A DNA stretch of 64,000 nucleotides from IMG/VR virus record IMGVR_UViG_3300037112_000094, positions 1 through 64,000 of that record. One strand, 5' to 3'. The position numbers were made by a program, and so were the translations under genes. Below are positions 1-64,000 of the stretch, piece by piece. Source of the stretch: an uncultured virus (IMG/VR IMGVR_UViG_3300037112_000094). Its lineage: Duplodnaviria > Heunggongvirae > Uroviricota > Caudoviricetes. How positions within the stretch are numbered: the first letter of the stretch is position 1; each line of letters opens with the position of its first letter. Below the pieces are notes generated by a model, which did not search any database, was not told the DNA's origin, and was given only the letters and a program-made list of their open reading frames with translations.

Positions 1-174
1 GAGCGTGATGATCTTCGAATCAGCGACCGGCTCACCGAGGTGCTTCGCCACTCTGTTGTCTAACTCGCGTAAGAAATCGAGTGCCTTCATCGTCGCGCTT
101 ACAAAATCGTCGGCCTCGATCAAGAACTCATCATCCAGCAGCGTGGTTTCTGCATTCACGTAAAACATGCCCAT
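1..174 (-). CDS. hypothetical protein, runs off the window edge
   Basis: GGAGG then ATG at 174; frame MGMFYVNAETTLLDDEF... stays open to base 1. Confidence 0.6.
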   Translation of the reverse strand, partial: MGMFYVNAETTLLDDEFLIEADDFVSATMKALDFLRELDNRVAKHLGEPVADSKIITL

Positions 175-216
175 CGGTCACCTCCCGTGAGCCCATTCTA
201 CCCGATACCAGCCCCA

Positions 217-675
217 CTAAAACTTTACACTCGTCAATCGCCTCTCCACCTCGGCCTGCGTCTTTGGGTGAAGCACGATCACATCTCGCTTTTCTTCGTA
301 CCACTGATCCGCGCGCCAGACTCCGAAGATCGCGCGTCCGGCTCCCCACCAATCGGCCAGCATCTCCCGAAGATAAATCTCTGGCATTTCCAGAACCGGT
401 GTGCTGCTCTCGTCCGAATACACCCAGTGGTTCCAGTGGTGCTTGTTCAGGTGGATGTGGTGCAGCCACGCTATCCTGAACGCATCCTTGACCACCTGTG
501 TCCGCTCGCCGTAAAAGAATTCCCGATACGCGATCCACTCGACGGGGAAAAATTTGGAGTAGTCGTGGATTATCAGTCTCCAAATTGGTACCCTAAATTT
601 TAGACCAGCTTGGAAAACAAATCGCTTATGGGCTAAAATATATTTCAGGTACCTCCAATCCTTGCTGCTAATCAT
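217..675 (-). CDS. DUF5662-like (HD-related) phage protein
   Basis: HK...HDYSK...AWLHH..NKHHW..W...EMLADW motif set; start placed at MISSKD after GGGGAGAG. Confidence 0.7.
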   Translation of the reverse strand: MISSKDWRYLKYILAHKRFVFQAGLKFRVPIWRLIIHDYSKFFPVEWIAYREFFYGERTQVVKDAFRIAWLHHIHLNKHHWNHWVYSDESSTPVLEMPEIYLREMLADWWGAGRAIFGVWRADQWYEEKRDVIVLHPKTQAEVERRLTSVKF

Positions 676-699
676 CTCTCCCCCATTGGGAATCTTAGC

Positions 700-1161
700 A
701 TGAAAACAAAAGTTTGCAACCAGTGCAAATCCCGTAAACGTATTACTTCTTTCCCAACGCGCACGTCGCATGGAATGCGCGTTCCAGATGGGAGATGTAA
801 GTTGTGTCACTCAGAATATATGAGTGGCTACTCAAAAGAATACAGAGAGCGCAACAAGGCTCGCCTTTCAACTCTCCACAAGGCGCGAAATCAAGGCAAA
901 CGGCTCCAGTGCCTTGTAGCTTACGGAGGTAATCACCCGAAGTGTGCGTGCTGCGGCGAAGATACTATCGAGTTTTTAGCCCTCGACCACATCAACGGAA
1001 ATGGTAGAAAACATCGACGCGAAGTAGGACACGGCACCCAATTGTATTATTGGCTGATCGCAAACAACTTTCCTCCGATATTCCAAGTTCTATGTCACAA
1101 TTGCAACGCAGCCAAACAGTTTTACGGTGGGTGTCCACACCAACGCAAAAAGCGCCGCTAA
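700..1161 (+). CDS. HNH-type endonuclease
   Basis: CxxC pairs; CACCGE...LALDHING...VLCHNCN. Confidence 0.8.
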   Translation: MKTKVCNQCKSRKRITSFPTRTSHGMRVPDGRCKLCHSEYMSGYSKEYRERNKARLSTLHKARNQGKRLQCLVAYGGNHPKCACCGEDTIEFLALDHINGNGRKHRREVGHGTQLYYWLIANNFPPIFQVLCHNCNAAKQFYGGCPHQRKKRR

Positions 1162-1164
1162 ATT

Positions 1165-1238
1165 TGGTGTACCTGCACGGATTTGAACCGCGATGACACG
1201 CTAATCGGGCGTGCGTCCTACCGTTGGACGACAGGTAC
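1165..1238 (-). tRNA. tRNA-Ile(GAT), atypical loop CC-GAT-TA
   Basis: cloverleaf; CACGC/GCGTG anticodon stem; TTCAAAT T-loop; encoded CCA. Confidence 0.8.
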
Positions 1239-1242
1239 AAAA

Positions 1243-1317
1243 TGGAGGCCAGAGTCGGAACTGCCCCGACAATTCTTGCTTACCGAGCAAGAGGTTTTCT
1301 CGTTAACCTATCCGGCC
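1243..1317 (-). tRNA. tRNA-Thr(GGT), non-canonical T-loop
   Basis: CTTGC-TCGGTAA-GCAAG; T-loop GGCAGTT; CCA. Confidence 0.8.
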
Positions 1318-1324
1318 CAAAATT

Positions 1325-1398
1325 TGGTGGGGGATGAAGGAGTCGAGCCCTCGTAGCCTGCTTGTAAGACAGGTGTTCTTCCGTTGAACTAATCCCCC
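1325..1398 (-). tRNA. tRNA-Val(TAC)
   Basis: CCTGT-CTTACAA-GCAGG; CCA. Confidence 0.9.
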
Positions 1399-1399
1399 A

Positions 1400-1474
1400 T
1401 GGTGCAAGCGCGCAGATTTGAACTGCGAATTGAGGTTCCGGAGACCTCTGTGATTTCCGTTTCACCACGCCTGC
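1400..1474 (-). tRNA. tRNA-Arg(CCG)
   Basis: GAGGT-CTCCGGA-ACCTC; CCA. Confidence 0.9.
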
Positions 1475-1481
1475 AAAACTT

Positions 1482-1557
1482 TGGTCAACCCGCTGGAACT
1501 CGAATCCAGAACTGAAACTTAGGAGGTTTCCGTGATCTCCATTTTCACCACGAGTTG
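1482..1557 (-). tRNA. tRNA-Arg(CCT)
   Basis: GAAAC-CTCCTAA-GTTTC; CCA. Confidence 0.9.
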
Positions 1558-1558
1558 A

Positions 1559-1633
1559 TGGAGAGCCCACTGAGAGTTCAACTCAGATTCTCGGTTTAGA
1601 AGACCGGCGTCTTATGCGTTAGACGATAGGCTC
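1559..1633 (-). tRNA. tRNA-Arg(TCT)
   Basis: CCGGT-CTTCTAA-ACCGA; CCA. Confidence 0.85.
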
Positions 1634-1634
1634 A

Positions 1635-1709
1635 TGGTGGGATGCCGGGGTAACCATCCCCGTTCTTCCGGTTAAAAGCCGGTTGCTTCAGCATTAAAGC
1701 TTGCATCCC
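1635..1709 (-). tRNA. tRNA-Lys(TTT), non-canonical T-loop
   Basis: CCGG-CTTTTAA-CCGG; T-loop ATGGTTA; CCA. Confidence 0.8.
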
Positions 1710-1715
1710 GTAACT

Positions 1716-1792
1716 TGGTCCCGACGAGAGGCCACGATCCTCCAACCTTCCGGTTAAGAGCCGGTTGCTCTGCCCATTTGAGCTACGTCGGG
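1716..1792 (-). tRNA. tRNA-Lys(CTT)
   Basis: CCGG-CTCTTAA-CCGG; T-loop ATCGTGG; CCA. Confidence 0.85.
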
Positions 1793-1793
1793 A

Positions 1794-1887
1794 TGGTAGG
1801 GGATCACGGAGTTGAACCGTGCCGTTGCGCTAATCTGGCGCTCTCCAGAGTTTATAAGGCTCCGCCGCACAGCCGATGCTATCCCCC
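1794..1887 (-). tRNA. tRNA with TAT anticodon (Ile, reads ATA); long variable arm, short D arm
   Basis: GGAGC-CTTATAA-ACTCT; variable arm GCGC-CAGATTA-GCGC; TTCAACT T-loop; CCA. Confidence 0.75.
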
Positions 1888-1896
1888 AACAACACT

Positions 1897-1970
1897 TGGT
1901 GCCGCGCGAGGGAAGCGAACCCTTACTCCGAACGCCTTATGAGAGCGTCGTCCCATCTCGGGTACGCGGC
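1897..1970 (-). tRNA. tRNA with CAT anticodon (Met or Ile2); reduced D arm
   Basis: ACGCT-CTCATAA-GGCGT; D arm CCC-GAGAT-GGG; CCA. Confidence 0.75.
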
Positions 1971-1975
1971 AAATA

Positions 1976-2051
1976 TGGCGGGGGCGGCAGGACTCGAACC
2001 TGCGAGTTCGGGTTTGGAATCCGACAGTTTAGCCGCTAAGCTTACGCCCCC
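1976..2051 (-). tRNA. tRNA-Trp(CCA)
   Basis: TCGGA-TTCCAAA-CCCGA; GCCA end. Confidence 0.9.
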
Positions 2052-2060
2052 GTATTGTCA

Positions 2061-2092
2061 AACAACAAAAACCCCCGGCCTGAGCCGAGGGT
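2061..2092 (-). terminator. attenuator terminator upstream of tRNA operon 1
   Basis: ACCCTCGGC-TCAG-GCCGGGGGT then TTTTGTTGTTT, just before tRNA-Trp. Confidence 0.85.
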
Positions 2093-2117
2093 CTGTGGAC
2101 TCGAATCTGATTGCAGA

Positions 2118-2207
2118 TTAGTCGTCCCAACCCTCGCGCACAACTCCCCAAATGACCCGCTTGGTCCCGGTCATGGAGGTTCTCACGGATTTGGACCTTA
2201 TCTGCAC
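2118..2207 (-). CDS. leader peptide 1, MQIRSKSVRTSMTGTKRVIWGVVREGWDD
   Basis: GTG 7 nt after the -10 box; has a codon for all 11 downstream tRNAs; 3' end overlaps the antiterminator arm. Confidence 0.85.
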   Translation of the reverse strand: MQIRSKSVRTSMTGTKRVIWGVVREGWDD

Positions 2208-2214
2208 GAAATTC

Positions 2215-2243
2215 AGCCTACACCTGTTTCGGATTCTTTGCAA
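2215..2243 (-). promoter_or_regulatory. sigma70-type promoter of tRNA operon 1
   Basis: TTGCAA-N17-TAGGCT. Confidence 0.75.
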
Positions 2244-2347
2244 GTAAAAAATTACCTGAGTTCAGCGAAAAGCCCCGTGCTTCAGCTCGGGGATGGATAG
2301 CTGGTCGTCAAGAGTTCAGCCCCTTTAGGGGTTGATACGAAAGGCGG

Positions 2348-2767
2348 CTACGCGGATTCTGGAGTGTTCTGTTGCTCTATGTATTGCTTGATGATACCTA
2401 ACGGTGCTCCTCCGCATGATGCAGCAAAGTAGCTTGGAGACCAGAGGACGCCTTTCCAATAGCGCTTCTGGATATCGGGACGTTCGAGTCTGAGCAGGCG
2501 ACTGGAGACGCCTTTGAGACTGTTGACCATAGCAGATACAGAGTGCTTTGGTGGGTAGTTGACCAAAAGATGAACGTGATCTTGCTCCCCGTCCATCTCG
2601 ACTAGATCGGCTTCAAAGTCTGTGGCAACGTTCTTGAATATAGTTCGCAAACTGTCAATGGCACTTTTGTCAAAGACTTTGCGCCTGTACTTGGTCACAA
2701 AGACCAAATGAACATGAATCTGGAAAACACAGTGTCTGCCGTGTCGGATTTCGCTTGCATCACTCAT
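2348..2767 (-). CDS. tnpA: Y1 HUH transposase TnpA
   Basis: HLVFVTKYRR, DHVHLL (HUH), LWSPSYFAAS, YIEQQ. Confidence 0.95.
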   Translation of the reverse strand: MSDASEIRHGRHCVFQIHVHLVFVTKYRRKVFDKSAIDSLRTIFKNVATDFEADLVEMDGEQDHVHLLVNYPPKHSVSAMVNSLKGVSSRLLRLERPDIQKRYWKGVLWSPSYFAASCGGAPLGIIKQYIEQQNTPESA

Positions 2768-2792
2768 AGACCAAGTGTATAGTGGAGACATC

Positions 2793-3917
2793 ATGTCAGT
2801 CAAGACTCACAAATATCGGCTAGTTCCCAACAAGGCACAGCGTGTGGCGCTGGACCAGACCTTGTTTCTGTGCCGATCTTTATACAACGATGCCCTGCAA
2901 GAGCGCATCGGGGCCTATAAACTCCACCAACGTGTTGGCAGATTCGATCAGGATAAGCAGTTGCCTGCAATCAAGGAAGCCGTCCCCGAGTACAAAACAG
3001 TCCATTCCCAGGTGCTACAGAACGTTCTAAAGAAGCTCGACGTTGCCTATCAGAACTTCTTTCGTCGCTGCAAACTTGGCGGTGCTCCTGGATTCCCTCG
3101 GTTCAAAGGCAGGGATCGTTTCAACTCCTTCGCGTTCAATAATACGGGCTGGTCTCTCCAGGGAAATCAACTATCGCTCTCCAAGATCGGGAACGTCAAG
3201 GTGCGGTTGTCTCGTCCGCTCCCGAATGATGCTGTGCTCAAGCTGTGTACAATCAAACGCGAAGCAGATGGATGGTACGCGACGATCACATTTGAGTTCG
3301 AGCCCGTGCCGTTGCCGTCCACTGGATTGCCGGTAGGCATAGACGTAGGCATCGCGTCGTTCGCCACATTCTCTGATGGTACGGCGATTCCAAACCCTCG
3401 AATCTACCAGAACGCTCAAGCAGAACTCCGCAGAGCACAGCGGAAAGTTGCTCGGCGCAAGAAGGGATCTAATCGTAGGCGCAAGGCAGTTATCCTGCTA
3501 AAGAAAGTCCACCAACGTGTTGCCAACAAGCGCGCGAACTTCCTCCATAAACTATCGACAGCAGTGATTCAGAAGTACGATGCTATCGCGGTAGAAGATT
3601 TAAACGTCTCTGGCATGTCCAAGGGCAACCTTGCCAAACATGTTCTAGACGTGAGTTGGGCAGAATGGTTTAGGCAACTATCCTACAAGGCAGAATGGGC
3701 CGGTAGGATGTTCGTTGCCGTAGACCCAAAGTACACATCCCAGACCTGTGCCAAGTGCGATCATGTATCCAAAGACAACAGGAAGACTCAGGAGCTATTC
3801 CTCTGCGTCTCCTGTGGACACACGGACCACGCGGACAGGAACGGGGCAGTAAACATATTAGCTCGGGCAGAGCTATCAGACGCTAACGTAAGCGGAGTAA
3901 CGCTATGCGTAGTCTGA
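2793..3917 (+). CDS. tnpB: RNA-guided endonuclease TnpB
   Basis: GIDVG (RuvC-I), VEDL (RuvC-II), TSQTCAKC..CVSCG zinc finger, ADRNGAVNI (RuvC-III). Confidence 0.95.
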   Translation: MSVKTHKYRLVPNKAQRVALDQTLFLCRSLYNDALQERIGAYKLHQRVGRFDQDKQLPAIKEAVPEYKTVHSQVLQNVLKKLDVAYQNFFRRCKLGGAPGFPRFKGRDRFNSFAFNNTGWSLQGNQLSLSKIGNVKVRLSRPLPNDAVLKLCTIKREADGWYATITFEFEPVPLPSTGLPVGIDVGIASFATFSDGTAIPNPRIYQNAQAELRRAQRKVARRKKGSNRRRKAVILLKKVHQRVANKRANFLHKLSTAVIQKYDAIAVEDLNVSGMSKGNLAKHVLDVSWAEWFRQLSYKAEWAGRMFVAVDPKYTSQTCAKCDHVSKDNRKTQELFLCVSCGHTDHADRNGAVNILARAELSDANVSGVTLCVV

Positions 3918-3984
3918 GCAGGCTGTTTTAGCCAATGGAGCCCGCGAGGGCTCTAGAATCTCCGTCCTTTAGGTCGGAGAGTCG

Positions 3985-4494
3985 TCAAGAGTCTGACTTT
4001 TGGGTTGCGGGGGCGGCGCGGCAGAAGAACGGCATGACGTAGAAGCCGTAACCTCCAGAGAACTTGATCCGCTTCTCGTTGAACAACTCGATGAATCGCG
4101 TCCTCTGCTCGTCGCTCAAATGCGGGAAATAAAATTTCGTCTCTGACGTTTCACGCGTCACCCAGTGAGTACACGCATCGGGACCGCCATCGCAACTGCT
4201 CACGAAGTATTCGTTGCCTCCGAATCCAGTCATCTTCTTGTCTTTCGGGCAATCCCGGAAGCTCTGCTTGAACGGAGCGCCACCGTTGTTCTCGACGTAG
4301 ACTTTGTAGTTTTTGTCCGTCGATCCCAACAGCACATCCCCAGCCTCAAGCCGCGCGATCAGGGTATCAGGATTGAGCGAGCCGCAGTACTGGCAAGTGT
4401 CATCCGAGGGGTCGTAGTCATTGTCGCGGGCGAACACTGGAGACGTTCCGATGTGACTCTCAGATCGGCGCGGACACTGGAAATTGTCGCTCAT
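3985..4494 (-). CDS. hypothetical protein with Cys motifs
   Basis: GGAGGAG SD before MSDNFQC; stop codon supplied by the IS end. Confidence 0.7.
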   Translation of the reverse strand: MSDNFQCPRRSESHIGTSPVFARDNDYDPSDDTCQYCGSLNPDTLIARLEAGDVLLGSTDKNYKVYVENNGGAPFKQSFRDCPKDKKMTGFGGNEYFVSSCDGGPDACTHWVTRETSETKFYFPHLSDEQRTRFIELFNEKRIKFSGGYGFYVMPFFCRAAPATQKSDS

Positions 4495-4688
4495 GGTGGC
4501 TCCTCCCGAATCAGGGTCGCACGGTGCAGAGTTAGAGCGCAAGTGCAAAAATTGGAAATTCTTGTCAAGTATTTTATTTTCACATCGTACTGTCAGTTAC
4601 TTACGAACGCTAGAAGTGGTGAATCGCCTGTATTCATGCATGTTTGAGAATGGTCAATGAGAAAATAGATATAGGAGGAAAGAAAAAC

Positions 4689-5045
4689 ATGGATGACCAA
4701 ATCAGCAAGTACGACAGGATTCGCGGCGGTCTACACGACGTGGCGATGTTCACCAAACCATCCACCATCAAAAATGTGCAATCGATCACCGGCAAGTCAG
4801 AAACCTACATTGTCGAGACGTGCCGCCACGAAGATCAGGGCGATCACATCTTCATCGAGGTCGCGGACGAGAATGGGCTCGTTCGCGTATGCCTCCCTCC
4901 GAAGGTTGCATCGCTGATCGCCTCACAGCGTGATGCGCTCACAGCCCGGAGACGCTCCAAGGCGTCGAAGCGCGTAGCTCAGGAGCGCAAGGATCGCGGC
5001 GAGCTTCCCGGATTCATGCGCGCGAAGAAGGGAGGGCGCAAGTGA
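4689..5045 (+). CDS. hypothetical protein
   Basis: AGGAGG SD; overlaps the next gene (GTGA). Confidence 0.7.
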   Translation: MDDQISKYDRIRGGLHDVAMFTKPSTIKNVQSITGKSETYIVETCRHEDQGDHIFIEVADENGLVRVCLPPKVASLIASQRDALTARRRSKASKRVAQERKDRGELPGFMRAKKGGRK

Positions 5046-5482
5046 AGTACGTCTACGATGATGGTGGGCGTGCGGCGGCAGGCTTCAAGGGTGACGCAGG
5101 CGACTGCGTTGCCCGAGCCGTTGCCATCGCGAGCGGCAAGCCATACGCCAAGGTCTACGCGGCCTTGGCTGAGGGGATGGGGAGCCAGAGGATAACCAAG
5201 CGCTCGAAGAAGCGGAGCGCCAGCGCACGCAACGGGGTCAGCGTGAAGCGGCTATGGTTCCTCGACTACATGCATGACCTCGGCTTCGAGTGGACGGCCA
5301 CGATGCTCATCGGCCAAGGATGCAAGGTGCATCTCAGGGACGGCGAGCTACCAATGGGGCGGCTGGTCGTCTCGGTCAGCAAGCACTGGACCGCAGTGAT
5401 CGACGGCGTCAACCGCGACACCTACGATCCGTCCCGCGATGGGACGCGGTGCGTGTACGGCTACTGGCAGAAAAAAAGGTAG
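5042..5482 (+). CDS. phage hypothetical protein
   Basis: DDGGR...GDCVARA...H..AVIDG...DTYD..RCVYGYW; coupled to the upstream gene. Confidence 0.7.
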   Translation: MKYVYDDGGRAAAGFKGDAGDCVARAVAIASGKPYAKVYAALAEGMGSQRITKRSKKRSASARNGVSVKRLWFLDYMHDLGFEWTATMLIGQGCKVHLRDGELPMGRLVVSVSKHWTAVIDGVNRDTYDPSRDGTRCVYGYWQKKR

Positions 5483-5484
5483 AC

Positions 5485-5513
5485 AAAAAAAGGGCACGGC
5501 TCGCACCGTGCCC
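5485..5513 (-). terminator. intrinsic terminator of the Ro-like operon
   Basis: GGGCACGG-TGCGAG-CCGTGCCC-TTTTTTT. Confidence 0.85.
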
Positions 5514-5541
5514 ACTGCCAAGTGTGGCAACCAAGAAAATG

Positions 5542-5841
5542 TTACGCGCCGACAGGCTCGCCAAGTGCGGCCAGTTCCTTGTCGATGGAATCGCGCTTCT
5601 CCTGCGCAGTCTTGAGACTGTCGCGCTGCGACTTCAACTCACGGATACGCGTTGCACGGCGGTCGGCCATGCGCGAGTCGATCTCGCGAGCGAGGGTGTT
5701 CAGGTTGTCCGAAACGTACTCGGGTACCGCAACCTTCTGGGCCTCGAACTCACCGCGAAGCTGCTTGCCAAACGCCGACAACGCAACAAGCTCGTCGATG
5801 GATGCAGCGTCCACATTGAAGTTCTTGAATTCCTGAAGCAT
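5542..5841 (-). CDS. small coiled-coil protein
   Basis: AGGAGG SD before MLQEFK; alternative start 5919. Confidence 0.7.
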   Translation of the reverse strand: MLQEFKNFNVDAASIDELVALSAFGKQLRGEFEAQKVAVPEYVSDNLNTLAREIDSRMADRRATRIRELKSQRDSLKTAQEKRDSIDKELAALGEPVGA

Positions 5842-5918
5842 AGGCTTCCTCCTTTCCGTCTTCTCCATACCGGGGTTGACAAAGATGTTCTTCCTCTTCA
5901 TTGGAATCTTCTTCGGCA

Positions 5919-7427
5919 TTACGCACCAACCAGTTCACCGATCTTGAGCACGTCGCTGAGCGACAAGAGCGGAGTTGTCAGAATCTCGTCCACCAAACTA
6001 TAGCGATTCGAACGCATTGACTGAACGAGGTTCGGCAGGGAATAGTAATCGATCTGGCTTCCACGAAGGTCAAACATCTGCGACTCGATCCCTGCGTTGT
6101 TCAGGTAGCCGCTGAACGTGTTGTTGTCGCCGCTCGTGCTGTAGAAGTAGACCGGCACTTCCTTGCCCACGAACTCCGAATACTTCTTGTAGACGTTGTG
6201 GAAGAACGGAGCCGTGTTCTCGCCGCCGTCTGAAACAACGGCGATGCCGTCGACCTCGATCTTCTCCTCCAGCATCCGGTTCAAACCGCATCCGATGGAA
6301 GTGCCTCCGTCTGCGCGAATGTGCCGCGTTGCCTTCTGGATTTGATCGAGCGAAAGCCCGGTCACGTCCACCGTCATCGGGACAACGTCGAAGAACACCA
6401 GCCACACCTTGCCCTTGACGAACTGAGCAAGCTGTGCCGAAACCTGCCGTGCGACCTCGATGGCCACCCTCATGCTTCCGCTCTTGTCGGCAAGCACAAG
6501 CCAGTTGCCCTCCGGTCCGCCAGCCGCAGCGATCTGCTGCTTCTGGAGCCCACGGAGCTTCTCCTTCAGCCCCTCGTCCTCGACGGCGTCGACGGCCTGA
6601 GTCGTCTTCAGCGTGTTCTTCTTCGACTTCGCAGCCTTCTCCATCGCCTTCTCGAACGCACCGCGAAGCGCTGGGTTGTTCTTCATGCCCAGCTTCTCCA
6701 GCATCTTCACGTTCGTCGTCAACTCGGTCGGCGACATGCGTTCGATCAGAGCAAGAACAAGATCAGTGTCCTTGGCCTTCTCCCCGAGCGCGCCCATGGC
6801 GATAAGGAACGGAATCCTGAACCTCAAGATCGCGCCAGCCGCCTCAACAGGAGACATGCTCTTCAGGTTGGCCACGGCCTCAAAGATCGATCCCTTTGGC
6901 AACGCCAGCTTGGTCACGACCATCGAGCCGTTGATGCTCTCCTTCCACTGGCCGGAGATCACAGCCGCGACGTGGCGGTTGCCCGGACCGGTGCGAGAAA
7001 GAGCGTAGAGCGCCTTGAGCACCTTGCGGTGCTGGATGGCAAGGTGATCCCAGCCCTTCTCCCCTTCCTTCTGGCGGAGGTAGGCGCGGATCATCCGATC
7101 CATCCGCGACATCTTTCCCTTCGGGCGCATCTCGCGCACGAAGTCGAACGCCTTGCGCATCTCACGCGGGCCGAGCAGCGCGAGGTGCGCGATGCTGTTG
7201 TCGAGAAGCTCAAAATCGCTTTCGTATGCCAGACCAAGAACCGGCAGCGCGATCTTCGCATCGCGAACCTGTGAATTCTTAAACGTCCATGCCACGAGAT
7301 GCTGATAGAACTCGCCTTCCTGCTCGATGGCTTGCTTGCCGATGGGGATGTAGTCGCTCAGCTTCCCGTGAGGGCTGCGTGCCAATTCGGCATAAATTCT
7401 TTGCTTCGTTAAACCAGATTCTGTCAT
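5919..7427 (-). CDS. Ro60/TROVE-like RNA-binding protein with C-terminal vWA domain
   Basis: helical N-terminal region; MIDAS DKSGS...GGTS...VSDGGEN; lies downstream of Y-RNA-like modules. Confidence 0.65.
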   Translation of the reverse strand: MTESGLTKQRIYAELARSPHGKLSDYIPIGKQAIEQEGEFYQHLVAWTFKNSQVRDAKIALPVLGLAYESDFELLDNSIAHLALLGPREMRKAFDFVREMRPKGKMSRMDRMIRAYLRQKEGEKGWDHLAIQHRKVLKALYALSRTGPGNRHVAAVISGQWKESINGSMVVTKLALPKGSIFEAVANLKSMSPVEAAGAILRFRIPFLIAMGALGEKAKDTDLVLALIERMSPTELTTNVKMLEKLGMKNNPALRGAFEKAMEKAAKSKKNTLKTTQAVDAVEDEGLKEKLRGLQKQQIAAAGGPEGNWLVLADKSGSMRVAIEVARQVSAQLAQFVKGKVWLVFFDVVPMTVDVTGLSLDQIQKATRHIRADGGTSIGCGLNRMLEEKIEVDGIAVVSDGGENTAPFFHNVYKKYSEFVGKEVPVYFYSTSGDNNTFSGYLNNAGIESQMFDLRGSQIDYYSLPNLVQSMRSNRYSLVDEILTTPLLSLSDVLKIGELVGA

Positions 7428-7440
7428 TTTCCTATTTCTC

Positions 7441-7992
7441 CTATTCCACATGCTGCCATGATTCACGATCAACCACGCGACGTATTGTTGCCGGGTCAAC
7501 CTCAAATATCCGAGCTAACTTCATGAACGAAAAATTGCACTGTTCGGCGAGGCTACGAATTGCTTGTACACGCTCCTCAGTTAAAACCGATAGTGCATGT
7601 CGCTCACCTTTTCCGGCCCTCTGGCGTCCGCGTTGAATCATATCGCGGATATTATCAAGTTGAGTCCCAACAATTAGATGGTCTGGGTTAACACAGCATC
7701 GTACATCGCACTTATGCCTCACAACCTGACCAAATTCGAGTGGCCCATGCTTTTTGACGTACATGAAACGGTGGACACGAATTACTATTCTTCCGCCATC
7801 CTGTAACGTCGCTCCGATATGTGCATAGCCCTTATCGTCCGATGAGCCGATCCAAAGCCAACAACCACTCATTGGCTCGTGGCTGATATTTTTCTCAATG
7901 CGGCCATAAAGAGATTGCCCAGAAGTTCTTCCAAGATAACTTACATAGTCGGCCATGCTCAGCTTTGTCACCGCATCGTTCATGCGACTCAT
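7441..7992 (-). CDS. HNH endonuclease with C-terminal HTH
   Basis: CWLWIG...RVHR...VRHKCDVRCCVNPDHL..GTQLDN. Confidence 0.85.
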   Translation of the reverse strand: MSRMNDAVTKLSMADYVSYLGRTSGQSLYGRIEKNISHEPMSGCWLWIGSSDDKGYAHIGATLQDGGRIVIRVHRFMYVKKHGPLEFGQVVRHKCDVRCCVNPDHLIVGTQLDNIRDMIQRGRQRAGKGERHALSVLTEERVQAIRSLAEQCNFSFMKLARIFEVDPATIRRVVDRESWQHVE

Positions 7993-8549
7993 GGAAGTTT
8001 TCTCTCTTTCAAATACTCGACATAGAAATCATAGTCAAGACCCTTGAGAGCGCACCAGTCACGCGGGTCCATGGCACCTTTATCCTTATTGCAGCGGCGG
8101 CACGCTGAAAGGTATCCAGACGGATCATTGACACCACCCTGCTCTAAAGGCCAGAAGTGGTCCACTGTGAGTTGCACCCGGCCCATAGGCTGCTTACAAT
8201 AAAGACACTTGCAGCCGTCAGCGACCCACACCTTCTGCTGGACGGTGCCAGAGATGTCGTAGCGGAGCTTGCGGTGGAACGCCTTCTCAAGCGATCCGTT
8301 CACCAGTATCTCGGGGTTGTCCGATCTCTGGAGCCAGTCAGACCACTGCTCGGCGGTCAGGGTTTTAACGTCAGCGCCATCCGGCCATTCTCCATCTCCC
8401 CACAGCACATAGCCGGGGAGCATGAAGATCGCCTGCGCACCTTCGCCGCCGACCACGATACCTTCGATTTTGAGGAGGGAGCCTACGTCGCCCATGAGAG
8501 CAGGGCGATGACGCAACTCAAGCTGATAGAAACGGTCGCCACTTGCCAT
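7989..8549 (-). CDS. HNH nuclease domain protein
   Basis: CLYC...LTVDHFWP..GG...SACRRCNKDK; GGGAGG SD before MASGDR. Confidence 0.8.
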   Translation of the reverse strand: MASGDRFYQLELRHRPALMGDVGSLLKIEGIVVGGEGAQAIFMLPGYVLWGDGEWPDGADVKTLTAEQWSDWLQRSDNPEILVNGSLEKAFHRKLRYDISGTVQQKVWVADGCKCLYCKQPMGRVQLTVDHFWPLEQGGVNDPSGYLSACRRCNKDKGAMDPRDWCALKGLDYDFYVEYLKERKLP

Positions 8550-8574
8550 GGTTCCCCTCCCGGAAGGAACTTTT

Positions 8575-8709
8575 GGGTTGTAGTCGATATGGTTTAGATT
8601 TTGCGGAGCCTTGCGGCTCGCGCCCCCCATATTGATGAAGCCGAATAAGGTGGTGGAGGGGGCCGGAGTTTCCCCCGGAACAAAGTCATGTATCCACTTC
8701 AGTCAACCC
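8575..8709 (-). ncRNA. Y-RNA-like module 7 (T arm, closed acceptor, D-like hairpin)
   Basis: GGGTTGACTG..GGATACATG ... CGACTACAACCC closing stem; internal CCCCCTCCACCA and GGGGGGC. Confidence 0.65.
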
Positions 8710-8714
8710 AAACT

Positions 8715-8824
8715 TGGCTGGGGGACTCGGTTACGAGCCGAGATTGGCTTGCGCCAAAAAGACATGTATCCGAATCAGTCAGCAGTATCGCTGTAGTCGT
8801 TCCGGAACCTCTTAGGTCCCCCAG
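8715..8824 (-). ncRNA. Y-RNA-like module 6 (tRNA-like ends, conserved stem inserted internally)
   Basis: CTGGGGGA/TCCCCCAG-CCA; internal CGACTACAGC-loop-GCTGACTG..TACATG. Confidence 0.65.
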
Positions 8825-8834
8825 TAAAACTTGA

Positions 8835-8961
8835 TGGTGGCGGGTGAAGGATTCGAACCTCCATACTGTTGTAACCAAATACAACCGTCTTTTCCATGTA
8901 TCCGACTCAGTCAGCGTCGCCGCTGTAGTCGACCCGGAAGTTAGCTTTTGACTAACCCGCC
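8835..8961 (-). ncRNA. Y-RNA-like module 5 (tRNA body, TGG loop, conserved stem inserted)
   Basis: GGCGGGT/ACCCGCC-ACCA; GGAGG-TTCGAAT-CCTTC; internal conserved stem. Confidence 0.7.
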
Positions 8962-8970
8962 ACAACTTAT

Positions 8971-9093
8971 TGGCCTGTAGTCGAAGTGCTACCCCTTGCG
9001 GGGTGGTACAGGTTGGATTTGAACCAACTACCGTCTGATTAAGAGTCAGATGCTCGACCAATTGAGCTTCATGTAAGCACTTCTGTCAGGCCA
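8971..9093 (-). ncRNA. Y-RNA-like module 4 enclosing Lys(CTT)-like D, anticodon and T arms
   Basis: TGGCCTGACAG..TACATG ... CGACTACAGGCCA; TCTGA-CTCTTAA-TCAGA; GTTGG-TTCAAAT-CCAAC. Confidence 0.7.
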
Positions 9094-9105
9094 AATTCAA
9101 AATCA

Positions 9106-9244
9106 TTGTGCTGTAGTCGATCTGCTATTTTACGCGCTCTACCGCTGAGCTAATCCCCCGTCAATTCTTTGATGGTGGAGGATGAAGGATTCGAACCTCC
9201 GACCTCGGTCTCCAAAGGACATGTAAGCAAGTCAGTCAGCACAA
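9106..9244 (-). ncRNA. Y-RNA-like module 3 (circularly permuted tRNA, YrlA-like order)
   Basis: conserved stem, T arm, ATCCTCCACCA, linker, GGGGGAT, D arm GCTCAGCGGTAGAGC, conserved stem. Confidence 0.75.
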
Positions 9245-9250
9245 ACTTTA

Positions 9251-9314
9251 TGGCTTGTAGTCGATCTGCATGGTGTTCCTGCTCTCAAAGCATGTATGCA
9301 AATCAGTCAAGCCA
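9251..9314 (-). ncRNA. Y-RNA-like module 2 (minimal)
   Basis: GGCTTGACTGATTTGCATACATG ... TGCAGATCGACTACAAGCC. Confidence 0.65.
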
Positions 9315-9325
9315 ATTTTTTTCTC

Positions 9326-9435
9326 CGCTGTAGTCGTCAGGCAACCCTTTCGGGACATCCGGGAATCGCACCCGGTTCGTTTCATCTCAATTGAAATGCC
9401 TCGCTTTGAGGCGCATGTAAGCCAAACAGTCAGCG
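9326..9435 (-). ncRNA. Y-RNA-like module 1
   Basis: CGCTGACTG..GCTTACATG ... CGACTACAGCG; T-arm-like CCGGG-TGCGATT-CCCGG. Confidence 0.65.
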
Positions 9436-9466
9436 AAAACTCAATCTCAAAAACGCAACGTCTCTA

Positions 9467-9495
9467 ACCTTACAACGGTTCCAAAAACGCGTCAA
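9467..9495 (-). promoter_or_regulatory. promoter of the Y-like RNA / HNH / Ro-like operon
   Basis: TTGACG-N17-TAAGGT. Confidence 0.7.
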
Positions 9496-9514
9496 GCAAA
9501 TTCTGCGCTTTTTA

Positions 9515-9591
9515 TGGAGGGCCTAGAGGGATTCGAACCCCCGTATAACAGATTCGTAGTCTGCCGCGTCATCCAACTACGCTATAGGCCC
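9515..9591 (-). tRNA. tRNA-Arg(ACG)
   Basis: GCAGA-CTACGAA-TCTGT; CCA. Confidence 0.9.
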
Positions 9592-9601
9592 TCATTCAAA
9601 A

Positions 9602-9678
9602 TGGTACGGGTGGAGGGATTTGAACCCCCGATCCCCTGCTCCCAAAGCAGGTGCGTTTCCAGACTTCGCTACACCCGT
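9602..9678 (-). tRNA. tRNA-Pro(TGG)
   Basis: CCTGC-TTTGGGA-GCAGG; CCA. Confidence 0.9.
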
Positions 9679-9691
9679 GTGACTTCCAAAA

Positions 9692-9768
9692 TGGTCGGGG
9701 AGATGGGATTCGAACCCATGACCTTCGGTACCCGAGACCGAAGCGCTACCTGACCGCGCCCCTCCCCG
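9692..9768 (-). tRNA. tRNA-Pro(CGG)
   Basis: TCGGT-CTCGGGT-ACCGA; CCA. Confidence 0.9.
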
Positions 9769-9769
9769 A

Positions 9770-9845
9770 TGGTGTCGACTCCCGGTGCTGCCCCGAGTTC
9801 TTCCGCTCTTCAGGCGGACGCTATGACTGCACTAGCTCAATCGAC
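9770..9845 (-). tRNA. tRNA-Phe(GAA), non-canonical T-loop
   Basis: TCCGC-CTGAAGA-GCGGA; T-loop GGCAGCA; CCA. Confidence 0.8.
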
Positions 9846-10080
9846 AAAACTCTTGCCAAACATCCTGCCGAAAGTTGCTCGGCCTGCGAATCATCTTCTT
9901 CGCGCGATATGCCTGCATCAGCTTCCGAGCGCGTCCACACCTCATGAGCATCCGCTGGAAAGGACTCTCAGCAAAGAAACAATCCGCGATCTTGCTTGCG
10001 AACTGCTTTCTCCTACGCAAATCTCCCTCATGTCTTCGCTGAGAAAAACCGCGCTCGGATCGCTTTATGAATTGACGCAT
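9832..10080 (-). CDS. small Arg-rich protein; stop lies inside tRNA-Phe
   Basis: AGGAG SD; 82 codons. Confidence 0.55.
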   Translation of the reverse strand: MRQFIKRSERGFSQRRHEGDLRRRKQFASKIADCFFAESPFQRMLMRCGRARKLMQAYRAKKMIRRPSNFRQDVWQEFCRLS

Positions 10081-10175
10081 ATTTCTCCTAAAAACTTAGC
10101 GGGCCTCTACCTTGCGACGTGCGACCCGTGACGCCTTCACCCTTACGTCGTTACAGGTGAGGCACCAGTCAAACT

Positions 10176-10251
10176 TGGTGGACCTAGTCGGCTCCGCCCC
10201 GACCGCCTCCGCATTGCAAGTGCGGCGCTCTCCTAAATGAGCTATAGGCCC
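10176..10251 (-). tRNA. tRNA-Ala(TGC), non-canonical T-loop
   Basis: CCGCA-CTTGCAA-TGCGG; G3:U70; T-loop GGCGGAG. Confidence 0.85.
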
Positions 10252-10260
10252 GTAAAACTT

Positions 10261-10339
10261 TGGGGCGGCGTATCGGATTCGAACCGATGTAATACGTGTG
10301 CCACAGACACGCGCAATAGACCGCTCTGCCAACACCGCC
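10261..10339 (-). tRNA. tRNA-His(GTG)
   Basis: CGTGT-CTGTGGC-ACACG; G-1:C73. Confidence 0.9.
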
Positions 10340-10422
10340 ATGAATCGCGCTACCGGGACACGTTATAGCTTGGTAGCACCCTCCCGCCCGTAAGCGGGAG
10401 ATTCCGCGTGTCCCAGTGAGCT

Positions 10423-10498
10423 TGGGGCCGAAGGGGATACTCGAAATCCCATCAGCGGTTCACAAAACCGCCGCTACTTCCTCTTGAGCTACTTCGGC
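10423..10498 (-). tRNA. tRNA-Thr(TGT)
   Basis: GCGGT-TTTGTGA-ACCGC; CCA. Confidence 0.85.
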
Positions 10499-11185
10499 AA
10501 ACTCTCTCGTCTTTCTTATCTTTCTTCTTCTTTCGCTCGCCTTCCTTTTGTTTCGATTACGAAACGTTGGAGTCAAAGCGTGGCAATTAGGACAGAGAAG
10601 TTGCAGGTTCTCATCTTTGTTATTCTCTGAATCCCCGTCCACATGGTGAAGTTCAAGCGGGATGGCTTTTCCCATCCACTGATCTAAACCGCATCCTTCG
10701 CATCTGTGTCCTCTTCTCCGAAGCACCAGACGCTTGACAGCCTTTGAATCGCTTACATCTTCAGTAGACTGAGCCATCTTGTAGATTTGGCTTTTGTTGC
10801 AGTCGTCGCAATACTTGTTCTGACCAGAACATGTGGAACCGCAGTACGCGCAAGCCTTTTCCCAATTCTCTCTTCTTTTTCGTCTGGCGATCTTCGCGCA
10901 TCTCACCGAGCACGATTTTGCTTTCAGATTCTTAACGAGAACAGGACCGCCGCAAATTACGCATCGACGCTCTTCTCTCTTACGTTGTATCTGATCCGAT
11001 TTGATTTTTGCTTTAGCATGAGCTTTCGCCAGCGCAACCACAGCATTCGCCCTGCTAATAGTCTTACGTTCCTCAACAGAAAGCAGCGGTACGTCAGGAA
11101 TTCGCGACTTCAACACCTTCTTGGATTTCCTGTTCCTGTAGTACCACCGCCTCCGAGCAGCTTTTCGCCTTTCTTCGTTTTTCAT
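10460..11185 (-). CDS. HNH endonuclease; stop lies in the anticodon loop of tRNA-Thr(TGT)
   Basis: CEGCG...LELHHVDGD..NN...LLCPNCH; TATACT 6 nt before ATG. Confidence 0.85.
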   Translation of the reverse strand: MKNEERRKAARRRWYYRNRKSKKVLKSRIPDVPLLSVEERKTISRANAVVALAKAHAKAKIKSDQIQRKREERRCVICGGPVLVKNLKAKSCSVRCAKIARRKRRENWEKACAYCGSTCSGQNKYCDDCNKSQIYKMAQSTEDVSDSKAVKRLVLRRRGHRCEGCGLDQWMGKAIPLELHHVDGDSENNKDENLQLLCPNCHALTPTFRNRNKRKASERRRKIRKTREFAEVAQEEVAAVL

Positions 11186-11229
11186 CTCCCGAGTATAGCA
11201 AAATTTGGAGACGATAACGAACATTTATG

Positions 11230-11952
11230 TTAGTTAACAAACTGGTATCTTGTGTCACCCGTGTTAAGCAAAGCACAAGTCGCAAGTCTCTTGGCTATGG
11301 ACTCCGGAGTTTTCCTCTTTCCACGCATACTCGCGGAAATCTTCGCCTTGTGCTCATCCGACATCGGCCTGCGTTTCCGGTAGCCGACTTTTACCCCCTT
11401 GTGCGACGCTGACATCTTCGCTCTCGATTCCTCTGCAACAGGGTGTCCTTTCAAGGTGGCCGAGATTCTGGCCCTCAACTCTGGCGAGCGCGTTACCGGT
11501 CCTCTATTTCTAGCAGCCTCGGCCATTCTCGCTCTTCCTTCTTCCGATACTTTGTGCCCCTTGGCATAAGAGTTTCCCTTATGGACATCTGAAAGTGTCG
11601 AGCTTCCCTTTTCTGTAAGAATCCTGATTCCGTCTCTGTTGAATCCGCTGTACCCTCCTGCCGTCCTGTTATAGCCGCGACCGCTTGTGATGTAGGTTTT
11701 GTAGAATTTGATGAAGTGCTTTTCGAGATCGTCGAGCAAAAGTGGATCACACGAGGCGACTTCGATAACTGTGAAGTTTTCAACTCCCCACTTTCTCATC
11801 GCCCTATGTATGGGCAGATTGCTTCCGCGCTTGACCTCGTATTTGTGCTGGTTGAACCTTATCCACACAGTTTGTTTCGTGGTCTGGCCGACGTACCCCT
11901 TGCCGTTCGCGAGATTACGAATTAAGTAAATTTTGCCGACGAGTTTGCGCAT
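11230..11952 (-). CDS. GIY-YIG homing endonuclease with NUMOD3-like repeats
   Basis: KIYLIRN..NGKGYVGQT...GYN; repeated SEExRAxMS. Confidence 0.9.
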   Translation of the reverse strand: MRKLVGKIYLIRNLANGKGYVGQTTKQTVWIRFNQHKYEVKRGSNLPIHRAMRKWGVENFTVIEVASCDPLLLDDLEKHFIKFYKTYITSGRGYNRTAGGYSGFNRDGIRILTEKGSSTLSDVHKGNSYAKGHKVSEEGRARMAEAARNRGPVTRSPELRARISATLKGHPVAEESRAKMSASHKGVKVGYRKRRPMSDEHKAKISASMRGKRKTPESIAKRLATCALLNTGDTRYQFVN

Positions 11953-11955
11953 CTT

Positions 11956-12501
11956 TTACCTAAATTGTAACCTCGTTTCGCCTTCGGAATCAGAAAAAAG
12001 GAACTTTCCCCATTCCTCAACTTCTCTGCCAAGCTGTTTCAAAATGAAGCGGCTTGTAAAGATATTCGCGGGCAGCGGCCTATGGATCAACTTCATTCCA
12101 GCCTCTTCCGGCGTCCGGTTGTTCTTACGTCTATTGCACGGGGAACAGGCAGCAACAAGGTTGTCCCATGACTGCTTACCACCTCTGCTTCTCGGGATCA
12201 CGTGCTCCAGTTCAAGCTCTGCCCCGTTGTTCTTCTTCGCGCCGCAGTACATGCACCTGAAACCGTCGCGAATGAAAATGTTCTTCCTCGAAACCTGCTG
12301 CATCCGGTGCGGGACGTTCCTGTAGTGCCGCAAACGGATGACGGAAGGAAGGTAGATTCCCTTGTGGACTTGGATGCTGGTTGGCACCTCCACCACGGCA
12401 ACGCCCTTGGTTATGAGCGTGAGCGCCTTTCGCGCGCTGACGATTCTCAGCGGCTCATACGACGCGTTAAGTTGTAGTACCGCTCTCCGTATGAGTGCCA
12501 T
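11956..12501 (-). CDS. HNH endonuclease (McrA-like)
   Basis: VLQLNASYEPL...RDGFRCMYCG...EHVIPRSRGG..WDNLVAACSPCNRRK. Confidence 0.9.
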   Translation of the reverse strand: MALIRRAVLQLNASYEPLRIVSARKALTLITKGVAVVEVPTSIQVHKGIYLPSVIRLRHYRNVPHRMQQVSRKNIFIRDGFRCMYCGAKKNNGAELELEHVIPRSRGGKQSWDNLVAACSPCNRRKNNRTPEEAGMKLIHRPLPANIFTSRFILKQLGREVEEWGKFLFSDSEGETRLQFR

Positions 12502-12516
12502 GGAATCCCCTTTCTT

Positions 12517-12672
12517 CTACCTCTCGTCAATCTGTGGAGCACCGTCCCGGAATCGAACCGGGGCTTCGACGTTACGAGGGTCGTGTTGTGCCGACTCAAC
12601 TAACGGTGCTCGAAATCCTTTCGCCAACCGTGCGAAAACATGCTGCATGTCGGCGTTCAAATCGATCTTCAT
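12517..12672 (-). CDS. small ORF reading through tRNA-Thr(CGT)
   Basis: GGAGG SD then MKIDLNADMQH...; no stop before the tRNA. Confidence 0.4.
   Translation of the reverse strand: MKIDLNADMQHVFARLAKGFRAPLVESAQHDPRNVEAPVRFRDGAPQIDER
12535..12609 (-). tRNA. tRNA-Thr(CGT)
   Basis: CGACC-CTCGTAA-CGTCG; CCA. Confidence 0.85.
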
Positions 12673-12688
12673 TCTTCTTCCTCCAAAG

Positions 12689-12762
12689 TGGAGCGGGGTA
12701 TCGGGTTCGAACCGATGCGCAAAGTGTGGCACACTTCGATGCTACCGCTACATCAACCCCGC
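12689..12762 (-). tRNA. tRNA-Gly(GCC)
   Basis: GAAGT-GTGCCAC-ACTTT; GCG acceptor, U73. Confidence 0.85.
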
Positions 12763-12763
12763 G

Positions 12764-12837
12764 TGGCACCCGGTGGGAGAATCGAACTCCCGTGTTGGGT
12801 TCCAAAGGCCCACGTCCTGCCACTGAACGAACCGGGA
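12764..12837 (-). tRNA. tRNA-Gln(TTG)
   Basis: TGGGC-CTTTGGA-ACCCA; GCCA end. Confidence 0.85.
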
Positions 12838-12849
12838 ACAACTCAAACT

Positions 12850-12925
12850 TGGCTGGCTCTCCGGGACTCGAACCCAGATCATTCGCTCCAGAGGCGAAGG
12901 TCCTCAACCATTGAACGAAGAGCCA
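12850..12925 (-). tRNA. tRNA-Gln(CTG)
   Basis: TTCGC-CTCTGGA-GCGAA; U1-A72. Confidence 0.9.
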
Positions 12926-12935
12926 ACTTCTAAAC

Positions 12936-13010
12936 TGGCTCAAGGGGTGGGAGTCGGACCCACAACGACACGGTTAACAGCCGTGGGCTCTACCATTGAG
13001 CTACCCTTGA
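12936..13010 (-). tRNA. tRNA-Asn(GTT)
   Basis: CACGG-CTGTTAA-CCGTG; U1-A72, G73. Confidence 0.9.
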
Positions 13011-13020
13011 ACATCCCCAC

Positions 13021-13059
13021 AAACGAGAACCCCCAGTTCCTTTCGGTTCTGGGGGTCTC
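13021..13059 (-). terminator. attenuator terminator upstream of tRNA operon 2
   Basis: GAGACCCCCAGAACC-GAAA-GGAACTGGGGGTTCTC-GTTT; U-tract is weak. Confidence 0.75.
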
Positions 13060-13101
13060 AAGTTTTTCCATCTGTGTTAGGAAAAAATCTGTCTGAGACC
13101 C

Positions 13102-13173
13102 CTAGTCCGCACCGCCGCTATTACCGGCTGGTTGCGTCGGCTGTGTCGCTGCGTTATGGAATCGGGTTCTCAC
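13102..13173 (-). CDS. leader peptide 2, MRTRFHNAATQPTQPAGNSGGAD
   Basis: GTG 7 nt after the -10 box; has a codon for all 12 downstream tRNAs. Confidence 0.88.
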   Translation of the reverse strand: MRTRFHNAATQPTQPAGNSGGAD

Positions 13174-13180
13174 GTTTTCC

Positions 13181-13209
13181 ACGATATAATCAATCAGGAA
13201 AACTGTCAA
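13181..13209 (-). promoter_or_regulatory. promoter of tRNA operon 2
   Basis: TTGACA-N17-TATCGT. Confidence 0.8.
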
Positions 13210-13225
13210 GAGGTTTTTGAAAAAA

Positions 13226-13930
13226 ATGGCCCGCGTTCACCTACTCGTCAAAGCAGCGGTTGAGCGTGGAAGCATTACAATCGCGCTCTTATGCGAAGAA
13301 TGTGGGGCACAGCGACGGCTTGTCGCCCACCACGACGATTATGCAAGACCACTAGATGTGCGTTGGCTTTGCTTATTTTGTCACAGCAAGTGGCACGTTG
13401 ATAATGGGCCGGGATTAAACAGAGAGTTGGCAGGATTCTACGATCTTGGGGCCTCCATACCACCCAAACCTGCCGATCCGCGCAGAGAGGAAATGAAAGT
13501 CCTCCGTAGGGATGGTTGGACACTGCAAAAAATTGGGAATAAATACGGTTTTACAAGAGAATATGTGCGCCAGATTGTCGGTTCATCTTCCGCTCGTCAA
13601 TCTAATTCAGAGAAGATTCGAGCCAACATCCTTGAAATAGAATCGCTGCGAAATGACGGGAAAACGGTGAGGCAAATAGCCGGATTGCTTGGCTTCTCTT
13701 GTGATGCTCTCTCGCGGGCATCCTTGCCTCCACGAGTAAAACCAAAGCCAATACATGGTGTCACCACGACCTATACCTATCACAGATGTAGATGCGATCT
13801 CTGTCGCGAAGCTAACGCCAAACGAACAAGCGAGCGAACTCGCGCCATTCGGATGAAAGGGCTGTGTGTCGCCTGCAAAAGCCCATCAACCACATGGCAT
13901 TGCGATGAATGTAATCTAAAGTACCTTTAA
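13226..13930 (+). CDS. zinc-binding / HTH DNA-binding protein with HNH-like N-terminus
   Basis: CEECG..HHDDY..PLDVRWLC..CH; TLQKIGNKYGFTREYVRQI; CRCDLC. Confidence 0.65.
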   Translation: MARVHLLVKAAVERGSITIALLCEECGAQRRLVAHHDDYARPLDVRWLCLFCHSKWHVDNGPGLNRELAGFYDLGASIPPKPADPRREEMKVLRRDGWTLQKIGNKYGFTREYVRQIVGSSSARQSNSEKIRANILEIESLRNDGKTVRQIAGLLGFSCDALSRASLPPRVKPKPIHGVTTTYTYHRCRCDLCREANAKRTSERTRAIRMKGLCVACKSPSTTWHCDECNLKYL

Positions 13931-13946
13931 TCACTTCATCGGTTTA

Positions 13947-14180
13947 TCACTTTTTTGGGATGCGCTTGCGGGCCACGGCCTTCTGCTCGCCGGGGCGCGG
14001 CGGCTGTTGCTTGCCGTAGTAGTACCACGAGGTCGCGAGGGGGGGCTTGCCCCTGCTGGTTTTCATGGTGGAGGATTTTCCGGGAACCGGAAGCTTATTG
14101 ATGAAATCCTCAGCGCCCTGCAACTTGTCAGACCAGCCCTTGACAAGGTCGATGATCGGCTGAAAGGCGGTACTTGCCAT
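13947..14180 (-). CDS. small hypothetical protein, leaderless
   Basis: TTGACT-N17-TACCGT-N6-ATG. Confidence 0.55.
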   Translation of the reverse strand: MASTAFQPIIDLVKGWSDKLQGAEDFINKLPVPGKSSTMKTSRGKPPLATSWYYYGKQQPPRPGEQKAVARKRIPKK

Positions 14181-14276
14181 ACCAGAACGGTAGCGCCTCG
14201 CGGGCCGGTAGTCAATAAATTCTTCATCTGCGGTGTCCTTCTTGACAAATACGCAAATCCGCGTATTCTCGAATTT

Positions 14277-14597
14277 ATGCACACGGTGACGAACATCGAT
14301 GGCCTCCTCGAAATCATGAAGACGCTTCAGGGCGAGAAAAGCCAGAAGGACTTTGCCCAGACATTGGGCGTGTCGCCGTCCTACCTCAATGACGTTTACA
14401 ATCGCCGCCGTGAACCGGGCAGGAGTATCACTGAATCTCTCGGGGTCAGCGCGACTATGACGTACACGGTCCCAGAAAACATTTCAACCACAGCCGCGAC
14501 GATCTCGCGAGGAGAAATCCATGGCCAAGTCCACAAAGAAAACCAAAAAAGAATCAAAGCCAAAGGGCAAAGAAAATCGCGGAAGCGTTCTGATTAA
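14277..14597 (+). CDS. XRE-family HTH regulator, leaderless
   Basis: SQKDFAQTLGVSPSYLNDVYNRRREPG; TTGACA-N16-TATTCT-N7-ATG. Confidence 0.8.
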   Translation: MHTVTNIDGLLEIMKTLQGEKSQKDFAQTLGVSPSYLNDVYNRRREPGRSITESLGVSATMTYTVPENISTTAATISRGEIHGQVHKENQKRIKAKGQRKSRKRSD

Positions 14598-14832
14598 CTT
14601 TGTTCTCGACAAATCTGGCTCAATGGGAAGTTGTGTCGACGACACCATCGGCGGCTTCAACACCTACATCAAGAAGCTCCGGGAAGACAAAAAGTCCACC
14701 TACAAGTTCAGCCTGACGTTGTTCGACACGCGGTTCGAAGAACGGTTCGTCTCGGTTGACCTTAAAGACGTTCCCGACCTCAACACAAAGAACTACGTTC
14801 CGGGCGGCGGAGGATTCACACCTCCTGCATAG
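14521..14832 (+). pseudogene. vWA-domain protein, C-terminally truncated
   Basis: FVLDKSGSM...TIGGFN...LTLFD...YVPGGG then stop; later MIDAS residues missing. Confidence 0.65.
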
Positions 14833-15268
14833 TCGAGCTATCCGCCCGTTGGTACGCGCCCAAGGATTCGAACCTCGGACCTCCGTCAGACTGCAACGGC
14901 GCTCTGACCACTGAGCTAGGCGCGTATGTCAAATTGTTTTCGTTCCAAAGCTTGTAGTTCTGGAGCACCGCGCGCTGATCCTCGTCGAGAGGAATCGTCG
15001 CGACCGCAGTGAGTCCCAGATCGTCATCGCTCTCGTGGAACTCCGAGAACTCGATGCGATTCAGCTTGAGCTTCTGGATTACCTTGTGAAGCGCTTTTTT
15101 GTCGGGAACGCCTATGAGCACGATGGAAGGCGTAGAAGGATCGGCGCTCTGGGTGAGCGTGTAAGCCATATCAAATGTCGCGTGGTTCGTCTGCACGATC
15201 TGTGCAGCGATGGGGAGGTCTTGCCGAACGAAGAGGTAAAAGTACGTCTTGGAATCGATCTACGTCAT
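14816..15268 (-). CDS. Pth2-like peptidyl-tRNA hydrolase with in-frame TAG at codon 3
   Basis: ATG ACG TAG then YLFVRQDL..AQIVQTNHA...TAVAT.PL...YKLW in the same frame. Confidence 0.65.
14850..14925 (-). tRNA. tRNA-like gene with aberrant anticodon loop GCAGTCT; identity undetermined
   Basis: clean acceptor, D and T arms and ACCA; loop lacks Y32, U33 and R37. Confidence 0.7.
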
Positions 15269-15275
15269 ATTCAGC

Positions 15276-15304
15276 ATAGTGAAGGAAAGCGCAGAATTTG
15301 TCAA
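15276..15304 (-). promoter_or_regulatory. promoter of the Pth2-like gene
   Basis: TTGACA-N17-CACTAT-N7-ATG. Confidence 0.65.
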
Positions 15305-15310
15305 GAGGTT

Positions 15311-15868
15311 TTACAGATTATTTTTTCCCTTTCGATATCTGCCGAACCCATCCCAGTCTCCAAAAGCCCCAGATTCTCGGATTTTTCTCACCTGTGGAAC
15401 CAGCATCATCCATGCCGCATAGGGCATATCTCTCCGGAGATAATTACAGCGCCCACAGCACGCTACGACGTTATTCTGAGAGTGGCCCAACGCATTGTCG
15501 ATGCGATCTAAGCCGACGCGTATTCTTATCTCCCCACAATAAGAGCAACCATCTTTTATGGATTCTTTCACGAACTCAATCGTGAGGTCACAAACAAATC
15601 CTTTTTTCTTATCTGATCGCCGACAGTCAACGACTATCACACGCGGTATCTGCTCTCGATCTGTTCTTTCGCGCCTTTGGCGAATCATCGCTGACAACCT
15701 TATCGTTTCTGTTCTTCCACGCGACCGCCGCCAAATTTGTTTACGTTTAGTATCACAGCTTCGACAAATATATTTCGGATACTGTCTCCCGCCTACGAGG
15801 CGCAGCGCAAATGTGACCTCTGGCTCAGACTTACCACATTTGTTGCAAATTGAGGAGTCACCGTTCAT
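15311..15868 (-). CDS. HNH-like endonuclease
   Basis: CSYCG...GLDRIDNALGHSQNNVVACCGRCN. Confidence 0.8.
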   Translation of the reverse strand: MNGDSSICNKCGKSEPEVTFALRLVGGRQYPKYICRSCDTKRKQIWRRSRGRTETIRLSAMIRQRRERTDREQIPRVIVVDCRRSDKKKGFVCDLTIEFVKESIKDGCSYCGEIRIRVGLDRIDNALGHSQNNVVACCGRCNYLRRDMPYAAWMMLVPQVRKIRESGAFGDWDGFGRYRKGKNNL

Positions 15869-15871
15869 ATA

Positions 15872-15951
15872 TGGTGGGGCAGACGGGATTCGAACCCGCG
15901 AACTCCTGAGTGAAAGTCAGGTGAAAGATTCCAGACACCTTCTACTACCCC
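15872..15951 (-). tRNA. tRNA-Glu(TTC)
   Basis: CCTGA-CTTTCAC-TCAGG; CCA. Confidence 0.85.
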
Positions 15952-15957
15952 ACAGCT

Positions 15958-16035
15958 TGGCGTCCCGTAGCGGATTTGAACCGCCGTTTTGACCTTGAGA
16001 GGGTCACGTCCTTGGCCAGACTAGACGAACAGGAC
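15958..16035 (-). tRNA. tRNA-Glu(CTC)
   Basis: TGACC-CTCTCAA-GGTCA; GCCA end. Confidence 0.9.
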
Positions 16036-16039
16036 AAGA

Positions 16040-16114
16040 TGGCGCGAGCGACGGGAGTTGAACCCGCTTGAACTGCATAGACAGTGCAGTACCTGACCGT
16101 TAGGATACGCCCGC
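16040..16114 (-). tRNA. tRNA-Asp(GTC)
   Basis: CTGCA-CTGTCTA-TGCAG; G73. Confidence 0.85.
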
Positions 16115-16120
16115 AAAAAA

Positions 16121-16197
16121 TGGTTGCGAGGGAGGGATTCGAACCCTCGATCTCCAGCTTATGAGGCTGGCGAGATAGACCGCTTCTCCACCACGCG
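16121..16197 (-). tRNA. tRNA-Met(CAT), initiator-like
   Basis: C1xA72 mismatch; CCAGC-CTCATAA-GCTGG, without the usual GGG/CCC anticodon-stem run. Confidence 0.8.
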
Positions 16198-16203
16198 CTA
16201 TTT

Positions 16204-16232
16204 ACAGTACCACGGAACCTGCGCGCGTGCAA
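16204..16232 (-). promoter_or_regulatory. promoter of tRNA operon 4, no leader
   Basis: TTGCAC-N17-TACTGT directly before the initiator-like tRNA. Confidence 0.65.
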
Positions 16233-16235
16233 GAA

Positions 16236-16721
16236 TTACTCTGACGGGCACTGTGGCAGGGTAGCCAGATCATCTGTCAATCGAGTGTGGACCCCGTACA
16301 TACTCAGATCGATGTGCGACGTCGGCCAGTCATTGAGAATCCGATTCAAAGCACCAACCCATGCCGCATCTTCCGTGTCATAGTAGTGCTTATTTTCACT
16401 CACAACAAGGGCGTGCTTATGTTGTGGGTTGCATGGTTCCCCGAGAATCACATGACCGACGTTGTTGAGCATGATCGCATGTGCAAGTGGGAAATCATCT
16501 CTGACCCGGCTGGCCGCAGACATGCCCTTGCGCTGGCGAACTAACTGCTGATCGCAAACGTGTGGGAACCACTCTGTGTTTGGGTAGATCGGACCTTCTG
16601 GGTTGGTGAACGCGTTTCCGCCCCACTCTGTTCCCATCTTGACGATGAAAACGCCGCAATTTTCGCATGTGTGGGGGCCATAGTAAACGATCTTCGAGTT
16701 ACGGAAGCTGATGGGGTTCAT
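16236..16721 (-). CDS. hypothetical protein
   Basis: AGGAG SD before MNPISF; CENC motif. Confidence 0.6.
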   Translation of the reverse strand: MNPISFRNSKIVYYGPHTCENCGVFIVKMGTEWGGNAFTNPEGPIYPNTEWFPHVCDQQLVRQRKGMSAASRVRDDFPLAHAIMLNNVGHVILGEPCNPQHKHALVVSENKHYYDTEDAAWVGALNRILNDWPTSHIDLSMYGVHTRLTDDLATLPQCPSE

Positions 16722-16781
16722 TGATTTTCTCCTGCGTAAGTATTTCCGTGTTGCCACGGAATGACAGGAGTGTAGCATAAA

Positions 16782-17165
16782 TCAAATTAGCTTTCTAAAT
16801 GCATCTGCGGCATAGAGGCGGTCGATCTCCTTCTTGAACCCATCTCCGTGACTGTGATCGTTGAAGTTCGCAATTCGATAAAGGTGCGCCATTTCATGCA
16901 GGAGGGTAATATGCGCAACACAGTAGATGAACGCCAATGGTGGAGAGACAACTATCTTGTAGCCTCTTCGAAGAGTATCAAGTTGGCCACACGGATGGTT
17001 CTGCCACACAGTTGTGTCACGTATGTGCCGGAAAACTGTTTTCACGTTCTCTGGAATCCAAAGGCCACGCTTTATCCAGTATTTCTTCCTCATTCTCACG
17101 AAGTTATTCTGGAGATCGTCATCGTCCATCGGGGACCACGTCGTCTGAAACCGATACGTTCGCAT
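16782..17165 (-). CDS. SprT-like zinc metalloprotease
   Basis: TLLHEMAH...HSHGDGF; TATACT-N7-ATG. Confidence 0.75.
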   Translation of the reverse strand: MRTYRFQTTWSPMDDDDLQNNFVRMRKKYWIKRGLWIPENVKTVFRHIRDTTVWQNHPCGQLDTLRRGYKIVVSPPLAFIYCVAHITLLHEMAHLYRIANFNDHSHGDGFKKEIDRLYAADAFRKLI

Positions 17166-17190
17166 GTGCCAGAGTATAGCGCAGAAATTC

Positions 17191-17281
17191 TGGTGCGTTG
17201 GGCAGGATTTGAACCTGCAGCGTCATCGAAGATGATCCAGATTTACAGTCTGGTAGAGTCCACCGTCTCTCCAGCCAACGC
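17191..17281 (-). tRNA. tRNA-Tyr(GTA)
   Basis: CCAGA-CTGTAAA-TCTGG; long variable arm. Confidence 0.9.
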
Positions 17282-17385
17282 ACGTGGTAAACTTCCGTTC
17301 AGGACGGCCTCATGATGCCGCCAAAGGGGGAGTCTGGTACTGCTTCACCGTTGTTGCACGACCTGTCAATCTCCCCCTTACAAAC

Positions 17386-17475
17386 TGGCGGATGGTGAGG
17401 GATTCGAACCCCCGAGACCCTTCGGTCTACTGGTACTCAAGGCCAGCGCGATCAACCAGACTCTGCCAACCATCC
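17386..17475 (-). tRNA. tRNA-Ser(TGA)
   Basis: CTGGC-CTTGAGT-ACCAG; long variable arm; G73. Confidence 0.85.
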
Positions 17476-17481
17476 AAAACT

Positions 17482-17569
17482 TGGCGGAAGCGGAGCGAGT
17501 CGAACGCTCAACACCCGAAGGTGTGTCCCGCTTCGAACGGGGTGGGCCTGCCAAATGCCCAACGCTTCC
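17482..17569 (-). tRNA. tRNA-Ser(CGA)
   Basis: CCCCG-TTCGAAG-CGGGA; long variable arm. Confidence 0.85.
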
Positions 17570-17574
17570 AAAAC

Positions 17575-17661
17575 TGGCGGAAGGGACAGGAGTCGAACCT
17601 GCACACGCTTTCACGTGACCCGGTTTCCAGCCGGGGGCGATACCGTTCCGCTCACCCTTCC
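17575..17661 (-). tRNA. tRNA-Ser(GGA)
   Basis: CCCGG-CTGGAAA-CCGGG; long variable arm. Confidence 0.9.
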
Positions 17662-17670
17662 GTAAAAATA

Positions 17671-17756
17671 TGGCGGAGCGCCAGTGAATCGAACACTGTC
17701 AACCTCGCGGTTGTGCGGCTTAGCAAGCCGTTGCATTACCATCCTGCCCGCGCTCC
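17671..17756 (-). tRNA. tRNA-Ser(GCT)
   Basis: CGGC-TTGCTAA-GCCG; long variable arm. Confidence 0.9.
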
Positions 17757-17764
17757 GTAAAACT

Positions 17765-17842
17765 TGGTGCGGATGATCGGCCTCGAACCGATAAGCCTGA
17801 AGGTTTGAGCTTCAGAGGTATTCCGTTTCCCTTCACATCCGC
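17765..17842 (-). tRNA. tRNA-Leu(CAA), short variable loop
   Basis: TGAAG-CTCAAAC-CTTCA; A73. Confidence 0.8.
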
Positions 17843-17847
17843 AAACT

Positions 17848-17933
17848 TGGTGCGCGTGGCGAGACTCGAACTCGCAATGGGTGTTACCCCTCCGGTGCCT
17901 AAAACCGGCGCTTTTCCGTTTTGCTACACGCGC
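17848..17933 (-). tRNA. tRNA-Leu(TAG)
   Basis: CCGGT-TTTAGGC-ACCGG; long variable arm. Confidence 0.9.
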
Positions 17934-18664
17934 ACATCCTTATTGCCACGACTCCTGCCGAAAACCTTGGGCATCTCCATGCCATATCGCCGAATCCACT
18001 TCCTAACAGCGTTGTCAGAGACTCCGAATTTTTCACCAATCTTTATCATCGGCAACGTTTGCAATAAGGATTGCAATTCTACAGGGCTCGGTCGGTCCAC
18101 TTTTCTCAAACGCGGCTTGTCCCTTGTTCTCCAGTAACCGTCCGAAGACGGGTGCCTGACCTCTCTCCCTTGCCTCTTTGGCCTGAGCTTAGGTGGGAGG
18201 AATTGCTTCGAATCCTTTCTGCGAGAAAATGTAAGAGTTTGGGAATGACAATTGGGGCAAATAAACTCTAGGTTTTCCTCTACATCGTTTTGGAAGTTTC
18301 CATCCTTGTGTTCTATCTCAAGAATCAGTTTCTTTCCACGCCACTCGCGAAGCCCACAAACATAACACTTATATGGCCGTCCAATGTCGAGCAGCGAACG
18401 CACAAGCACCTTTGCTCTCTGCCTTTTCAGGTCTGCATGGTAAACCAAATATGAATCGGCTTCCCTTCGATTCAAACTGGGCTTTCCTAAATGCCAACGC
18501 TTTCCGATGAAGTGGCTTGTGCTGATCCCATATTCCTTAATCCTCTTCGAAACATGGTGAGATGTTCCACCAGCCAGATTTGGTGCTCCGCATTTTCTCA
18601 ATACGTCTGCCATTGAAAAACTTTCTTTCACGGCCTGTTCGAGAATTTCCTTTGTGTACTTCAT
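17924..18664 (-). CDS. HNH endonuclease with HTH; stop lies inside tRNA-Leu(TAG)
   Basis: CYVCG...LEIEHKDGN..N...NLEFICPNCHSQT; TATAAT 9 nt before ATG. Confidence 0.85.
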   Translation of the reverse strand: MKYTKEILEQAVKESFSMADVLRKCGAPNLAGGTSHHVSKRIKEYGISTSHFIGKRWHLGKPSLNRREADSYLVYHADLKRQRAKVLVRSLLDIGRPYKCYVCGLREWRGKKLILEIEHKDGNFQNDVEENLEFICPNCHSQTLTFSRRKDSKQFLPPKLRPKRQGREVRHPSSDGYWRTRDKPRLRKVDRPSPVELQSLLQTLPMIKIGEKFGVSDNAVRKWIRRYGMEMPKVFGRSRGNKDVRV

Positions 18665-18698
18665 GATGGTTCAATTATACCATCATGGTTCAAATCTT

Positions 18699-18778
18699 TG
18701 GTGGGCAGAGTGGAATTCGAATCCACAAAATCACAGCCGTCTGAAGACTGCCGCTTTGCCAAATTTGCGTACCTGCCC
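18699..18778 (-). tRNA. tRNA-Leu(CAG), short variable loop
   Basis: CAGTC-TTCAGAC-GGCTG; A73. Confidence 0.8.
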
Positions 18779-18779
18779 G

Positions 18780-18856
18780 TGGTGCGCGAGGGGGAAATCG
18801 AATCCCCAAACACCAGACCCTCGATCTGGCGGCTTTGCCTGTTTGCCTACTCGCGC
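18780..18856 (-). tRNA. tRNA-Leu(GAG), short variable loop
   Basis: CCAGA-TCGAGGG-TCTGG; A73. Confidence 0.8.
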
Positions 18857-18864
18857 GTGAAACT

Positions 18865-18940
18865 TGGAGGACCGGGCCGGATTTTAACCAGCGATTAGCA
18901 AGGTTGCAGCTTGCCGCGTTTAACACTTCGCCACCGATCC
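18865..18940 (-). tRNA. tRNA-Cys(GCA)
   Basis: GCAAG-CTGCAAC-CTTGC; U73. Confidence 0.9.
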
Positions 18941-18941
18941 A

Positions 18942-19018
18942 TGGTGCCCGCAGGGGTACTCGAAACCCCATCCCGACCTTTTTAAGAAGTCGCGCTCTGC
19001 CATTTGGCGTACACGGGC
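18942..19018 (-). tRNA. tRNA-Leu(TAA), short variable loop
   Basis: GACTT-CTTAAAA-AGGTC; A73. Confidence 0.8.
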
Positions 19019-19020
19019 AC

Positions 19021-19050
19021 AAACTAAAAAGCCCCCGATTTCTCGGAGGC
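19021..19050 (-). terminator. attenuator terminator upstream of tRNA operon 3
   Basis: GCCTCCGA-GAAA-TCGGGGGC-TTTTTAGTTT. Confidence 0.85.
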
Positions 19051-19079
19051 CGCTGACTGAATTCCACTTTGGACTCAGT

Positions 19080-19148
19080 TCACGAACCCCCGCCACCGCT
19101 CAGTAATGAGCTATACGAGGAGAGCGAACTGAGGCACACTGTCTTCAT
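19080..19148 (-). CDS. leader peptide 3, MKTVCLSSLSSYSSLLSGGGGS
   Basis: 13 consecutive Cys/Leu/Ser/Tyr codons upstream of a Cys/Leu/Ser/Tyr tRNA operon. Confidence 0.88.
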   Translation of the reverse strand: MKTVCLSSLSSYSSLLSGGGGS

Positions 19149-19157
19149 AGCGAAACC

Positions 19158-19186
19158 ATCATTCCATGGAATTGGTGGGTTGTCAA
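19158..19186 (-). promoter_or_regulatory. promoter of tRNA operon 3
   Basis: TTGACA-N17-AATGAT, 9 nt before ATG. Confidence 0.65.
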
Positions 19187-19590
19187 CGTTTTTCTTCGTC
19201 CACCACGAATCGGCTCACTGGACAACGCAGACAGGCGATCTTCTTCCCATCGAAAGGCACATCACTTGGAACAAGCCGAACGTTGTGAACCCCGCAGATG
19301 GGGGGATTCGAATCGGGCTTCTGGAAACACTGCGCCGCCATGTGCTCAAAATGTTCAGTAGTGAACAGCCATCCATCGCAATCTTAGCATATAATCGGCT
19401 TGAGGTGAACTATGTCAACGATCCTGCTCGTTTTCGCTTTAGTTTTAGCGATCCTTGCGGCGCTCGGTGTTCCGAACCCTCCGCAGCGCTGGAGCCTCGG
19501 TTGGGCTGCATTTGCGTTCTTCGTGGCCTCCATCCTGTTCAACGGAATCCTGCCGCTTCACATCGGTCACTAACCTCATAGGAGGATGAT

Positions 19591-19764
19591 GTGCCAAAGA
19601 CGAAGAAGCCCAAGATCGTTGTCAAGAAACCTGTAGCCACAAAGAAAAACACAGCGGTCACAAAAATCATTGTTCAAAACCCCGCGCCGGTCGTCGAAGT
19701 CATTGTTCACGATCCGACTATTCTCGAACGCGTCACAGCGTGGATAAAAGAAAACTTCAGCTAG
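19591..19764 (+). CDS. small Lys-rich protein
   Basis: AGGAGG SD; MPKTKKPKIVVKK...IKENFS. Confidence 0.55.
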   Translation: MPKTKKPKIVVKKPVATKKNTAVTKIIVQNPAPVVEVIVHDPTILERVTAWIKENFS

Positions 19765-19774
19765 GAGGTTCGAA

Positions 19775-19927
19775 ATGCTTATCCTCGTTATCGTGTTGGT
19801 GTTGATTTTCGGTTTCGGCGGCGGCTACTGGGGTAATACACAGTGGGGTCCGGGCGGCGGCGCTGGCATTGGAATCGGCACCATCTTGGTCCTGCTCTTG
19901 ATCCTCTACTTGCTGCATGTCATTTAG
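19775..19927 (+). CDS. small membrane protein, DUF3309-like
   Basis: AGGAGG SD; MLILVIVLVLIFG...WG...GGGAGIGIGTILVLLLILYLL. Confidence 0.7.
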   Translation: MLILVIVLVLIFGFGGGYWGNTQWGPGGGAGIGIGTILVLLLILYLLHVI

Positions 19928-20697
19928 TACCTATCCTCTCTTTCGACCCGTGCCATCGCTAACGGGTTGTAGGTGTCCGGCTTCCTGCCGTAGTAGCCGT
20001 CTTCGTCCCGCAGTGCGCGAGATGTGATTGGTATCCGCGCGCCATGCGGCAATGTCCCAACCGCCGCCATGATGTTGAATCTGTCCGCGAGTGTTTCACG
20101 CGTCCGTTCGGAAAGATGCCACCATTCGTCCACCATCACATCTCGACTCAGCCCATCCAGCTTATGTAGTTCATCCTCACCAATGAACTCCAGCCTGTTG
20201 AATTGTCCCGGCGTCGCGTGCTCCAAGCGTCTCTTCACTGCTTCGGCCATGATGTAATCTTTGCGCGGTGCTACGATGGCAATCCTGCTGGATGTTGCCC
20301 GTGAAACCTCGTCGGCCTCGTCGAAGAGTGCTTGTGTCTTCCCGCTCCGGCGATCCGCGTTCACCACGTATCCTTGAGAGAACAGGCTACGCATATCGCC
20401 CTTTCTCATTTCCGCGAAGATCGGAGGCGGGCTCGTGCAGATCGACATGTGATCGTTCAGAGCTTGGCTCACGTTGCGATAGAATCCCTCCCAGTACGAA
20501 ACGTAATGGACGAACAGACGCCTAGCGTCTTCGACTGGAATAGCCGAAACCCCCATTCGGAGCGGAGGACGCCCATCACCCCTCTTTCCCTGCACGCTGT
20601 ACGCATACGATTCGACCATATTGTCGAAGGCTTGCTCTGGAGGAGTGCCTCGACGGTCAGTAGGGACGTACTGAAACGGATCGAACAGCCTCATCAC
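19924..20697 (-). CDS. protein with P-loop NTPase-like domain
   Basis: ADRRSGKT Walker A; VMVDE Walker B. Confidence 0.6.
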   Translation of the reverse strand: MMRLFDPFQYVPTDRRGTPPEQAFDNMVESYAYSVQGKRGDGRPPLRMGVSAIPVEDARRLFVHYVSYWEGFYRNVSQALNDHMSICTSPPPIFAEMRKGDMRSLFSQGYVVNADRRSGKTQALFDEADEVSRATSSRIAIVAPRKDYIMAEAVKRRLEHATPGQFNRLEFIGEDELHKLDGLSRDVMVDEWWHLSERTRETLADRFNIMAAVGTLPHGARIPITSRALRDEDGYYGRKPDTYNPLAMARVEREDRY

Positions 20698-21041
20698 ACG
20701 CCTACCGCCTTCCAGAACTCCTCGGCGCTGTCTGGATAGAGCACCACACCGCGCTCGGAGTGGAAGACGAGCATGTCGCCGCCGTTGCAGATGCGAACTT
20801 CGCGCCCGTCACCAATGGCCTTCTCCACGCGCTCCTTGGCTTCGGTGGCGGTGATTTCCTCGTCAGGGTACTTCATTGGTCCTTTGCGGAACCAGACTTT
20901 CCCGGTATGGAATCCGGCGCGCCCGTAGATGTACAGCGCCCAAGGACCATCGCCTGTCTCGGCGAACTGAAGTTCTGTCGGCGTGTGAACCTCAGCCGTT
21001 CCGTCCTCTTCCTGCTTCTTTGCCCACGCTTTCCAGTCCAT
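20694..21041 (-). CDS. hypothetical protein
   Basis: GGGAGG SD; coupled to the next gene. Confidence 0.65.
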   Translation of the reverse strand: MDWKAWAKKQEEDGTAEVHTPTELQFAETGDGPWALYIYGRAGFHTGKVWFRKGPMKYPDEEITATEAKERVEKAIGDGREVRICNGGDMLVFHSERGVVLYPDSAEEFWKAVGV

Positions 21042-21053
21042 TTGTCCCTCCCG

Positions 21054-21233
21054 TCACTTTTTCTCTTTGCCTATCAGCCATAGAAGTACCTTCGCCAGCG
21101 TGCCAGACTCGCACGGTTTGTCGTGCTCGATGCGGTTGAGAGTGGCTGAGGAGGTGCCGATTTCCTTGGCTACCTCGCGTACACTTTTCTCTTCCATCGC
21201 TCGCCACTTGCGAAGAACAGTTCCTAGTCTCAT
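21054..21233 (-). CDS. XRE-family HTH protein
   Basis: LRKWR...SVREVAKEIGTSSATLNRIE. Confidence 0.8.
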   Translation of the reverse strand: MRLGTVLRKWRAMEEKSVREVAKEIGTSSATLNRIEHDKPCESGTLAKVLLWLIGKEKK

Positions 21234-21323
21234 GGACGATACTGTTTCACAAAGCAGTTTTTGTGTCAATTGCGATCTTTTATTCACTTGACAGTGAACA
21301 GCATCCAAACTATCTTCAAGCGC

Positions 21324-22562
21324 ATGGCTGAGCAACCCACGCCGCTCCTCTTTATTTCCGATAGTCCGTCATCGTCGAGTGGCCTCGGCAGGATATGCCG
21401 AGACCTCACGACAAGGGCGCACGAGCATTTGACGGATGTCTACAGAGTCGGAGTCTTAGGCCACGGCGGACCGGGCTCCCGCAGATTCGGTTTCGTAAAT
21501 TATGTGATCGAGGGAATGCAGGAGTGGGCCATCCCAACACTTCCTGAAGTCTGGGAGGATTTTGCTGGGAACGAACCGGGTATCATCTGCACTATTTGGG
21601 ACCTATCGCGCTTAGATTGGATTGCGCAGCCAAAATACTCTGAAGCCGCCGTGCTCAAGAATCCGGAATTGCGCCAGTGGCTCGTCAAACGTCCGTTCAA
21701 GCTCTTTGGGTACGTGCCAATAGACGGCTCAGGCCCGAACGACAGGCTCTCGTTTCCCCTTATGCGGACGGCGCTGGGCTTCGACCGTCTGCTGGCCTAC
21801 GGTCCGTTTGGTGAAGGCGTCCTATGCAGAACCATCGGCGATAAGCAAGCGGCTGAGCGTCATCTGACAAATTTGCCACACGGCTTTGATGGCGATGTCT
21901 TTTACGAGAGAAACCGCGCTCTTTGCCGTCACATGTTCTTCCAGATCACGGGCGGGCAGCAGATTATGGAGGATCACGGCCCCATCACGGAAGATGAATG
22001 CCTGATTTCCATAGTCGCCACAAATCAGGATCGCAAAAATTGGGCGTTGGGTATCGAAACGGCGGCGATACTTGCCAGAAATCGCAAGGTCCGCCTTTGG
22101 GCGCACACAGATGCATTCGAGCGATTTTGGAGTATACCAGCGCTATTGTGCGACTACGGGATGATCGACAAAACGATAATCAGCTTGGGCCAAATTACCG
22201 ATCAAAAAATGGCAGAAGCACTATCCGCCTGCGACCTCATGCTCGGAATCGGACCCGAGGGTTTTGGACTCCCGTTAGCCGAAAGTCTCGCCTGCGGCAC
22301 TCCCGTGATCACTGGCTCTTACGCTGGCGCAGCGGATTTTGTCCCAAAGGAAATGCAAGTCGATCCGATGGTTGACGGTTCGGGAAGTGCAGCGTTTTAC
22401 CATGCGGGATCATTTGGCACCAAGCGCCCTGTTTACAACGCAGAAAATTGGGCGGCGAAGGCGAACGAATGGATCGGAAAGCGAACGCATCTCGATCCGC
22501 GCTACGAGTGGAAGAACAATTGGGTTGCGTGGGAGAAGTGGTTTCGGGACGCGGTGAAATGA
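21324..22562 (+). CDS. GT-B (GT4-like) glycosyltransferase
   Basis: SDSPSSSSGLGR; EGFGLPLAESLACGTPVI; TTGACA-N17-TATCTT-N7-ATG. Confidence 0.85.
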   Translation: MAEQPTPLLFISDSPSSSSGLGRICRDLTTRAHEHLTDVYRVGVLGHGGPGSRRFGFVNYVIEGMQEWAIPTLPEVWEDFAGNEPGIICTIWDLSRLDWIAQPKYSEAAVLKNPELRQWLVKRPFKLFGYVPIDGSGPNDRLSFPLMRTALGFDRLLAYGPFGEGVLCRTIGDKQAAERHLTNLPHGFDGDVFYERNRALCRHMFFQITGGQQIMEDHGPITEDECLISIVATNQDRKNWALGIETAAILARNRKVRLWAHTDAFERFWSIPALLCDYGMIDKTIISLGQITDQKMAEALSACDLMLGIGPEGFGLPLAESLACGTPVITGSYAGAADFVPKEMQVDPMVDGSGSAAFYHAGSFGTKRPVYNAENWAAKANEWIGKRTHLDPRYEWKNNWVAWEKWFRDAVK

Positions 22563-23182
22563 GTGTGTGGATCACCAATTTCAATAACCTAAATCGAGGG
22601 TTTAGCCGTCTTGTTGATTGGCTCATCGAGGCTGATGTTCCCTTCACTGTCATCGACAATGCATCGACATGGGAGCCGCTGCTTAGGTATTACGAGGCCG
22701 CGCATTTTCCCATAGTCCGTTGCGAGAAGAATCTTGGGCCTTATGCGTTTTGGGAACTTGGCTTTCATCAAGCAGCAAGAAGGTTCATCGTCACGGACCC
22801 AGATGTTGTTCCCTGCGCGAACTGTCCCAGAGACCTCCTTGAGCGTATGAGCCTAATGATGGACAGGGGATACAGTACGGTCGGGCCGTCACTTCGTATC
22901 GACAACCTTCCCGACTGTTACGATGCTAAAAATAGGGTTATCGCTTGGGAGCAGCAATGGTGGCAGCGTCCTGTAGATGGAGGGTTTGAGGCCAATCTCG
23001 ATACAACTTTCTCGATGTATGAGGAGGGAACGATGCCGCGCGCTTGGGATAATGGGCTCCAAGGTTGCAGATTGGCTCCGCCATATCAGTTCGAGCACCT
23101 TCCTTGGTACGAAGGTCCGGGACCTAATCCAGAGCGGGATTTCTATAACGCCACGAGGCGAAAGGAGTGGACAAATTGGTAA
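22559..23182 (+). CDS. GT-A (GT2-like) glycosyltransferase
   Basis: VIDNAST, NLG, VTDPD. Confidence 0.75.
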   Translation: MSVWITNFNNLNRGFSRLVDWLIEADVPFTVIDNASTWEPLLRYYEAAHFPIVRCEKNLGPYAFWELGFHQAARRFIVTDPDVVPCANCPRDLLERMSLMMDRGYSTVGPSLRIDNLPDCYDAKNRVIAWEQQWWQRPVDGGFEANLDTTFSMYEEGTMPRAWDNGLQGCRLAPPYQFEHLPWYEGPGPNPERDFYNATRRKEWTNW

Positions 23183-23676
23183 TCGTGAGCATGACGGAAG
23201 CTTCGGAAGCGTGGAAGCAGACGGCCTGTAACAATTGGGCTTCTCACCTCCCGCTGCTGAGAACCTGCGGCTGGGCGACGAGGGTTTTGGAACTTGGTAT
23301 GGGGAGATACTCTACGCCAACATTCCTCAACTCAGCCCTGTTTCCCTTTCTTGATACCTTAGTCTCAGTCGAAAGCGACCGTGGATGGATTCAGCAGTCA
23401 GAGGACGCGCGGCACAAAATTCATATCCATCCAGAGCCCATCGAACCATTTCTCGACGACTTTGATTTAGAGAATTTTGATTTGATTTTCGTCGACAATT
23501 CCGACAAAGCCGAACGGCGTATTGAAACGCTGAAGTACATCTCGTCCCGGCAACCAAGAAGAGCAAGCGTTCTCGTACACGACTGGGAGCGCTATCACGC
23601 TGCGGTTACAGGATTCAGGTTTGGCATCCTCGACGACAGACAGTTGCCGCACACGGCGTTAGTTTGGGGAAGATAA
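23167..23676 (+). CDS. class I SAM methyltransferase-like protein
   Basis: VLELGMGRYST; FDLIFVD; VHD. Confidence 0.65.
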   Translation: MDKLVIVSMTEASEAWKQTACNNWASHLPLLRTCGWATRVLELGMGRYSTPTFLNSALFPFLDTLVSVESDRGWIQQSEDARHKIHIHPEPIEPFLDDFDLENFDLIFVDNSDKAERRIETLKYISSRQPRRASVLVHDWERYHAAVTGFRFGILDDRQLPHTALVWGR

Positions 23677-24479
23677 TGAATCTTACCGTATCTAGCATGT
23701 TTCGCAACGATGCGCTCTATCTTCGCGAGTGGATCGAATTTCATCTGCTAATGGGTGTAGGGAGATTTTATCTCTACCATCAGGGAACCAGCACGCCGGA
23801 AGATGGCTGGAGGGAAGTTCTTCATCCGTATGTCGAGCGACGCATCGTTGATGTGAAAGAGTGGCCGTATAGGTGTCATCATAGCGGGGGCAGGAACGCC
23901 CAGATCGATGCGAATCAAGACTGCATCGACAGAATCAAAGGGCAAAAGGGATGGCTTGCCTTAATCGACAGCGATGAATTTCTTTTCTCGCCCCGCTACG
24001 AGACTGTTACCGAAGCGCTCGCTACTTTGCCGCAAACGTGCGGCGCTGTTGGGGTCCACTGGATGATGTTCGGATCGAGCGGGAAGCAGGAATGGGAAGA
24101 CGCTCCAGTGATCGAGCGATTTACTTGGAGGCCGAACGAAAGTCTTCCGTACAACCGCATGTACAAAAGCATCGTCAGACTGGACGATGCTGCCCTCTCA
24201 ACGCTTGGCAGTGAACACCATTTTCAGACCAGCGGTGGAACCATCAACGAAGATGGAACGCCTCTGCTCGACAGAGAGGCACCACCGCGCTCTTCCATCC
24301 TCCGGCTCAATCATTACTTTACAAAGTCGCGTAAAGAGTGGGAGCAACGGCATCCCATAGACACGAGCGGTGAGACTTGGGGGCGCGACGAAAATCGCTG
24401 GCTCTGGGTGCAGGCGATGGATGTAGACGACCGAACGATTCAACGATTTCTAGCAGCACTGAAAGAGAGACTGAAATGA
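23676..24479 (+). CDS. glycosyltransferase, GT92/GT2-like
   Basis: FRNDALYLREWIEFH..GV..FYLY; IDSDEF; LNHYFTKS. Confidence 0.85.
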   Translation: MNLTVSSMFRNDALYLREWIEFHLLMGVGRFYLYHQGTSTPEDGWREVLHPYVERRIVDVKEWPYRCHHSGGRNAQIDANQDCIDRIKGQKGWLALIDSDEFLFSPRYETVTEALATLPQTCGAVGVHWMMFGSSGKQEWEDAPVIERFTWRPNESLPYNRMYKSIVRLDDAALSTLGSEHHFQTSGGTINEDGTPLLDREAPPRSSILRLNHYFTKSRKEWEQRHPIDTSGETWGRDENRWLWVQAMDVDDRTIQRFLAALKERLK

Positions 24480-25000
24480 ATATCGCGCGAGCTTTGGCGA
24501 CGCCCGGTTGGATGAGCGAAGGGGAACTGTCTTACTTGGCCGAGGCTGCGAGTCGACGCCGTACCATCCTCGAAATTGGAAGCTGGGAAGGACGCAGCAC
24601 GATAGCTCTGGCTGAGAACACGAAAGGTGTCGTCTACGCTGTCGATAGCTGGACTGGAAGCATGGATCACAGGAGCGAACTGAGCGTGCAGGTATTGCCT
24701 GATTTTCTTCGCAATACTCAAGGCTTAAACAACATCCTTCCAGTTCCAATGGCATCACTGAGAGCGTGTGCGGTCCTTACGGAGTGCGTCGTTGACTTCG
24801 ATATGATCTTTATCGATGCTTCGCATGAATATCAGGACGTGAAGGCGGACATTCTTGCGTGGCGACAACTGTTGAGCCATGGTGGAATCCTGTGCGGCCA
24901 CGATTATGGAAACGAGTGGGCTGGGGTGAAGCAAGCCGTCGACGAACTGATTCCAAACTTTAGGCTGGTTGAAACCATTTGGACCACGGAGGAAGCATGA
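24476..25000 (+). CDS. class I SAM methyltransferase
   Basis: LEIGSWEGRST; FIDASHEY; GGILCGHDY. Confidence 0.85.
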   Translation: MNIARALATPGWMSEGELSYLAEAASRRRTILEIGSWEGRSTIALAENTKGVVYAVDSWTGSMDHRSELSVQVLPDFLRNTQGLNNILPVPMASLRACAVLTECVVDFDMIFIDASHEYQDVKADILAWRQLLSHGGILCGHDYGNEWAGVKQAVDELIPNFRLVETIWTTEEA

Positions 25001-25653
25001 GCGACTACCGCGTTTTTGTGCCGTTTGTAAACCGTCCCGACTTGCTCCACAACGCCGTCGAATCGCTGGCAGACGTGAAGCAGTACCTCGCCATCATCGA
25101 CAACTCGGTGGGAGATCAAAAATATCCATGGGATAACTTCGAGTCTCAGACCTTCAGACCTGTCGTTCCATACACGTTTTCGCAGACGATGAATCTGATC
25201 CTCAAGATCACGCGAGATACGGACGCAAAAATCTGCGTATTCATGCACTCGGACGCAGAGGCCGGTCCGGGTTCAGTGATGGCGCTGATATCTCAGGCAC
25301 GAAAGCTGACCGCCGAAGGCACGAAGTGGGGAGTGCTCTTCACAAATTACGATGCTCTCGCCGCGTTCAACGTGAACGCCTTCGAAGACATCGGCGGATG
25401 GGACACGAACCTTCCGCAATACTTCAGCGATAACGATACATATCGCCGCCTGAGACTCGCGGGCTGGGAGTGCATCGACACGGGCCTCCCAGTCAAGCAC
25501 GAACCATCACAGACGATCAAGAGCGATCCAAAGTTAAATTTCATCAACGGCGTGACCTTTCCACTCTACGGGTTCTATTACGAGCAGAAGCACGGAGGGC
25601 CTCCCGGAAAGGAAAGGTTCGACAAACCTTTTAATGGAGCGCTTGATCGATAA
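24997..25653 (+). CDS. GT2-like glycosyltransferase
   Basis: IIDNS; HSD; IGGWD...YFSDND..RR. Confidence 0.75.
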   Translation: MSDYRVFVPFVNRPDLLHNAVESLADVKQYLAIIDNSVGDQKYPWDNFESQTFRPVVPYTFSQTMNLILKITRDTDAKICVFMHSDAEAGPGSVMALISQARKLTAEGTKWGVLFTNYDALAAFNVNAFEDIGGWDTNLPQYFSDNDTYRRLRLAGWECIDTGLPVKHEPSQTIKSDPKLNFINGVTFPLYGFYYEQKHGGPPGKERFDKPFNGALDR

Positions 25654-25688
25654 CGGGGCGCTTGCACTTTTGCAAGCATAGTGCAAGA

Positions 25689-26318
25689 ATGGCAAGCACG
25701 AGGGAAAACATGGGCAGCGAAGGCGGCAAGGCACGCAATGCGAATCTCACTCCCGAGCGGCGCAAGGAAATAGCCAGAGAAGCCGGAAAAGCGCGATGGG
25801 CTAAGGTCAAAGCTGAGCAAGCGCAAGCTGATCCACCGGCCCCAGCACCAGAGCAGGAACCAGCACCGATAGTAACCCCCAAAAAGCCGCGCAAAACACA
25901 GCCAAAAGAGTTCGGCAAGGCGCACAACTACGCGGAGAAGCGCCTCGCGATGGCCCTCAAAGAGCGGGCTGAAGCCATGCAGCGTGTGGCGATGCTCAAC
26001 GTCGAGATTCCTTCGCTCGTCCAAGTAATCCGGGCGCTAGGCGGCACGGTGCATCCCCAAGCTCTCGTCGGCCCCACGCAGGGCTTCCCACCTCCGGATG
26101 GCGCGCAATTCGCCCAGCCACAGCCCATCTCCGAGCCGGTGCCGCTGCCGCCAGACGGAATCGATCAGGCGCTCTACCGGACCAACGCCGTGCCCATTCC
26201 GGGAATTTCAGGCCCGCCCGTGCCGCTGGTCCCGAACACGGCGGTCGGCGGAGCCATGGACCTCGACTACGTTCCGAGCGATGAGCCGCAGAGGCAGACA
26301 AAGGATGGTTGGCGATGA
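25689..26318 (+). CDS. hypothetical protein with basic N-terminal motif and Pro-rich tail
   Basis: GSEGGKARNANLTPERRKEIAREAGKARW. Confidence 0.65.
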   Translation: MASTRENMGSEGGKARNANLTPERRKEIAREAGKARWAKVKAEQAQADPPAPAPEQEPAPIVTPKKPRKTQPKEFGKAHNYAEKRLAMALKERAEAMQRVAMLNVEIPSLVQVIRALGGTVHPQALVGPTQGFPPPDGAQFAQPQPISEPVPLPPDGIDQALYRTNAVPIPGISGPPVPLVPNTAVGGAMDLDYVPSDEPQRQTKDGWR

Positions 26319-26518
26319 GCTATCACGACCTGAGCGAATGCACCTTGACGCCAGATGAACGTCTGGATGAGGCCAATCGAATCATCGAGATGCTCGAAGG
26401 CTTTGAATCCGAGATTCGCCCCAACGAGAAAGACATGATGGCGAAGGTTGAGGCTTTCGGCAACTGCTCCGTCAAGCAACTTTTCTGGCTGCGCGACATA
26501 AAAGACAGGGTTTTATGA
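26315..26518 (+). CDS. hypothetical protein
   Basis: ATGA overlap with the upstream gene. Confidence 0.6.
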   Translation: MSYHDLSECTLTPDERLDEANRIIEMLEGFESEIRPNEKDMMAKVEAFGNCSVKQLFWLRDIKDRVL

Positions 26519-26683
26519 GCGAAGACGAGGTTCGTGTCGATATTTCGTTCTACCGGGATCAGAATGGAGACCTGCGCGAGCGCCGCCGCGCGAACTTAGT
26601 GAGGAAGAGGCGCGTAAAATGCTTGAAGCTGGAGTCACCTATTGGCGCTTGATGTTCGCCGCGCTTGAGAAGGCCAAAGGGAG

Positions 26684-27625
26684 CTATCCAGAGGTGGATA
26701 AACTGGACACGGGCACAAAGCCGTAGCGCCCGCTGGGCTGGTTCCCCGAGTGGCAATTTGAGCGAAAACCGCACGGTTGGGGCCAATCACAGGTCGATAG
26801 CTGTTGATCCGGAAGTTCCTTCGTAGCCCATATTTCATCCAGCCTTCGCGCGGCGAGATCGAGGATTCTTTGTCGCGCCACCTTTTCTGGGACAGGAAGA
26901 TCAACTACAAGGAGCGCGTCCTGTAAAACTGAGTCGTCAAGCATGGCTTGCAACCAATCTTGGGTGCTAAACTCGCCATGATCCTCACGCCAAATTTGTC
27001 CCCAAGTGCTTTTGAAGCCTTCGCTTACGTTGTTTCTCCTTCTAAATCTTATCTGCCTGTTCACGGGATGACTGTAGGCTTTGGACCAGCAGCTATGGAA
27101 TTTTCCATCTTTGTGCGCCCCTAAAAGAACCACGCCTATCTGAAGCGGGAGATTATGGACGCAGACGCTTCCGAGACTGCCCCAAGACCGGCAAAGGCTA
27201 TAATGCCGGTCATCGTTCCATGAGGAAGCGAAAACGATACGGCGTAGACGGGCTCCAGAGGGGTCTAGGAGCACGTCCGATGACCACGCGTGGCCGTTTC
27301 CTATCTCGACCGTCTCAGGCGGCTTCCACGGGGCATCTTTGCGCAGGACGGTGGCCACGGCTTCGGCTATGGCTGAGAGATGGACGATTTCGTCGTGAAT
27401 GTTTAATTGTTTGCTCACCAGTCCATGGTTGGCACCCAATGAGTAGAGCGCCTCACCAGCCGCCAGACCCCAATCTTTCTTCGTTGGCTCCGTCAGACCG
27501 GTACGGACGCCGATCTGGAGCATCTGGGTCGCGGTGAGCTTCGTAGATTCCCACTCTCGCATCCAGAAGGCTTTGCGGCGGCACTCCTCGAAAGCGGTAA
27601 GGAGTTCGTCCGTCCCGGCGCTCAT
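26684..27625 (-). CDS. PD-(D/E)XK (Cas4/AddB-like) nuclease-family protein
   Basis: N-terminal FEECRRK and C-terminal CDWPQPCGFRSNC Cys set. Confidence 0.6.
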   Translation of the reverse strand: MSAGTDELLTAFEECRRKAFWMREWESTKLTATQMLQIGVRTGLTEPTKKDWGLAAGEALYSLGANHGLVSKQLNIHDEIVHLSAIAEAVATVLRKDAPWKPPETVEIGNGHAWSSDVLLDPSGARLRRIVFASSWNDDRHYSLCRSWGSLGSVCVHNLPLQIGVVLLGAHKDGKFHSCWSKAYSHPVNRQIRFRRRNNVSEGFKSTWGQIWREDHGEFSTQDWLQAMLDDSVLQDALLVVDLPVPEKVARQRILDLAARRLDEIWATKELPDQQLSTCDWPQPCGFRSNCHSGNQPSGRYGFVPVSSLSTSG

Positions 27626-28362
27626 TCTGTTCTCCCGTACTCGCCGTGGTAAACCCTCGACGCTTTACAGTAGGCCCGATGAGCCGCTTCTGGAGTCTCA
27701 AAATGCCCTAAAGAGGTAAGTTTGCCGTGAATTGTAATGCGGGCTCTGAATCGTCCAGTATGTTTGTCTACGCCGACACCTTTGAAACCGCTCACGCAAT
27801 CCTTGCGTACCCCGCAATTGAGCTTGCTCTGACGATGCGTAACGATTCTAAGATTTCCGCGCCCTCTAATCCTGCGCCGATTATCGAGCGTATTCCCATT
27901 TTCATGATCGACAACTCGCAAATCTTTCCGAGTGAGTCCAAGGATGAACCTGTGCATCCTAATTGTTTCCTGCTTTTTCCATTTTTCACGGTGGGTTCTG
28001 ATCGCGTAGAAACACTCATCCGCGCTGCTCCAAGCGGCCTGCCACCTCCACCTTGTTAGCCATTTATGGTCACGTTCGCATACGACTGCATACATGCCGA
28101 AGGTTAGGCCAATCAACTTGCAATATACGCCATCAATTTTGAAGGGTTTTGCGTCATTGAAATCGATTCGCTTGTGTGCTTGCGAGTGACCACTGATCCA
28201 CATTTTGGGCATTCCATTTACATGCCCACGTTTTGTGCTGGATTGTCGCGCGACAGCCGTCCTTATTCCGCATCCGCAGTGGCAATAGCCTAGCGGAACG
28301 TCGCAGTTTGGATCGCGGCAAATACAAAGATTTGGTGCTAATGTGAAACTATGGGCTGGCAT
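27622..28362 (-). CDS. HNH-AP2 homing endonuclease
   Basis: MHRFIL...VDHENGNTLDNR..NLR; SGFKGV...RARI...LGHF.TPEAAHRAY. Confidence 0.9.
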   Translation of the reverse strand: MPAHSFTLAPNLCICRDPNCDVPLGYCHCGCGIRTAVARQSSTKRGHVNGMPKMWISGHSQAHKRIDFNDAKPFKIDGVYCKLIGLTFGMYAVVCERDHKWLTRWRWQAAWSSADECFYAIRTHREKWKKQETIRMHRFILGLTRKDLRVVDHENGNTLDNRRRIRGRGNLRIVTHRQSKLNCGVRKDCVSGFKGVGVDKHTGRFRARITIHGKLTSLGHFETPEAAHRAYCKASRVYHGEYGRTE

Positions 28363-28426
28363 ATCGTCCTCCTTCGACGATTGGGCCGCAAGGCCGGTGC
28401 TCAAACACCGCTGGCCCTACTATAGC

Positions 28427-28666
28427 TCACTCTTCCTCGTCGTCCTCTTCCGGCTCCGCGTTCTTCTCTTCTTCCGGCTCTTCGCCATCTTTCTCGCGTT
28501 CGTCGTTGATCGCTTGAGCAACTTCCTCTGCTGGATAGTCCAACACGAGCCCCTCCTCCCCGGATTGACCGGTAAGCCACAACGCACAGCTTTTTTCGTC
28601 GATTTTCTTGATGGCGGTTACCGCCCAGATGTCCAGCCAAAGTTCGTCGAGAATCTGAATCAGCAT
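28427..28666 (-). CDS. small acidic protein
   Basis: 79-codon ORF; TAAATT 6 nt before ATG. Confidence 0.55.
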   Translation of the reverse strand: MLIQILDELWLDIWAVTAIKKIDEKSCALWLTGQSGEEGLVLDYPAEEVAQAINDEREKDGEEPEEEKNAEPEEDDEEE

Positions 28667-28682
28667 GGCTTCAATTTACCAC

Positions 28683-31600
28683 CTATTGTCCAAACTGTTG
28701 TCCGGGTTTCACCGAGCCAAAGCCGTGGAACTTCATCCACGCCCTTCCCATCGGAGTTTCGCCATCGGGAAACTTCTCAGCGTAGAACTTGCCGAATTCC
28801 TTGTTAGCCGCAGGCGTCGAATCGTGCATATGCTTCGTTGCCCACTCCGTCGCCTTCTGTGACAGGTCTGTTGGCGGCTTCAGCTTCTCCGCCGCCCTCT
28901 TCACGCTCTTGAGGATGTTGGGGTTCGAAGGATCGTGTGCGCCCTCATTTTTTACAGATTTTATCTGCTCGGGGTAAAAGGCGATATACGAGTCGGTGCC
29001 TTTGTCTTCAAACTCGTTCCGATAAACAATGCCGTCATAGCCTTCGCGCTTTGCTTTCGCAACAGCAGGAGCCCAATCGTCTTCCTGATCCTTTACGCGT
29101 TTTGGATTTTGAATTGAAAGATATGCTTCCGTGAGAGGCATATCTTCGTCAACTTCTTGCTCGGTTGCGCGTTGCTCAAGATCGCGTCTCGCTGCAGCCT
29201 CCGTTTCAAACCCCTCTTCGTCAAAGTCGTAAGATTCCTCACTCCCCGACGACCATCCCCATACCATCTTTCCGTCTTCGTTTTCGTATTGTTCGACCTT
29301 GCCCTCACGGATAAAGTCATCGACAAGCTTCCCGCCGTTCCTCGACTGAGCCGCATCTCGTGTTCCAAAATGAAATCCGTTTTCTCCGATGTCCGGAACG
29401 GGGTCCTCTTTTTCGTCGAACCATCCGGAGTGGAACACGGGCTTAGGCTTCCCACTTTCGTCGGTCACCTTCGATTCTTTGAACCACGTCTTGAATTCGG
29501 GAGTATCCGTCCTCGCAGCGGCAGGTTGCAGAGCCTCAGCTTCGCGCTTGACCTTTTCTAGGCCGACTCCTTCCGCTCCTCCGCGTTGCGCTGGCGGGCC
29601 AGTTCCCTCAGCCCCTTGAGGCCGTCCTTTTTGTACGCCTCCCATGCCTCTCGCATTTTCTTGGACTCCGGGGAATCGGTCTGTGGTCGAGAAGTAGACA
29701 TTTTTCACTTCCTTTGCTAATGCGGTGATGTGGAGAAGCTCGTTGAGCGCCTTGTCTCCGTGCTCTGCTTCGACAGCGTGGAAATACTGAAAGAGATATG
29801 CGGCCCACTCGTCGTCCGTCAAGCCCAAACTTCTTGGGGACTCAGAAAGCATCTTGGAAGACGCTTCAAGGACACGCCTGCGGTTCATCACTTCACTTCC
29901 GTCGTTCTTGATCTCTGGATAGTTGGTGCCGAGATAATCGCTCATCGTCTTCGGCATCGCGACGTTCAAATTCGCAAAGTGTTCCGGAGAAAGATGGTTT
30001 CCTGCTGCGTCCGCGAATCGCCTTTGCCAGCCATGGTTCAATTCCTCGCGCAATGTGGCGAGCGCCTCACTCAGACTCTCTCCCTTCCTCGGCATCATAG
30101 AGATTGTCAGGCCATTCTTGTCCATGCCCCTGAGCATCATCTGCGTCAGTTCGCCGTGGAGCAGTGGCTTCAGCAACGCGAGATTGTTTGTGATCGCCTT
30201 GATGTCTGAAACATCGAGCGAGAGTCCGCTGAGGCCGTAATTCTTCGGCGGCGGTCCACCCATCAAACCGTGGTAGAGAGCCTTAAGTCCGCCACGGTTC
30301 AGGTAGAGAACTCTGTTTCCATCGGGAAGCTTGCGAATCTCGCCGATTTCTTTGTTCTTCAGTTCCCCAATGCGTTGGGCGATCTCCTTGTACCGCTCAA
30401 GAGAGGGAGCCGCCTTCTGTGCCCACGCCTTATATTCAGCACCCCACTTCTCAATCTGCTCCGGCGTGCTTGTGGAGACAGGGTCCGCTGGCGGTGGAAT
30501 CTGATCAAGCATACGTTGCACTTCGTAGAGCGCCATTTCCTCTCTGGCGATCTCGACTTCGCTTGCGGGCTGCGGTTTGTAGAGCAGCTTGAACAACGCG
30601 AACGGCCTGTTATTTTTATCTTCGACGGATTCAGTTGGACCATTTTTCGCTATGATCTGTCCATGCCTGTTCAAAGATTCTGCGAGTTGTGCGGGGCTGA
30701 GTTCTGGAGATACCCGAGCCAGATCAACGCCGCCAAGAATTGGGGCCGATGGTGCTCCGTTTCCTGCGCCCAACTCGCCATTTCCCAAGACCCCGCCGCC
30801 AAGGCCAAGATCGCCGCTAAGATCAGTGCTGCTAACAAAGGGCGCAAAAGCCCCAAGGACGCTAGGGTTCGCCTTAACTGCGCGAACTGCGGCCAAGAAT
30901 TCCTTGTCTCTACCTGTAGGATTCGGAGGAAGTACCCCATCAAGTGCTGCTCTAAAGCGTGTGCCAGCCAATTGAAGAGCACTCGAAAGCCCTCTGGCTA
31001 CCGTCGCTCGGTCATCGACGGGAAGAGCGTTGCTGACCACATCATACTGGCTAAAAAGTTGTTTGGTAGTGAAGCCGTTCTTGGCAAGCACATCCACCAC
31101 ATCGACGGGGATCGACTGAATAACGATCCTAGAAACCTTATTGTTCTTACCGAGCGCCAGCATCGCAGTGTTCACAACTTCCAGTGGATGAATGGAATCC
31201 TGCTTACCGCCAATGACATGTTGCGTTTCTTCCCTGATGCCCTCTGGTGTGGCGCTCCGAATTTTCCCGCCGCCTAATTGCGGAAGAACTTGTTTTGTAA
31301 CGTCGATAGCGTGGTATCCATTCTCGTCCTTGCCGATCTTGAAAATGCGAGTGACCGCATCGAGCGAAGTTGGCTTGTTAGTTGCTATTTCCCCAGCGCC
31401 ATGTCCTGAAGTTTCTGGGACTTTCGATGCATCTAATTCAATCACATAGCCCCCGTCGTGAACGTAGCTCGTCGCGACATTCGGACGATCAGAGAAAAAT
31501 GTCAACCCTTGATGTCCGCTCTTTCCTAAGCGCGATGCCGTTTCAGAAGTGGAGGCTATGCTCTTCGACGCGAGTATATTTCCAAGTTCTTCTTCGCCAT

Positions 31601-32573
31601 TCGTGCCGCGATAGAGACGGTCCGGTGATTTGTTGGCGGAGAACACTACTTCCGCTGTTGACAAATCTGGTTCCTTGAACGAAGGCCGCTTTACCTCCGC
31701 TTCCTTCGGGCCGATTGTTTTCGGTGCAACCGCAAGCTTGTTTGCCTCAGCCTTCACTTCCGGCAGCGACGGAGGCTCGGCTCTCTTCATCTTCGCCATC
31801 GCGTCAACAACCGATCTGACTCCGGTCGATTGCGGAACGATTTCATGCTCTCCGGCGCGCTCAAACTCACCTTCGATGGTCTTCGGTCCCTCTGGGAAAA
31901 GCGCGCTTGTGTCGACCGCCGTTCCACGCACGGCGTGCGAGCCCGCGAGACCAGCCACTCCCAAACCGAGCAGCGATTGCGTAATGTACTGAGCCGCTTC
32001 TTTGTTCTTCCCTTCCTTAAAATCCTTTTCCGCTTCCTTCGCGTCGCGATACGATCCCCTCATGGCCTGCGTCGCGAAGAAGGCGCTCAGGAGCTTCGAT
32101 TCCGGAGCCGTGAGCATCAGCATGAGGTTCGCTGGCGTCAGCAGTCCCTCTGCAAAATTATGCGCGCCCATCATCGCGCCGCCAGTCAGCGGGAATGCTT
32201 TGTCGAACGCCTCGTTGGCTTTTCTGTTGCGCTCGTTGATTTCGGCTTCGGCTGGAGTGACGCCACCCGGAAATCCGAGCATCAGGTTGAATGCTTTGTT
32301 GATCCTGTCAGCCGTTTGTGGGATCGGCTGCGTAAGCCAATCCGGGATGGCGGAGCCTACAGGTTGCGCCGGGGCCAACTGGCGCGCGTGCTCCGACTCT
32401 TCCGTCATCACGCCAGCGGAAGATGGCAACGGAGACTGGCTCAGAGATTTGTCTTTTGTCGGCTTCGATTGCTTGAATTTTTTGATGACCGCAGCAACGT
32501 CTTCGTCGGGCAGAGTGGCCGGAAAGGCGATGATCGAATCGTCCACCTTGACGAGTTTGTGTTGTGCAGGCAC
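28683..32573 (-). CDS. large polyvalent protein with ADP-ribosyltransferase-like domains
   Basis: FKTWFKESKVTDESGKP..FH...YLSIQNP...GYDGIV...YIAFYPEQIKS; second LYRG...FFS motif; TATAAT-N6-GTG start. Confidence 0.7.
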   Translation of the reverse strand: MPAQHKLVKVDDSIIAFPATLPDEDVAAVIKKFKQSKPTKDKSLSQSPLPSSAGVMTEESEHARQLAPAQPVGSAIPDWLTQPIPQTADRINKAFNLMLGFPGGVTPAEAEINERNRKANEAFDKAFPLTGGAMMGAHNFAEGLLTPANLMLMLTAPESKLLSAFFATQAMRGSYRDAKEAEKDFKEGKNKEAAQYITQSLLGLGVAGLAGSHAVRGTAVDTSALFPEGPKTIEGEFERAGEHEIVPQSTGVRSVVDAMAKMKRAEPPSLPEVKAEANKLAVAPKTIGPKEAEVKRPSFKEPDLSTAEVVFSANKSPDRLYRGTNGEEELGNILASKSIASTSETASRLGKSGHQGLTFFSDRPNVATSYVHDGGYVIELDASKVPETSGHGAGEIATNKPTSLDAVTRIFKIGKDENGYHAIDVTKQVLPQLGGGKIRSATPEGIREETQHVIGGKQDSIHPLEVVNTAMLALGKNNKVSRIVIQSIPVDVVDVLAKNGFTTKQLFSQYDVVSNALPVDDRATVARGLSSALQLAGTRFRAALDGVLPPNPTGRDKEFLAAVRAVKANPSVLGAFAPFVSSTDLSGDLGLGGGVLGNGELGAGNGAPSAPILGGVDLARVSPELSPAQLAESLNRHGQIIAKNGPTESVEDKNNRPFALFKLLYKPQPASEVEIAREEMALYEVQRMLDQIPPPADPVSTSTPEQIEKWGAEYKAWAQKAAPSLERYKEIAQRIGELKNKEIGEIRKLPDGNRVLYLNRGGLKALYHGLMGGPPPKNYGLSGLSLDVSDIKAITNNLALLKPLLHGELTQMMLRGMDKNGLTISMMPRKGESLSEALATLREELNHGWQRRFADAAGNHLSPEHFANLNVAMPKTMSDYLGTNYPEIKNDGSEVMNRRRVLEASSKMLSESPRSLGLTDDEWAAYLFQYFHAVEAEHGDKALNELLHITALAKEVKNVYFSTTDRFPGVQENARGMGGVQKGRPQGAEGTGPPAQRGGAEGVGLEKVKREAEALQPAAARTDTPEFKTWFKESKVTDESGKPKPVFHSGWFDEKEDPVPDIGENGFHFGTRDAAQSRNGGKLVDDFIREGKVEQYENEDGKMVWGWSSGSEESYDFDEEGFETEAAARRDLEQRATEQEVDEDMPLTEAYLSIQNPKRVKDQEDDWAPAVAKAKREGYDGIVYRNEFEDKGTDSYIAFYPEQIKSVKNEGAHDPSNPNILKSVKRAAEKLKPPTDLSQKATEWATKHMHDSTPAANKEFGKFYAEKFPDGETPMGRAWMKFHGFGSVKPGQQFGQ
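30663..31277 (+). CDS. HNH endonuclease nested antisense inside the polyvalent protein gene
   Basis: two CxxC...CSxxC zinc motifs; IHHIDGDRLNNDPRNL...H...H; TATGAT-N6-ATG. Confidence 0.85.
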   Translation: MPVQRFCELCGAEFWRYPSQINAAKNWGRWCSVSCAQLAISQDPAAKAKIAAKISAANKGRKSPKDARVRLNCANCGQEFLVSTCRIRRKYPIKCCSKACASQLKSTRKPSGYRRSVIDGKSVADHIILAKKLFGSEAVLGKHIHHIDGDRLNNDPRNLIVLTERQHRSVHNFQWMNGILLTANDMLRFFPDALWCGAPNFPAA

Positions 32574-32670
32574 GGCACGATTATAGACGAAATTCAACGA
32601 TTTACGGAGTATAATCGGGGCGTCAGGTGTTTGCGCACCCGGCTCACGCCAACCGGAAAAGAGGTTTCCG

Positions 32671-33582
32671 ATGACACCCCACGAAGAAAATATACCAGAA
32701 AGCATAAAGCGGGTTTGCTGCAAATGCCGTATCCCGAAAATACTGGAGGAATTCCATGTTGATCGAGGAGAGCCGCATGGGCGAAAGTATAAATGCAAAA
32801 TATGCACGTACTCTGACAAGAAAGCAAGCTACAGAGAGAAGCATCCGAAACGCGAGATCGTCAGACCAGAATCAAAAATATGCTCTTCTTGCACCTGCTC
32901 ATTTAATGGGGTGCCTCAGCCGTTGGGCAACTATTCAAGATCAAAAAGCGGCCTCTACGGTCGTGCCTCGCGATGTAAGCAATGCGGGCGATCCTATCAG
33001 CAGAGGCAGTATGAGAAAGACGCCGATCACGTCAAGGAGATAAAAAGGAAATCAGAAAATAAAAATAGGGGACATAAGCGATTATGGCTGCTGAAAAAAT
33101 TGGAGGAAGACCCCGAATACAGAAAGCGTATATGTTCAAACTCTTATCTCAGAAATAAGGGGGCGATAGCCTCTAAAGCAAGGAGTAAAAGAATGAATAA
33201 TCAAGATGTTGCAACATGGGACAGAAAAAACAGACTGAAAAGTCGTGGAGTAGATTTAGAGTGGTACGAAAAGACCCTCGCCGCTCAAGGTGGAGTGTGC
33301 GCTATTTGCGGGTCGCCTGACAGTAGGTATCCAACCGGAAGATTTTCTATCGACCACGATCATAATTGCTGTAAACCCGGTCGGTCATGCGACAAATGCC
33401 GCCGTGGTTTGCTTTGTGTACTTTGCAATACGTGGATTGAGAGATTTGAGAAATACCCGAAGCTCGCGAGACGCGCGCTTGCATATCTAAACAGGCACAA
33501 GCGTTGCAGAGAAGATGATCTAGCAGACTTGCCGCTGTTTGAAGATCAAACGGGTATTATTCTCCCAAGCTCTTCGCTGTAG
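32671..33582 (+). CDS. endonuclease VII-like homing endonuclease
   Basis: QGGVCAICG...IDHDH..C...RGLLCVLCN. Confidence 0.85.
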   Translation: MTPHEENIPESIKRVCCKCRIPKILEEFHVDRGEPHGRKYKCKICTYSDKKASYREKHPKREIVRPESKICSSCTCSFNGVPQPLGNYSRSKSGLYGRASRCKQCGRSYQQRQYEKDADHVKEIKRKSENKNRGHKRLWLLKKLEEDPEYRKRICSNSYLRNKGAIASKARSKRMNNQDVATWDRKNRLKSRGVDLEWYEKTLAAQGGVCAICGSPDSRYPTGRFSIDHDHNCCKPGRSCDKCRRGLLCVLCNTWIERFEKYPKLARRALAYLNRHKRCREDDLADLPLFEDQTGIILPSSSL

Positions 33583-36092
33583 ACGTGGCTCCAAACGGGC
33601 TTCGGTCCGCCTCCGCCTTGGAGCGCCTGAGCCGATTCGATGATCTTTTGCAAATTAGCTGCCGCTACCGACGCCTGCGGTCCGGGTGGAGGCGGTGGCG
33701 CAGCCGGTGGGGCCGGAGGCGGGGCGGGTGGAGCTTGCAACTGTTCGCCCTGCTTCTTGACATCGAGTAGCGCTGGAGGTGTTTGCTGTGTCGCCTTTCC
33801 CCCGGCAAGCCACGCCGCCATTGCTGGAGCGATCTGCAAGCTATTTAGGCGCGGGTCTCTGAGCTTGTCCTCGTTGGCGAGAAGATTGAGCGATAGACGA
33901 AGCTTGTCCGCATCCTGTGGCGGAAGGCTCTCGATCATCTGCATGTCTTCGGCGCTCGGCCTTGCCAGCCATTCGAGGACGCTCGGCGAGCGCAAGGCTT
34001 TTGTCAGTAGCGTCACACCGACTTGTCCAACGAGCAATTCTCCACCGAACTCGCTCAAATTACCGTGTGCCAGCCTCGTGGTTAGTCCGCCAACGACAAT
34101 TCTCAATACCCAGCTTCCGACCTTGCCGTACTTGCGCAATCCACGGTCGATGTACTGTACGTTCTCCGCCTGAATGTTGGGAACCTCTGGATGCGGAGTG
34201 AGTGGTTTTGGCTCAAACTTCGATGCTGGTTCAAGCGGCGGCGGCGGAAGTGTGATCTGCTCGCGAAGAGGCTGATCCTTGGGAAGTGCCTTCAGTCCTG
34301 CTTGCAAGTTTTCGACGTGTTGCGCGAGCTTCGGAATCGAATGATCATATTGCCCGACCCTTCCAAGGTAGTCTTCCAGCTTCGCGTCCCTCGTGAAGCC
34401 CGGTGTGACCTTCGACCTGACGTAGTTCGCGGCGGTTCCCGGTGTCGTCTGCGTGTTCCGGAATGTGTCGACGTAGGGGCCATGGAGGGCGCGCGCTTTC
34501 TTCAACTCATCGTCGGCTCCGGCCTCTTTTGAAACATCCTCTTCAAGCTTTCGGACGACCTGAAGCACCTGTCCGATGGCGTACTTCACATTGCCAGTGC
34601 GGTCGGCGCGCACTGCATCTTCCAACTGAGTCTTCCACCCATGGAGACGGCTGGCGGAAATCTGTTTAAGACCGCGTCCGCCGCCCGTCGCGCCACCACC
34701 TTCACCACCAGTGGCTTCATCGGCTAGATCGCCCAAACCGATACGCTTTATTTGATCGTCAATGACCGCTTTTCTGTCGGGCGGAAGTTCTGCGTATGGT
34801 TTGTCGTAGCCTGCGTTCTTCGCGATAGAGTTTCTCGTCTGGTCAAGCTCGGACAAATCCTCTTCCGCTGGCGCTGTCTCGCGAAGGATTTCCTTGAACG
34901 TTGAAACTTGCTCCGGACTCATCTTGTCCGTTTGTGCCTTGATCGCGTCGACCACGGTCTGCATATCCACTTGGACATTGGCGACCTTGGCGCGCCATAC
35001 CTTCCACGCGGCATTGTTAGCGGCGTTCGCGTCCTTCTCGGCCTTAGCGATCTTGTCGTCGAGTTCCTTCGATGCGGTGTCCAACTTTTGTTGCGTGTCG
35101 ACGCGCTTCTGGCGGTCGCGCATGACCGCATCGTTGCGCTTCCGTACTTCGTCGGTTGCCTGCTGGTGCTTGGCCTCCTCTTCCTGCCGGTCCTTGATGG
35201 CCTTGATCTTGTCCTTTCGGTTCTGCTCAGTCTCATTGACGTTTTTCTTCCGCACATCCTCGGATTCCTTGCCGAACTTCTCAACCGTCCGCTCGGTGTT
35301 TTCGGATACGCCCAATGTATCCCTGATCCCAGTACGCAAATGCTCGGCTGGAACTATACTCGTCTTCGCGTAAACCTCCCCCACGGTTTTTGCCGCTCCG
35401 TGAGTGACGGCGGCGAGTATGCCCATACCCGCGATGCTCCCCAGCAAATTGTCGACAGCCAACTTTGGGTCCTTCTTCGCGTCCTCACGGAACTGTGTAC
35501 GCAATTGGTCCGGAACTTGCGTCGGATCGATCATGTTGAGGAGATTGTTCACATCCTGCGCGCCAGCACTCGGACGCACCGCCCCATAAAGAGCCACTGA
35601 CAAATCCTTCAAAAACTCCGGTGCGCTGTAAAGACTTCTGCCAGCCGCTTTCATAGCGTTAACATCGAATCCAGACGGAGCAATCGGCATCTGACCAATG
35701 CGCCCAGTGGATGGCTGCAAGAGATTTTGAATCTTGTCGTTCGCCCTTTCGAGAATGGTCGGTCCCTCGCCTTGATGCTCGAAGTCCCTTTGGTAGCGCG
35801 GTGCTTCGTCTGGATGAAGATGGAAACCGGCATCGATGGCCTTTTGCACGTTGCTGAAAGGAATCTGAACCTCATCCGATATATTTGTGAATCCCTGATC
35901 CGATGAGGGGAGCATCCGGTACAGCCCCTCGCCCTTCGGATTCGCGGTGAAGTCCGCTTGTGGAGCTTCGAGCCTTTGCCGAATTTGCTTCAGCGCATCT
36001 GGAGACATCTTTCCAAGGACAAGCCTCTGCTCGGGCTCTGAGAGTTTCCTGAGCTTCTCGATTGCCTGATCGTAAGTGAGATCGTTTGCCAT
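33546..36092 (-). CDS. putative internal virion / ejection protein
   Basis: 848-aa helical, coiled-coil ORF in the virion operon. Confidence 0.55.
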   Translation of the reverse strand: MANDLTYDQAIEKLRKLSEPEQRLVLGKMSPDALKQIRQRLEAPQADFTANPKGEGLYRMLPSSDQGFTNISDEVQIPFSNVQKAIDAGFHLHPDEAPRYQRDFEHQGEGPTILERANDKIQNLLQPSTGRIGQMPIAPSGFDVNAMKAAGRSLYSAPEFLKDLSVALYGAVRPSAGAQDVNNLLNMIDPTQVPDQLRTQFREDAKKDPKLAVDNLLGSIAGMGILAAVTHGAAKTVGEVYAKTSIVPAEHLRTGIRDTLGVSENTERTVEKFGKESEDVRKKNVNETEQNRKDKIKAIKDRQEEEAKHQQATDEVRKRNDAVMRDRQKRVDTQQKLDTASKELDDKIAKAEKDANAANNAAWKVWRAKVANVQVDMQTVVDAIKAQTDKMSPEQVSTFKEILRETAPAEEDLSELDQTRNSIAKNAGYDKPYAELPPDRKAVIDDQIKRIGLGDLADEATGGEGGGATGGGRGLKQISASRLHGWKTQLEDAVRADRTGNVKYAIGQVLQVVRKLEEDVSKEAGADDELKKARALHGPYVDTFRNTQTTPGTAANYVRSKVTPGFTRDAKLEDYLGRVGQYDHSIPKLAQHVENLQAGLKALPKDQPLREQITLPPPPLEPASKFEPKPLTPHPEVPNIQAENVQYIDRGLRKYGKVGSWVLRIVVGGLTTRLAHGNLSEFGGELLVGQVGVTLLTKALRSPSVLEWLARPSAEDMQMIESLPPQDADKLRLSLNLLANEDKLRDPRLNSLQIAPAMAAWLAGGKATQQTPPALLDVKKQGEQLQAPPAPPPAPPAAPPPPPGPQASVAAANLQKIIESAQALQGGGGPKPVWSHVYSEELGRIIPV

Positions 36093-36094
36093 TT

Positions 36095-37690
36095 TTACTG
36101 TGGCGGATGCGCAGGTGCGGTTTGCGATGGTCCGTTCTGTAGGGTTCTCATGATCGCATCTAGGTCGGGATTCGTGGACGACGGCGGTGTGGAACCTTCG
36201 GGCTCGCTTTCCGATGTGTTTATGTCGTCGAGAACTTGCTTCTTCGCCGTTTCGTTTTCATGCGCGCCGTCAATCAATTGGCGGAGAATATCGGCTGGCA
36301 AAGCACCGTGTGTCGGATTATTGACCCACTGCTGAATCGTGTTCCCCCATCCGGATGTGATGATGTAGTCGAGAGCCTGTGTCGTGAACCTTCCGGCGCT
36401 GACTTTCTCAAGAGCAACAGCAAGGCGCTTCTGGTTGATCGCATCGTCCGGATGCTGTGCCACCAGATCAGCAATTTTAGACAATCCCTTGGCAGTCTCG
36501 TAGTCCTTGTACGCTGCCGTGTACTCCGGTGTGCGGCCACGGAGAACCGCCTTGCCGACATGAGTTGCACCAGATGACGCGGTCGGTGAGCCAGCAGCCT
36601 GTGCCTTTTTCTTTACCCCGCCCAAATGCGTCGGTTGTCCCTCTCCGGGTTGAGCATTTTCATCTTCGCCCGGTAACGGCCCACGGGGTGGCTTCAGGAT
36701 TACCCCAAATCCGGGGACACGGCGATTCGTTTCCGTAACCGGCACATACCAGCCGTTTAAGTCCTGCTTCAGAGTGGTGGTGATGCTCTCGGAGGGGGCC
36801 GCACTCGATAGCGCCGTTTGCTGGTTGATGAACAGAATATCGGCCACAGTCAGAGGCTCCCCTTCAGGGATGTTGTAGTCGTGTCTGTATGCGGCCTCCG
36901 TTTCAGCGAACTTCGAATGACTCGCCTTTCCTGCTGGCTGCGTGTATCCGGGAACCTCTTCGCGGAAATCGGTGCCGTCCGGATTCAAGAAACGCTGGTA
37001 GAATTTTCCATCATTCGAGTCTTTGTAAGGCTGTCCTATCGCCTTCACGCCCTTCGTGAGAGGAACCTTGGCGAGGCTCGCCACCGCCTGATCGATTACC
37101 TCTTGTGGGGCATTATTCTTCTTGAGCCACTCAATCGTCGCTTGGTTAACAGCGTTTGTTCTTGTGATCTCCGTTTGCGCTGTTGCCTCTCCTTGCTCGG
37201 TTGGAGACGGCGGTCCTGCGGAGGCAAGCTGAGTAGCCTCGGCCTGTGCCTTAACTTGCTCCGGCGTTTGTGAACCCTGCTCGCGGATTTCGTAGGCTGG
37301 GCCTGCTGGAATTTTCTCTCCGTTCGCGTCAATCGTCGACTGTCCGTAGATCGGAGGCGGAGCGGGAGCCGATGCTGGCTTCTTAGGGAAACGGAGGTCC
37401 TTGCCCAACATCTTTCCGAATCTCATCAGCGCGTTCGGATGGGTCTGGCTTCCCCAATGCTCGTCGCGTGTCTGCAGAGCTTGCGCTAGTTGGTCGCGTG
37501 TTTGGAGATACTCCGTGCTGCTGGGATCGAGCGTCGAGAGTCTGGTCTGGAGGTTGTCCACCATCCCCTGAATTTCGTTGTGCTTTTCCTGAAACTCAGC
37601 GTCGGACAAAGCTTGCTTGTGAGCGCGCCGTTCTTGTCCGCGCTGTGCGCCAAGCTGCCAACCTTCTTGCCATGCACTCTCGTTCGCCAT
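36095..37690 (-). CDS. putative internal virion / ejection protein
   Basis: 531-aa Q/A/P-rich ORF, tightly packed with neighbours. Confidence 0.55.
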   Translation of the reverse strand: MANESAWQEGWQLGAQRGQERRAHKQALSDAEFQEKHNEIQGMVDNLQTRLSTLDPSSTEYLQTRDQLAQALQTRDEHWGSQTHPNALMRFGKMLGKDLRFPKKPASAPAPPPIYGQSTIDANGEKIPAGPAYEIREQGSQTPEQVKAQAEATQLASAGPPSPTEQGEATAQTEITRTNAVNQATIEWLKKNNAPQEVIDQAVASLAKVPLTKGVKAIGQPYKDSNDGKFYQRFLNPDGTDFREEVPGYTQPAGKASHSKFAETEAAYRHDYNIPEGEPLTVADILFINQQTALSSAAPSESITTTLKQDLNGWYVPVTETNRRVPGFGVILKPPRGPLPGEDENAQPGEGQPTHLGGVKKKAQAAGSPTASSGATHVGKAVLRGRTPEYTAAYKDYETAKGLSKIADLVAQHPDDAINQKRLAVALEKVSAGRFTTQALDYIITSGWGNTIQQWVNNPTHGALPADILRQLIDGAHENETAKKQVLDDINTSESEPEGSTPPSSTNPDLDAIMRTLQNGPSQTAPAHPPQ

Positions 37691-37694
37691 CTGG

Positions 37695-37961
37695 CTATGC
37701 CTTCCTCGCGACTCTCTTCCGCGCGGCCTTCTTCTTGCCGCCCTTACGGCGACCTTTGGCCTGCCCAGCGGTGAGAACCACCTCGTCCTTGTGGACGCGA
37801 GCGTACCCCGATTTCTTCACTTTTCCGCCCTTCTTGAAGGACTTCGGGCTCGCCATTTTGTCGGCGCTCGCTTGGACGAGAAATTTGCCTTTATTGTTCT
37901 TTTTGTCCTTGTGCTTTGAGGCAATATCCATTCCAGCTTGCCACGCTTCGTCGTTCGCCAT
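37695..37961 (-). CDS. small basic protein
   Basis: AAGGAG SD; FKKGGKVKKSG..VHKDEVVL. Confidence 0.65.
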   Translation of the reverse strand: MANDEAWQAGMDIASKHKDKKNNKGKFLVQASADKMASPKSFKKGGKVKKSGYARVHKDEVVLTAGQAKGRRKGGKKKAARKRVARKA

Positions 37962-37989
37962 TTTTGTCGTCTCCTTGTGATTTGTGACG

Positions 37990-38499
37990 CTACCCGCCAA
38001 GTGCAAATGCTTCCCCAGCCGCTGCACCAGTCGTGGTAGCGCGGCCAAGGATACTGTTGTTCCAGTTCTCATACCGTTGCTGGGACAGTTCGGCCTCCTG
38101 CCCGATGCCGGTCATGCCAGTCTTCAAGAGATCACCGCCAGTTGTCGCAAGACCACTCACAGAGCTTCCTGTGAGACTGCCGATGAGGTTCGTCATATAC
38201 TCGTGGAGCTTGTCCTTCGTCGCGGCGTTGGACGCGGCTGTACCTCCCGAGCGTGTGCCCAGTTCGGTAGCACTCTTGATGTCTTGTTGTGTGGATTTTT
38301 CGGCGGCGCTTCTTTCGGGAGCGATTGCCTGCGCCGTCTTCGTGGCATCGCCGCTCACGATGGAGTTCCACCAATCGGATGCAGCGGCTGTGTTCTTCTC
38401 GCCTCGCTGGGTAGCTTCGCCAGCGGCTTGGCTGGTTTGGCCGATGGCCGCGTTGAGACCTAGATTTTGACCGCCGAAAACCGATTCCCAGAAGCCCAT
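37990..38499 (-). CDS. G/A/T/S-rich pilot-like virion protein
   Basis: GGAGG SD; MGFWESVFGG N-terminus. Confidence 0.55.
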   Translation of the reverse strand: MGFWESVFGGQNLGLNAAIGQTSQAAGEATQRGEKNTAAASDWWNSIVSGDATKTAQAIAPERSAAEKSTQQDIKSATELGTRSGGTAASNAATKDKLHEYMTNLIGSLTGSSVSGLATTGGDLLKTGMTGIGQEAELSQQRYENWNNSILGRATTTGAAAGEAFALGG

Positions 38500-38596
38500 G
38501 GCACACCTCCAAACGCGAGGCGAGCACCGGCTCCCGGACCGCCGCTCAACACATCGCCATTCTACACCGATTACAAGATAAACGCCCTAAAAATCC

Positions 38597-39805
38597 TTAC
38601 GCGTGCATGAGCATGTACTCGTCCGCTCTTTTAACGCCGGTACCGTTGTCGCGCATTCGATCCACGATCTTTGGATCGACCAGATCGGGGTGAATCCACC
38701 AGTCTTCCATGCTATCGTATTTCCTCGGTGCAATATCACCAACGACTAGAAGGTAGCCATGTGATTCAAGATACCGTCTACTACGCTCCTTGACAGTGGG
38801 GTCAGGAGAGAGGTAGTCGTCGTGTTCAAATGTAATCACAGCGAATTTTCGAGTTTCAAACGGTAGCTGCAACAATACGTTGAAGGAGTTCGGGTCGGTG
38901 TCGATTTGCAGATAGTCGTAGTCTTTTGTGATTAGCGCATCGTAGTCCAATTTTACGGCATCACCAGTGATGACGGTGCTTTTTCGTTCCTTGGCGTACT
39001 TCGCTGTTATTGACGGTTTTATGTCGATGGACACACCGCTCCATCCCCACTCCTCAAGCAGTTTCGTATTGTTCGTGAAGGTGGGGTCTCCGCATCCGAG
39101 TTCAAAAAACGTACCATCGCGCTTCCCGTTGAGCATCGTCAACACGAACATATCTTGGTACATCTGCGAATAGTTGCGTTCGATGAATCGTGAACCGGGG
39201 AATTTGACCCGCAGTTGCTCGTACATCGAGCCATAGTAGATTAGTGGGTCAGTCCACAACGTGCCGTCGAGCCTCTGTAGATTATTCTGTACGGCCATAA
39301 TGTGTACTGGCAACATCGTGGGATTCTTCTTCAATTGTCTAAGGAGATGAAGGGATTCATCGAACAGACCAATCCACCATGCAGATACAGCTTGTTCAAA
39401 CACCAAGGCGTATCGCCCCGGATAGTCCACGTTCGTGCGTAACTTTGGGTGGTCTTCATGCAGCTTCTGACCCATAATCGAGAAGGTGTAGGATTCCTGC
39501 CAATCCTTGTTGACCTCGTACAAGCGGCTCAGAAGAAAATAGGCTTCTGGCCGGTCGGGCATCAGAGAGATGGCCCTGAGCAAAATGCCTTTGGTCGTGT
39601 AGACCCGACAGCCCTGCCGTGTAAAACAGTTGGCAAGTCGCAAAAGCGCCTCGTAGATGAGCAAGGCGTTCGTTGAGTATTCAGTTGTCCTGATGTAGAA
39701 CCCGGCTGCTGCGGCGGTGTGACCTTGGTTTTCATACCAGTTCCCCAGCGAAAAGTTATACTCCGCGTTCTCGGGGTCACTGACGTAATTCAGCAGTTCG
39801 CTCAT
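38597..39805 (-). CDS. TPR plus FkbM-like methyltransferase fusion
   Basis: PDRPEAYFLLSRLYE (TPR); YSQMYQD...FFELG..NNT...DYLQID...ITFEHD...EDWW. Confidence 0.8.
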   Translation of the reverse strand: MSELLNYVSDPENAEYNFSLGNWYENQGHTAAAAGFYIRTTEYSTNALLIYEALLRLANCFTRQGCRVYTTKGILLRAISLMPDRPEAYFLLSRLYEVNKDWQESYTFSIMGQKLHEDHPKLRTNVDYPGRYALVFEQAVSAWWIGLFDESLHLLRQLKKNPTMLPVHIMAVQNNLQRLDGTLWTDPLIYYGSMYEQLRVKFPGSRFIERNYSQMYQDMFVLTMLNGKRDGTFFELGCGDPTFTNNTKLLEEWGWSGVSIDIKPSITAKYAKERKSTVITGDAVKLDYDALITKDYDYLQIDTDPNSFNVLLQLPFETRKFAVITFEHDDYLSPDPTVKERSRRYLESHGYLLVVGDIAPRKYDSMEDWWIHPDLVDPKIVDRMRDNGTGVKRADEYMLMHA

Positions 39806-41628
39806 GCTGGAACTCCGTTTTCACAGGTCTTGCACAATACGAATGGCGTGCCATCCTTGGGAACGATTTCTTCAAAGGAATGCTTGTACAAATTGCCTAG
39901 TATGTGCTCCAAACCGTAATCCATGCAGCAGAGTGAGACATCGCCGTTTGGCAACAGAACACTATGATACAGCCGCTCTGGACAACCACAAGTTGTATCG
40001 CTATTTCTCATTTCCGTTGTGTTGAGACTAATCTGAATGAACTCAGTTTTCTTCACATTACCCGCCCGATTGTACATAGCAGGTCTGATTGTTTCAGGGA
40101 ACAGCCCTCGCAAAGCCGGTGATAGTGTCCCCATCGTCATGGAGCGGAAATTCTCGATATGACGTGATTCACGCTTAATCGCCGTTAACAGTTGCGTGTA
40201 TTTGTCTGAATGATGGGAAAAGTAACCCTCTACGTCGGGAAGGTGAAGGACGAACCCGCCCTGCACTCCTGTGAACGGTATCCCCTTAATCTGCTCGAAG
40301 TCGGCGAGGCTCATCCCCATCCCAGTTGTGAACAGGGAAACCTTGTGCCCCGTAGCGTGGGCATGGCATATCATCGCCGCGCAATTGGGGTTTAGAAAAG
40401 GCTCTGCGCAACCAGCGAAGGTAATCTGTATTTCTGGCGGCACCTTGTCGATAAGCTTTACATAATCCGGCAAAGACAGAATGCGTTCCCCGTTGTATAC
40501 CGCGACTAGTTTATCTTGTGGGCAGAACGCGCAATGCGGTGGGCATCCATTCTTTGGAATGGCGGTTGTTATTTCAAGTGTCGGGTAGGAAGTTGTGTGC
40601 CACTTATTTTTAACTCTTGGCTGCTGTGAGGTTTCATTCAGACCCAGCACCTTGGGAATCGCCCGTTCCGGCACCCGAAGAATGAAAGCGCAGTTATCTT
40701 GGAACCCGAAAGTTATCAGCAGGTCGTTTTGCCACTCCGTCAGTCCGCAGCAAAATTCTATCTCCCCATCCAAGAACGAAAATGGTTCACCGATTCTTAC
40801 GATTTTCCAGTTCTGGTCATAGACCACAAATCGGTGCATATACGTGGCGTCTTTCTGCCCGATGTTGTTCTTGAAAAGGTCGCAGTCGTGAACTACGCAG
40901 ACGTAGTAATCCTTCCAATGAATGACTTGGGAATTACCACGAAGAAATGGCATCCCTTCAATTTTATCGGCTTCATCCACTTCCCGCACGCGACACGATT
41001 TCAGCGTCGTTAGGTCAGCCTTGACCAGCACGGCAGGATTTGTCCACTGGATGAAGTGGTACGGCATATCGAGCACAGGCATCCAGTTCTTTTCGCAATA
41101 CCATTCAGGATTTGTGGGGTGCTCAATGCGGTAGCGACCAATTTCTTTTACAGATTTATCTGTCACTTCCAGTTCTGAAAATTCCATTCTGCTTTGCCCG
41201 TTGGTTGTGGTGTCTCGCCGACACCCAATGGCATAGAGATGTCCATCCCACCGAACGAGGCGTGCGTCCTCAAGCCCGACAAACTCCCATAGCGGCTCTT
41301 TATCGAGCATGCTTGTGTCAATCTTCCAATAGCGTTCGATTTCGAGGCTTGGAGCGAGTTTGCAAAGGAAATTCGTTGTCCGTAAATGCAGGTCGTTTTC
41401 GGGATTGAGATAGGCGAGAGGACCGAAGCGATTGTTGAACGTTTGCCCGTTCTCCGCATGGTAGAGTGTATAGTTGACGTTTCGCAGAATCATCCAGAGT
41501 TCGTCGCGGTCAACAAACACAGATGGATTACACAGTCCGAGACCACCGGAGTCTGTGGAAGCAATCATTAGTTGCTTGATTTCGCCGCCCTCTGCCAACA
41601 CCGAGCGGACGAAGTTCCTATTAGACAT
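39802..41628 (-). CDS. glycosidase-like beta-propeller plus radical SAM/SPASM fusion
   Basis: NPS, GLEDARL, EKNWMP, IEFCCG; CPPHCAFC; LPNGDVSLCCMD. Confidence 0.8.
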   Translation of the reverse strand: MSNRNFVRSVLAEGGEIKQLMIASTDSGGLGLCNPSVFVDRDELWMILRNVNYTLYHAENGQTFNNRFGPLAYLNPENDLHLRTTNFLCKLAPSLEIERYWKIDTSMLDKEPLWEFVGLEDARLVRWDGHLYAIGCRRDTTTNGQSRMEFSELEVTDKSVKEIGRYRIEHPTNPEWYCEKNWMPVLDMPYHFIQWTNPAVLVKADLTTLKSCRVREVDEADKIEGMPFLRGNSQVIHWKDYYVCVVHDCDLFKNNIGQKDATYMHRFVVYDQNWKIVRIGEPFSFLDGEIEFCCGLTEWQNDLLITFGFQDNCAFILRVPERAIPKVLGLNETSQQPRVKNKWHTTSYPTLEITTAIPKNGCPPHCAFCPQDKLVAVYNGERILSLPDYVKLIDKVPPEIQITFAGCAEPFLNPNCAAMICHAHATGHKVSLFTTGMGMSLADFEQIKGIPFTGVQGGFVLHLPDVEGYFSHHSDKYTQLLTAIKRESRHIENFRSMTMGTLSPALRGLFPETIRPAMYNRAGNVKKTEFIQISLNTTEMRNSDTTCGCPERLYHSVLLPNGDVSLCCMDYGLEHILGNLYKHSFEEIVPKDGTPFVLCKTCENGVPA

Positions 41629-41667
41629 CGCCTTCTAACTTTCTGACCGCTGAGCAGCACAGCATGG

Positions 41668-42447
41668 TCATTCGCCTTCTAACTTTTTGACTCTGAGAAG
41701 CAGATCATCCACTGTCGCAACGACTTCTTTTATGGCGTTCGTGTTTGCCATCACTAAAGGCGTCAAATCGTAATGCAGAATGTCGGAAGTTTCCTCATCT
41801 TCAGGGTGAAGCTTACCCTTGACCCCATAGACTGCTTGTGGTATGACGCCCTGCAACTCGTTAGCAATGATACCAACCTTGTCAATGCCATCGTCTGCGG
41901 TATCGTACAGGCCATTGTATTTGAAGATACAAGGCTTAATTCCTAATACTGTCTGCACGCCACCGGGATAGGGTCGAATATCTTTTTTCAACCGTATATC
42001 CGAAGTGGCACCCTGTCTGCCTTGTGCTCCCTGAGCACCAGTGGCTCCTTGAGGTCCAGTACCACCAGTTGCACCTTGCAACCCTTGTGCTGGCCCCTGA
42101 AGTCCTTGAGTTCCTTGAGGCCCAGTCCCTCCGGTTGCACCCTGTACTTGTGCTCCCTGTCTCCCCTGTGCTCCTTGTGTGCCTTGTAAACCAGTTCCTC
42201 CAGTATCTCCTTGCGTGCCAGTCGTGCCTTGAGTGCCAGTTCCAACCGTTCCTTGAACACCTTGGGTTCCCTGTACTCCCTGAGTTCCTTGAGTACCAGT
42301 AGTGCCGGTGGTGCCTTGCGAACCTGTCGGACCCTGTGTTCCCGTAGCACCTTGAGTGCCTGTGTTTCCCTGTACGCCAGCATTTCCCTGACTGCCGGTT
42401 GCGCCTTGGGGACCCTGAAATCCGGGAGGATAAGATTCGATGCTCAT
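41668..42447 (-). CDS. collagen-like tail fibre with C-terminal S74 chaperone domain
   Basis: long G-x-Q/G-x-T triplet run followed by SDIRLKKDI. Confidence 0.85.
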
Positions 42448-42770
42448 GAGTTTTCCTGACCGAACAAATTGAATGCACTTGTTCCATTTGCGGAAGTGAC
42501 TTTTATTACGTCCGTGTTCTCCATGGTGATGCCGACTGTCAGAGCAAGCACTCCATTTCCTCCAACAGTCGTTCCACTAAGAATCAATTGCTCGTTCGAA
42601 TCGCCAGCCCCCCCGACGCATATTCTCATAGTGATCGCGTCTGCGGTGGCACTGTTGTTGCAGATGGTAAGCGTGGAGATGACCGCTGATGTCGTCGCAC
42701 AGGTATAGAGAGTCGTCTCGACCGTGGCCGTGGGATATGCTTGTGCGAGAACTCTGATCGTAGTCGGCAT
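42444..42770 (-). CDS. small beta-rich virion protein
   Basis: TTLYT...ISTLTICN; coupled on both sides. Confidence 0.65.
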
Positions 42771-44087
42771 TTATGCACCCATCAACAAAAATATCTGAGC
42801 GAAACCAACACCGCCGCCTGCCGGTGGTCCGCCATCTGTGAGACCACCGCCTGCGTCAAAAATAGCCATGTTTCCGGCAGAACCTGTCCCATCGCTCATC
42901 TGCACATCAACATCACCGGCACCCGTTCCGTGATAACCTGTGACCTTAGCAGGAATAGCTATGTTACCACTTATGCCTATGTCTCCAATTACATCTAACT
43001 GGACAGCCGGAGAGGGGTTGTTAATACCAACATAGCCATGAGCAGATGGGTAGTCAGTATTATTAGCCGGTTGAACGTAGATCTGATTCGTGCCGCCAAT
43101 GTAAAAGGGCGTCTCAGCGAAGTTGTTATCAAAGAATGAAAGGAATCCATTAGAACCAGCAGTAGTGCCATCACAACTGACACCGAGGAAAGCTCCTGAC
43201 CAAAGTATAGTAGGTGAAACACCAGGTGCTGTTGACAACGACCCGAAGTACGAGGTACCTTCCGCAACAGCAAGAATCGGCACAATGTTGCCAAAGTTAC
43301 CAACAAGGTCGTTATACAAGTCAGTAGCTGATTGACCTGTCGCGCCGAAGACAGCACCACTACCACCAGATAAGACACCGGCAAAGTAAGATGGTGTAGT
43401 TGAAGTATCGCTACAAGTTAAAGGTTCACTTGATGTTATGATGCCAGTAGTCGTTACGCCATCGTCAAGATGACTGTCTCCTAAGGCAGTCGGTCCTGTA
43501 AAGACAGGGATGTAGCCGGTCGTTCCTGATCCGCTCACACCTGCGATTACGGTAGCTGCCCAGAAATTTGTCCCGTCGAAGTAGACCAGCGCCATAGCTT
43601 CGGCGATCACCGGCATGGAGGCCGCGCCAAGGTTTCCGGGATAGCTGATCGTCCCTGTAGCTGGAGTCAAAGTGGCGGTTCCCGATCCTAAATTGAGGAA
43701 GAATGTGTACCACGGAAGAGTGATTCCGGGAATCGATCCGGCAGATGTGAGGGTCACCGCGATAGGCGATGCGTCACTCAGAATGATCAGCGCACCCTCA
43801 TCGCTAGGCTGCGTCGCATAGATGGTCACTCCCTGTTGCGGGTTGACGAACCCAATGTTGTTTATGATGTTCGTGATGCTCTGTGAGGAGCCACTCGACG
43901 AAGAAGATGACGCAGTCACCGCCCCGACAGTAGTCACCAAAGAATCGATCTGAGATTTTAGTTTCGGAATCGCCTGTTGCAGGTCGGTAATCGCGTCGTC
44001 GTGGTATTGAATAGTCTCCACAACTTCGGGCTCGGCTTTTCCCTCGATTCCGATTGGCAATCGCATTGAGACTGGGTTTGTGCTCAT
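42771..44087 (-). CDS. tail fibre-like protein
   Basis: G/T/S-rich; VGINNPSP...LDVIG motif. Confidence 0.65.
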   Translation of the reverse strand: MSTNPVSMRLPIGIEGKAEPEVVETIQYHDDAITDLQQAIPKLKSQIDSLVTTVGAVTASSSSSSGSSQSITNIINNIGFVNPQQGVTIYATQPSDEGALIILSDASPIAVTLTSAGSIPGITLPWYTFFLNLGSGTATLTPATGTISYPGNLGAASMPVIAEAMALVYFDGTNFWAATVIAGVSGSGTTGYIPVFTGPTALGDSHLDDGVTTTGIITSSEPLTCSDTSTTPSYFAGVLSGGSGAVFGATGQSATDLYNDLVGNFGNIVPILAVAEGTSYFGSLSTAPGVSPTILWSGAFLGVSCDGTTAGSNGFLSFFDNNFAETPFYIGGTNQIYVQPANNTDYPSAHGYVGINNPSPAVQLDVIGDIGISGNIAIPAKVTGYHGTGAGDVDVQMSDGTGSAGNMAIFDAGGGLTDGGPPAGGGVGFAQIFLLMGA

Positions 44088-44241
44088 TTAACAGCCCTCT
44101 TCTGATTTACTTTTTGCCACTTCGTGCATTTGTCACACAGCCGATGCGTGTTTAGGTTGCGATGGGTATCAGTATCAGGCAACTGTGCATTGCTAACGGC
44201 TCCGCACCTACGACAGCGTCGAGATGTTATGCTTCCGAATT

Positions 44242-47200
44242 TCATGCTTGACCCCCTGTGCCTCCGGAAGGTGTGAACGGATTAACCGGGCGGTATGGTG
44301 CCGAGGAGCCCCAGTCATGGACGTTCAAGATACAGCCGTCAAGGTACACCGCCAAAGCGGGGTCCGTGGACTGGAACTGCATCTGCAGGAGCTTGTACTT
44401 GTTCGCACCAACCTTGAAGGTGTACTTCGTAGGTTCCTCCGTCGTCGCCGGGAGTGTGATTGGCGGAGGTCCATAACTTCCGTTGCCTTCATCGGCAACG
44501 ATGAACGTCAGTGTCACCGCCTGATTTGAAGTGTACTCGACCGTCGCTTCGTACATATTCTGCCATCCGACGCCGCCGAAAGCGGGGGTGAGAACCGTTC
44601 CAGTTACGGTTTCGGTTCCGGAGGAAGACATGAGGCGTACTGTGCCGTCCGAGCAACCGACAAGGATTCCCTGCTGGCTTTCACCTTCGTCTGCCGCGTG
44701 TATAGTTGGAATTGGGCCGATGTATTTATCCAGAATCCATCCCTCAGCGGCGGTGTCAAATACCAAGGTAGCGTTCCCTGTTTCCTCAACGGAAGCCTCG
44801 TAGAAAACAGTCAGAGACACTTCATTAAGATTCAACTGTGATCCTAGATTCAGACCTGAAGCGAAGTTCGCTCCCAAGTTGTTGGCCTGTGTGCCCGACA
44901 TTCCTCCCTGTCCCCATAGATCGCCGTTTCCGCCGAGGGTGTACGGCAAAGGCCACGATCCCGGATTGATTGCCTTAACATTTCCGACTGGAGTTCCACT
45001 TACTGTCAGTTGAATGGTCTCGTCGCTTGCGCCACCGAAAACCAATCCGCTTTCGAAATCGATCTCGATACCAGTTACCACAGCCCCCGGAGGAATCGAC
45101 AACCCGGTTCCTGTGAGTTCTAAGGTCTGTGATTGATTCGATGGCAGAGCACCGCTTGAAACCGTGTAGTAGACGGCAAGTGCGACGGAAGAGACATCAA
45201 CTCGACCCGGCCATGGTCCAGTTCGAGCCGTGAGGTTTAGATTGAGGTAAGCTCCAGTGATATCGGCAGCCAAACTTCCCAATGAATCTGCTGGTGAGGG
45301 AGCACTATATTGGCCGTCCGCTGTAACATACTCGCTCCACACCTCTGTGACACCAACACCACCCGATAGAACAAAATAAAAACCGCTGGCTGTTTCAAAA
45401 TTCGCCATGACTGCCACAGGATAGATTCTGGTGATGACAGCACCCACGGGGAGAGTGGGAACCGTGAAACCGCTCCATCCACAGTCCACGTCGGTGAGGA
45501 ATGGAGTGTCTGGAGTTCCGGTATTAGCCGTGCCACAGGCTCCGCCTGCAATCCAGCTTGCCGACGCGATTCCAGCCTTTGCTCCGGCGAACGTAGTGAA
45601 TCCGCTGTTTGGAGGTAGTGCAGCGGTTGGAAGAGAATAAGCTACATATTCTCCAGCGTCAGGAGTAAACGGAGGATTCGGAATCGAAAGAGACGCATAG
45701 TTAGGGATGGCTGGAGTGGCGTTTCCGGAATCAGCCGTCGCTCCCGTGTCTGGATAGGGGAAGACCGCCGAAAACTGCGTTGAACTCAAACCAGAAGATA
45801 TTACAACCAGCGGAATTCCGTTAAGAAATGAACCAGCCACCATGTCCGCAAAATTAACCGCTTCTCCAGCCACAAAATCGTTATCGGATATGAATGTCAT
45901 TACGCCGCCGCTTACCGACCAACTCGTGATCGTAGCGGATACTGGCGTTCCAGACAGCAGAGCGCCCGGTGGGTTCAACCACGCTATGCCGCTCCCAGCG
46001 CTCGCGGCATTCTCTGGAACAAAGCTGACATTCGTAACTATCGTTCCGCTGAAGTTGTAGCCGTAGTCGTAGTAGAGATACCCATTCTGGTAGGTGAATT
46101 GCTGGAATTGTGGATGGGTGTCGTCCGGAGGATAGATGATCACGCCATTTCTTGTGACTGGAGTTGGGATAGAACCTTCATGCGAGAAGAGAGGATAGAG
46201 AGTCTCATCTGTGATCGACTTCGATGACAAGCCAGCAACCGACACGTGGACTCCGTCATCGACGCGGAAGAACACGTTTCCTCCACCTGAAACGGCCACA
46301 CAACGCGGCATGAACAGACCACGATCAATCGGCGTGAGGCGTGTGCTCCAAGTCGATCCTGAAGTGCCAGTGGCCGTGGCGAGTGCATTGAAGAAGTTGG
46401 GAACGATGTTCCAGAACCTCTTGATCGAACCCAAGAGCACTTTTCCAGTCGTCATCACGAGGTTGATGAGAGTCTCCGATGGATCGGTGATGTCCTGCTG
46501 GTTAGTGTCAGGAGCCGAATCAAGATTGTTGCCTTTCGACCAGTAGTAGGTTGCTGGGCGTAACGGATCACCAACCCCGCAAGCGAACGGAATGTTGTCG
46601 GTAGGACCGGCAATGTAAGGCATCGGCTGCGCTGCCAGAATAGGTTCCGGAATCTCATACACGAGATTCGTTCCATCCGGGACATTGGGTATTTCTATCG
46701 TCGTCGTGGACGTTGGACGCGCGATGAAGATGTACGGGAGAGATGTCGGTGAACCAATCAGGATCACCGTTCCTCCGAGCCAACGGATGTTGAATCCAGT
46801 TGCCGAACCTCCTATCGCGCCACCTGAAACCCAAGTGATCACTCCACCTGAGACGCTGCAAGTTCCCTTCTGCGGAAGATCAATCGATGGGAATGGTTCA
46901 AAGTTGTCGTACTCCAAAAGCTGGGTGCCCAATTCTGTATCGGTAAGCGAGTCGGTGATCGGGGTGTTCGTTCCACCACCACCTAAGTCGTCGTTTGGCC
47001 CGGTCGCCACATAGGTAAAATTTGCCGTAGTAGAGTCGACGCGATAGTAATCCACCACATCGACTTGCGGATCGTTGGACCAGTACGAAGTGACAGTGTT
47101 CGCCGTGACCGGTACCGTCTCTGGCGCGGATTCTGGAGAGGGATTAGACAATGCCCCAGTCGTCGAGGAGCGATAGACATAGCGGTACTGTGTTTCCTGA

Positions 47201-49557
47201 CGAACACTGGCTGGGAGCGGCGGAACAAGTGTCGGCGCTCCACCAGCGGTAGCTGAGACATTGATGAGAAGAATGCGTCCTGAGTGGTACCAGAAGTCGT
47301 AATCGACCTCGATTGGATATACGCCAGCATTTGGGACGCTTACTACGACCGTAGCCTGCGACTCCACTCCTCCAAGCCCATGGCCCGAGAACAGCGCTGT
47401 GACGCGCGGAAGAAGCGGCAAACCGCTCACCACTGTGATCGACTGTCCGGCTTCAGATAGCGTAGTGGACCGAGAGGTGGTCGATGAGAGTGTCGGCGGG
47501 TTCCCGGATGCGTACTGAAAGCTTTCTCCAGACGCAGAGAACAAAGTTACGCCCCCTCCGATTCCCCAGATGATGTCGTCTTTGTACGTGAGGACAAAGG
47601 TGTAGTTTCCTGCCGATGGAAAGTAGATATTTCCTGTCAGACAGAAATTGAAGTTGTCGAAGCTCGTGTTGGTTGGATAAGTCTTTGTCAGCGGTGCCGG
47701 GAATACAGGAGCGCTTCCGAGTACAACACTTTCCGGAGAAATATCGAACCACTGCATCGGCACGGTAATGACAGATGGAGCGGTCGAGTATTCATCGAGG
47801 CTTGGAGGTCCGGGAATGCCTGTCGGTTGAGCGGGGACCGCCTGCGAACCGAAGTTGGCGTCGAAGATGAGCGAATTGCCTGTCGTGGTTCCGACAGCAT
47901 TGCTGATCGAGTGCGATGGGCCGGAGCCCGAAGGATCATCCGGATTCCTCCAGAGATACACCGCGACGCCTCCGCTCGTCGGGGAGTCGTCAAAATAACT
48001 GAGCGACAGGTTCCCAAGAAGAGCCGTGGTCGTGGGCAGTGCATTCGTTGTGACTGTAGCCACGAGTGCGAATGATCCAGAGTTAGAGGAGAACGTGTTG
48101 CCTGTCGAGTTGATGCCGATTTGAAACTGCTCCGCCCCGAAGGGAACTGGGATCGCAACGCCGATGTTGCCGCCCACGTCGACCACCGAAGTGATGTAGA
48201 GCGGAGCGAGGCCAAGTGGAAGAACGTTGCCAGCGCCGTCCGTGAACGCGCCGACGACCACCGACACTGAGCCCGGAACGACTCCGCCAACCTGCACGTA
48301 GCCACCGGGGTTTGTTGGTCCCGGAGCCGGACCAGCATCAGTAGGGACCTTCAAACCGCCATTGATTGTTGCTGTGCCGGTCAACGATGTGACCGTGACC
48401 GTCGATGCGTTTAGAACTTCGATGATGAACGGTGGCGTCCCGTCTGGCGTCGGGTCGGGCGGACCGTGCGATTCGCCGTAGTTGAAGGATGGATTTTGGC
48501 CGAGGTAGTTTGTCCACGGGATATCCGTGGCGAGCAGAGTACCTGTCGTGGTCACTGTCCCCGAAGAAGTCGAGACTACGGGCGCAAGTTGTGGCTCCTT
48601 GATGCCCATCTTGTAAGTCAGACCGTCAGATCGAATCTTCAACATCCCCGAGCAGACGAACCCGGATGCCGTGATCGTTACGTCTCCCTGCGGTGCCGAA
48701 TCTCCAACGTACATCCACGGCTGAACGGAAGCGTTCGGGCGGAACGGGACCAGCGACACAGGGTTTCCGGAGAGTCCGGAGGCGACCTCTGTGTTGTTGA
48801 CGTACATCTTCCCACCCGCGCCGATCACCAGAGCATAACCGGAAGACGGTCCATTAGGCGTTGAGTCGTTCAGACGACGAATGGTATAGGGAGCATCTGG
48901 AAGGGCGATGGGAATCTGGGTCGTGTAGTAGACCGTGACGACGAGTGCATTAAGACTTATGTTAGCGAAAAAGTGACCGCCTCCAGCCACGGCGCAAGTG
49001 ATTTGAAAACCAATTCCAGTTGCTCCATTGACGTTCGTAGGTGTCCACGCGAAGCCGAGAAGGTTACCCATCCCTCCACATAGAACCGGGTAGCCTATCG
49101 TTCCACCAAGAGTAGTCGGGACCGAAGGTCCAGCGGCGATGCCATTTGCTGTCGGCTGAAGCGTTGCATTTGCTGTCTGGAGAGAACCGGAGCCGCTGTA
49201 GAACAAGAACTCAACGCCGGTAACCGTCGCAGTAGCCGGTATCGCAAACCCCAACGCCGAAATGTTTAAGGTCTGCGAACTTGCGCCCGGAGCGATGCTT
49301 ACCTGCGCGGATGTGGCGCTCGTCGAGAAGATGTCAGATGGATTCGTCCATGCCGTTCCACCGCCAGTTTGCGACACCGTTCCGGTGCTCACCGATTCCG
49401 AACCAAGGCTCGCTGGACCAATTGGAGTCGTGAGCGGATTGCGCAACGTGAATCCGCCGTTGATGTAGGCACGAACGTTCGTAGCCAGCGTCGCGAAGCC
49501 AGCCGCGAGGCGGTTGATGGGGTGAACGAGATCGAAACCTCTGAAGCGGATCGCCAT
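44242..49557 (-). CDS. large virion structural (tail) protein
   Basis: 1771 aa, beta-rich; PA14-like segment GNYTFVLTYKDD...YPIEVDY. Confidence 0.65.
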   Translation of the reverse strand: MAIRFRGFDLVHPINRLAAGFATLATNVRAYINGGFTLRNPLTTPIGPASLGSESVSTGTVSQTGGGTAWTNPSDIFSTSATSAQVSIAPGASSQTLNISALGFAIPATATVTGVEFLFYSGSGSLQTANATLQPTANGIAAGPSVPTTLGGTIGYPVLCGGMGNLLGFAWTPTNVNGATGIGFQITCAVAGGGHFFANISLNALVVTVYYTTQIPIALPDAPYTIRRLNDSTPNGPSSGYALVIGAGGKMYVNNTEVASGLSGNPVSLVPFRPNASVQPWMYVGDSAPQGDVTITASGFVCSGMLKIRSDGLTYKMGIKEPQLAPVVSTSSGTVTTTGTLLATDIPWTNYLGQNPSFNYGESHGPPDPTPDGTPPFIIEVLNASTVTVTSLTGTATINGGLKVPTDAGPAPGPTNPGGYVQVGGVVPGSVSVVVGAFTDGAGNVLPLGLAPLYITSVVDVGGNIGVAIPVPFGAEQFQIGINSTGNTFSSNSGSFALVATVTTNALPTTTALLGNLSLSYFDDSPTSGGVAVYLWRNPDDPSGSGPSHSISNAVGTTTGNSLIFDANFGSQAVPAQPTGIPGPPSLDEYSTAPSVITVPMQWFDISPESVVLGSAPVFPAPLTKTYPTNTSFDNFNFCLTGNIYFPSAGNYTFVLTYKDDIIWGIGGGVTLFSASGESFQYASGNPPTLSSTTSRSTTLSEAGQSITVVSGLPLLPRVTALFSGHGLGGVESQATVVVSVPNAGVYPIEVDYDFWYHSGRILLINVSATAGGAPTLVPPLPASVRQETQYRYVYRSSTTGALSNPSPESAPETVPVTANTVTSYWSNDPQVDVVDYYRVDSTTANFTYVATGPNDDLGGGGTNTPITDSLTDTELGTQLLEYDNFEPFPSIDLPQKGTCSVSGGVITWVSGGAIGGSATGFNIRWLGGTVILIGSPTSLPYIFIARPTSTTTIEIPNVPDGTNLVYEIPEPILAAQPMPYIAGPTDNIPFACGVGDPLRPATYYWSKGNNLDSAPDTNQQDITDPSETLINLVMTTGKVLLGSIKRFWNIVPNFFNALATATGTSGSTWSTRLTPIDRGLFMPRCVAVSGGGNVFFRVDDGVHVSVAGLSSKSITDETLYPLFSHEGSIPTPVTRNGVIIYPPDDTHPQFQQFTYQNGYLYYDYGYNFSGTIVTNVSFVPENAASAGSGIAWLNPPGALLSGTPVSATITSWSVSGGVMTFISDNDFVAGEAVNFADMVAGSFLNGIPLVVISSGLSSTQFSAVFPYPDTGATADSGNATPAIPNYASLSIPNPPFTPDAGEYVAYSLPTAALPPNSGFTTFAGAKAGIASASWIAGGACGTANTGTPDTPFLTDVDCGWSGFTVPTLPVGAVITRIYPVAVMANFETASGFYFVLSGGVGVTEVWSEYVTADGQYSAPSPADSLGSLAADITGAYLNLNLTARTGPWPGRVDVSSVALAVYYTVSSGALPSNQSQTLELTGTGLSIPPGAVVTGIEIDFESGLVFGGASDETIQLTVSGTPVGNVKAINPGSWPLPYTLGGNGDLWGQGGMSGTQANNLGANFASGLNLGSQLNLNEVSLTVFYEASVEETGNATLVFDTAAEGWILDKYIGPIPTIHAADEGESQQGILVGCSDGTVRLMSSSGTETVTGTVLTPAFGGVGWQNMYEATVEYTSNQAVTLTFIVADEGNGSYGPPPITLPATTEEPTKYTFKVGANKYKLLQMQFQSTDPALAVYLDGCILNVHDWGSSAPYRPVNPFTPSGGTGGQA

Positions 49558-49559
49558 AG

Positions 49560-50888
49560 TTACCGGGTATTCTTCTTGTTAGCGGAGTTGTATCTGTTCA
49601 TGTCACGTTCCTGTGTCTGAGCGCGCTCCACGAGAATGTCGCTGAAGGCTCCCATACTCTGGAGCCTTGAGTTCTCGGCGGCGCACGCCTGAATCGCCCT
49701 CAGTTCAAGCTCCAGACCCGCCTTCCACTCGCCGCCCCCGAGCTTAAATAGGCACCGGCTCTGAGCAAGATCGAGCACCGTATCCCAGTCCGACCTCGAT
49801 ACCTGCACGTAGGTATTTGTCGAGTCGAGGTACGGCGCGTTTGCGAGGACGGTGACGCCGATTCCCGATCCCTGCGGAGCGGCGATGAAATCCACGCCAC
49901 CCGAGACGATCACGGGTCCGAATCCAGTCGGATTCGAATCCCACTCCGCAGAATAACGGTCCATCGATACGATTGAGTCGATTGTCACCGCTTCTCCGTT
50001 CACCTTTCCGAGTTCGATCCATGGCGTCTTCAAAAGCAATTGGAGCCCGTCTTGGTAGCGCTTCAAGGCATAGTCGGCTCGTTCCCTGTCTGTGGCCTCA
50101 GATTCGTGCCCCAAAAGGTCCGCTAGGGCTCCCCACTCCAATACCCACGCGAAGTCGTTGGGGATGCCAATGGGGGTCGCTGCGGGCGGATTGAACGCTG
50201 CTCCAGATTGCAGGACCACGGCTTCGTAGGTTCCGGCATTATCCGGAGCTACATCCACATCCCAAGTGAGCGGCGGTTCGGAGGACAGACTGAACGTCTG
50301 TGGCGTTCCCGGTGCCAGTTGGTAAAGAGGAGCCTCGTAGAATTCCTGCGCTACCGTGTCGTCACGGTACAGTGTGTTGGGCGTGCCTCCAGTTGGAAGG
50401 TAGCGCACCCTCTCCACGTCGATGACGGTATCCGGAAGTTGTGTTCTGGTCGTACCCGGCGTCAGCGCAATGCCAGAGAGCAGCGACTGGTTAGCATTGC
50501 TGACCTGAAGCATCTCGTCCCGGCGAGTCTGAAGAGCTTGCGATACTGTCGCGATTGAGAACTGATTTGTGCCCGTCCACGTCCCACCCGTTGGCGGCTC
50601 GAATAGCATGTACTCAAGCTCGGTGTAGCAGTAGACATCGGTGATCGTGCGGAGGCGAGGAGAGTTTGCCAGTTGCCCCAACGAGTTCCAGACATTGGTC
50701 GGGTCGCTGTAGGTGAAATCCTGTCTCCACATGTAGCTCAACACATTGAACTGCCGAAGGCTTTGCTGGAGGTAAACGATCAACTCGGCAGTTGTCCACG
50801 TCGACGTTGAAGACGGAGAGATATTCAGCCTCTGCCCCAGTTGTGAGATAGCGGTCGTTAGGCTCAGCCATTGGTACGTTCCTGCCAT
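49560..50888 (-). CDS. putative head-tail adaptor / virion protein
   Basis: 442-aa ORF in the structural operon; role inferred from position. Confidence 0.5.
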   Translation of the reverse strand: MAGTYQWLSLTTAISQLGQRLNISPSSTSTWTTAELIVYLQQSLRQFNVLSYMWRQDFTYSDPTNVWNSLGQLANSPRLRTITDVYCYTELEYMLFEPPTGGTWTGTNQFSIATVSQALQTRRDEMLQVSNANQSLLSGIALTPGTTRTQLPDTVIDVERVRYLPTGGTPNTLYRDDTVAQEFYEAPLYQLAPGTPQTFSLSSEPPLTWDVDVAPDNAGTYEAVVLQSGAAFNPPAATPIGIPNDFAWVLEWGALADLLGHESEATDRERADYALKRYQDGLQLLLKTPWIELGKVNGEAVTIDSIVSMDRYSAEWDSNPTGFGPVIVSGGVDFIAAPQGSGIGVTVLANAPYLDSTNTYVQVSRSDWDTVLDLAQSRCLFKLGGGEWKAGLELELRAIQACAAENSRLQSMGAFSDILVERAQTQERDMNRYNSANKKNTR

Positions 50889-50906
50889 TTCCCCTCGCGG
50901 GCTTCA

Positions 50907-51212
50907 TTACATTTTCTTCACTGAGACTTTTTTCTTGCCGCCCTTCTTGCCCTTTCCGCTGACTTTTTTCGCGAGGCCAGCGAAGCCCTGAGAGGCGATT
51001 CGCAGCGCAGTCGGGTGATCTGTGGCGACAAATTTCTTGCTCGTGTATTGGTGCTTCTTGCCCTTTCCAAGGCCCTCGCTGCTCACGCGGACGATGAAGC
51101 CATTCTCGGCCTCTTCGATCCCAGCATTGGCGCTCCGGTCCGGAGACGACATGGGCGCTGCACACGCCGTGTTCTCTGCTGACTTTTTGCTCTTCTTCCG
51201 CTTCTTCGCCAT
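50907..51212 (-). CDS. small Lys-rich protein
   Basis: GAGGTG SD; IEEAENGFIV core. Confidence 0.65.
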   Translation of the reverse strand: MAKKRKKSKKSAENTACAAPMSSPDRSANAGIEEAENGFIVRVSSEGLGKGKKHQYTSKKFVATDHPTALRIASQGFAGLAKKVSGKGKKGGKKKVSVKKM

Positions 51213-51216
51213 CACA

Positions 51217-51342
51217 TCACCTCTTCGTCACGATTTTCCTGCGTGTCCCCTTGCCTTTCTTTTTGCCTGAGAGCTTCGGAGCGCAGCAGGCCGACGCTTT
51301 TTTCACCGATTCCAAGTTTGTCGCCCCGACTTCGCTCCCCAT
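51217..51342 (-). CDS. tiny Lys-rich protein (41 aa)
   Basis: fills the gap between neighbours exactly; MGSEVGATN...RRKIVTKR. Confidence 0.55.
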   Translation of the reverse strand: MGSEVGATNLESVKKASACCAPKLSGKKKGKGTRRKIVTKR

Positions 51343-51345
51343 CGT

Positions 51346-51612
51346 TTACGCCTTCGAAGCGATGCGCTTGCCGTGGTGCTTTTTGCGGCCCTTGGCCTTC
51401 TTGATGTTGCCGTGCTTCGCCTTCCCCATGAACCGCAGCGCCAGACGACCACGCGCGGACTTGCTCTTGTCGGGCGAGGATGCTTCGGATTCAGCTTCCG
51501 CAGTGGTAGATTTTCCGTGAGCCTCTGCGGCTTTGGTCAAGCTCCCTTTGTGCTTAACCGCGCCCTGAATCCACTTCTTTGACTTCTTCGCGTGCTTCTT
51601 CTTATGCGGCAT
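51346..51612 (-). CDS. small Lys/His-rich protein
   Basis: AGGAG SD; KKWIQGAVKHKGSLT. Confidence 0.7.
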   Translation of the reverse strand: MPHKKKHAKKSKKWIQGAVKHKGSLTKAAEAHGKSTTAEAESEASSPDKSKSARGRLALRFMGKAKHGNIKKAKGRKKHHGKRIASKA

Positions 51613-52255
51613 ATCGAATCTCCTCCCACTTCTTTCCGCGCCATGAATCGTACTGGCATTTTCTGGAACAGAATTTCGATCCTGAAGCGTGACATTTTGG
51701 ACGATAAAACTTAGCTTTACAAAATCTGCATTCGAGGTAAACTCCCGATCTCTGGCGAGGAATCATGATCATTCCTGCAAGATGTGGGTGCTCTTTCGCG
51801 TGGCAATCGGCGCAGATGATTTCTATGTTTTCCTCAGCGTCTCGCTTTTCTGGGAAATCGGCGTATGGAAGCCTATGATGTCCCTGAAGATTCGCGGTCG
51901 ATCCACATCTTTCGCAGGCTTTTCTCTTGCGCTTCACGCGAGCGATTGCGGTCCTGCTCTTCCACTCGCGATCAGAAATTCCGCCCTTCCAGTTCGGATT
52001 GTTATCTTTCGATAGCATCATTCCGACCGCGACCCGTGAACACTTTCTCGTGCAGTAGCGACGATCTTTCGATACTGATTTGTAGCATTCAAAATCGACC
52101 CCGCACACGTAGCACACAAGCCAAACCTTCGGCCTCGGATGGTGAGTCTTAAAGGGTGCAGCGCAACTCCTGGAGCAGTATTTTTCGCCACGGCGCGGCT
52201 TCCCACAGGCGAGGCAGGTTCCCTTGAAGCGACGCTTTGAATACGGAAACGCCAA
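51602..52255 (-). CDS. HNH endonuclease with zinc fingers
   Basis: NPNWKGG; CERCG...HHRLP...N...CADCHAKEH; GGAGG before TTG. Confidence 0.85.
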   Translation of the reverse strand: MAFPYSKRRFKGTCLACGKPRRGEKYCSRSCAAPFKTHHPRPKVWLVCYVCGVDFECYKSVSKDRRYCTRKCSRVAVGMMLSKDNNPNWKGGISDREWKSRTAIARVKRKRKACERCGSTANLQGHHRLPYADFPEKRDAEENIEIICADCHAKEHPHLAGMIMIPRQRSGVYLECRFCKAKFYRPKCHASGSKFCSRKCQYDSWRGKKWEEIRYAA

Positions 52256-52264
52256 TGTTCCTCC

Positions 52265-52300
52265 AAACAAAAACGGCCCCGACTTTTACGTCGGAGCCGC
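52265..52300 (-). terminator. terminator hairpin directly upstream of the HNH gene
   Basis: GCGGCTCCGAC-GTAAAA-GTCGGGGCCGT-TTTTGTTT. Confidence 0.7.
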
Positions 52301-52391
52301 CGCTTGTTTCCCGAGCCGGTCAGGATGGGATCGGGAAGGCACGTTGCTCACTGCTGTTTATACCGCAATCGAGAGCCGCTGTCACTGAAAA

Positions 52392-52571
52392 TCAGCGCTT
52401 TCGCGATACTCTCTTCTTCTGCGCTTTCTTGCGCTTCTTGCCGTGCTGAACCTTGTGGCATCCTTTGCCTTTGATGCAAACCTTTTCGGCGTGCGTGGGA
52501 ATGCCGTGGATGTGCGTGTACGCGCGGCTCTCGCGGTAGGCTTCCTCGCTCTTGAACGTCTCGGTTGGCAT
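52392..52571 (-). CDS. small basic protein (59 aa)
   Basis: starts 1 nt after the upstream stop; MPTETFKS...KKRVSRKR. Confidence 0.55.
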   Translation of the reverse strand: MPTETFKSEEAYRESRAYTHIHGIPTHAEKVCIKGKGCHKVQHGKKRKKAQKKRVSRKR

Positions 52572-52572
52572 C

Positions 52573-53025
52573 CTACTTCTCCGTGAAAAATAACTGCCCA
52601 GCGATCTCGCACCGGTAAGTCACGACCGCAGGATTCCAGCCCTCCGGGAACGGCACCACGGTGCCACTTGGAAGTGTGAAGGTTGCCGTCGTCCGGATGC
52701 CTTTTGGGTTGTAGTAGAGGGTGCTGCCACCTGTGATATCTGGAAGCACCCCTGCGGAGATGTCAGCGGCCAGCGACAGGGAGGTGATGAAGGCACTCCA
52801 GTCTGGAGCGTTGAGCGCGTTTGGGCCGATTCCAAGTTCCTTATCGCCGGGTGTGGTCATGCTCGAAAACTGCTCAGGCCGCAACGCCTCCTCGTAGACG
52901 CTGCTCTTCGCTTTGGCCGCGCGGTTCACGAGCACGTTCAGGATCGAATGCATCCCTTGCGCGCCACCGCCGCGCGCTTCCTTCCATGCACAGATAGCAC
53001 CTACGACCTGATCCTGAAGAGTCAT
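52573..53025 (-). CDS. cell-wall hydrolase (SleB/Hydrolase_2-like), probable endolysin
   Basis: EARG...V..NR...QFS...DITGGSTLYYNP...IAGQLFF. Confidence 0.8.
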   Translation of the reverse strand: MTLQDQVVGAICAWKEARGGGAQGMHSILNVLVNRAAKAKSSVYEEALRPEQFSSMTTPGDKELGIGPNALNAPDWSAFITSLSLAADISAGVLPDITGGSTLYYNPKGIRTTATFTLPSGTVVPFPEGWNPAVVTYRCEIAGQLFFTEK

Positions 53026-53032
53026 CCGACAC

Positions 53033-53632
53033 CTACTTTATCCCTGCTGTCGCGGCCTTGATCATCGCCCTGTGCAAAATCATCCTTCGAAGCGCCATGC
53101 TCTTCGTTGCCTGCGGGTTGAAATAGTACGCGAGCCCGCTCGTCATCTCGATTGCGTTATTCGATCCGACACGCATGAAGTGTATGTCGAGCGTGGACCA
53201 CTGAAGATTCGGAGTGATCCGATAGGACGCTCCACCGCCGAAGAGTAAAGCGATTTGGTTATTCGCTGTGAATGTCGCCAGTCCGCCCGCTCCTTGGATG
53301 AAGATTTGGAACGAATCTGCGGGCAGGTTTGTCTTCGCGAATAACGCCGAGAGATCGGGCGAGTACCGAACACCTCCGAAGTATGCGTTGAATGGCGACG
53401 CCGTAATTTCGTGGCCTTCTACTGAAAGGCTGTTCCCTTTCTGTACTCCCCAATCGATCAGGTCAAGTGATTCTGTTGTATGCGTGGCGGCTGTCCATGA
53501 CTTCTGGTAGTCGAGAGCCGTAGCCTCGGCGGCACTCGAAAAAACGAGGCCGGATTGCGCGCTGGCGACTGTCGAAATTGCCAGCAACGCGATCCCGGCC
53601 CAAAGCATCTTGGTCATCAATCCTTGTTTCAT
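53033..53632 (-). CDS. exported protein, outer-membrane beta-barrel-like
   Basis: signal peptide ending ASA-Q; amphipathic strands, SGLAYYF. Confidence 0.55.
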   Translation of the reverse strand: MKQGLMTKMLWAGIALLAISTVASAQSGLVFSSAAEATALDYQKSWTAATHTTESLDLIDWGVQKGNSLSVEGHEITASPFNAYFGGVRYSPDLSALFAKTNLPADSFQIFIQGAGGLATFTANNQIALLFGGGASYRITPNLQWSTLDIHFMRVGSNNAIEMTSGLAYYFNPQATKSMALRRMILHRAMIKAATAGIK

Positions 53633-53646
53633 CGTTCGCCTCGATC

Positions 53647-54255
53647 TTATTGCAATTGGAATTTCTGGTATCCGTGAAGCCCGAGAACCGCGTTGAAGCT
53701 GGACTTCAAAGTGGCCGCATTAGGCGGTTCGACCTTGCCTGTCGCGACCGCTGCCACAGCCCTCGCCGTCACCACTGCTGGCGCTGCGCCGGGAATGAGC
53801 GCCTGAATGCTGGACAGAGTCAAGATGGCCGTTCCCAAAGCCGCTACGATCACGGCGACGATGGATGGCGATACTGATCCAGCCGGGAGAGTTGCGATGA
53901 CGCCCTGTACGTCGCTCTGTACCTTCGTCAGTGCCGCAATCAGCGCGTTTAGGTTGCCCTGCGACTTGTTCGCGTTGTAGGCGTTGGCCGCGTCTTGGAA
54001 CGCGTTGAGCGAGGCAATCGCAACGTTCATGGCCGTCGTGAGAGCCGCTGCGACGCTTGCAGGCAGGCCCCCATTGCTGGTTGCCTCAGCGATCACCGAC
54101 ACCACGCTGTTCACGATGTTGATTACGACCGGTATATCGTCGATGACCGTCGTGATCCACGCTGTCGAGCATCCAGTCGTCAGCAATACGGTCGGTGCCG
54201 CCACCGCGACCGCTGCACCGGTTCCTGAGAGTTGCAAAAACATTCTACGATTCAT
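53647..54255 (-). CDS. Tat-signal lipoprotein-like protein
   Basis: MNRRMFL twin-arginine motif; LTTGC lipobox-like site. Confidence 0.65.
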   Translation of the reverse strand: MNRRMFLQLSGTGAAVAVAAPTVLLTTGCSTAWITTVIDDIPVVINIVNSVVSVIAEATSNGGLPASVAAALTTAMNVAIASLNAFQDAANAYNANKSQGNLNALIAALTKVQSDVQGVIATLPAGSVSPSIVAVIVAALGTAILTLSSIQALIPGAAPAVVTARAVAAVATGKVEPPNAATLKSSFNAVLGLHGYQKFQLQ

Positions 54256-54263
54256 AATGCTCC

Positions 54264-55592
54264 TCAAAAAATCTGTGAAAGTTTCTTCCCGATTGGCACA
54301 CCCAGACCAGTGCATGGGCTCGGCTTCGGCCCAGCTTCGTACTGGCCGTTACCGCCCGTGGTAATGAGCGTGAAAGAGGGTGGATGATCCCAAAGCCTTG
54401 TCGAGATGAATCCAACCTTCCTACCCCACGCCGCGAACAGGCCAGCGTACAACGGTGCCACGGCGCTCGTTCCTCCAACAATCTGTTGCTGCCCCCCTTG
54501 AAAAATTAGGTACCCAGTATCGGGATCGGCGTTGGCGGCAAGATCGGGGACCATGCGGCCCAGACCTTTGGGCGCTGGAGGGATGTCTACTTGCCAAGCC
54601 TGAGCCGGGAAAATGGTGGAATATCCGCCGCCAGTTCCAGAGCCGTCCGTTTTGCCGGGGTTGTTATTCCAAACCGTCTCGCTGCTTGCTGTCTTCGACG
54701 TGCCGCCGCATCCCACCACGTGCGGGCATGACGCTGGGCAATCCACGTTGGCGGCATTGCGACCGCCGTCGCTTGAATCATTGTCTCCGGAAGCGGCAAA
54801 CACTACCATCCCGGCATCGGTCGCGGCCTTTGCTGCAGCATCCATTTGCTTGCAAGCTTCCGATCCCCATGCGGCTTCGTCAGCGCCCCACGAGATAGAG
54901 CAAACGGCGCAGCCATCCTTGGAAGCCTTGGCGACCGCCGAAGCAATGTCCTGTGACCAGTACACGCGAATGGTGGCTGGCTTGCCGGTGGCCACGAAGT
55001 AGGCGGCACCCGCGACCTCAATATCGAGAGCAACCTCCATATCATTGTCGTTACCCGGAGAATTCTTCGTTCCATCGACCGACACATCTGTCAGAGATGG
55101 CGATGGCTGGTCGATGGACTGGAAGTAGGCGTCAATGTCCGATTGCACCCACCCGCCGCCAAGCTCCACGATCCCGATGGTTCCTCCCCCTTTCAGACCG
55201 GTCGGCCACTCGTAGGCAGCGCAAAGGTCATCAACTTCCCACGCACCAGACGCGGTCGGGACTCCAGCGGCAAGGCGCTTCACGTATGGATGACAGTTGA
55301 ATCGCGGCGACAGCGGCTTCACGTTCGTCTGGTTCAACGGCGGCGCGAGTGGAGGCGGCGTGGTGCCCTTCCCGTAGCCGAGCACGCCAGCCAAGACGGA
55401 GAAAAACCCAGCGGCGCTTATGAGGTATGGTTGGTACTTGGCCGGAATCACCGAACTTGGAAGCGCCGCTAAAATGGCAGCGACGCCACCTATGATCCCT
55501 GTGATTGTCAGCAAGGTATTTGGTTTGGTTCCAAATGCGCGTTCAAGGATGCTGGCGACCAATTGAGCAAGTAGCTGAATCCAGTTTCCCAT
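54264..55592 (-). CDS. S53 (sedolisin/kumamolisin-like) peptidase with N-terminal membrane segments
   Basis: EVALD, SISWG, AASGD, GGTSAVAP, CTGLG. Confidence 0.9.
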   Translation of the reverse strand: MGNWIQLLAQLVASILERAFGTKPNTLLTITGIIGGVAAILAALPSSVIPAKYQPYLISAAGFFSVLAGVLGYGKGTTPPPLAPPLNQTNVKPLSPRFNCHPYVKRLAAGVPTASGAWEVDDLCAAYEWPTGLKGGGTIGIVELGGGWVQSDIDAYFQSIDQPSPSLTDVSVDGTKNSPGNDNDMEVALDIEVAGAAYFVATGKPATIRVYWSQDIASAVAKASKDGCAVCSISWGADEAAWGSEACKQMDAAAKAATDAGMVVFAASGDNDSSDGGRNAANVDCPASCPHVVGCGGTSKTASSETVWNNNPGKTDGSGTGGGYSTIFPAQAWQVDIPPAPKGLGRMVPDLAANADPDTGYLIFQGGQQQIVGGTSAVAPLYAGLFAAWGRKVGFISTRLWDHPPSFTLITTGGNGQYEAGPKPSPCTGLGVPIGKKLSQIF

Positions 55593-55606
55593 CTCTTTCA
55601 CCTTTC

Positions 55607-55945
55607 CTAACGGTCGGAAAACCCATCGTGCTTCGAAGGACTCGGAAGCGGAATCCTGCTTGTATGCTCATCATGCAGCAGTGTGATCACGATATTCTGC
55701 TCCTCGTTGATCGTATAAATCTGGTCCGAGAGCGCCGCATGTTGCTCCATGATTGCCTTCTCTCCGCTGTCGAGGCGATCCAGATGGTCGTTTATAGTGG
55801 TGAGCGTGGCTGACATATACCACGCTCCCAGAGCAGTCGTGGTGAGGGCTGAAACGAGCGCGGATATGCCCCACTTCATCCACTCAGCCATTCCTTCGCT
55901 ATTTGTTTTAGGTTCTGCCACGATTGCCTCGCTTGTCGTGCCCAC
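55607..55945 (-). CDS. single-TM coiled-coil protein, holin-like
   Basis: one hydrophobic helix then coiled coil; next to lysis genes. Confidence 0.45.
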   Translation of the reverse strand: MGTTSEAIVAEPKTNSEGMAEWMKWGISALVSALTTTALGAWYMSATLTTINDHLDRLDSGEKAIMEQHAALSDQIYTINEEQNIVITLLHDEHTSRIPLPSPSKHDGFSDR

Positions 55946-55986
55946 TTTCTTACCTTTCTCGAACGTAATTATAGATCGCGTTCAAC

Positions 55987-56523
55987 TTACAGACGTGGGT
56001 ATGAAATCTTAACTGTTGGACGTACCGCAACAGGAATCGAGTTGCTTGCGACTTGCTGTTCCGAAGCGTCTGGAAAAAGCGGAGGTGCAAGCTCGGCCAC
56101 AGATGTTACCGAAGGCTGTCCCGGCGTGCCCGGATAGAGCGCAATCAACACGGGTGCTGACGCAGGAGAAGGTGCTCCGGTTGCTGGTTGTCCTCCAGTT
56201 GGCGTCTCCACAAACTGTACCGTGTAGGCTTCGTATACTCCGGTCGGTGGCGCTGTGTCGGTGTACGTGTTTGTGGTGAGCGGGGAACTCGCCGTCTGTT
56301 TTGGCGTGTACGGTCCACTGCTGGATGGTGTTGGGCATACTGTGGCGCTCGTGCATGTGGCCGAACTGACGATGTAGCCGCAGCTATATCCAGTCGGGCA
56401 TGGGAGAGCAGTCCAATTTACAGTTGCCGATGGCGGTGGCGAGACCGGGGCCTGTGGCTTACAGCCAGCGGCTGCGAAAAGCAAAATCAGCAATGATGCG
56501 AACTTCAGATTTATCGACTTCAT
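55987..56523 (-). CDS. lipoprotein with FN3-like domain
   Basis: AAAGC lipobox; VNW..YTD...YTV. Confidence 0.65.
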   Translation of the reverse strand: MKSINLKFASLLILLFAAAGCKPQAPVSPPPSATVNWTALPCPTGYSCGYIVSSATCTSATVCPTPSSSGPYTPKQTASSPLTTNTYTDTAPPTGVYEAYTVQFVETPTGGQPATGAPSPASAPVLIALYPGTPGQPSVTSVAELAPPLFPDASEQQVASNSIPVAVRPTVKISYPRL

Positions 56524-56534
56524 AGAACTCCTCC

Positions 56535-56900
56535 CTACGGGTTGAACTTTACGGTTGGTTTAGACGGTGATGGCGGTAAGGCTGGAACTACGACACTAGC
56601 CACGTTCGAAGGCGCGCTTGTCACTCCACTCGCATCGACACTCTCGACAATGTAGTCGTAGGTAGATGCTTGAACTGTCAGATCGCTATAGGTAGTTGAC
56701 GTGATCGCTGTTGTATTGAGTTGCTGATATGAAGTTCCTCCGCTTGGAGCGCGGAAGGCGTCATAACTGGAAACGGGATCAGGAGAACTTAGCGGCGCAT
56801 CCCACGTCAGATTCACTTCGCACGTCGTCACCTTCGCCTGGCACACGGCAAGCGGGGCCGCAAGAGCCAGAACCGAGAGTGCCGCGAAAATGCGTTTCAT
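56535..56900 (-). CDS. exported FN3-domain protein
   Basis: signal peptide; LTWDAP...Y..FR...YSD...YDYIVESVD.SG..SAPSN. Confidence 0.8.
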   Translation of the reverse strand: MKRIFAALSVLALAAPLAVCQAKVTTCEVNLTWDAPLSSPDPVSSYDAFRAPSGGTSYQQLNTTAITSTTYSDLTVQASTYDYIVESVDASGVTSAPSNVASVVVPALPPSPSKPTVKFNP

Positions 56901-56915
56901 GTGTCTCCTTATTTG

Positions 56916-59900
56916 TCAGATGACGCTCGTGCTAAGCAGATTTATCTCTGCAATGGTCCCTAATCCGCTATAGAAAGCAATCCCCCCAAAATCAATTGTG
57001 CCGACTGTCTGAGTTCCTATCGTCTGATAGGTAGCGCCTCCGTCAGTCGAAACCAGATATGAGAGAATCGTCCCTGAAACAGACAGCTTCAAATGAATAC
57101 TTGATCCAAACCACTCCGCGCCCTGATAAACAACACTACTCACAAAAGATGGGGCAACCGATCCGGGGCAAGTGCTTGTACAGTTATATTCTCCGATTTG
57201 GAGCGTTGCTGTAGAGAGAGAGGCATTTCCCTGCTGCCAACTCAGTGACCACACTAACCCATTTGTGTTGTCGTGAATCCAGATTCCTCCATTGCAATTA
57301 TTCGTGCCAACAGCGGCGCACAGTTGCCTGAAATCAATATCGATAGAACTGCTCAATGAAATTTTCGACCAATAATTTGTAGTCGCCGCAGTAGAGCTAA
57401 GAACGACATTCCCGTTCGTTCCGTTTGTGCAAGTCGGCCCTGTGCCAATGAAAACCTGAGAAGCGCATATCACTGGTTTTGTCACAGCAAACATATCGGG
57501 GTCGTAGAATGTCGAGCCAATTTCGATGTATGGCGGCGCGGCTACTACAGTTGATCCTCCTCCAGCAGCCGCCGTATAGCAAGGATTCGGGGTGCTTGCG
57601 GTCGTGTACTGCAAATTCTGCCCCGTCGTCGGTGTAAAGCCGGTGCAGAAAGGGACGCCATTCAGTTGGTTTGCGCTGACTGTCCCCGTGCCGCTCGGAG
57701 CTAAGCTGGCTCCCGAACCAACGGCCATCGCAGCACTCGTATTGGTCCCGCTGGAGATGGCAGAAAAAGCAGTCGTCGTGGTGGCCGCAACGCCAACCTG
57801 CGCAGCCATAACCACAGTTGGCGTGCCAACGACGGTCCCGGTCGTGACAACTTGAATATCCAGCAAATCGAGCGATGCCGTCGTAAAGCTGTGCGTCGTG
57901 TCTGAGCATGAAGTAGCCGATGCTCCGCTGATCGTACAGGTGAGCGTTTGGCTCGAAGCATTCTTGCGCCAAGTGAAAGCAATCGAATTTCCAACGCCCG
58001 GGGCGGTGCTCAATTGCACCGTCATGTTCTGAATGGTGACCGCTGCCGGTGAATCGATATCCACATTCGTCTCGGTCGCACTCGACAAGCCGCCGCCGCC
58101 GATAGGGAAGTACAACGTCCCGGTAAAAGTCAGCGCCGGTCCCGAATAGGTGACGATGCCTGCGCCCGTCCCAGCCGCCGCAATAGCCGCCTGCACGAAA
58201 GCCGTGGTAGCAAGCTGCGTCGTGTTCGTGCCCCCCGTCGCAGTAGGGGCCGCTGGCGTTCCTGTGAAGGTCGGACTGGCCTTCGGAGCCAGCGATGAGA
58301 GGAGCGTGCTGCTATCCTGCTGTGTGCCAGCCGTGTCCACGTAGGTCACTACATCTCCTGCCACAGTTGCAGAAGTTGGTCCCGATGCCAGCCCCGCTCC
58401 AGTACCCGCAATAGCCTTGCTGCTGGTGATCGTGCTGGATGACCCAGCGACACCAACCTGAGTCGCTGTCATGCCCGAGAGGCCCGAGCTACCGCTAGCA
58501 CAGCCGCTGGTTGTCAACGCGCCGCCCGTTCCGTGTGGGCATATGGGGCTTGTCGAAGGAGAAAGCCCTTGAATGACAACATTTCCGTTGCCATCAATCG
58601 ATAAACCGTTTGCCCCATACAATCCGAAAATCGCATAGTTAGAAGCTGAGCCCGCACCGGCATAATAAAATTGCATTCTCAACACATCGTTCGTTGCATT
58701 ATCTCTTCCGAGGTCTTCCTTTATCGAATAGCCCGTTGGCATATTCGGGCCTAACACGCCAAAAATGGGGTAGTTAAAAGCCGTGCTCGAACTGCTAGGC
58801 TCCTGCACCGCCGCCGTAGAAGGATAATGATTTCCGCTGTTTTGACTAGTGCTGTTGAAGGTACTTGGAGAATCTGAATTGACAGTCAGGTGTTGGTAAC
58901 CGAATAGCGTTCCCAAAGACATGATCTGCGAGCCGAGAGTGCTTCCCGATGAAGCGGAAAACCACTGATAGGTGTAAACAGAATCGTAAGTGGGAATCTG
59001 CATGAAGCCGTTACCTACCCCCGCGACTCCGGGTGCCGAACCAAAATAGTCGCTCCGCTTGTCCAGTGGGTCACTCACGCCGGAGAGCAGCACATTCGCA
59101 ATCTTTGCCGCTGCCAGGTTCACGCCGCCTGGGCCGAATCCGCCGTTCCCGGCAACGAGCGATGAGTTTCCCGGATCGTTGACCACACGAGCCACATCAA
59201 CGAAACCATCCCAATACTGGCCGCTGGCCTGATTCGCCGCGCTCTTCCCTTGAAGAGGCAGCCATTGTTCCAGCGCGATCAGGGTCTGGTAGCCGGAGGA
59301 GCAGATTCCGAGGCCGGTCTGCCCGAGGTTGACGGCGTTCGTGCTCCAGACCACCACAGAGCTGCTGTCGGCATGTACCTGCGCCCATAGGGAGTTAAGC
59401 GCCGCCTCGATCGTTGCAGCCGAAGTGCAACCGTTCGCAAAGGCATCGTTTTCTAACTGCCCGAAGATGAAGTAGGTCGGCTGGCCGGTCACTGCCTCGC
59501 TCAGTGGGTGCAGGATTGTCGAGTAATAGGTGTTGAGCGCCTGCTCGGTGACAGGATTCGGGATCACCACATAGGGCGTCAGTTTGCCACTGAGCCCGGC
59601 CAGATTCGCCGTGTTGAAAGGCAGGTTATATGTGGCCTTGGCTGCGACGCCGCAGGTTGAGGCGCAGGTGCCGCTGCTGGCAAAACTAAACTCAAACTGC
59701 GTAGAACTTAAGCCGGATGAGAGTACCTTGAAAAGCGTGTATCCGGTCGAATAGCTGATGTCGGTCGGTGCTGAGAAGGTCGAAGTCCACGCGCTCGAGA
59801 AACGCATGTTGACCCAATCGCCAGCGGCCAGGTTGTTCGTCCCGCTGTTTGTCACCGTGCATGTGACGCCCGTGCAGGTGAATCCCGTCAAGGCGAACGT

Positions 59901-60914
59901 CGGCTCGATCACGTTGCCGTCGTCATCGTTGACGCTGTCTCCGGCAAAGATTCCATTAGCCGGTGTAAATCCTCCGCCACCGCCACTCGAATAGACCGGG
60001 ATGTTGAGCGCGCCGGTCACCGTGTTAAAGGCAGCCGCGCCACTCGACCCCGTAGTCGTCAGCGATGACACGCACGGCATATCCCCGAATACCGGCCCCG
60101 CGACGCCGCCGAGACAAAGGTTCAGTTGAGGGGGAAGGCCAGTAGGTGTATTCGTTCCGTTAGAAATCACTAAGTCTCCCGATGTAGGCCAAGTGACGCT
60201 GCTTCCACCAGTTGAGCTAATCGTGCAGTCAGTCGAATTATTTCCGGGATTATCCACGCAGCTTACCGTGGAGTTGGAACCGGACTTGAGATTCAGCCTA
60301 GCCTCTTGCGTGAGGGAAACGGTGTTCGCTTGGACGGTCTGGTAGAAGAAAGCGGAGGAGAGAATAGACGGCTGACAGTCAGAACTGCTGGTGCAATTGA
60401 TGGCGTAGAGACCCGCCGCTGGATTTCCGAGAATGTTGGCTTGTGCGGCTGGCGCTGAGGTTCCACCTGTGCATCCAGCGGAGATGATGTTCGGTGAGCA
60501 TGAGCCTCCGCTTCCGGTACCGCCACTCGCAAATACATCAACAGCCGCCACAACCGGGGATGGGAATACGAGAGGTGGATCACCGCCGCTCAATTGAACG
60601 TCGTACCCTTGTCCCTGCGCCGCATAGAAGAGCCAGTGCCCGGTCTGTGTCGAAGAGATGGTCGTTGCTTTGAACGGGTTCGTAAGCGGTGTGTTGCTTC
60701 CGTCCTTGTAGATCGTCGCGAGAGTCTGGGAGTCCGTGAGGTAAACGCTGACCAGACAGTGTGGAATCACCCCTTGAAGATAATTGGATGAGTTGAGTCC
60801 GGCGATTGTGGCTTGCCTTCCACCAAGGTCGCAGTATCCCTGAATCGATCCCGTGGCCTGAGCGAGCACCGAGACTGGAGCGAGCAACGTCAGTAGGAAA
60901 ATCAGGCGCTTCAT
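56916..60914 (-). CDS. large S/T/G-rich fibre-like protein with signal peptide and possible SGNH-like domain
   Basis: MKRLIFLLTLLAPVSVLA-Q; FAGDS; SPTFTGTPAAPT...NTTQLATTAFV fibre motif. Confidence 0.65.
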   Translation of the reverse strand: MKRLIFLLTLLAPVSVLAQATGSIQGYCDLGGRQATIAGLNSSNYLQGVIPHCLVSVYLTDSQTLATIYKDGSNTPLTNPFKATTISSTQTGHWLFYAAQGQGYDVQLSGGDPPLVFPSPVVAAVDVFASGGTGSGGSCSPNIISAGCTGGTSAPAAQANILGNPAAGLYAINCTSSSDCQPSILSSAFFYQTVQANTVSLTQEARLNLKSGSNSTVSCVDNPGNNSTDCTISSTGGSSVTWPTSGDLVISNGTNTPTGLPPQLNLCLGGVAGPVFGDMPCVSSLTTTGSSGAAAFNTVTGALNIPVYSSGGGGGFTPANGIFAGDSVNDDDGNVIEPTFALTGFTCTGVTCTVTNSGTNNLAAGDWVNMRFSSAWTSTFSAPTDISYSTGYTLFKVLSSGLSSTQFEFSFASSGTCASTCGVAAKATYNLPFNTANLAGLSGKLTPYVVIPNPVTEQALNTYYSTILHPLSEAVTGQPTYFIFGQLENDAFANGCTSAATIEAALNSLWAQVHADSSSVVVWSTNAVNLGQTGLGICSSGYQTLIALEQWLPLQGKSAANQASGQYWDGFVDVARVVNDPGNSSLVAGNGGFGPGGVNLAAAKIANVLLSGVSDPLDKRSDYFGSAPGVAGVGNGFMQIPTYDSVYTYQWFSASSGSTLGSQIMSLGTLFGYQHLTVNSDSPSTFNSTSQNSGNHYPSTAAVQEPSSSSTAFNYPIFGVLGPNMPTGYSIKEDLGRDNATNDVLRMQFYYAGAGSASNYAIFGLYGANGLSIDGNGNVVIQGLSPSTSPICPHGTGGALTTSGCASGSSGLSGMTATQVGVAGSSSTITSSKAIAGTGAGLASGPTSATVAGDVVTYVDTAGTQQDSSTLLSSLAPKASPTFTGTPAAPTATGGTNTTQLATTAFVQAAIAAAGTGAGIVTYSGPALTFTGTLYFPIGGGGLSSATETNVDIDSPAAVTIQNMTVQLSTAPGVGNSIAFTWRKNASSQTLTCTISGASATSCSDTTHSFTTASLDLLDIQVVTTGTVVGTPTVVMAAQVGVAATTTTAFSAISSGTNTSAAMAVGSGASLAPSGTGTVSANQLNGVPFCTGFTPTTGQNLQYTTASTPNPCYTAAAGGGSTVVAAPPYIEIGSTFYDPDMFAVTKPVICASQVFIGTGPTCTNGTNGNVVLSSTAATTNYWSKISLSSSIDIDFRQLCAAVGTNNCNGGIWIHDNTNGLVWSLSWQQGNASLSTATLQIGEYNCTSTCPGSVAPSFVSSVVYQGAEWFGSSIHLKLSVSGTILSYLVSTDGGATYQTIGTQTVGTIDFGGIAFYSGLGTIAEINLLSTSVI

Positions 60915-60982
60915 GTTACCTCCTTACGGTGAGTGTTACCAAAACAGCGTTCCCGATAGACTTCATCCACGCGGCCAATGTT

Positions 60983-61258
60983 CTAACTCAGGCCGATGTA
61001 GGTCAAGAAGATGGTGCAATTGTTGACATTACCCGGAGCAGAAGAGAACGTCACAACGACAATTGTTCCGGAAATGCTGACGGAACTGCCGCCAATACCG
61101 AGATCGTTTACCACCGCTACTGGAGGGTTGTCATTGAATACAAGATTGAATGGAGCCTTCTTGAGATCGAACGACATCGATGTGCTTGTGCCATCTCCAG
61201 CTATGTTCATGGTTATCGAGTTAACCGTTGATGTCACATTGTTAATGCCAATAGCCAT
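60983..61258 (-). CDS. small beta-rich protein
   Basis: AGGAGG SD; GDGTSTS. Confidence 0.6.
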   Translation of the reverse strand: MAIGINNVTSTVNSITMNIAGDGTSTSMSFDLKKAPFNLVFNDNPPVAVVNDLGIGGSSVSISGTIVVVTFSSAPGNVNNCTIFLTYIGLS

Positions 61259-61273
61259 TTGATTCCTCCTGTG

Positions 61274-61684
61274 TTACCTAGTTACCATCAGTGTTACGTT
61301 AACTGCATTGGTTAAGCTGGCCATCCACCCCGCGACATACTTTGGCCATAGATTGCTCGCCATGTCGTAGCGCCAGACAAATCCATTTGTTCCGGTTTGG
61401 CCAGTAGACCCCGTGCTCTTGATGCTTGCCAGTTGGATGTAGTTCGGTGCCGCGTCAATGTTGGCACCTAAAATATCTACTTCGAAGGTTCCGGGATTTG
61501 CTGAGAAGATCACTTCAAACGAAGCTCCCCACGGGTAGAAAGCATTGTCGAGACGTTCCAGCAAAAACCCCTGACTCAGCGAACCCGGAAAGGTCCCCGC
61601 AGGAACCGTTTCCACGTTCCACAAGAATCCTTGGCGGTTGACACGAAGAAGCGTTGCTAAACCGGGTCCGGGATATGTGGGCAC
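61274..61684 (-). CDS. virion-associated hypothetical protein
   Basis: AGGAGG SD before GTG. Confidence 0.65.
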   Translation of the reverse strand: MPTYPGPGLATLLRVNRQGFLWNVETVPAGTFPGSLSQGFLLERLDNAFYPWGASFEVIFSANPGTFEVDILGANIDAAPNYIQLASIKSTGSTGQTGTNGFVWRYDMASNLWPKYVAGWMASLTNAVNVTLMVTR

Positions 61685-61755
61685 TAAAAACCTCCTTCAA
61701 GCTGCGGTAGAATGGAAAAGCGGTCGAACACCGCAATTCCATTCGAGGTGGAATC

Positions 61756-62316
61756 ATGGCCAAGCGTCCCGCCAAATACTGCGTCCAGCGAGAGCCTGTT
61801 GTCCAACCGCACGATCAGTCTATCAAAATAATCGCGCTGACTAGAGGCAAGACAACCGTTGTCGATGCAACCGACTACGAAAGGTTGATGATAAAAAACT
61901 GGGTTGCTCTCTGGGACGATCACACGAAATGCTTTTATGCCAGAGGCACGCATGGTGGAACGGGAATGCACCGATACATTCTTGGCATAACCGATCCAAA
62001 TGTGCAGGTAGACCACTGGGATGGCGATACTCTTAACAACCGCAGAATCAATCTTCGTGTGACCAATCAAAACGGCAACCGCCAAAATCGCGGCGTCTAC
62101 AAGAACACAAACAGCGGCCACGCTGGAGTTTCTTGGCGCGAACGAGATCAGGTCTGGATTGTGTACATAAACACTAATGGTAAACGCACTTATCTTGGAC
62201 AGTATAAAGAAGATGACAAACAAAAAGCCATAGATCGGCGCGTCGAGGCCGAACGCGAACAGCATGGCGAATTTGCTTTTGCGAATCGTCATAAAATTAC
62301 CACATGCCCACGTTAG
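61756..62316 (+). CDS. HNH-AP2 homing endonuclease, antisense to the operon
   Basis: MHRYILG...VDHWDGDTLNNRRINLR; SGHAGVSW...YLGQY. Confidence 0.9.
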   Translation: MAKRPAKYCVQREPVVQPHDQSIKIIALTRGKTTVVDATDYERLMIKNWVALWDDHTKCFYARGTHGGTGMHRYILGITDPNVQVDHWDGDTLNNRRINLRVTNQNGNRQNRGVYKNTNSGHAGVSWRERDQVWIVYINTNGKRTYLGQYKEDDKQKAIDRRVEAEREQHGEFAFANRHKITTCPR

Positions 62317-63541
62317 CGCTGCCGTTTGTGTTCGTGAACGGCTCGCCTGCGTTGAACGGTACGCTCATTCCGGCCTTTGTGAAGTACAACTCCATCAAGT
62401 GCCGGTCCATAATCCTGATCTGTCTCAGCAAGTCCTTGTACTCCTCGTGATGAGCCTGAACAAGGAATTGCCAGTTTGCTCCGGAGCCGCGCTCCATGTC
62501 GTCGCCCTTCTGAGATTCCTTCCACAGCGACACCATCTCGTAAGCTCTCTCCTTCACAAGCTCTTCGGTGAGAGGGTACGGAAGAGTATCGGTAGGAGCC
62601 GTTAGCGCAGGCCAATTGGCTTGGCACGCGAACGTGTAAGGCAACTGGGTAATCGGATGCGGCCACAACTCGAAAAGCATCTGGCCGAGCGTCGGGCTCC
62701 CCGGCCTGTTGTCGATCTGAAACGGAACAACGTACTCAGGCTGGTCGAATATCTCGCGCTGTGGGTCCTCTTCCGAAAGATCAATCTGCGTGTAATCCCA
62801 CCAGTTCATCGCCTCGTCGTTGGTTGTGTCCCTAATGTTGAACCAGCGCTTAAAGTTCGGCGGCGCTGGATAGTAGGCTTGGTAGATCGCATACGGGCCG
62901 TTGAATTGCGGAGGCTCCATCCAAGGCCGGTCAATCGTGATCGTCGCGATCAGCGTGACCGAGAACGTGGCCGGAGTTCCTCCCTCGGCGAACGTGATCG
63001 ATGGGGTCTGGTAGTTGCTTCCCACAGCATTGACAATCGTCGGAAGCGTAACCGCCCCGCTCGCGTCGACGGTGATGATGACGGTCGCTGCCGCGCCGCC
63101 GCCGCTAAGGTCTGTGATCGGCACGGTGTAGGTTCCCGGCGTCTGTCCCGAGCCCGGAGTGAGCGTCGTGACGTATGCGACCGTCCCGTTGTTCCCCAAA
63201 GCGATGATGTTGTAGAGCGAGTAGTTTGGGCACCTGATCTGCTGCTGGGTGAGGAACGGAGGATAGGGGATTGGCGCGACCCACGCCATCGTCGCGGCCA
63301 CGTCGGCGGTGATGGTTGTGCTGAATGGATTGACCGTGATCGTGCCGGGGCTCAGGAACGAGTTTTGGGAGGTTGGTCCCCCGAGAAGATTAGCGGTTAA
63401 CCATCCTCCGGTGATGCACTGGAAGGAAAAAACGTTCTCATTTTGTATTTTCTGAAATGCCTCGTTAATCCTTGTCGCGGCAAGCCCGCGATTCATTCCC
63501 GGCACTCCAAGCATCTCTTGCACCATGTTCACGAAGGCCAT
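62297..63541 (-). CDS. virion structural protein
   Basis: 414-aa ORF with GGAGG SD in the structural operon. Confidence 0.6.
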   Translation of the reverse strand: MAFVNMVQEMLGVPGMNRGLAATRINEAFQKIQNENVFSFQCITGGWLTANLLGGPTSQNSFLSPGTITVNPFSTTITADVAATMAWVAPIPYPPFLTQQQIRCPNYSLYNIIALGNNGTVAYVTTLTPGSGQTPGTYTVPITDLSGGGAAATVIITVDASGAVTLPTIVNAVGSNYQTPSITFAEGGTPATFSVTLIATITIDRPWMEPPQFNGPYAIYQAYYPAPPNFKRWFNIRDTTNDEAMNWWDYTQIDLSEEDPQREIFDQPEYVVPFQIDNRPGSPTLGQMLFELWPHPITQLPYTFACQANWPALTAPTDTLPYPLTEELVKERAYEMVSLWKESQKGDDMERGSGANWQFLVQAHHEEYKDLLRQIRIMDRHLMELYFTKAGMSVPFNAGEPFTNTNGSANVGMW

Positions 63542-63616
63542 TTAACTGCCTCCGATCATGGTAAAATCAGAAATCAGTGCGGCTCTCTGCTGCACAATCT
63601 CTTTCACGGAGAGACT

Positions 63617-64000
63617 ATGGAGCCCAGAGTGAAACGTCACCCTGTTGAGCAGCCGCTCGATCAGTCTATCAAACTCATTCCCCTCACAAAAGGTAAAACG
63701 GCCAGAGTTGATGCCTCTGAGTACGAGAGAATTAGCGCTAATAATTGGATGGCGACTTGGAATAAGTACACACGTTCCTACTATGCCCGCCGCTACAGCA
63801 AAGTCAAGGATGGACCGCCAAGACGTATGATCGCCATGCAGAACGAAGTCATGAGCAATGGAAAGATAAATGACCATGCAGACCGCAATACTCTGAATAA
63901 CGTGAAGAGCAATTTGCGTCCATCCACAGTTTCCCAAAATGGCGGGAACTGTGAGAAGAGAAAACACAATACGTCTGGATATAAAGGTGTGGTTTGGAAC
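63617..64000 (+). CDS. HNH-AP2 homing endonuclease, partial; paralogue of 61756-62316
   Basis: own translation: MEPRVKRHPVEQPLDQSIKLIPLTKGK...DHADRNTLNNVKSNLR...SGYKGV. Confidence 0.85.
   Translation, partial: MEPRVKRHPVEQPLDQSIKLIPLTKGKTARVDASEYERISANNWMATWNKYTRSYYARRYSKVKDGPPRRMIAMQNEVMSNGKINDHADRNTLNNVKSNLRPSTVSQNGGNCEKRKHNTSGYKGVVWN

What the first reader, a model, noticed from the sequence alone, without database searches (positions are those of the whole stretch)
19021..19186. Leader 3: thirteen consecutive Cys/Leu/Ser/Tyr codons before a Cys/Leu/Ser/Tyr cluster
TGC CTC AGT TCG CTC TCC TCG TAT AGC TCA TTA CTG AGC covers all four Ser isoacceptors, Cys, Tyr and Leu GAG/TAA/CAG. CGGGGGTTCGTGAACTGAGTCC, which spans the stop, can pair with GGAATTCAGTCAGCGGCCTCCG and so sequester the terminator's 5' arm GCCTCCG.
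Basis: partly seen in the sequence, partly recalled or inferred. Interest (0 to 1): 0.9.

Follow-up and report, generated by a model that had tools for sequence, protein, structure and literature searches.

The report
Codon-matched attenuator gating phage tRNAs
A soil phage places a tiny test gene, written in the codons that its eleven Leu/Ser/Cys/Tyr tRNA genes read, in front of a switchable transcription stop, so it probably makes those tRNAs only when ribosomes decode those codons slowly; the test codons also change in relatives whose tRNA set has changed.

Summary
Confirmed. On the minus strand, a sigma-70-type promoter, a 22-codon ORF (19148-19080) with 13 consecutive Cys/Leu/Ser/Tyr codons, three alternative helices and a terminator (19051-19030) precede eleven Leu/Cys/Ser/Tyr tRNA genes. 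This is the only such run of 10 or more codons in six frames of the window. Two sister leaders head the other tRNA blocks, each in its own block's codons. Orthologous leaders occur in 25 of 32 related arrays and, unannotated, in cultured phage Tunturi 5. Codon content tracks tRNA content: Thr, Arg and Gly codons split by the isoacceptor in each block, and Asp/Glu codons appear in 8 of 8 leaders with Asp/Glu tRNAs joined to the block against 1 of 15 others (only 3 independent contrasts, so not significant). Best reading: a trp-style leader-peptide transcription attenuator whose output is the tRNAs it senses, a negative feedback loop. Host is probably Acidobacteriota. Translation, switching and the natural trigger (tRNA cleavage or starvation) are not shown. 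My paper searches found no such control of tRNA genes; earlier AI notes of this scan describe it in other phages.

The parts
19158..19186 (-). sigma-70-type promoter TTGACA-17-AATGAT with TG extension; start codon 38 nt from the -35, so the leader mRNA is nearly leaderless (inferred)
   Evidence: 19 of 25 homologs have 35-39 nt between -35 and start codon
19080..19148 (-). leader ORF, 22 codons, MKTVCLSSLSSYSSLLSGGGGS*
   Evidence: homologs
19098..19136 (-). sensor run of 13 Cys/Leu/Ser/Tyr codons (segment 1)
19074..19133 (-). 1:2 protector hairpin (sensor codons paired with the antiterminator strand), -31.2 kcal/mol
   Evidence: 0 of 200 synonymous recodings fold as well
19043..19092 (-). 2:3 antiterminator helix spanning the stop codon and sequestering the terminator 5' arm, -26.7 kcal/mol
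19021..19051 (-). 3:4 intrinsic terminator hairpin (19051-19030, -15.6 kcal/mol) and T-tract, ending 2 nt before tRNA-Leu(TAA)
18699..19018 (-). tRNA-Leu(TAA), Cys(GCA), Leu(GAG), Leu(CAG)
17924..18664 (-). HNH endonuclease ORF inserted in the block
   Evidence: phrog_10822, E 3e-45
17191..17933 (-). tRNA-Leu(TAG), Leu(CAA), Ser(GCT), Ser(GGA), Ser(CGA), Ser(TGA), Tyr(GTA)
16204..16232 (-). separate promoter-like site (TTGCAC-17-TACTGT) directly before the initiator-like Met, Asp, Glu, Glu block; no leader ORF or terminator
13025..13209 (-). sister leader 2: promoter, ORF 13173-13102, terminator 13059-13025; heads the Asn/Gln/Gly/Thr/His/Ala/Phe/Pro/Arg(ACG) block
2066..2243 (-). sister leader 1: promoter TTGCAA, ORF 2207-2118, terminator 2097-2066; heads the Trp/Met/Ile/Lys/Arg/Val/Thr(GGT) block

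Best explanation
A ribosome-dependent transcription attenuator that gates a phage tRNA operon. Host sigma-70 polymerase starts just before the ATG and a ribosome follows it (inferred). If Leu, Ser, Cys and Tyr codons are read at normal speed, the ribosome passes codon 17 and covers segment 2. The terminator then forms and no tRNA is made. If one of those tRNAs is missing or uncharged, the ribosome stalls in the sensor run, segment 2 pairs with the terminator's 5' arm, and polymerase reads into the eleven tRNA genes. Their products decode the sensor codons and close the switch again. The ORF, helices, tRNA match and conservation are shown in sequence or by folding. Translation, switching and feedback are inferred.
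For: Chance: unique run, about 0.0006 expected. Three leaders each match their own block: in the window 13 of 15, 15 of 16 and 18 of 22 codons; over all homologs 306 of 419, 398 of 491 and 337 of 433, against phage coding-sequence backgrounds of 20%, 42% and 28%. All 25 block-3 leaders have a terminator and an ORF-end strand that can take its 5' arm (P 0.62 or more at some ribosome position). C/L/S/Y make up 273 of 344 codons in the antiterminating zone against 47 of 200 after it. The other two frames give 32% and 24% and contain stops. The 1:2 hairpin beats at least 95% of synonymous recodings in 19 of 25. Thr, Arg and Gly codons split by the isoacceptor held in each block. Asp/Glu codons follow Asp/Glu tRNAs: 8 of 8 against 1 of 15 in block 3, and 5 of 5 against 2 of 20 in block 1. 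A Cys codon is present in 20 of 20 leaders with tRNA-Cys and in 1 of 5 without. All three leaders are present in cultured phage Tunturi 5.
Against: Nothing functional was measured. 7 of 32 related block-3 heads had no leader within 260 nt. The co-variation rests on only 3 (block-3 Asp/Glu), 1 (block-1 Asp/Glu) and 3 (Cys) independent pairs, too few for significance. At equilibrium the full transcript keeps the terminator for stalls at codons 1-7 (P 0.99-1.0), and the ribosome-free truncated transcript favours the antiterminator (0.96). The window's short segment-2/arm duplex is not special: 9 of 22 non-cognate strands and 10% of shuffles pair as well. Across homologs only 7 of 25 beat all non-cognate partners. 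No TTG or CTA codon senses two of the block's Leu tRNAs. Coupling of transcription and translation in Acidobacteriota was not tested.
Confidence: 0.85

Rival explanations
1. Same switch, but it acts as a general sensor of slow translation (amino-acid starvation, ribosome stress), and the match to the tRNA block is incidental or only amino-acid-level.
For: Any stall in codons 3-16 keeps the antiterminator in the folding model. Uncharged tRNA stalls ribosomes in classical attenuators (established knowledge). The Anabaena trn array is induced by general translational stress (PMC8421152, passages).
Against: Synonymous codons split by isoacceptor. Thr ACY:ACR is 70:4 in block-1 leaders and 23:63 in block-2; Arg AGR+CGG:CGH is 53:13 and 5:33; Gly GGR:GGY is 26:0 and 11:20 (rows are related). 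Codons come and go with tRNAs. Extra tRNA does not cure lack of an amino acid (inference).
Confidence: 0.08
2. A constitutive leaky terminator or processing hairpin. The Ser/Leu richness is a by-product of a pyrimidine-rich strand that must pair with a G-rich strand.
For: The zone is T/C-rich (675 of 1032 bases) and pairs with the G-rich segment 2. Some relatives lack the leader, one (L108) with a bare promoter.
Against: Base composition predicts 127 C/L/S/Y codons, 30 Phe and 31 Pro; observed are 273, 8 and 1. The start codon and stop-free frame are kept in 25 leaders at a median pairwise identity of 60%. The sister leaders show different, block-specific codon sets.
Confidence: 0.04
3. The RNA senses tRNA directly, T-box style, or the short peptide is itself the functional product.
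For: The leader is a stable fold (z -4.6) and its codons could act as specifiers.
Against: No Rfam family overlaps the leader at E up to 5. The leader is about 130 nt with 9-11 codon classes in one frame, not one specifier loop. Peptide order varies freely while composition is kept.
Confidence: 0.03

Closest known systems
Multivalent leader-peptide attenuators of enterobacterial amino-acid operons (thrL, ilvGMEDA leader; also trpL, hisL, leuL, pheL) and the pheM leader of pheST (recalled knowledge)
   Same: Short ORF with control codons, 1:2, 2:3 and 3:4 helices, and an intrinsic terminator before the regulated genes.
   Different: The output is tRNA genes, not enzymes or synthetases. It is on a phage. 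It lists 9-11 codon classes of four amino acids about once or twice each, matched at isoacceptor level. The mRNA is nearly leaderless. No Rfam leader family matches.
His leader peptides before hisS paralogs in bacilli (PMC2965389, passages)
   Same: Codon-run leader controlling a translation-supply gene outside Proteobacteria.
   Different: One amino acid and a protein-coding target. The passages seen name no tRNA-gene target.
Anabaena trn operon and other long tRNA arrays (PMC8421152, passages)
   Same: Spare tRNA array with an HNH gene, silent until translation is stressed.
   Different: Control there was ascribed to a DNA-binding repressor at the promoter; 'attenuat' and 'leader' have 0 occurrences in its main text.
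Phage tRNAs that counter tRNA-cleaving defences: T5/SP15 tRNA-Tyr against retron Eco7 (PMC11555353) and T5 tRNAs against PARIS (PMC12409363); passages
   Same: Phage tRNAs resupply tRNAs destroyed by host immunity; tRNA-Tyr is among the targets.
   Different: There a strong promoter drives the tRNA ('attenuat' 0 occurrences in PMC11555353); here supply appears conditional on a codon sensor.
Tunturiibacter phage Tunturi 5 (PP885688.1; PMC11924767, passages)
   Same: Orthologous block-3 leader at record 231156-231254 with terminator 231282-231303, plus the two sister leaders.
   Different: Not annotated in the record or mentioned in the paper's main text (0 occurrences of attenuat, leader, terminator). 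Its Asp and Glu tRNAs sit in the Trp block, whose leader carries Asp and Glu codons.

Membership tests
Leader-peptide transcription attenuator | Short ORF between promoter and terminator, upstream of the regulated genes | tested here: met
Leader-peptide transcription attenuator | Control codons matched to the function of the downstream genes | tested here: met
   13 of 15 codons in the window; cross-matrix and isoacceptor split
Leader-peptide transcription attenuator | Intrinsic terminator before the first regulated gene | tested here: met
   25 of 25 block-3 leaders, predicted
Leader-peptide transcription attenuator | Mutually exclusive antiterminator that is free when the ribosome sits on control codons | tested here: met
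   Folding only: P 0.83 or more for codons 3-16 and 0 from codon 18 on the truncated transcript; partial at full-length equilibrium
Leader-peptide transcription attenuator | 1:2 protector hairpin | tested here: met
   (19 of 25 beat at least 95% of synonymous recodings)
Leader-peptide transcription attenuator | The ORF is translated and read-through depends on cognate charged tRNA | not testable with these tools
   Only assembled RNA contigs were available
Described Rfam leader families (Trp, His, Leu, Thr and others) | Match to a curated covariance model | tested here: not met
   No hit over 19019-19190 at gathering threshold or E up to 5
T-box riboswitch | Stem I with specifier loop and T-box antiterminator bulge | tested here: not met
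   No Rfam T-box hit; multi-codon open frame instead
Repressor-controlled tRNA array (Anabaena trn type) | Direct-repeat operator over the promoter and a repressor | not tested
   No operator search was made

The most novel reading that the evidence does not exclude
The three leaders form a phage surveillance circuit against tRNA-destroying host immunity. Each leader polls the isoacceptors of one block, so cleavage of a given host tRNA switches on only the block that replaces it, and the new tRNA switches it off. The leader's codon list is rewritten whenever tRNA genes move between blocks.
Probability: 0.45. Interest if true: 0.9.

Novelty: new variant of a known kind. Interest (0 to 1): 0.78.

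Why it matters
Why phages carry large tRNA sets is a long-standing question. A codon-matched switch says these tRNAs are made on demand, when specific decoding fails, rather than to tune codon usage constantly. It extends attenuation from enzymes to tRNA genes, giving a feedback loop in which sensor and product are the same molecule. The leaders are ready-made reporters of which tRNAs are lost during infection, and the same device in cultured Tunturi 5 makes the idea testable now.

Tried and rejected
The genome search 'relatives' does not work for a virus record. RNAalifold on 22 MAFFT-aligned terminators gave no consensus because stems of different length were out of register, so no formal covariation count is claimed. 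No cultured phage matched the leader or block 3 by blastn beyond single tRNA-Ser hits (30 records, 15 listed). Terminase family PF03237 was found in 0 of 5 records, so phage status rests on the IMG/VR class, weak tail-fibre and endolysin hits and relation to Tunturi 5. RNA: contigs from three peat metatranscriptomes match parts of the region without differences, including 18181-18910, but no listed contig spans the leader-3 terminator (263 pieces not shown). DNA carry-over is not excluded and contigs give no ends or levels. Thr(GGT) moving between blocks is followed only weakly by ACY codons: 1-2 per block-2 leader in 6 of 6 against 0-1 in 10 others, and block-1 leaders keep them. My 5'-arm measure missed several block-2 antiterminators: no switch in 12 and no terminator call in 3 of 28. 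I did not follow that up. Look-ups of earlier findings by place and by sequence were empty.

Full report
Context. The window is the first 64 kb of a 71,219-nt IMG/VR virus record. ARAGORN finds 35 tRNA genes, all on the minus strand, between 1165 and 19018. The array's conserved HNH gene (11956-12501) has its best genome-collection relatives in Acidobacteriota: 79 of the 80 records returned. Its best cultured-phage hit is Tunturiibacter phage Tunturi 5, at 46.5% identity. The host is therefore probably an acidobacterium (inference).

Observation. Reading the minus strand, TTGACA (19186), a 17-nt spacer and a TG-extended AATGAT precede a 22-codon ORF at 19148-19080. Codons 5-17 are the 13 codons quoted. 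No other C/L/S/Y run in six frames exceeds 9, and about 0.0006 runs of 13 are expected. A hairpin with a T-tract (19051-19021) ends just before tRNA-Leu(TAA). Eleven genes follow: Leu x5, Cys, Ser x4 and Tyr. The Met/Asp/Glu/Glu block after them has its own promoter-like site and no leader.

Structure. Three helices compete: codon run with ORF end (1:2, -31.2 kcal/mol), ORF end with terminator 5' arm (2:3, -26.7), and the terminator (-15.6). The whole leader folds better than 200 of 200 shuffles (z -4.6). I masked a ribosome footprint (12 nt from the A-site start) on a transcript cut before the terminator's 3' arm. The antiterminator then has P 0.83 or more for codons 3-16, 0.33 at codon 17 and 0 from codon 18. 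On the full transcript at equilibrium the terminator drops to 0.17-0.73 only for codons 8-15. Without any ribosome the cut transcript also favours the antiterminator (0.96). So switching at the first sensor codons, and silence without translation, depend on folding order, which I did not simulate.

Sister leaders. Leaders 1 and 2 have the same layout. Counting codons 3 to n-5 under standard wobble rules, with four-way reading allowed for Val, Ala and Pro, 13 of 15, 15 of 16 and 18 of 22 codons are read by the leader's own block.

Homologs. I screened 74 fetched loci with four or more tRNAs. Of 32 distinct block-3 heads (L275, scattered host tRNAs, left out), 25 carry a leader, counting the window's own. 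Seven (L011, L108, L109, L110, L112, L142, L151) show none within 260 nt. ORF starts were picked by eye. Median pairwise identity is 60%. All 25 have a predicted terminator and an ORF-end strand able to take its 5' arm. Cognate duplexes average -14.0 against -11.3 for non-cognate ones, but only 7 of 25 beat every non-cognate partner, 12 of 25 beat 95% of shuffles, and the window's own duplex does neither. The 1:2 fold beats at least 95% of synonymous recodings in 19 of 25. In the antiterminating zone 273 of 344 codons are C/L/S/Y, against 47 of 200 after it. Base composition predicts 127, with 30 Phe and 31 Pro; 8 and 1 are seen, which rejects a pyrimidine by-product. Each leader samples 7-11 of the 11 codon classes. 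In 19 of 25 the start codon lies 35-39 nt from the -35, consistent with near-leaderless translation.

Codons track tRNAs. Over 77 distinct leaders, own-block codons are 73%, 81% and 78%, against 20%, 42% and 28% in 9,873 codons of phage genes. Thr, Arg and Gly have isoacceptors in both blocks 1 and 2, and the synonymous codons split accordingly: 70:4 and 23:63, 53:13 and 5:33, 26:0 and 11:20. Where Asp (with or without Met and Glu) follows Tyr within 29 nt with no evident promoter, 8 of 8 block-3 leaders have Asp or Glu in the zone. Where it is separate or absent, 1 of 15 does; L113 and L138 were left out as undetermined. On an HNH tree the trait needs 4 changes and gives 3 independent pairs, going the same way in 2.8 and never the other way, which is too few for significance. 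For block 1 the counts are 5 of 5 against 2 of 20 (three of those blocks are cut by contig ends), with 1 independent pair. A Cys codon is present in 20 of 20 leaders with tRNA-Cys and 1 of 5 without. In L157, block 1 follows block 2 without a leader, and leader 2 carries Trp, Lys, Val and Ile codons.

Cultured relative. An earlier AI note pointed to Tunturi 5, and I checked it. It has MKTLCLSSYCLSSSLSLSDGWDLRTGRDADMI* at record 231156-231254, a terminator at 231282-231303, and an antiterminator with P 0.86 for the stall positions sampled up to codon 16, falling to 0.07 at codon 18. It also has both sister leaders, and its Trp block holds Asp and Glu tRNAs with matching codons in the leader. 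None of this is annotated in the record.

Expression. Peat metatranscriptome contigs match the region, including one from tRNA-Cys into the HNH gene (18181-18910). Others bridge the terminators of leaders 1 and 2 (1796-2178; 12903-13131). None listed bridges leader 3, and DNA carry-over is not excluded. This is weak evidence.

Mechanism. Shown in sequence or by folding: promoter match, ORF, helices, tRNA match, conservation and co-variation. Inferred: translation, coupling to polymerase, switching and feedback. The isoacceptor-level match and the once-each codon list suggest that tRNA supply, not amino-acid level, is monitored. Phage tRNAs are known to rescue infection from tRNA-cleaving defences (PMC11555353, PMC12409363; passages), which makes tRNA cleavage the likeliest trigger, but that link is untested here.

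Literature. Nine searches (listings and abstract starts) and passages of five papers gave no case of leader-peptide attenuation of tRNA genes. The library lacks most subscription papers, and I read no supplements. Earlier AI notes of this scan report the same design in other phages. They are unchecked leads, except Tunturi 5, and they mean this locus is one of many instances rather than unique.

Verdict. A real feature; it works like a multivalent leader-peptide attenuator (0.85) and matches no described Rfam leader. It is a new variant of a known kind, because its targets are the tRNAs it senses. Interest 0.78.

Noticed in passing
window 8650-9450 (-) and 5919-7505 (-): A run of tRNA-like units that share a repeated short motif. 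One has a weak YrlA (Y RNA-like) Rfam hit (9128-9209, 27.9 bits, below the cut-off of 69). They lie upstream of a 528-aa ORF hitting phrog_850, RNA-binding protein (no Pfam or PDB hit). RNA contigs from three studies cover them. Possibly a cluster of Y RNAs with a Ro-like protein (inference).
   Followed up: partly
window 2255-3989: IS200/IS605-type element (Y1_Tnp and TnpB-like genes) inserted just upstream of leader 1's promoter. A contig of run X6 joins 2255 to 3989, showing the empty site.
   Followed up: partly
window 16121-16232 (-): Initiator-like tRNA-Met with Asp and Glu tRNAs sits directly behind a bare promoter-like site. An initiator tRNA cannot be sensed by an elongation stall, but in several relatives it lies behind leader 3 anyway.
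   Followed up: partly
L013:3400-3600 (+): A differently ordered tRNA array also has a promoter, short ORF and terminator before its Pro/Gly/Thr tRNAs; the codon match was not scored.
   Followed up: no
L217:11153-11221 (+): The block-1 leader begins with ATA and has a weak terminator (-7.8), while the block-2 leader carries Ile, Val and Glu codons, as if control had passed to leader 2.
   Followed up: partly
window 21261-25653 (+): Cluster of glycosyltransferase and methyltransferase genes, including a GT4-conflict hit.
   Followed up: no
window 28683-32819 (-): 1378-aa polyvalent protein with an ART-PolyVal ADP-ribosyltransferase domain.
   Followed up: no
window 5572-6333: RNA contigs from two studies cover the end of the 528-aa ORF and the DNA behind it up to a terminator at 5513-5492; possibly another small RNA.
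   Followed up: no

Follow-up and report, generated by a model that had tools for sequence, protein, structure and literature searches.

A reversed HNH endonuclease gene in codon register inside a polyvalent virion-protein gene: a probable splicing-free, dual-coding element of uncultured phages

In the stretch of DNA analyzed here (hereafter the window: 64,000 nt, positions 1 to 64,000 of the 71-kb tailed-phage record IMGVR_UViG_3300037112_000094 in IMG/VR), a complete HNH endonuclease gene lies on the plus strand within a 1296-codon gene of the minus strand and leaves the frame of the latter unbroken, and the same arrangement recurs, at several sites, in giant proteins of other phages, with codon-level selection acting on both strands. 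We read it as a splicing-free, dual-coding gene of homing type, reversed and in register inside genes for ejection proteins, and from the sequence evidence laid out below we would put the probability of this reading at about 0.78.

The initial annotation of this region had described a complete HNH gene with a -10 box of its own, opposite a host frame that stays open in the same codon register, with no TTA, CTA or TCA in about 200 codons and no intron or intein signature, and on all of these points it was borne out (Table 1). The product contains zinc-finger CxxC pairs and an HNH_3 domain that scores 36.8 bits against a Pfam cut-off of 24.8 (E 3e-9), its His/Asn/His motif is intact in 10 of 10 aligned relatives, and as a nuclease it belongs to an established family, HNH_3; a PDB sequence search with the HNH alignment gave 0 matches. 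The offset between this ORF and the host frame is 0 modulo 3, and TTA, CTA and TCA were counted 0, 0 and 0 times. In 8 of 10 close relatives of the gene a TAnnnT hexamer precedes the start by 5-8 nt, in keeping with the TATGAT seen here, which was not among the promoters found by a two-hexamer scan. AT skew changes sign across the HNH gene.

Table 1. Features of the nested locus and of related antisense genes (window positions unless a locus is named)
Feature	Position	Strand	Remark
Host gene, 1296 aa, polyvalent, Cys-free, GTG start	28683..32573	-	start fits the N-termini of homologues
ART-PolyVal domain of host	28944..29462	-	PF18760, E 6e-10, over cut-off
Conserved core domain of host family, downstream of insert	29691..30593	-	no good restart site before core
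Antisense-encoded insert, ~225 aa (HNH ORF reversed plus promoter)	30600..31277	-	left edge approximate
TATGAT, putative leaderless-type -10 box of HNH gene	30651..30656	+	6 nt before ATG
HNH endonuclease gene, 204 aa, zinc-finger repeats and HNH_3	30663..31277	+	intact in relatives
Putative ART-like payload domain of host, directly upstream of insert	31278..31697	-	67% identical to P0005 495-646
TATAAT, putative leaderless-type -10 box of host gene	32580..32585	-	6 nt before GTG
Antisense EndoVII-type gene between genes (counter-example)	32671..33582	+	11 antisense stops
Three neighboring Cys-free genes (848, 531 and 169 aa), probable ejection-protein cassette	33546..38499	-	
Bridge ORF over first HNH-AP2 gene	61684..62292	-	ATG 4 nt after upstream stop; TAG overlaps downstream GTG
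First antisense HNH-AP2 gene, between two late genes	61756..62316	+	0 antisense stops
Bridge ORF over second HNH-AP2 gene	63542..64000	-	TAA abuts ATG at 63541
Second antisense HNH-AP2 gene	63617..64000	+	0 antisense stops; continues to genome position 64156
Third intergenic bridge case, EndoVII-type	L050:15582-16307		

As for the host gene, it combines a polyvalent-type domain, a late-gene context (an SU10 adaptor gene and tail genes lie nearby, and the structural operon runs on the minus strand) and an exclusion of cysteine, with 0 Cys in the protein itself and 0 in its three upstream neighbors. According to the available text of PMC11445570, ejection proteins share a conserved suppression of Cys, which perhaps helps them to cross the periplasm. 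Judging from this exclusion, from the ART-PolyVal domain and from what the available text of PMC5512222 says of polyvalent proteins, the host is probably an ejected, internal virion protein of the polyvalent kind, and the three neighbors, by their lack of Cys, probably form an ejection-protein cassette. The domain directly upstream of the insert has no Pfam match and was read as ART-like from its RxYRG...FFS motif.

Three homologues (P0004, P0005 and P0006, of 927, 1623 and 1414 aa) are single chains that share the N-terminal motif and the core and are without the insert, and this alignment, which had been suggested as a check, indicates that the host is one gene, so that the objection of two separate genes fails. 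The slot between N-terminal motif and core (P0002 660-960) holds payloads that differ among the three homologues, and in the window it holds the ART-like domain and then the insert. Within that slot, residues 413-510 of P0004, the closest homologue of the host, hold a 2H phosphoesterase with a weak match to Acb1 (anti-CBASS), and in P0006 the slot is filled by a methyltransferase and a GHKL ATPase.

That two host genes, split as Aeh1 nrdA is, might flank a frame that is open by accident is a reading for which the window itself offers some grounds. GC-rich genes frequently have open in-register antisense frames, and the window's other genes show several such runs of more than 200 codons; the probability of no antisense stop in the window's HNH gene, taken alone, lies between 0.007 and 0.34 according to which codon model is used, and between 5e-6 and 0.06 once Cys-giving codons are added. 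For these reasons the single case is not decisive, and the missing TTA, CTA and TCA codons of one gene are, alone, only suggestive; the calculation of codon absence that had been proposed thus speaks against chance across the family and not at the level of the single gene. Besides the single-chain homologues, however, no stop ends the part upstream of the insert, the in-frame starts between insert and core pair only weakly with an SD sequence (-2.5 and -2.9 kcal/mol), and the candidate restart ATG at residue 679 would truncate the conserved start of the core. As it is the family data that rule chance out, the pattern recurring at low GC and bearing a Cys signature, we consider an accidentally open frame extremely unlikely.

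The family in question was assembled mostly from the host side. Host residues 290-960, searched against 1.84 billion protein representatives, gave 149 matches, and an insert-only re-search of the 153 collected proteins found the insert in 69, 2 of which are the window's own. The antisense translation is present in 67 other protein clusters (50% identity), 60 of them longer than 1000 aa and 4 with two copies of the insert per protein, as opposed to only 2 close HNH relatives on record as proteins. Scans with an alignment of the reverse-strand peptide located 24 DNA loci (5 viral, 16 metagenome, 3 genome), and in 18 of them an intact HNH ORF lies inside a long host frame, open for 597 to more than 4280 codons or to the end of the contig. 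These 18 amount to 15 distinct genes including the window's, as L016, L018 and L019 repeat L017; loci of 33% and 40% GC are among them, and five of the genes (L007-L010 and L029) are of a more distant HNH type, matched at the motif only. The six loci that are not nested comprise a contig-edge fragment (L022), one locus represented three times with a 217-codon frame (L024-L026), a frame of 321 codons (L027) and a false match (L030). L017 and L018 are two identical copies of the nested locus on one contig, either a repeat or an assembly artefact. Locus scans with a single protein returned this phage and one weak match only, and the insert had no match in 50,697 GenBank phage records or among PLSDB plasmids. 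Taken together, the arrangement is real and widespread among uncultured phages, and the observation is broader than first noted, a recurrent element at several sites and not a one-off.

The codons of the nested genes are where selection on the second strand is most visible. In the 15 distinct nested HNH genes no CTN or TCN codon ends in A (0/317) and TTA is absent; the 13 free endonuclease genes of the window have 50 such codons out of 282, and 19 TTA. A GCA or ACA in the HNH gene reads as Cys in the host frame, and Ala and Thr codons ending in A, which give Cys, number 0 of 361 in the nested genes, against 103 of 409 for the Gly and Arg codons ending in A, which give Ser (Fisher 6e-32, a value that overstates independence as the nested genes share ancestry), while the free genes show similar rates for both (77/289 and 109/381). 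The gap persists with the window excluded (0/216 Cys-giving), in the five distant nested genes (0/117 versus 40/132) and when counted by alignment column (0/82 versus 35/83), which lessens the worry about ancestry and ascertainment. A depletion is likewise seen for codons that give Tyr, Trp or Phe, and is slight at most for those that give Leu or Ser. Over 80 insert segments, a few of them duplicated between loci and proteins, there is 1 Cys in 14,818 residues, and whole host proteins have 38 in 193,731, a count partly ascertained, as the set was retrieved with a Cys-free query. As a control, each of 12 HNH relatives retrieved by starting from the HNH side (33-41% GC, about 7 of them distinct) carries 4-14 stops in the antisense frame.

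Selection is seen on the HNH strand as well: in 40 of 45 pairs its frame shows higher conservation than the product of the host frame, identity by codon position in that frame follows the order 2 > 1 > 3, and the motif and CxxC pairs are intact. At fourfold sites of the HNH gene the likeness is 0.52, versus 0.33 in a synonymous shuffle and 0.34-0.57 in single-coding controls, which are few. Given the absence of both stop-giving and Cys-giving codons next to a quarter of Ser-giving ones, we conclude that selection acts on the reverse frame as protein. Neither gap would be expected in a segment that is spliced out or bypassed, which is our main ground for believing that the insert is translated and retained; most likely the reverse frame is translated and kept in the host protein, matching the Cys exclusion of ejection proteins, although the exclusion would attest to translation into the virion precursor and not to survival of the insert through maturation. 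The notion of a tolerated linker, put forward in the initial annotation, agrees with the open frame and can be refined in that the insert is more than a stop-free spacer, being filtered by amino acid, with no Cys and few aromatic residues.

Removal at the RNA level by a cryptic intron, or ribosomal bypass, with the open frame being incidental, must be considered, given that both are established routes by which phages carry endonuclease genes in coding sequence (PMC2988022 and PMC5009743, in their available text). Neither, however, predicts the two codon gaps, and no Rfam intron or ribozyme match was obtained in the window or in 10 related loci. The element extends from the HNH stop codon to about 45-60 nt past the ATG, with almost no non-coding sequence at its ends, and at the insertion site that we call B the HNH stop is 0-2 codons from host sequence, which leaves no room for an intron core. 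No target-site duplication was found, the longest end-to-end repeats being of 5-8 nt. We deem both routes very unlikely.

The insert could also be translated and then excised, in the manner of an intein, by protein splicing of a novel chemistry or by a prohead or polyvalent-protein peptidase. Like inteins, many copies do break into a conserved domain at a point flanked by conserved motifs, and polyvalent proteins have been proposed to be processed by peptidases (PMC5512222, available text). The copies, on the other hand, have in common none of the terminal residues of inteins (a Cys, Ser or Thr start; a His-Asn end followed by Cys, Ser or Thr), no intein Pfam profile matched, the model of the insert (mean pLDDT 56.6) is helical and does not suggest the all-beta HINT fold, and the depletion of Cys and aromatic residues fits a segment that travels with the ejected protein. 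Excision is accordingly a reading to which we assign a low probability, and retention of the insert is the one we pursue here.

The position of the copies within their hosts is informative about their mobility. Their main target is a conserved, unnamed domain of polyvalent proteins (ExQSDW ... WxELAxKR ... GMxGFYD; P0137 1156-1455, P0009 593-910), of which the window has no copy; it is highly conserved, corresponds to no Pfam family, matches only polyvalent proteins of uncultured phages in BFVD, and in the ESM Atlas only unnamed clusters below 0.9. Site A follows the QSDW motif, site B falls between a helix and a strand, site C comes after the next short helix, and further sites lie downstream of these and in linkers. 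A read-through endonuclease as an alternative to splicing, as originally suggested, is supported by these data, but its placement between host domains was too narrow a description, as the element is often inside a conserved domain. Sites A, B and C are occupied in some proteins and empty in others, that is, presence is optional at the level of the family as expected of a homing gene, and among proteins with the same core domain as the window's host there are some whose target domain is an empty allele. An exact empty allele of the window's own site, with the ART-like domain joined to the core, was not found; homologues without the insert carry other payloads there. The empty alleles of site C have a variable subdomain that is missing from the occupied ones, so that some events were replacements and not clean insertions.

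A tree was drawn from 75 segments, leaving out 4 duplicates and any weak or short rows, with site labels assigned by regular expression (some of them wrong); on it the labels require 26 changes, versus 44.7 when shuffled, and no site forms one clade. That labels cluster and yet need so many changes would fit site fidelity combined with repeated moves. The window's copy sits in a linker, although it groups with copies of sites B and C; the match closest to it, P0159 (55-58%), belongs to the same host family and occupies a different position.

It might be asked whether the reverse-strand peptide is instead a domesticated, functional domain of ejection proteins, shuffled as a payload, with the HNH gene riding along. 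The insert was modeled with a helical first half and an unstructured second half (mean pLDDT 56.6), and AlphaFold2 was confident of a helical core (pLDDT above 85 at insert residues 51-100); this, and a fourfold-site likeness somewhat above that of the sparse controls, would suit such a function. Confidence of that kind, however, can derive from conservation imposed by the HNH gene, whose frame is, as said, the better conserved of the two; none of the 15 distinct nested loci has a broken HNH gene with the host frame kept, L022, whose N-terminal half is altered, being a contig-edge fragment, and most members of the host family do without the insert. Domestication therefore seems improbable to us. 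Fold searches with the insert model gave no match at E<=0.001 or Z>=8, the ESM Atlas gave none usable, and the peptide has no Pfam family.

Other antisense endonuclease genes of the same phage offer a useful comparison. Among 23 endonuclease-like ORFs, drawn from the window's genome and from the fetched parts of its longer twin, four have no in-register antisense stop and all four are opposite to their neighbors; apart from the nested gene, these are intergenic (two HNH-AP2, one EndoVII-type). Each is spanned by a bridge ORF that links the stop of the gene before it with the start of the gene after it and whose last codons contain SD sequences. The three together have 0 of 37 stop-giving codons (P about 7e-4) and retain 15 of 69 Cys-giving ones, which means that any selection on them is for openness alone, and they act as an internal control for the Cys exclusion of the nested genes. 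Bridge ORFs could serve translational coupling or protection from polarity, and may represent a stage preceding the nested forms. Behind the EndoVII-type gene listed in Table 1 as a counter-example, the next gene has its own -10 box.

The sequence of events that we envision would be as follows. An element made of the HNH ORF and some 45-60 nt holding a leaderless promoter would come to sit reversed, in codon register, in a gene for a giant ejection or polyvalent virion protein; the host mRNA would be translated straight through, and about 210-225 residues would stay as an insert that such modular proteins tolerate. Synonymous choices in the HNH gene would clear the insert of stops, of all Cys and of many aromatic residues, with the HNH protein remaining the more conserved product of the two. 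On the opposite strand, the HNH gene would be transcribed by means of a promoter of its own and yield a nuclease that probably nicks or cuts element-free alleles in co-infecting phages, which would amount to homing, and the element would occasionally move to a new site. Among antisense geometries, the reversed, in-register one is alone in letting every protein be written with no stop imposed (PMC8903798). As with inteins, the insert would make precise loss the sole safe one.

A frameshift artefact is an unlikely source of the open frame, considering that another public contig matches at 100% identity across 13,956 nt, and that at least half of the region's words are present in 15 runs, 7 of which are possibly the source. 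Reads of four runs, aligned to the region, gave short contigs of depth 2-8 without joints, and no RNA contig over the insert. It was thought that runs with about 0.58 of the words might be without the ART and HNH cassette, which is contradicted by run X12, where there is depth over the insert.

Elsewhere in the window, 32 tRNA matches are interspersed with many HNH and GIY-YIG genes at 1168-19018, where several predicted endonuclease ORFs overlap the ends of tRNA genes. A TnpB/IS605-type gene with a Cas12f1-like TNB domain is found at 2775-3917, and an ORF that resembles TnpA by its translation only lies at 2348-2803 on the opposite strand. A plus-strand cluster at 21261-25653 is glycosyltransferase- and methyltransferase-like, and radical SAM/SPASM and TPR genes stand within the structural operon at 38597-41628.

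If our reading is right, these loci exemplify a repeated and datable route by which protein domains are born from antisense DNA, and dual coding on opposite strands would be added to introns, inteins, gene splitting and bypass as a way for such genes to survive inside coding sequence. They would also supply natural 600-nt antisense overlaps by the dozen, independent of one another and marked by a clear codon signature of two-strand selection, and bear on the reality of long antisense overlaps and on de novo domain birth. There is a warning for annotation as well, as the HNH gene is discarded by gene callers in favor of the giant ORF, and the insert would be mistaken for an ordinary unknown domain. 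We hold it somewhat better than an even bet that a whole class of splicing-free selfish elements is involved, in which reverse strands of HNH genes of more than one subfamily serve as portable, Cys-free, host-compatible inserts that let them home and transpose into essential virion genes, with bridge ORFs as intermediates. No description of the arrangement was found in the open-access literature; the mode of accommodation, a selfish gene living inside an essential one, is probably new. In the cultured Mycobacterium phage Mantra, and hence in a testable system, a same-strand counterpart exists: an HNH ORF of 229 codons (L063:2339-3028) in another frame of gene 64 (L063:1440-3764), which is annotated as a 774-aa methyltransferase and also holds a LAGLIDADG domain; phage Totinger matched too.

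Among known systems, inteins with homing endonucleases are in-frame inserts translated with the host, often in conserved motifs, that leave the host ORF whole. The element described here would share all of this, its translation being the inferred part, and differs in having no splicing domain or terminal residues, in that the insert appears to stay, and in that the nuclease would be a separate product, encoded on the opposite strand under a promoter of its own. Free-standing HNH homing endonucleases of phages that lie within genes are known from mobE in nrdA of Aeh1 and mobA in gene 39/60 of T4 (PMC2988022, available text); these too are HNH genes without intron or intein within a conserved host coding region, with apparent transposition to new sites, but they split the host into two polypeptides, whereas here it stays one ORF, the endonuclease gene is antisense and its reverse strand is selected as host protein. 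The group I intron-encoded endonucleases of T4 td, nrdB and nrdD, described in the same available text, likewise have their own promoter inside the host transcription unit; here there is no ribozyme, and selection acts on the inserted DNA at the level of the protein that it encodes in the host frame. The bypass of T4 gene 60, linked to a homing endonuclease, skips 50 non-coding nt (PMC5009743, available text) and is another case of an insert tolerated without splicing, although in ours about 660 nt are apparently decoded. With polyvalent proteins (PMC5512222) and Cys-free ejection proteins (PMC11445570), as the available parts of these sources present them, the host shares ART-PolyVal, variable payload slots, late context and absence of Cys; in the available text of PMC5512222, "antisense" and "intein" are absent and "HNH" occurs once, unrelated. 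Finally, in -0 antisense overlaps any amino-acid pair can be specified with no forced stop, and overlaps run long (PMC8903798, in whose available text the words "HNH" and "endonuclease" are absent). The frame geometry is the same as in the viral overlaps treated in that part of the source, but here a whole gene is involved, which recurs at several sites in many hosts and behaves as a mobile unit.
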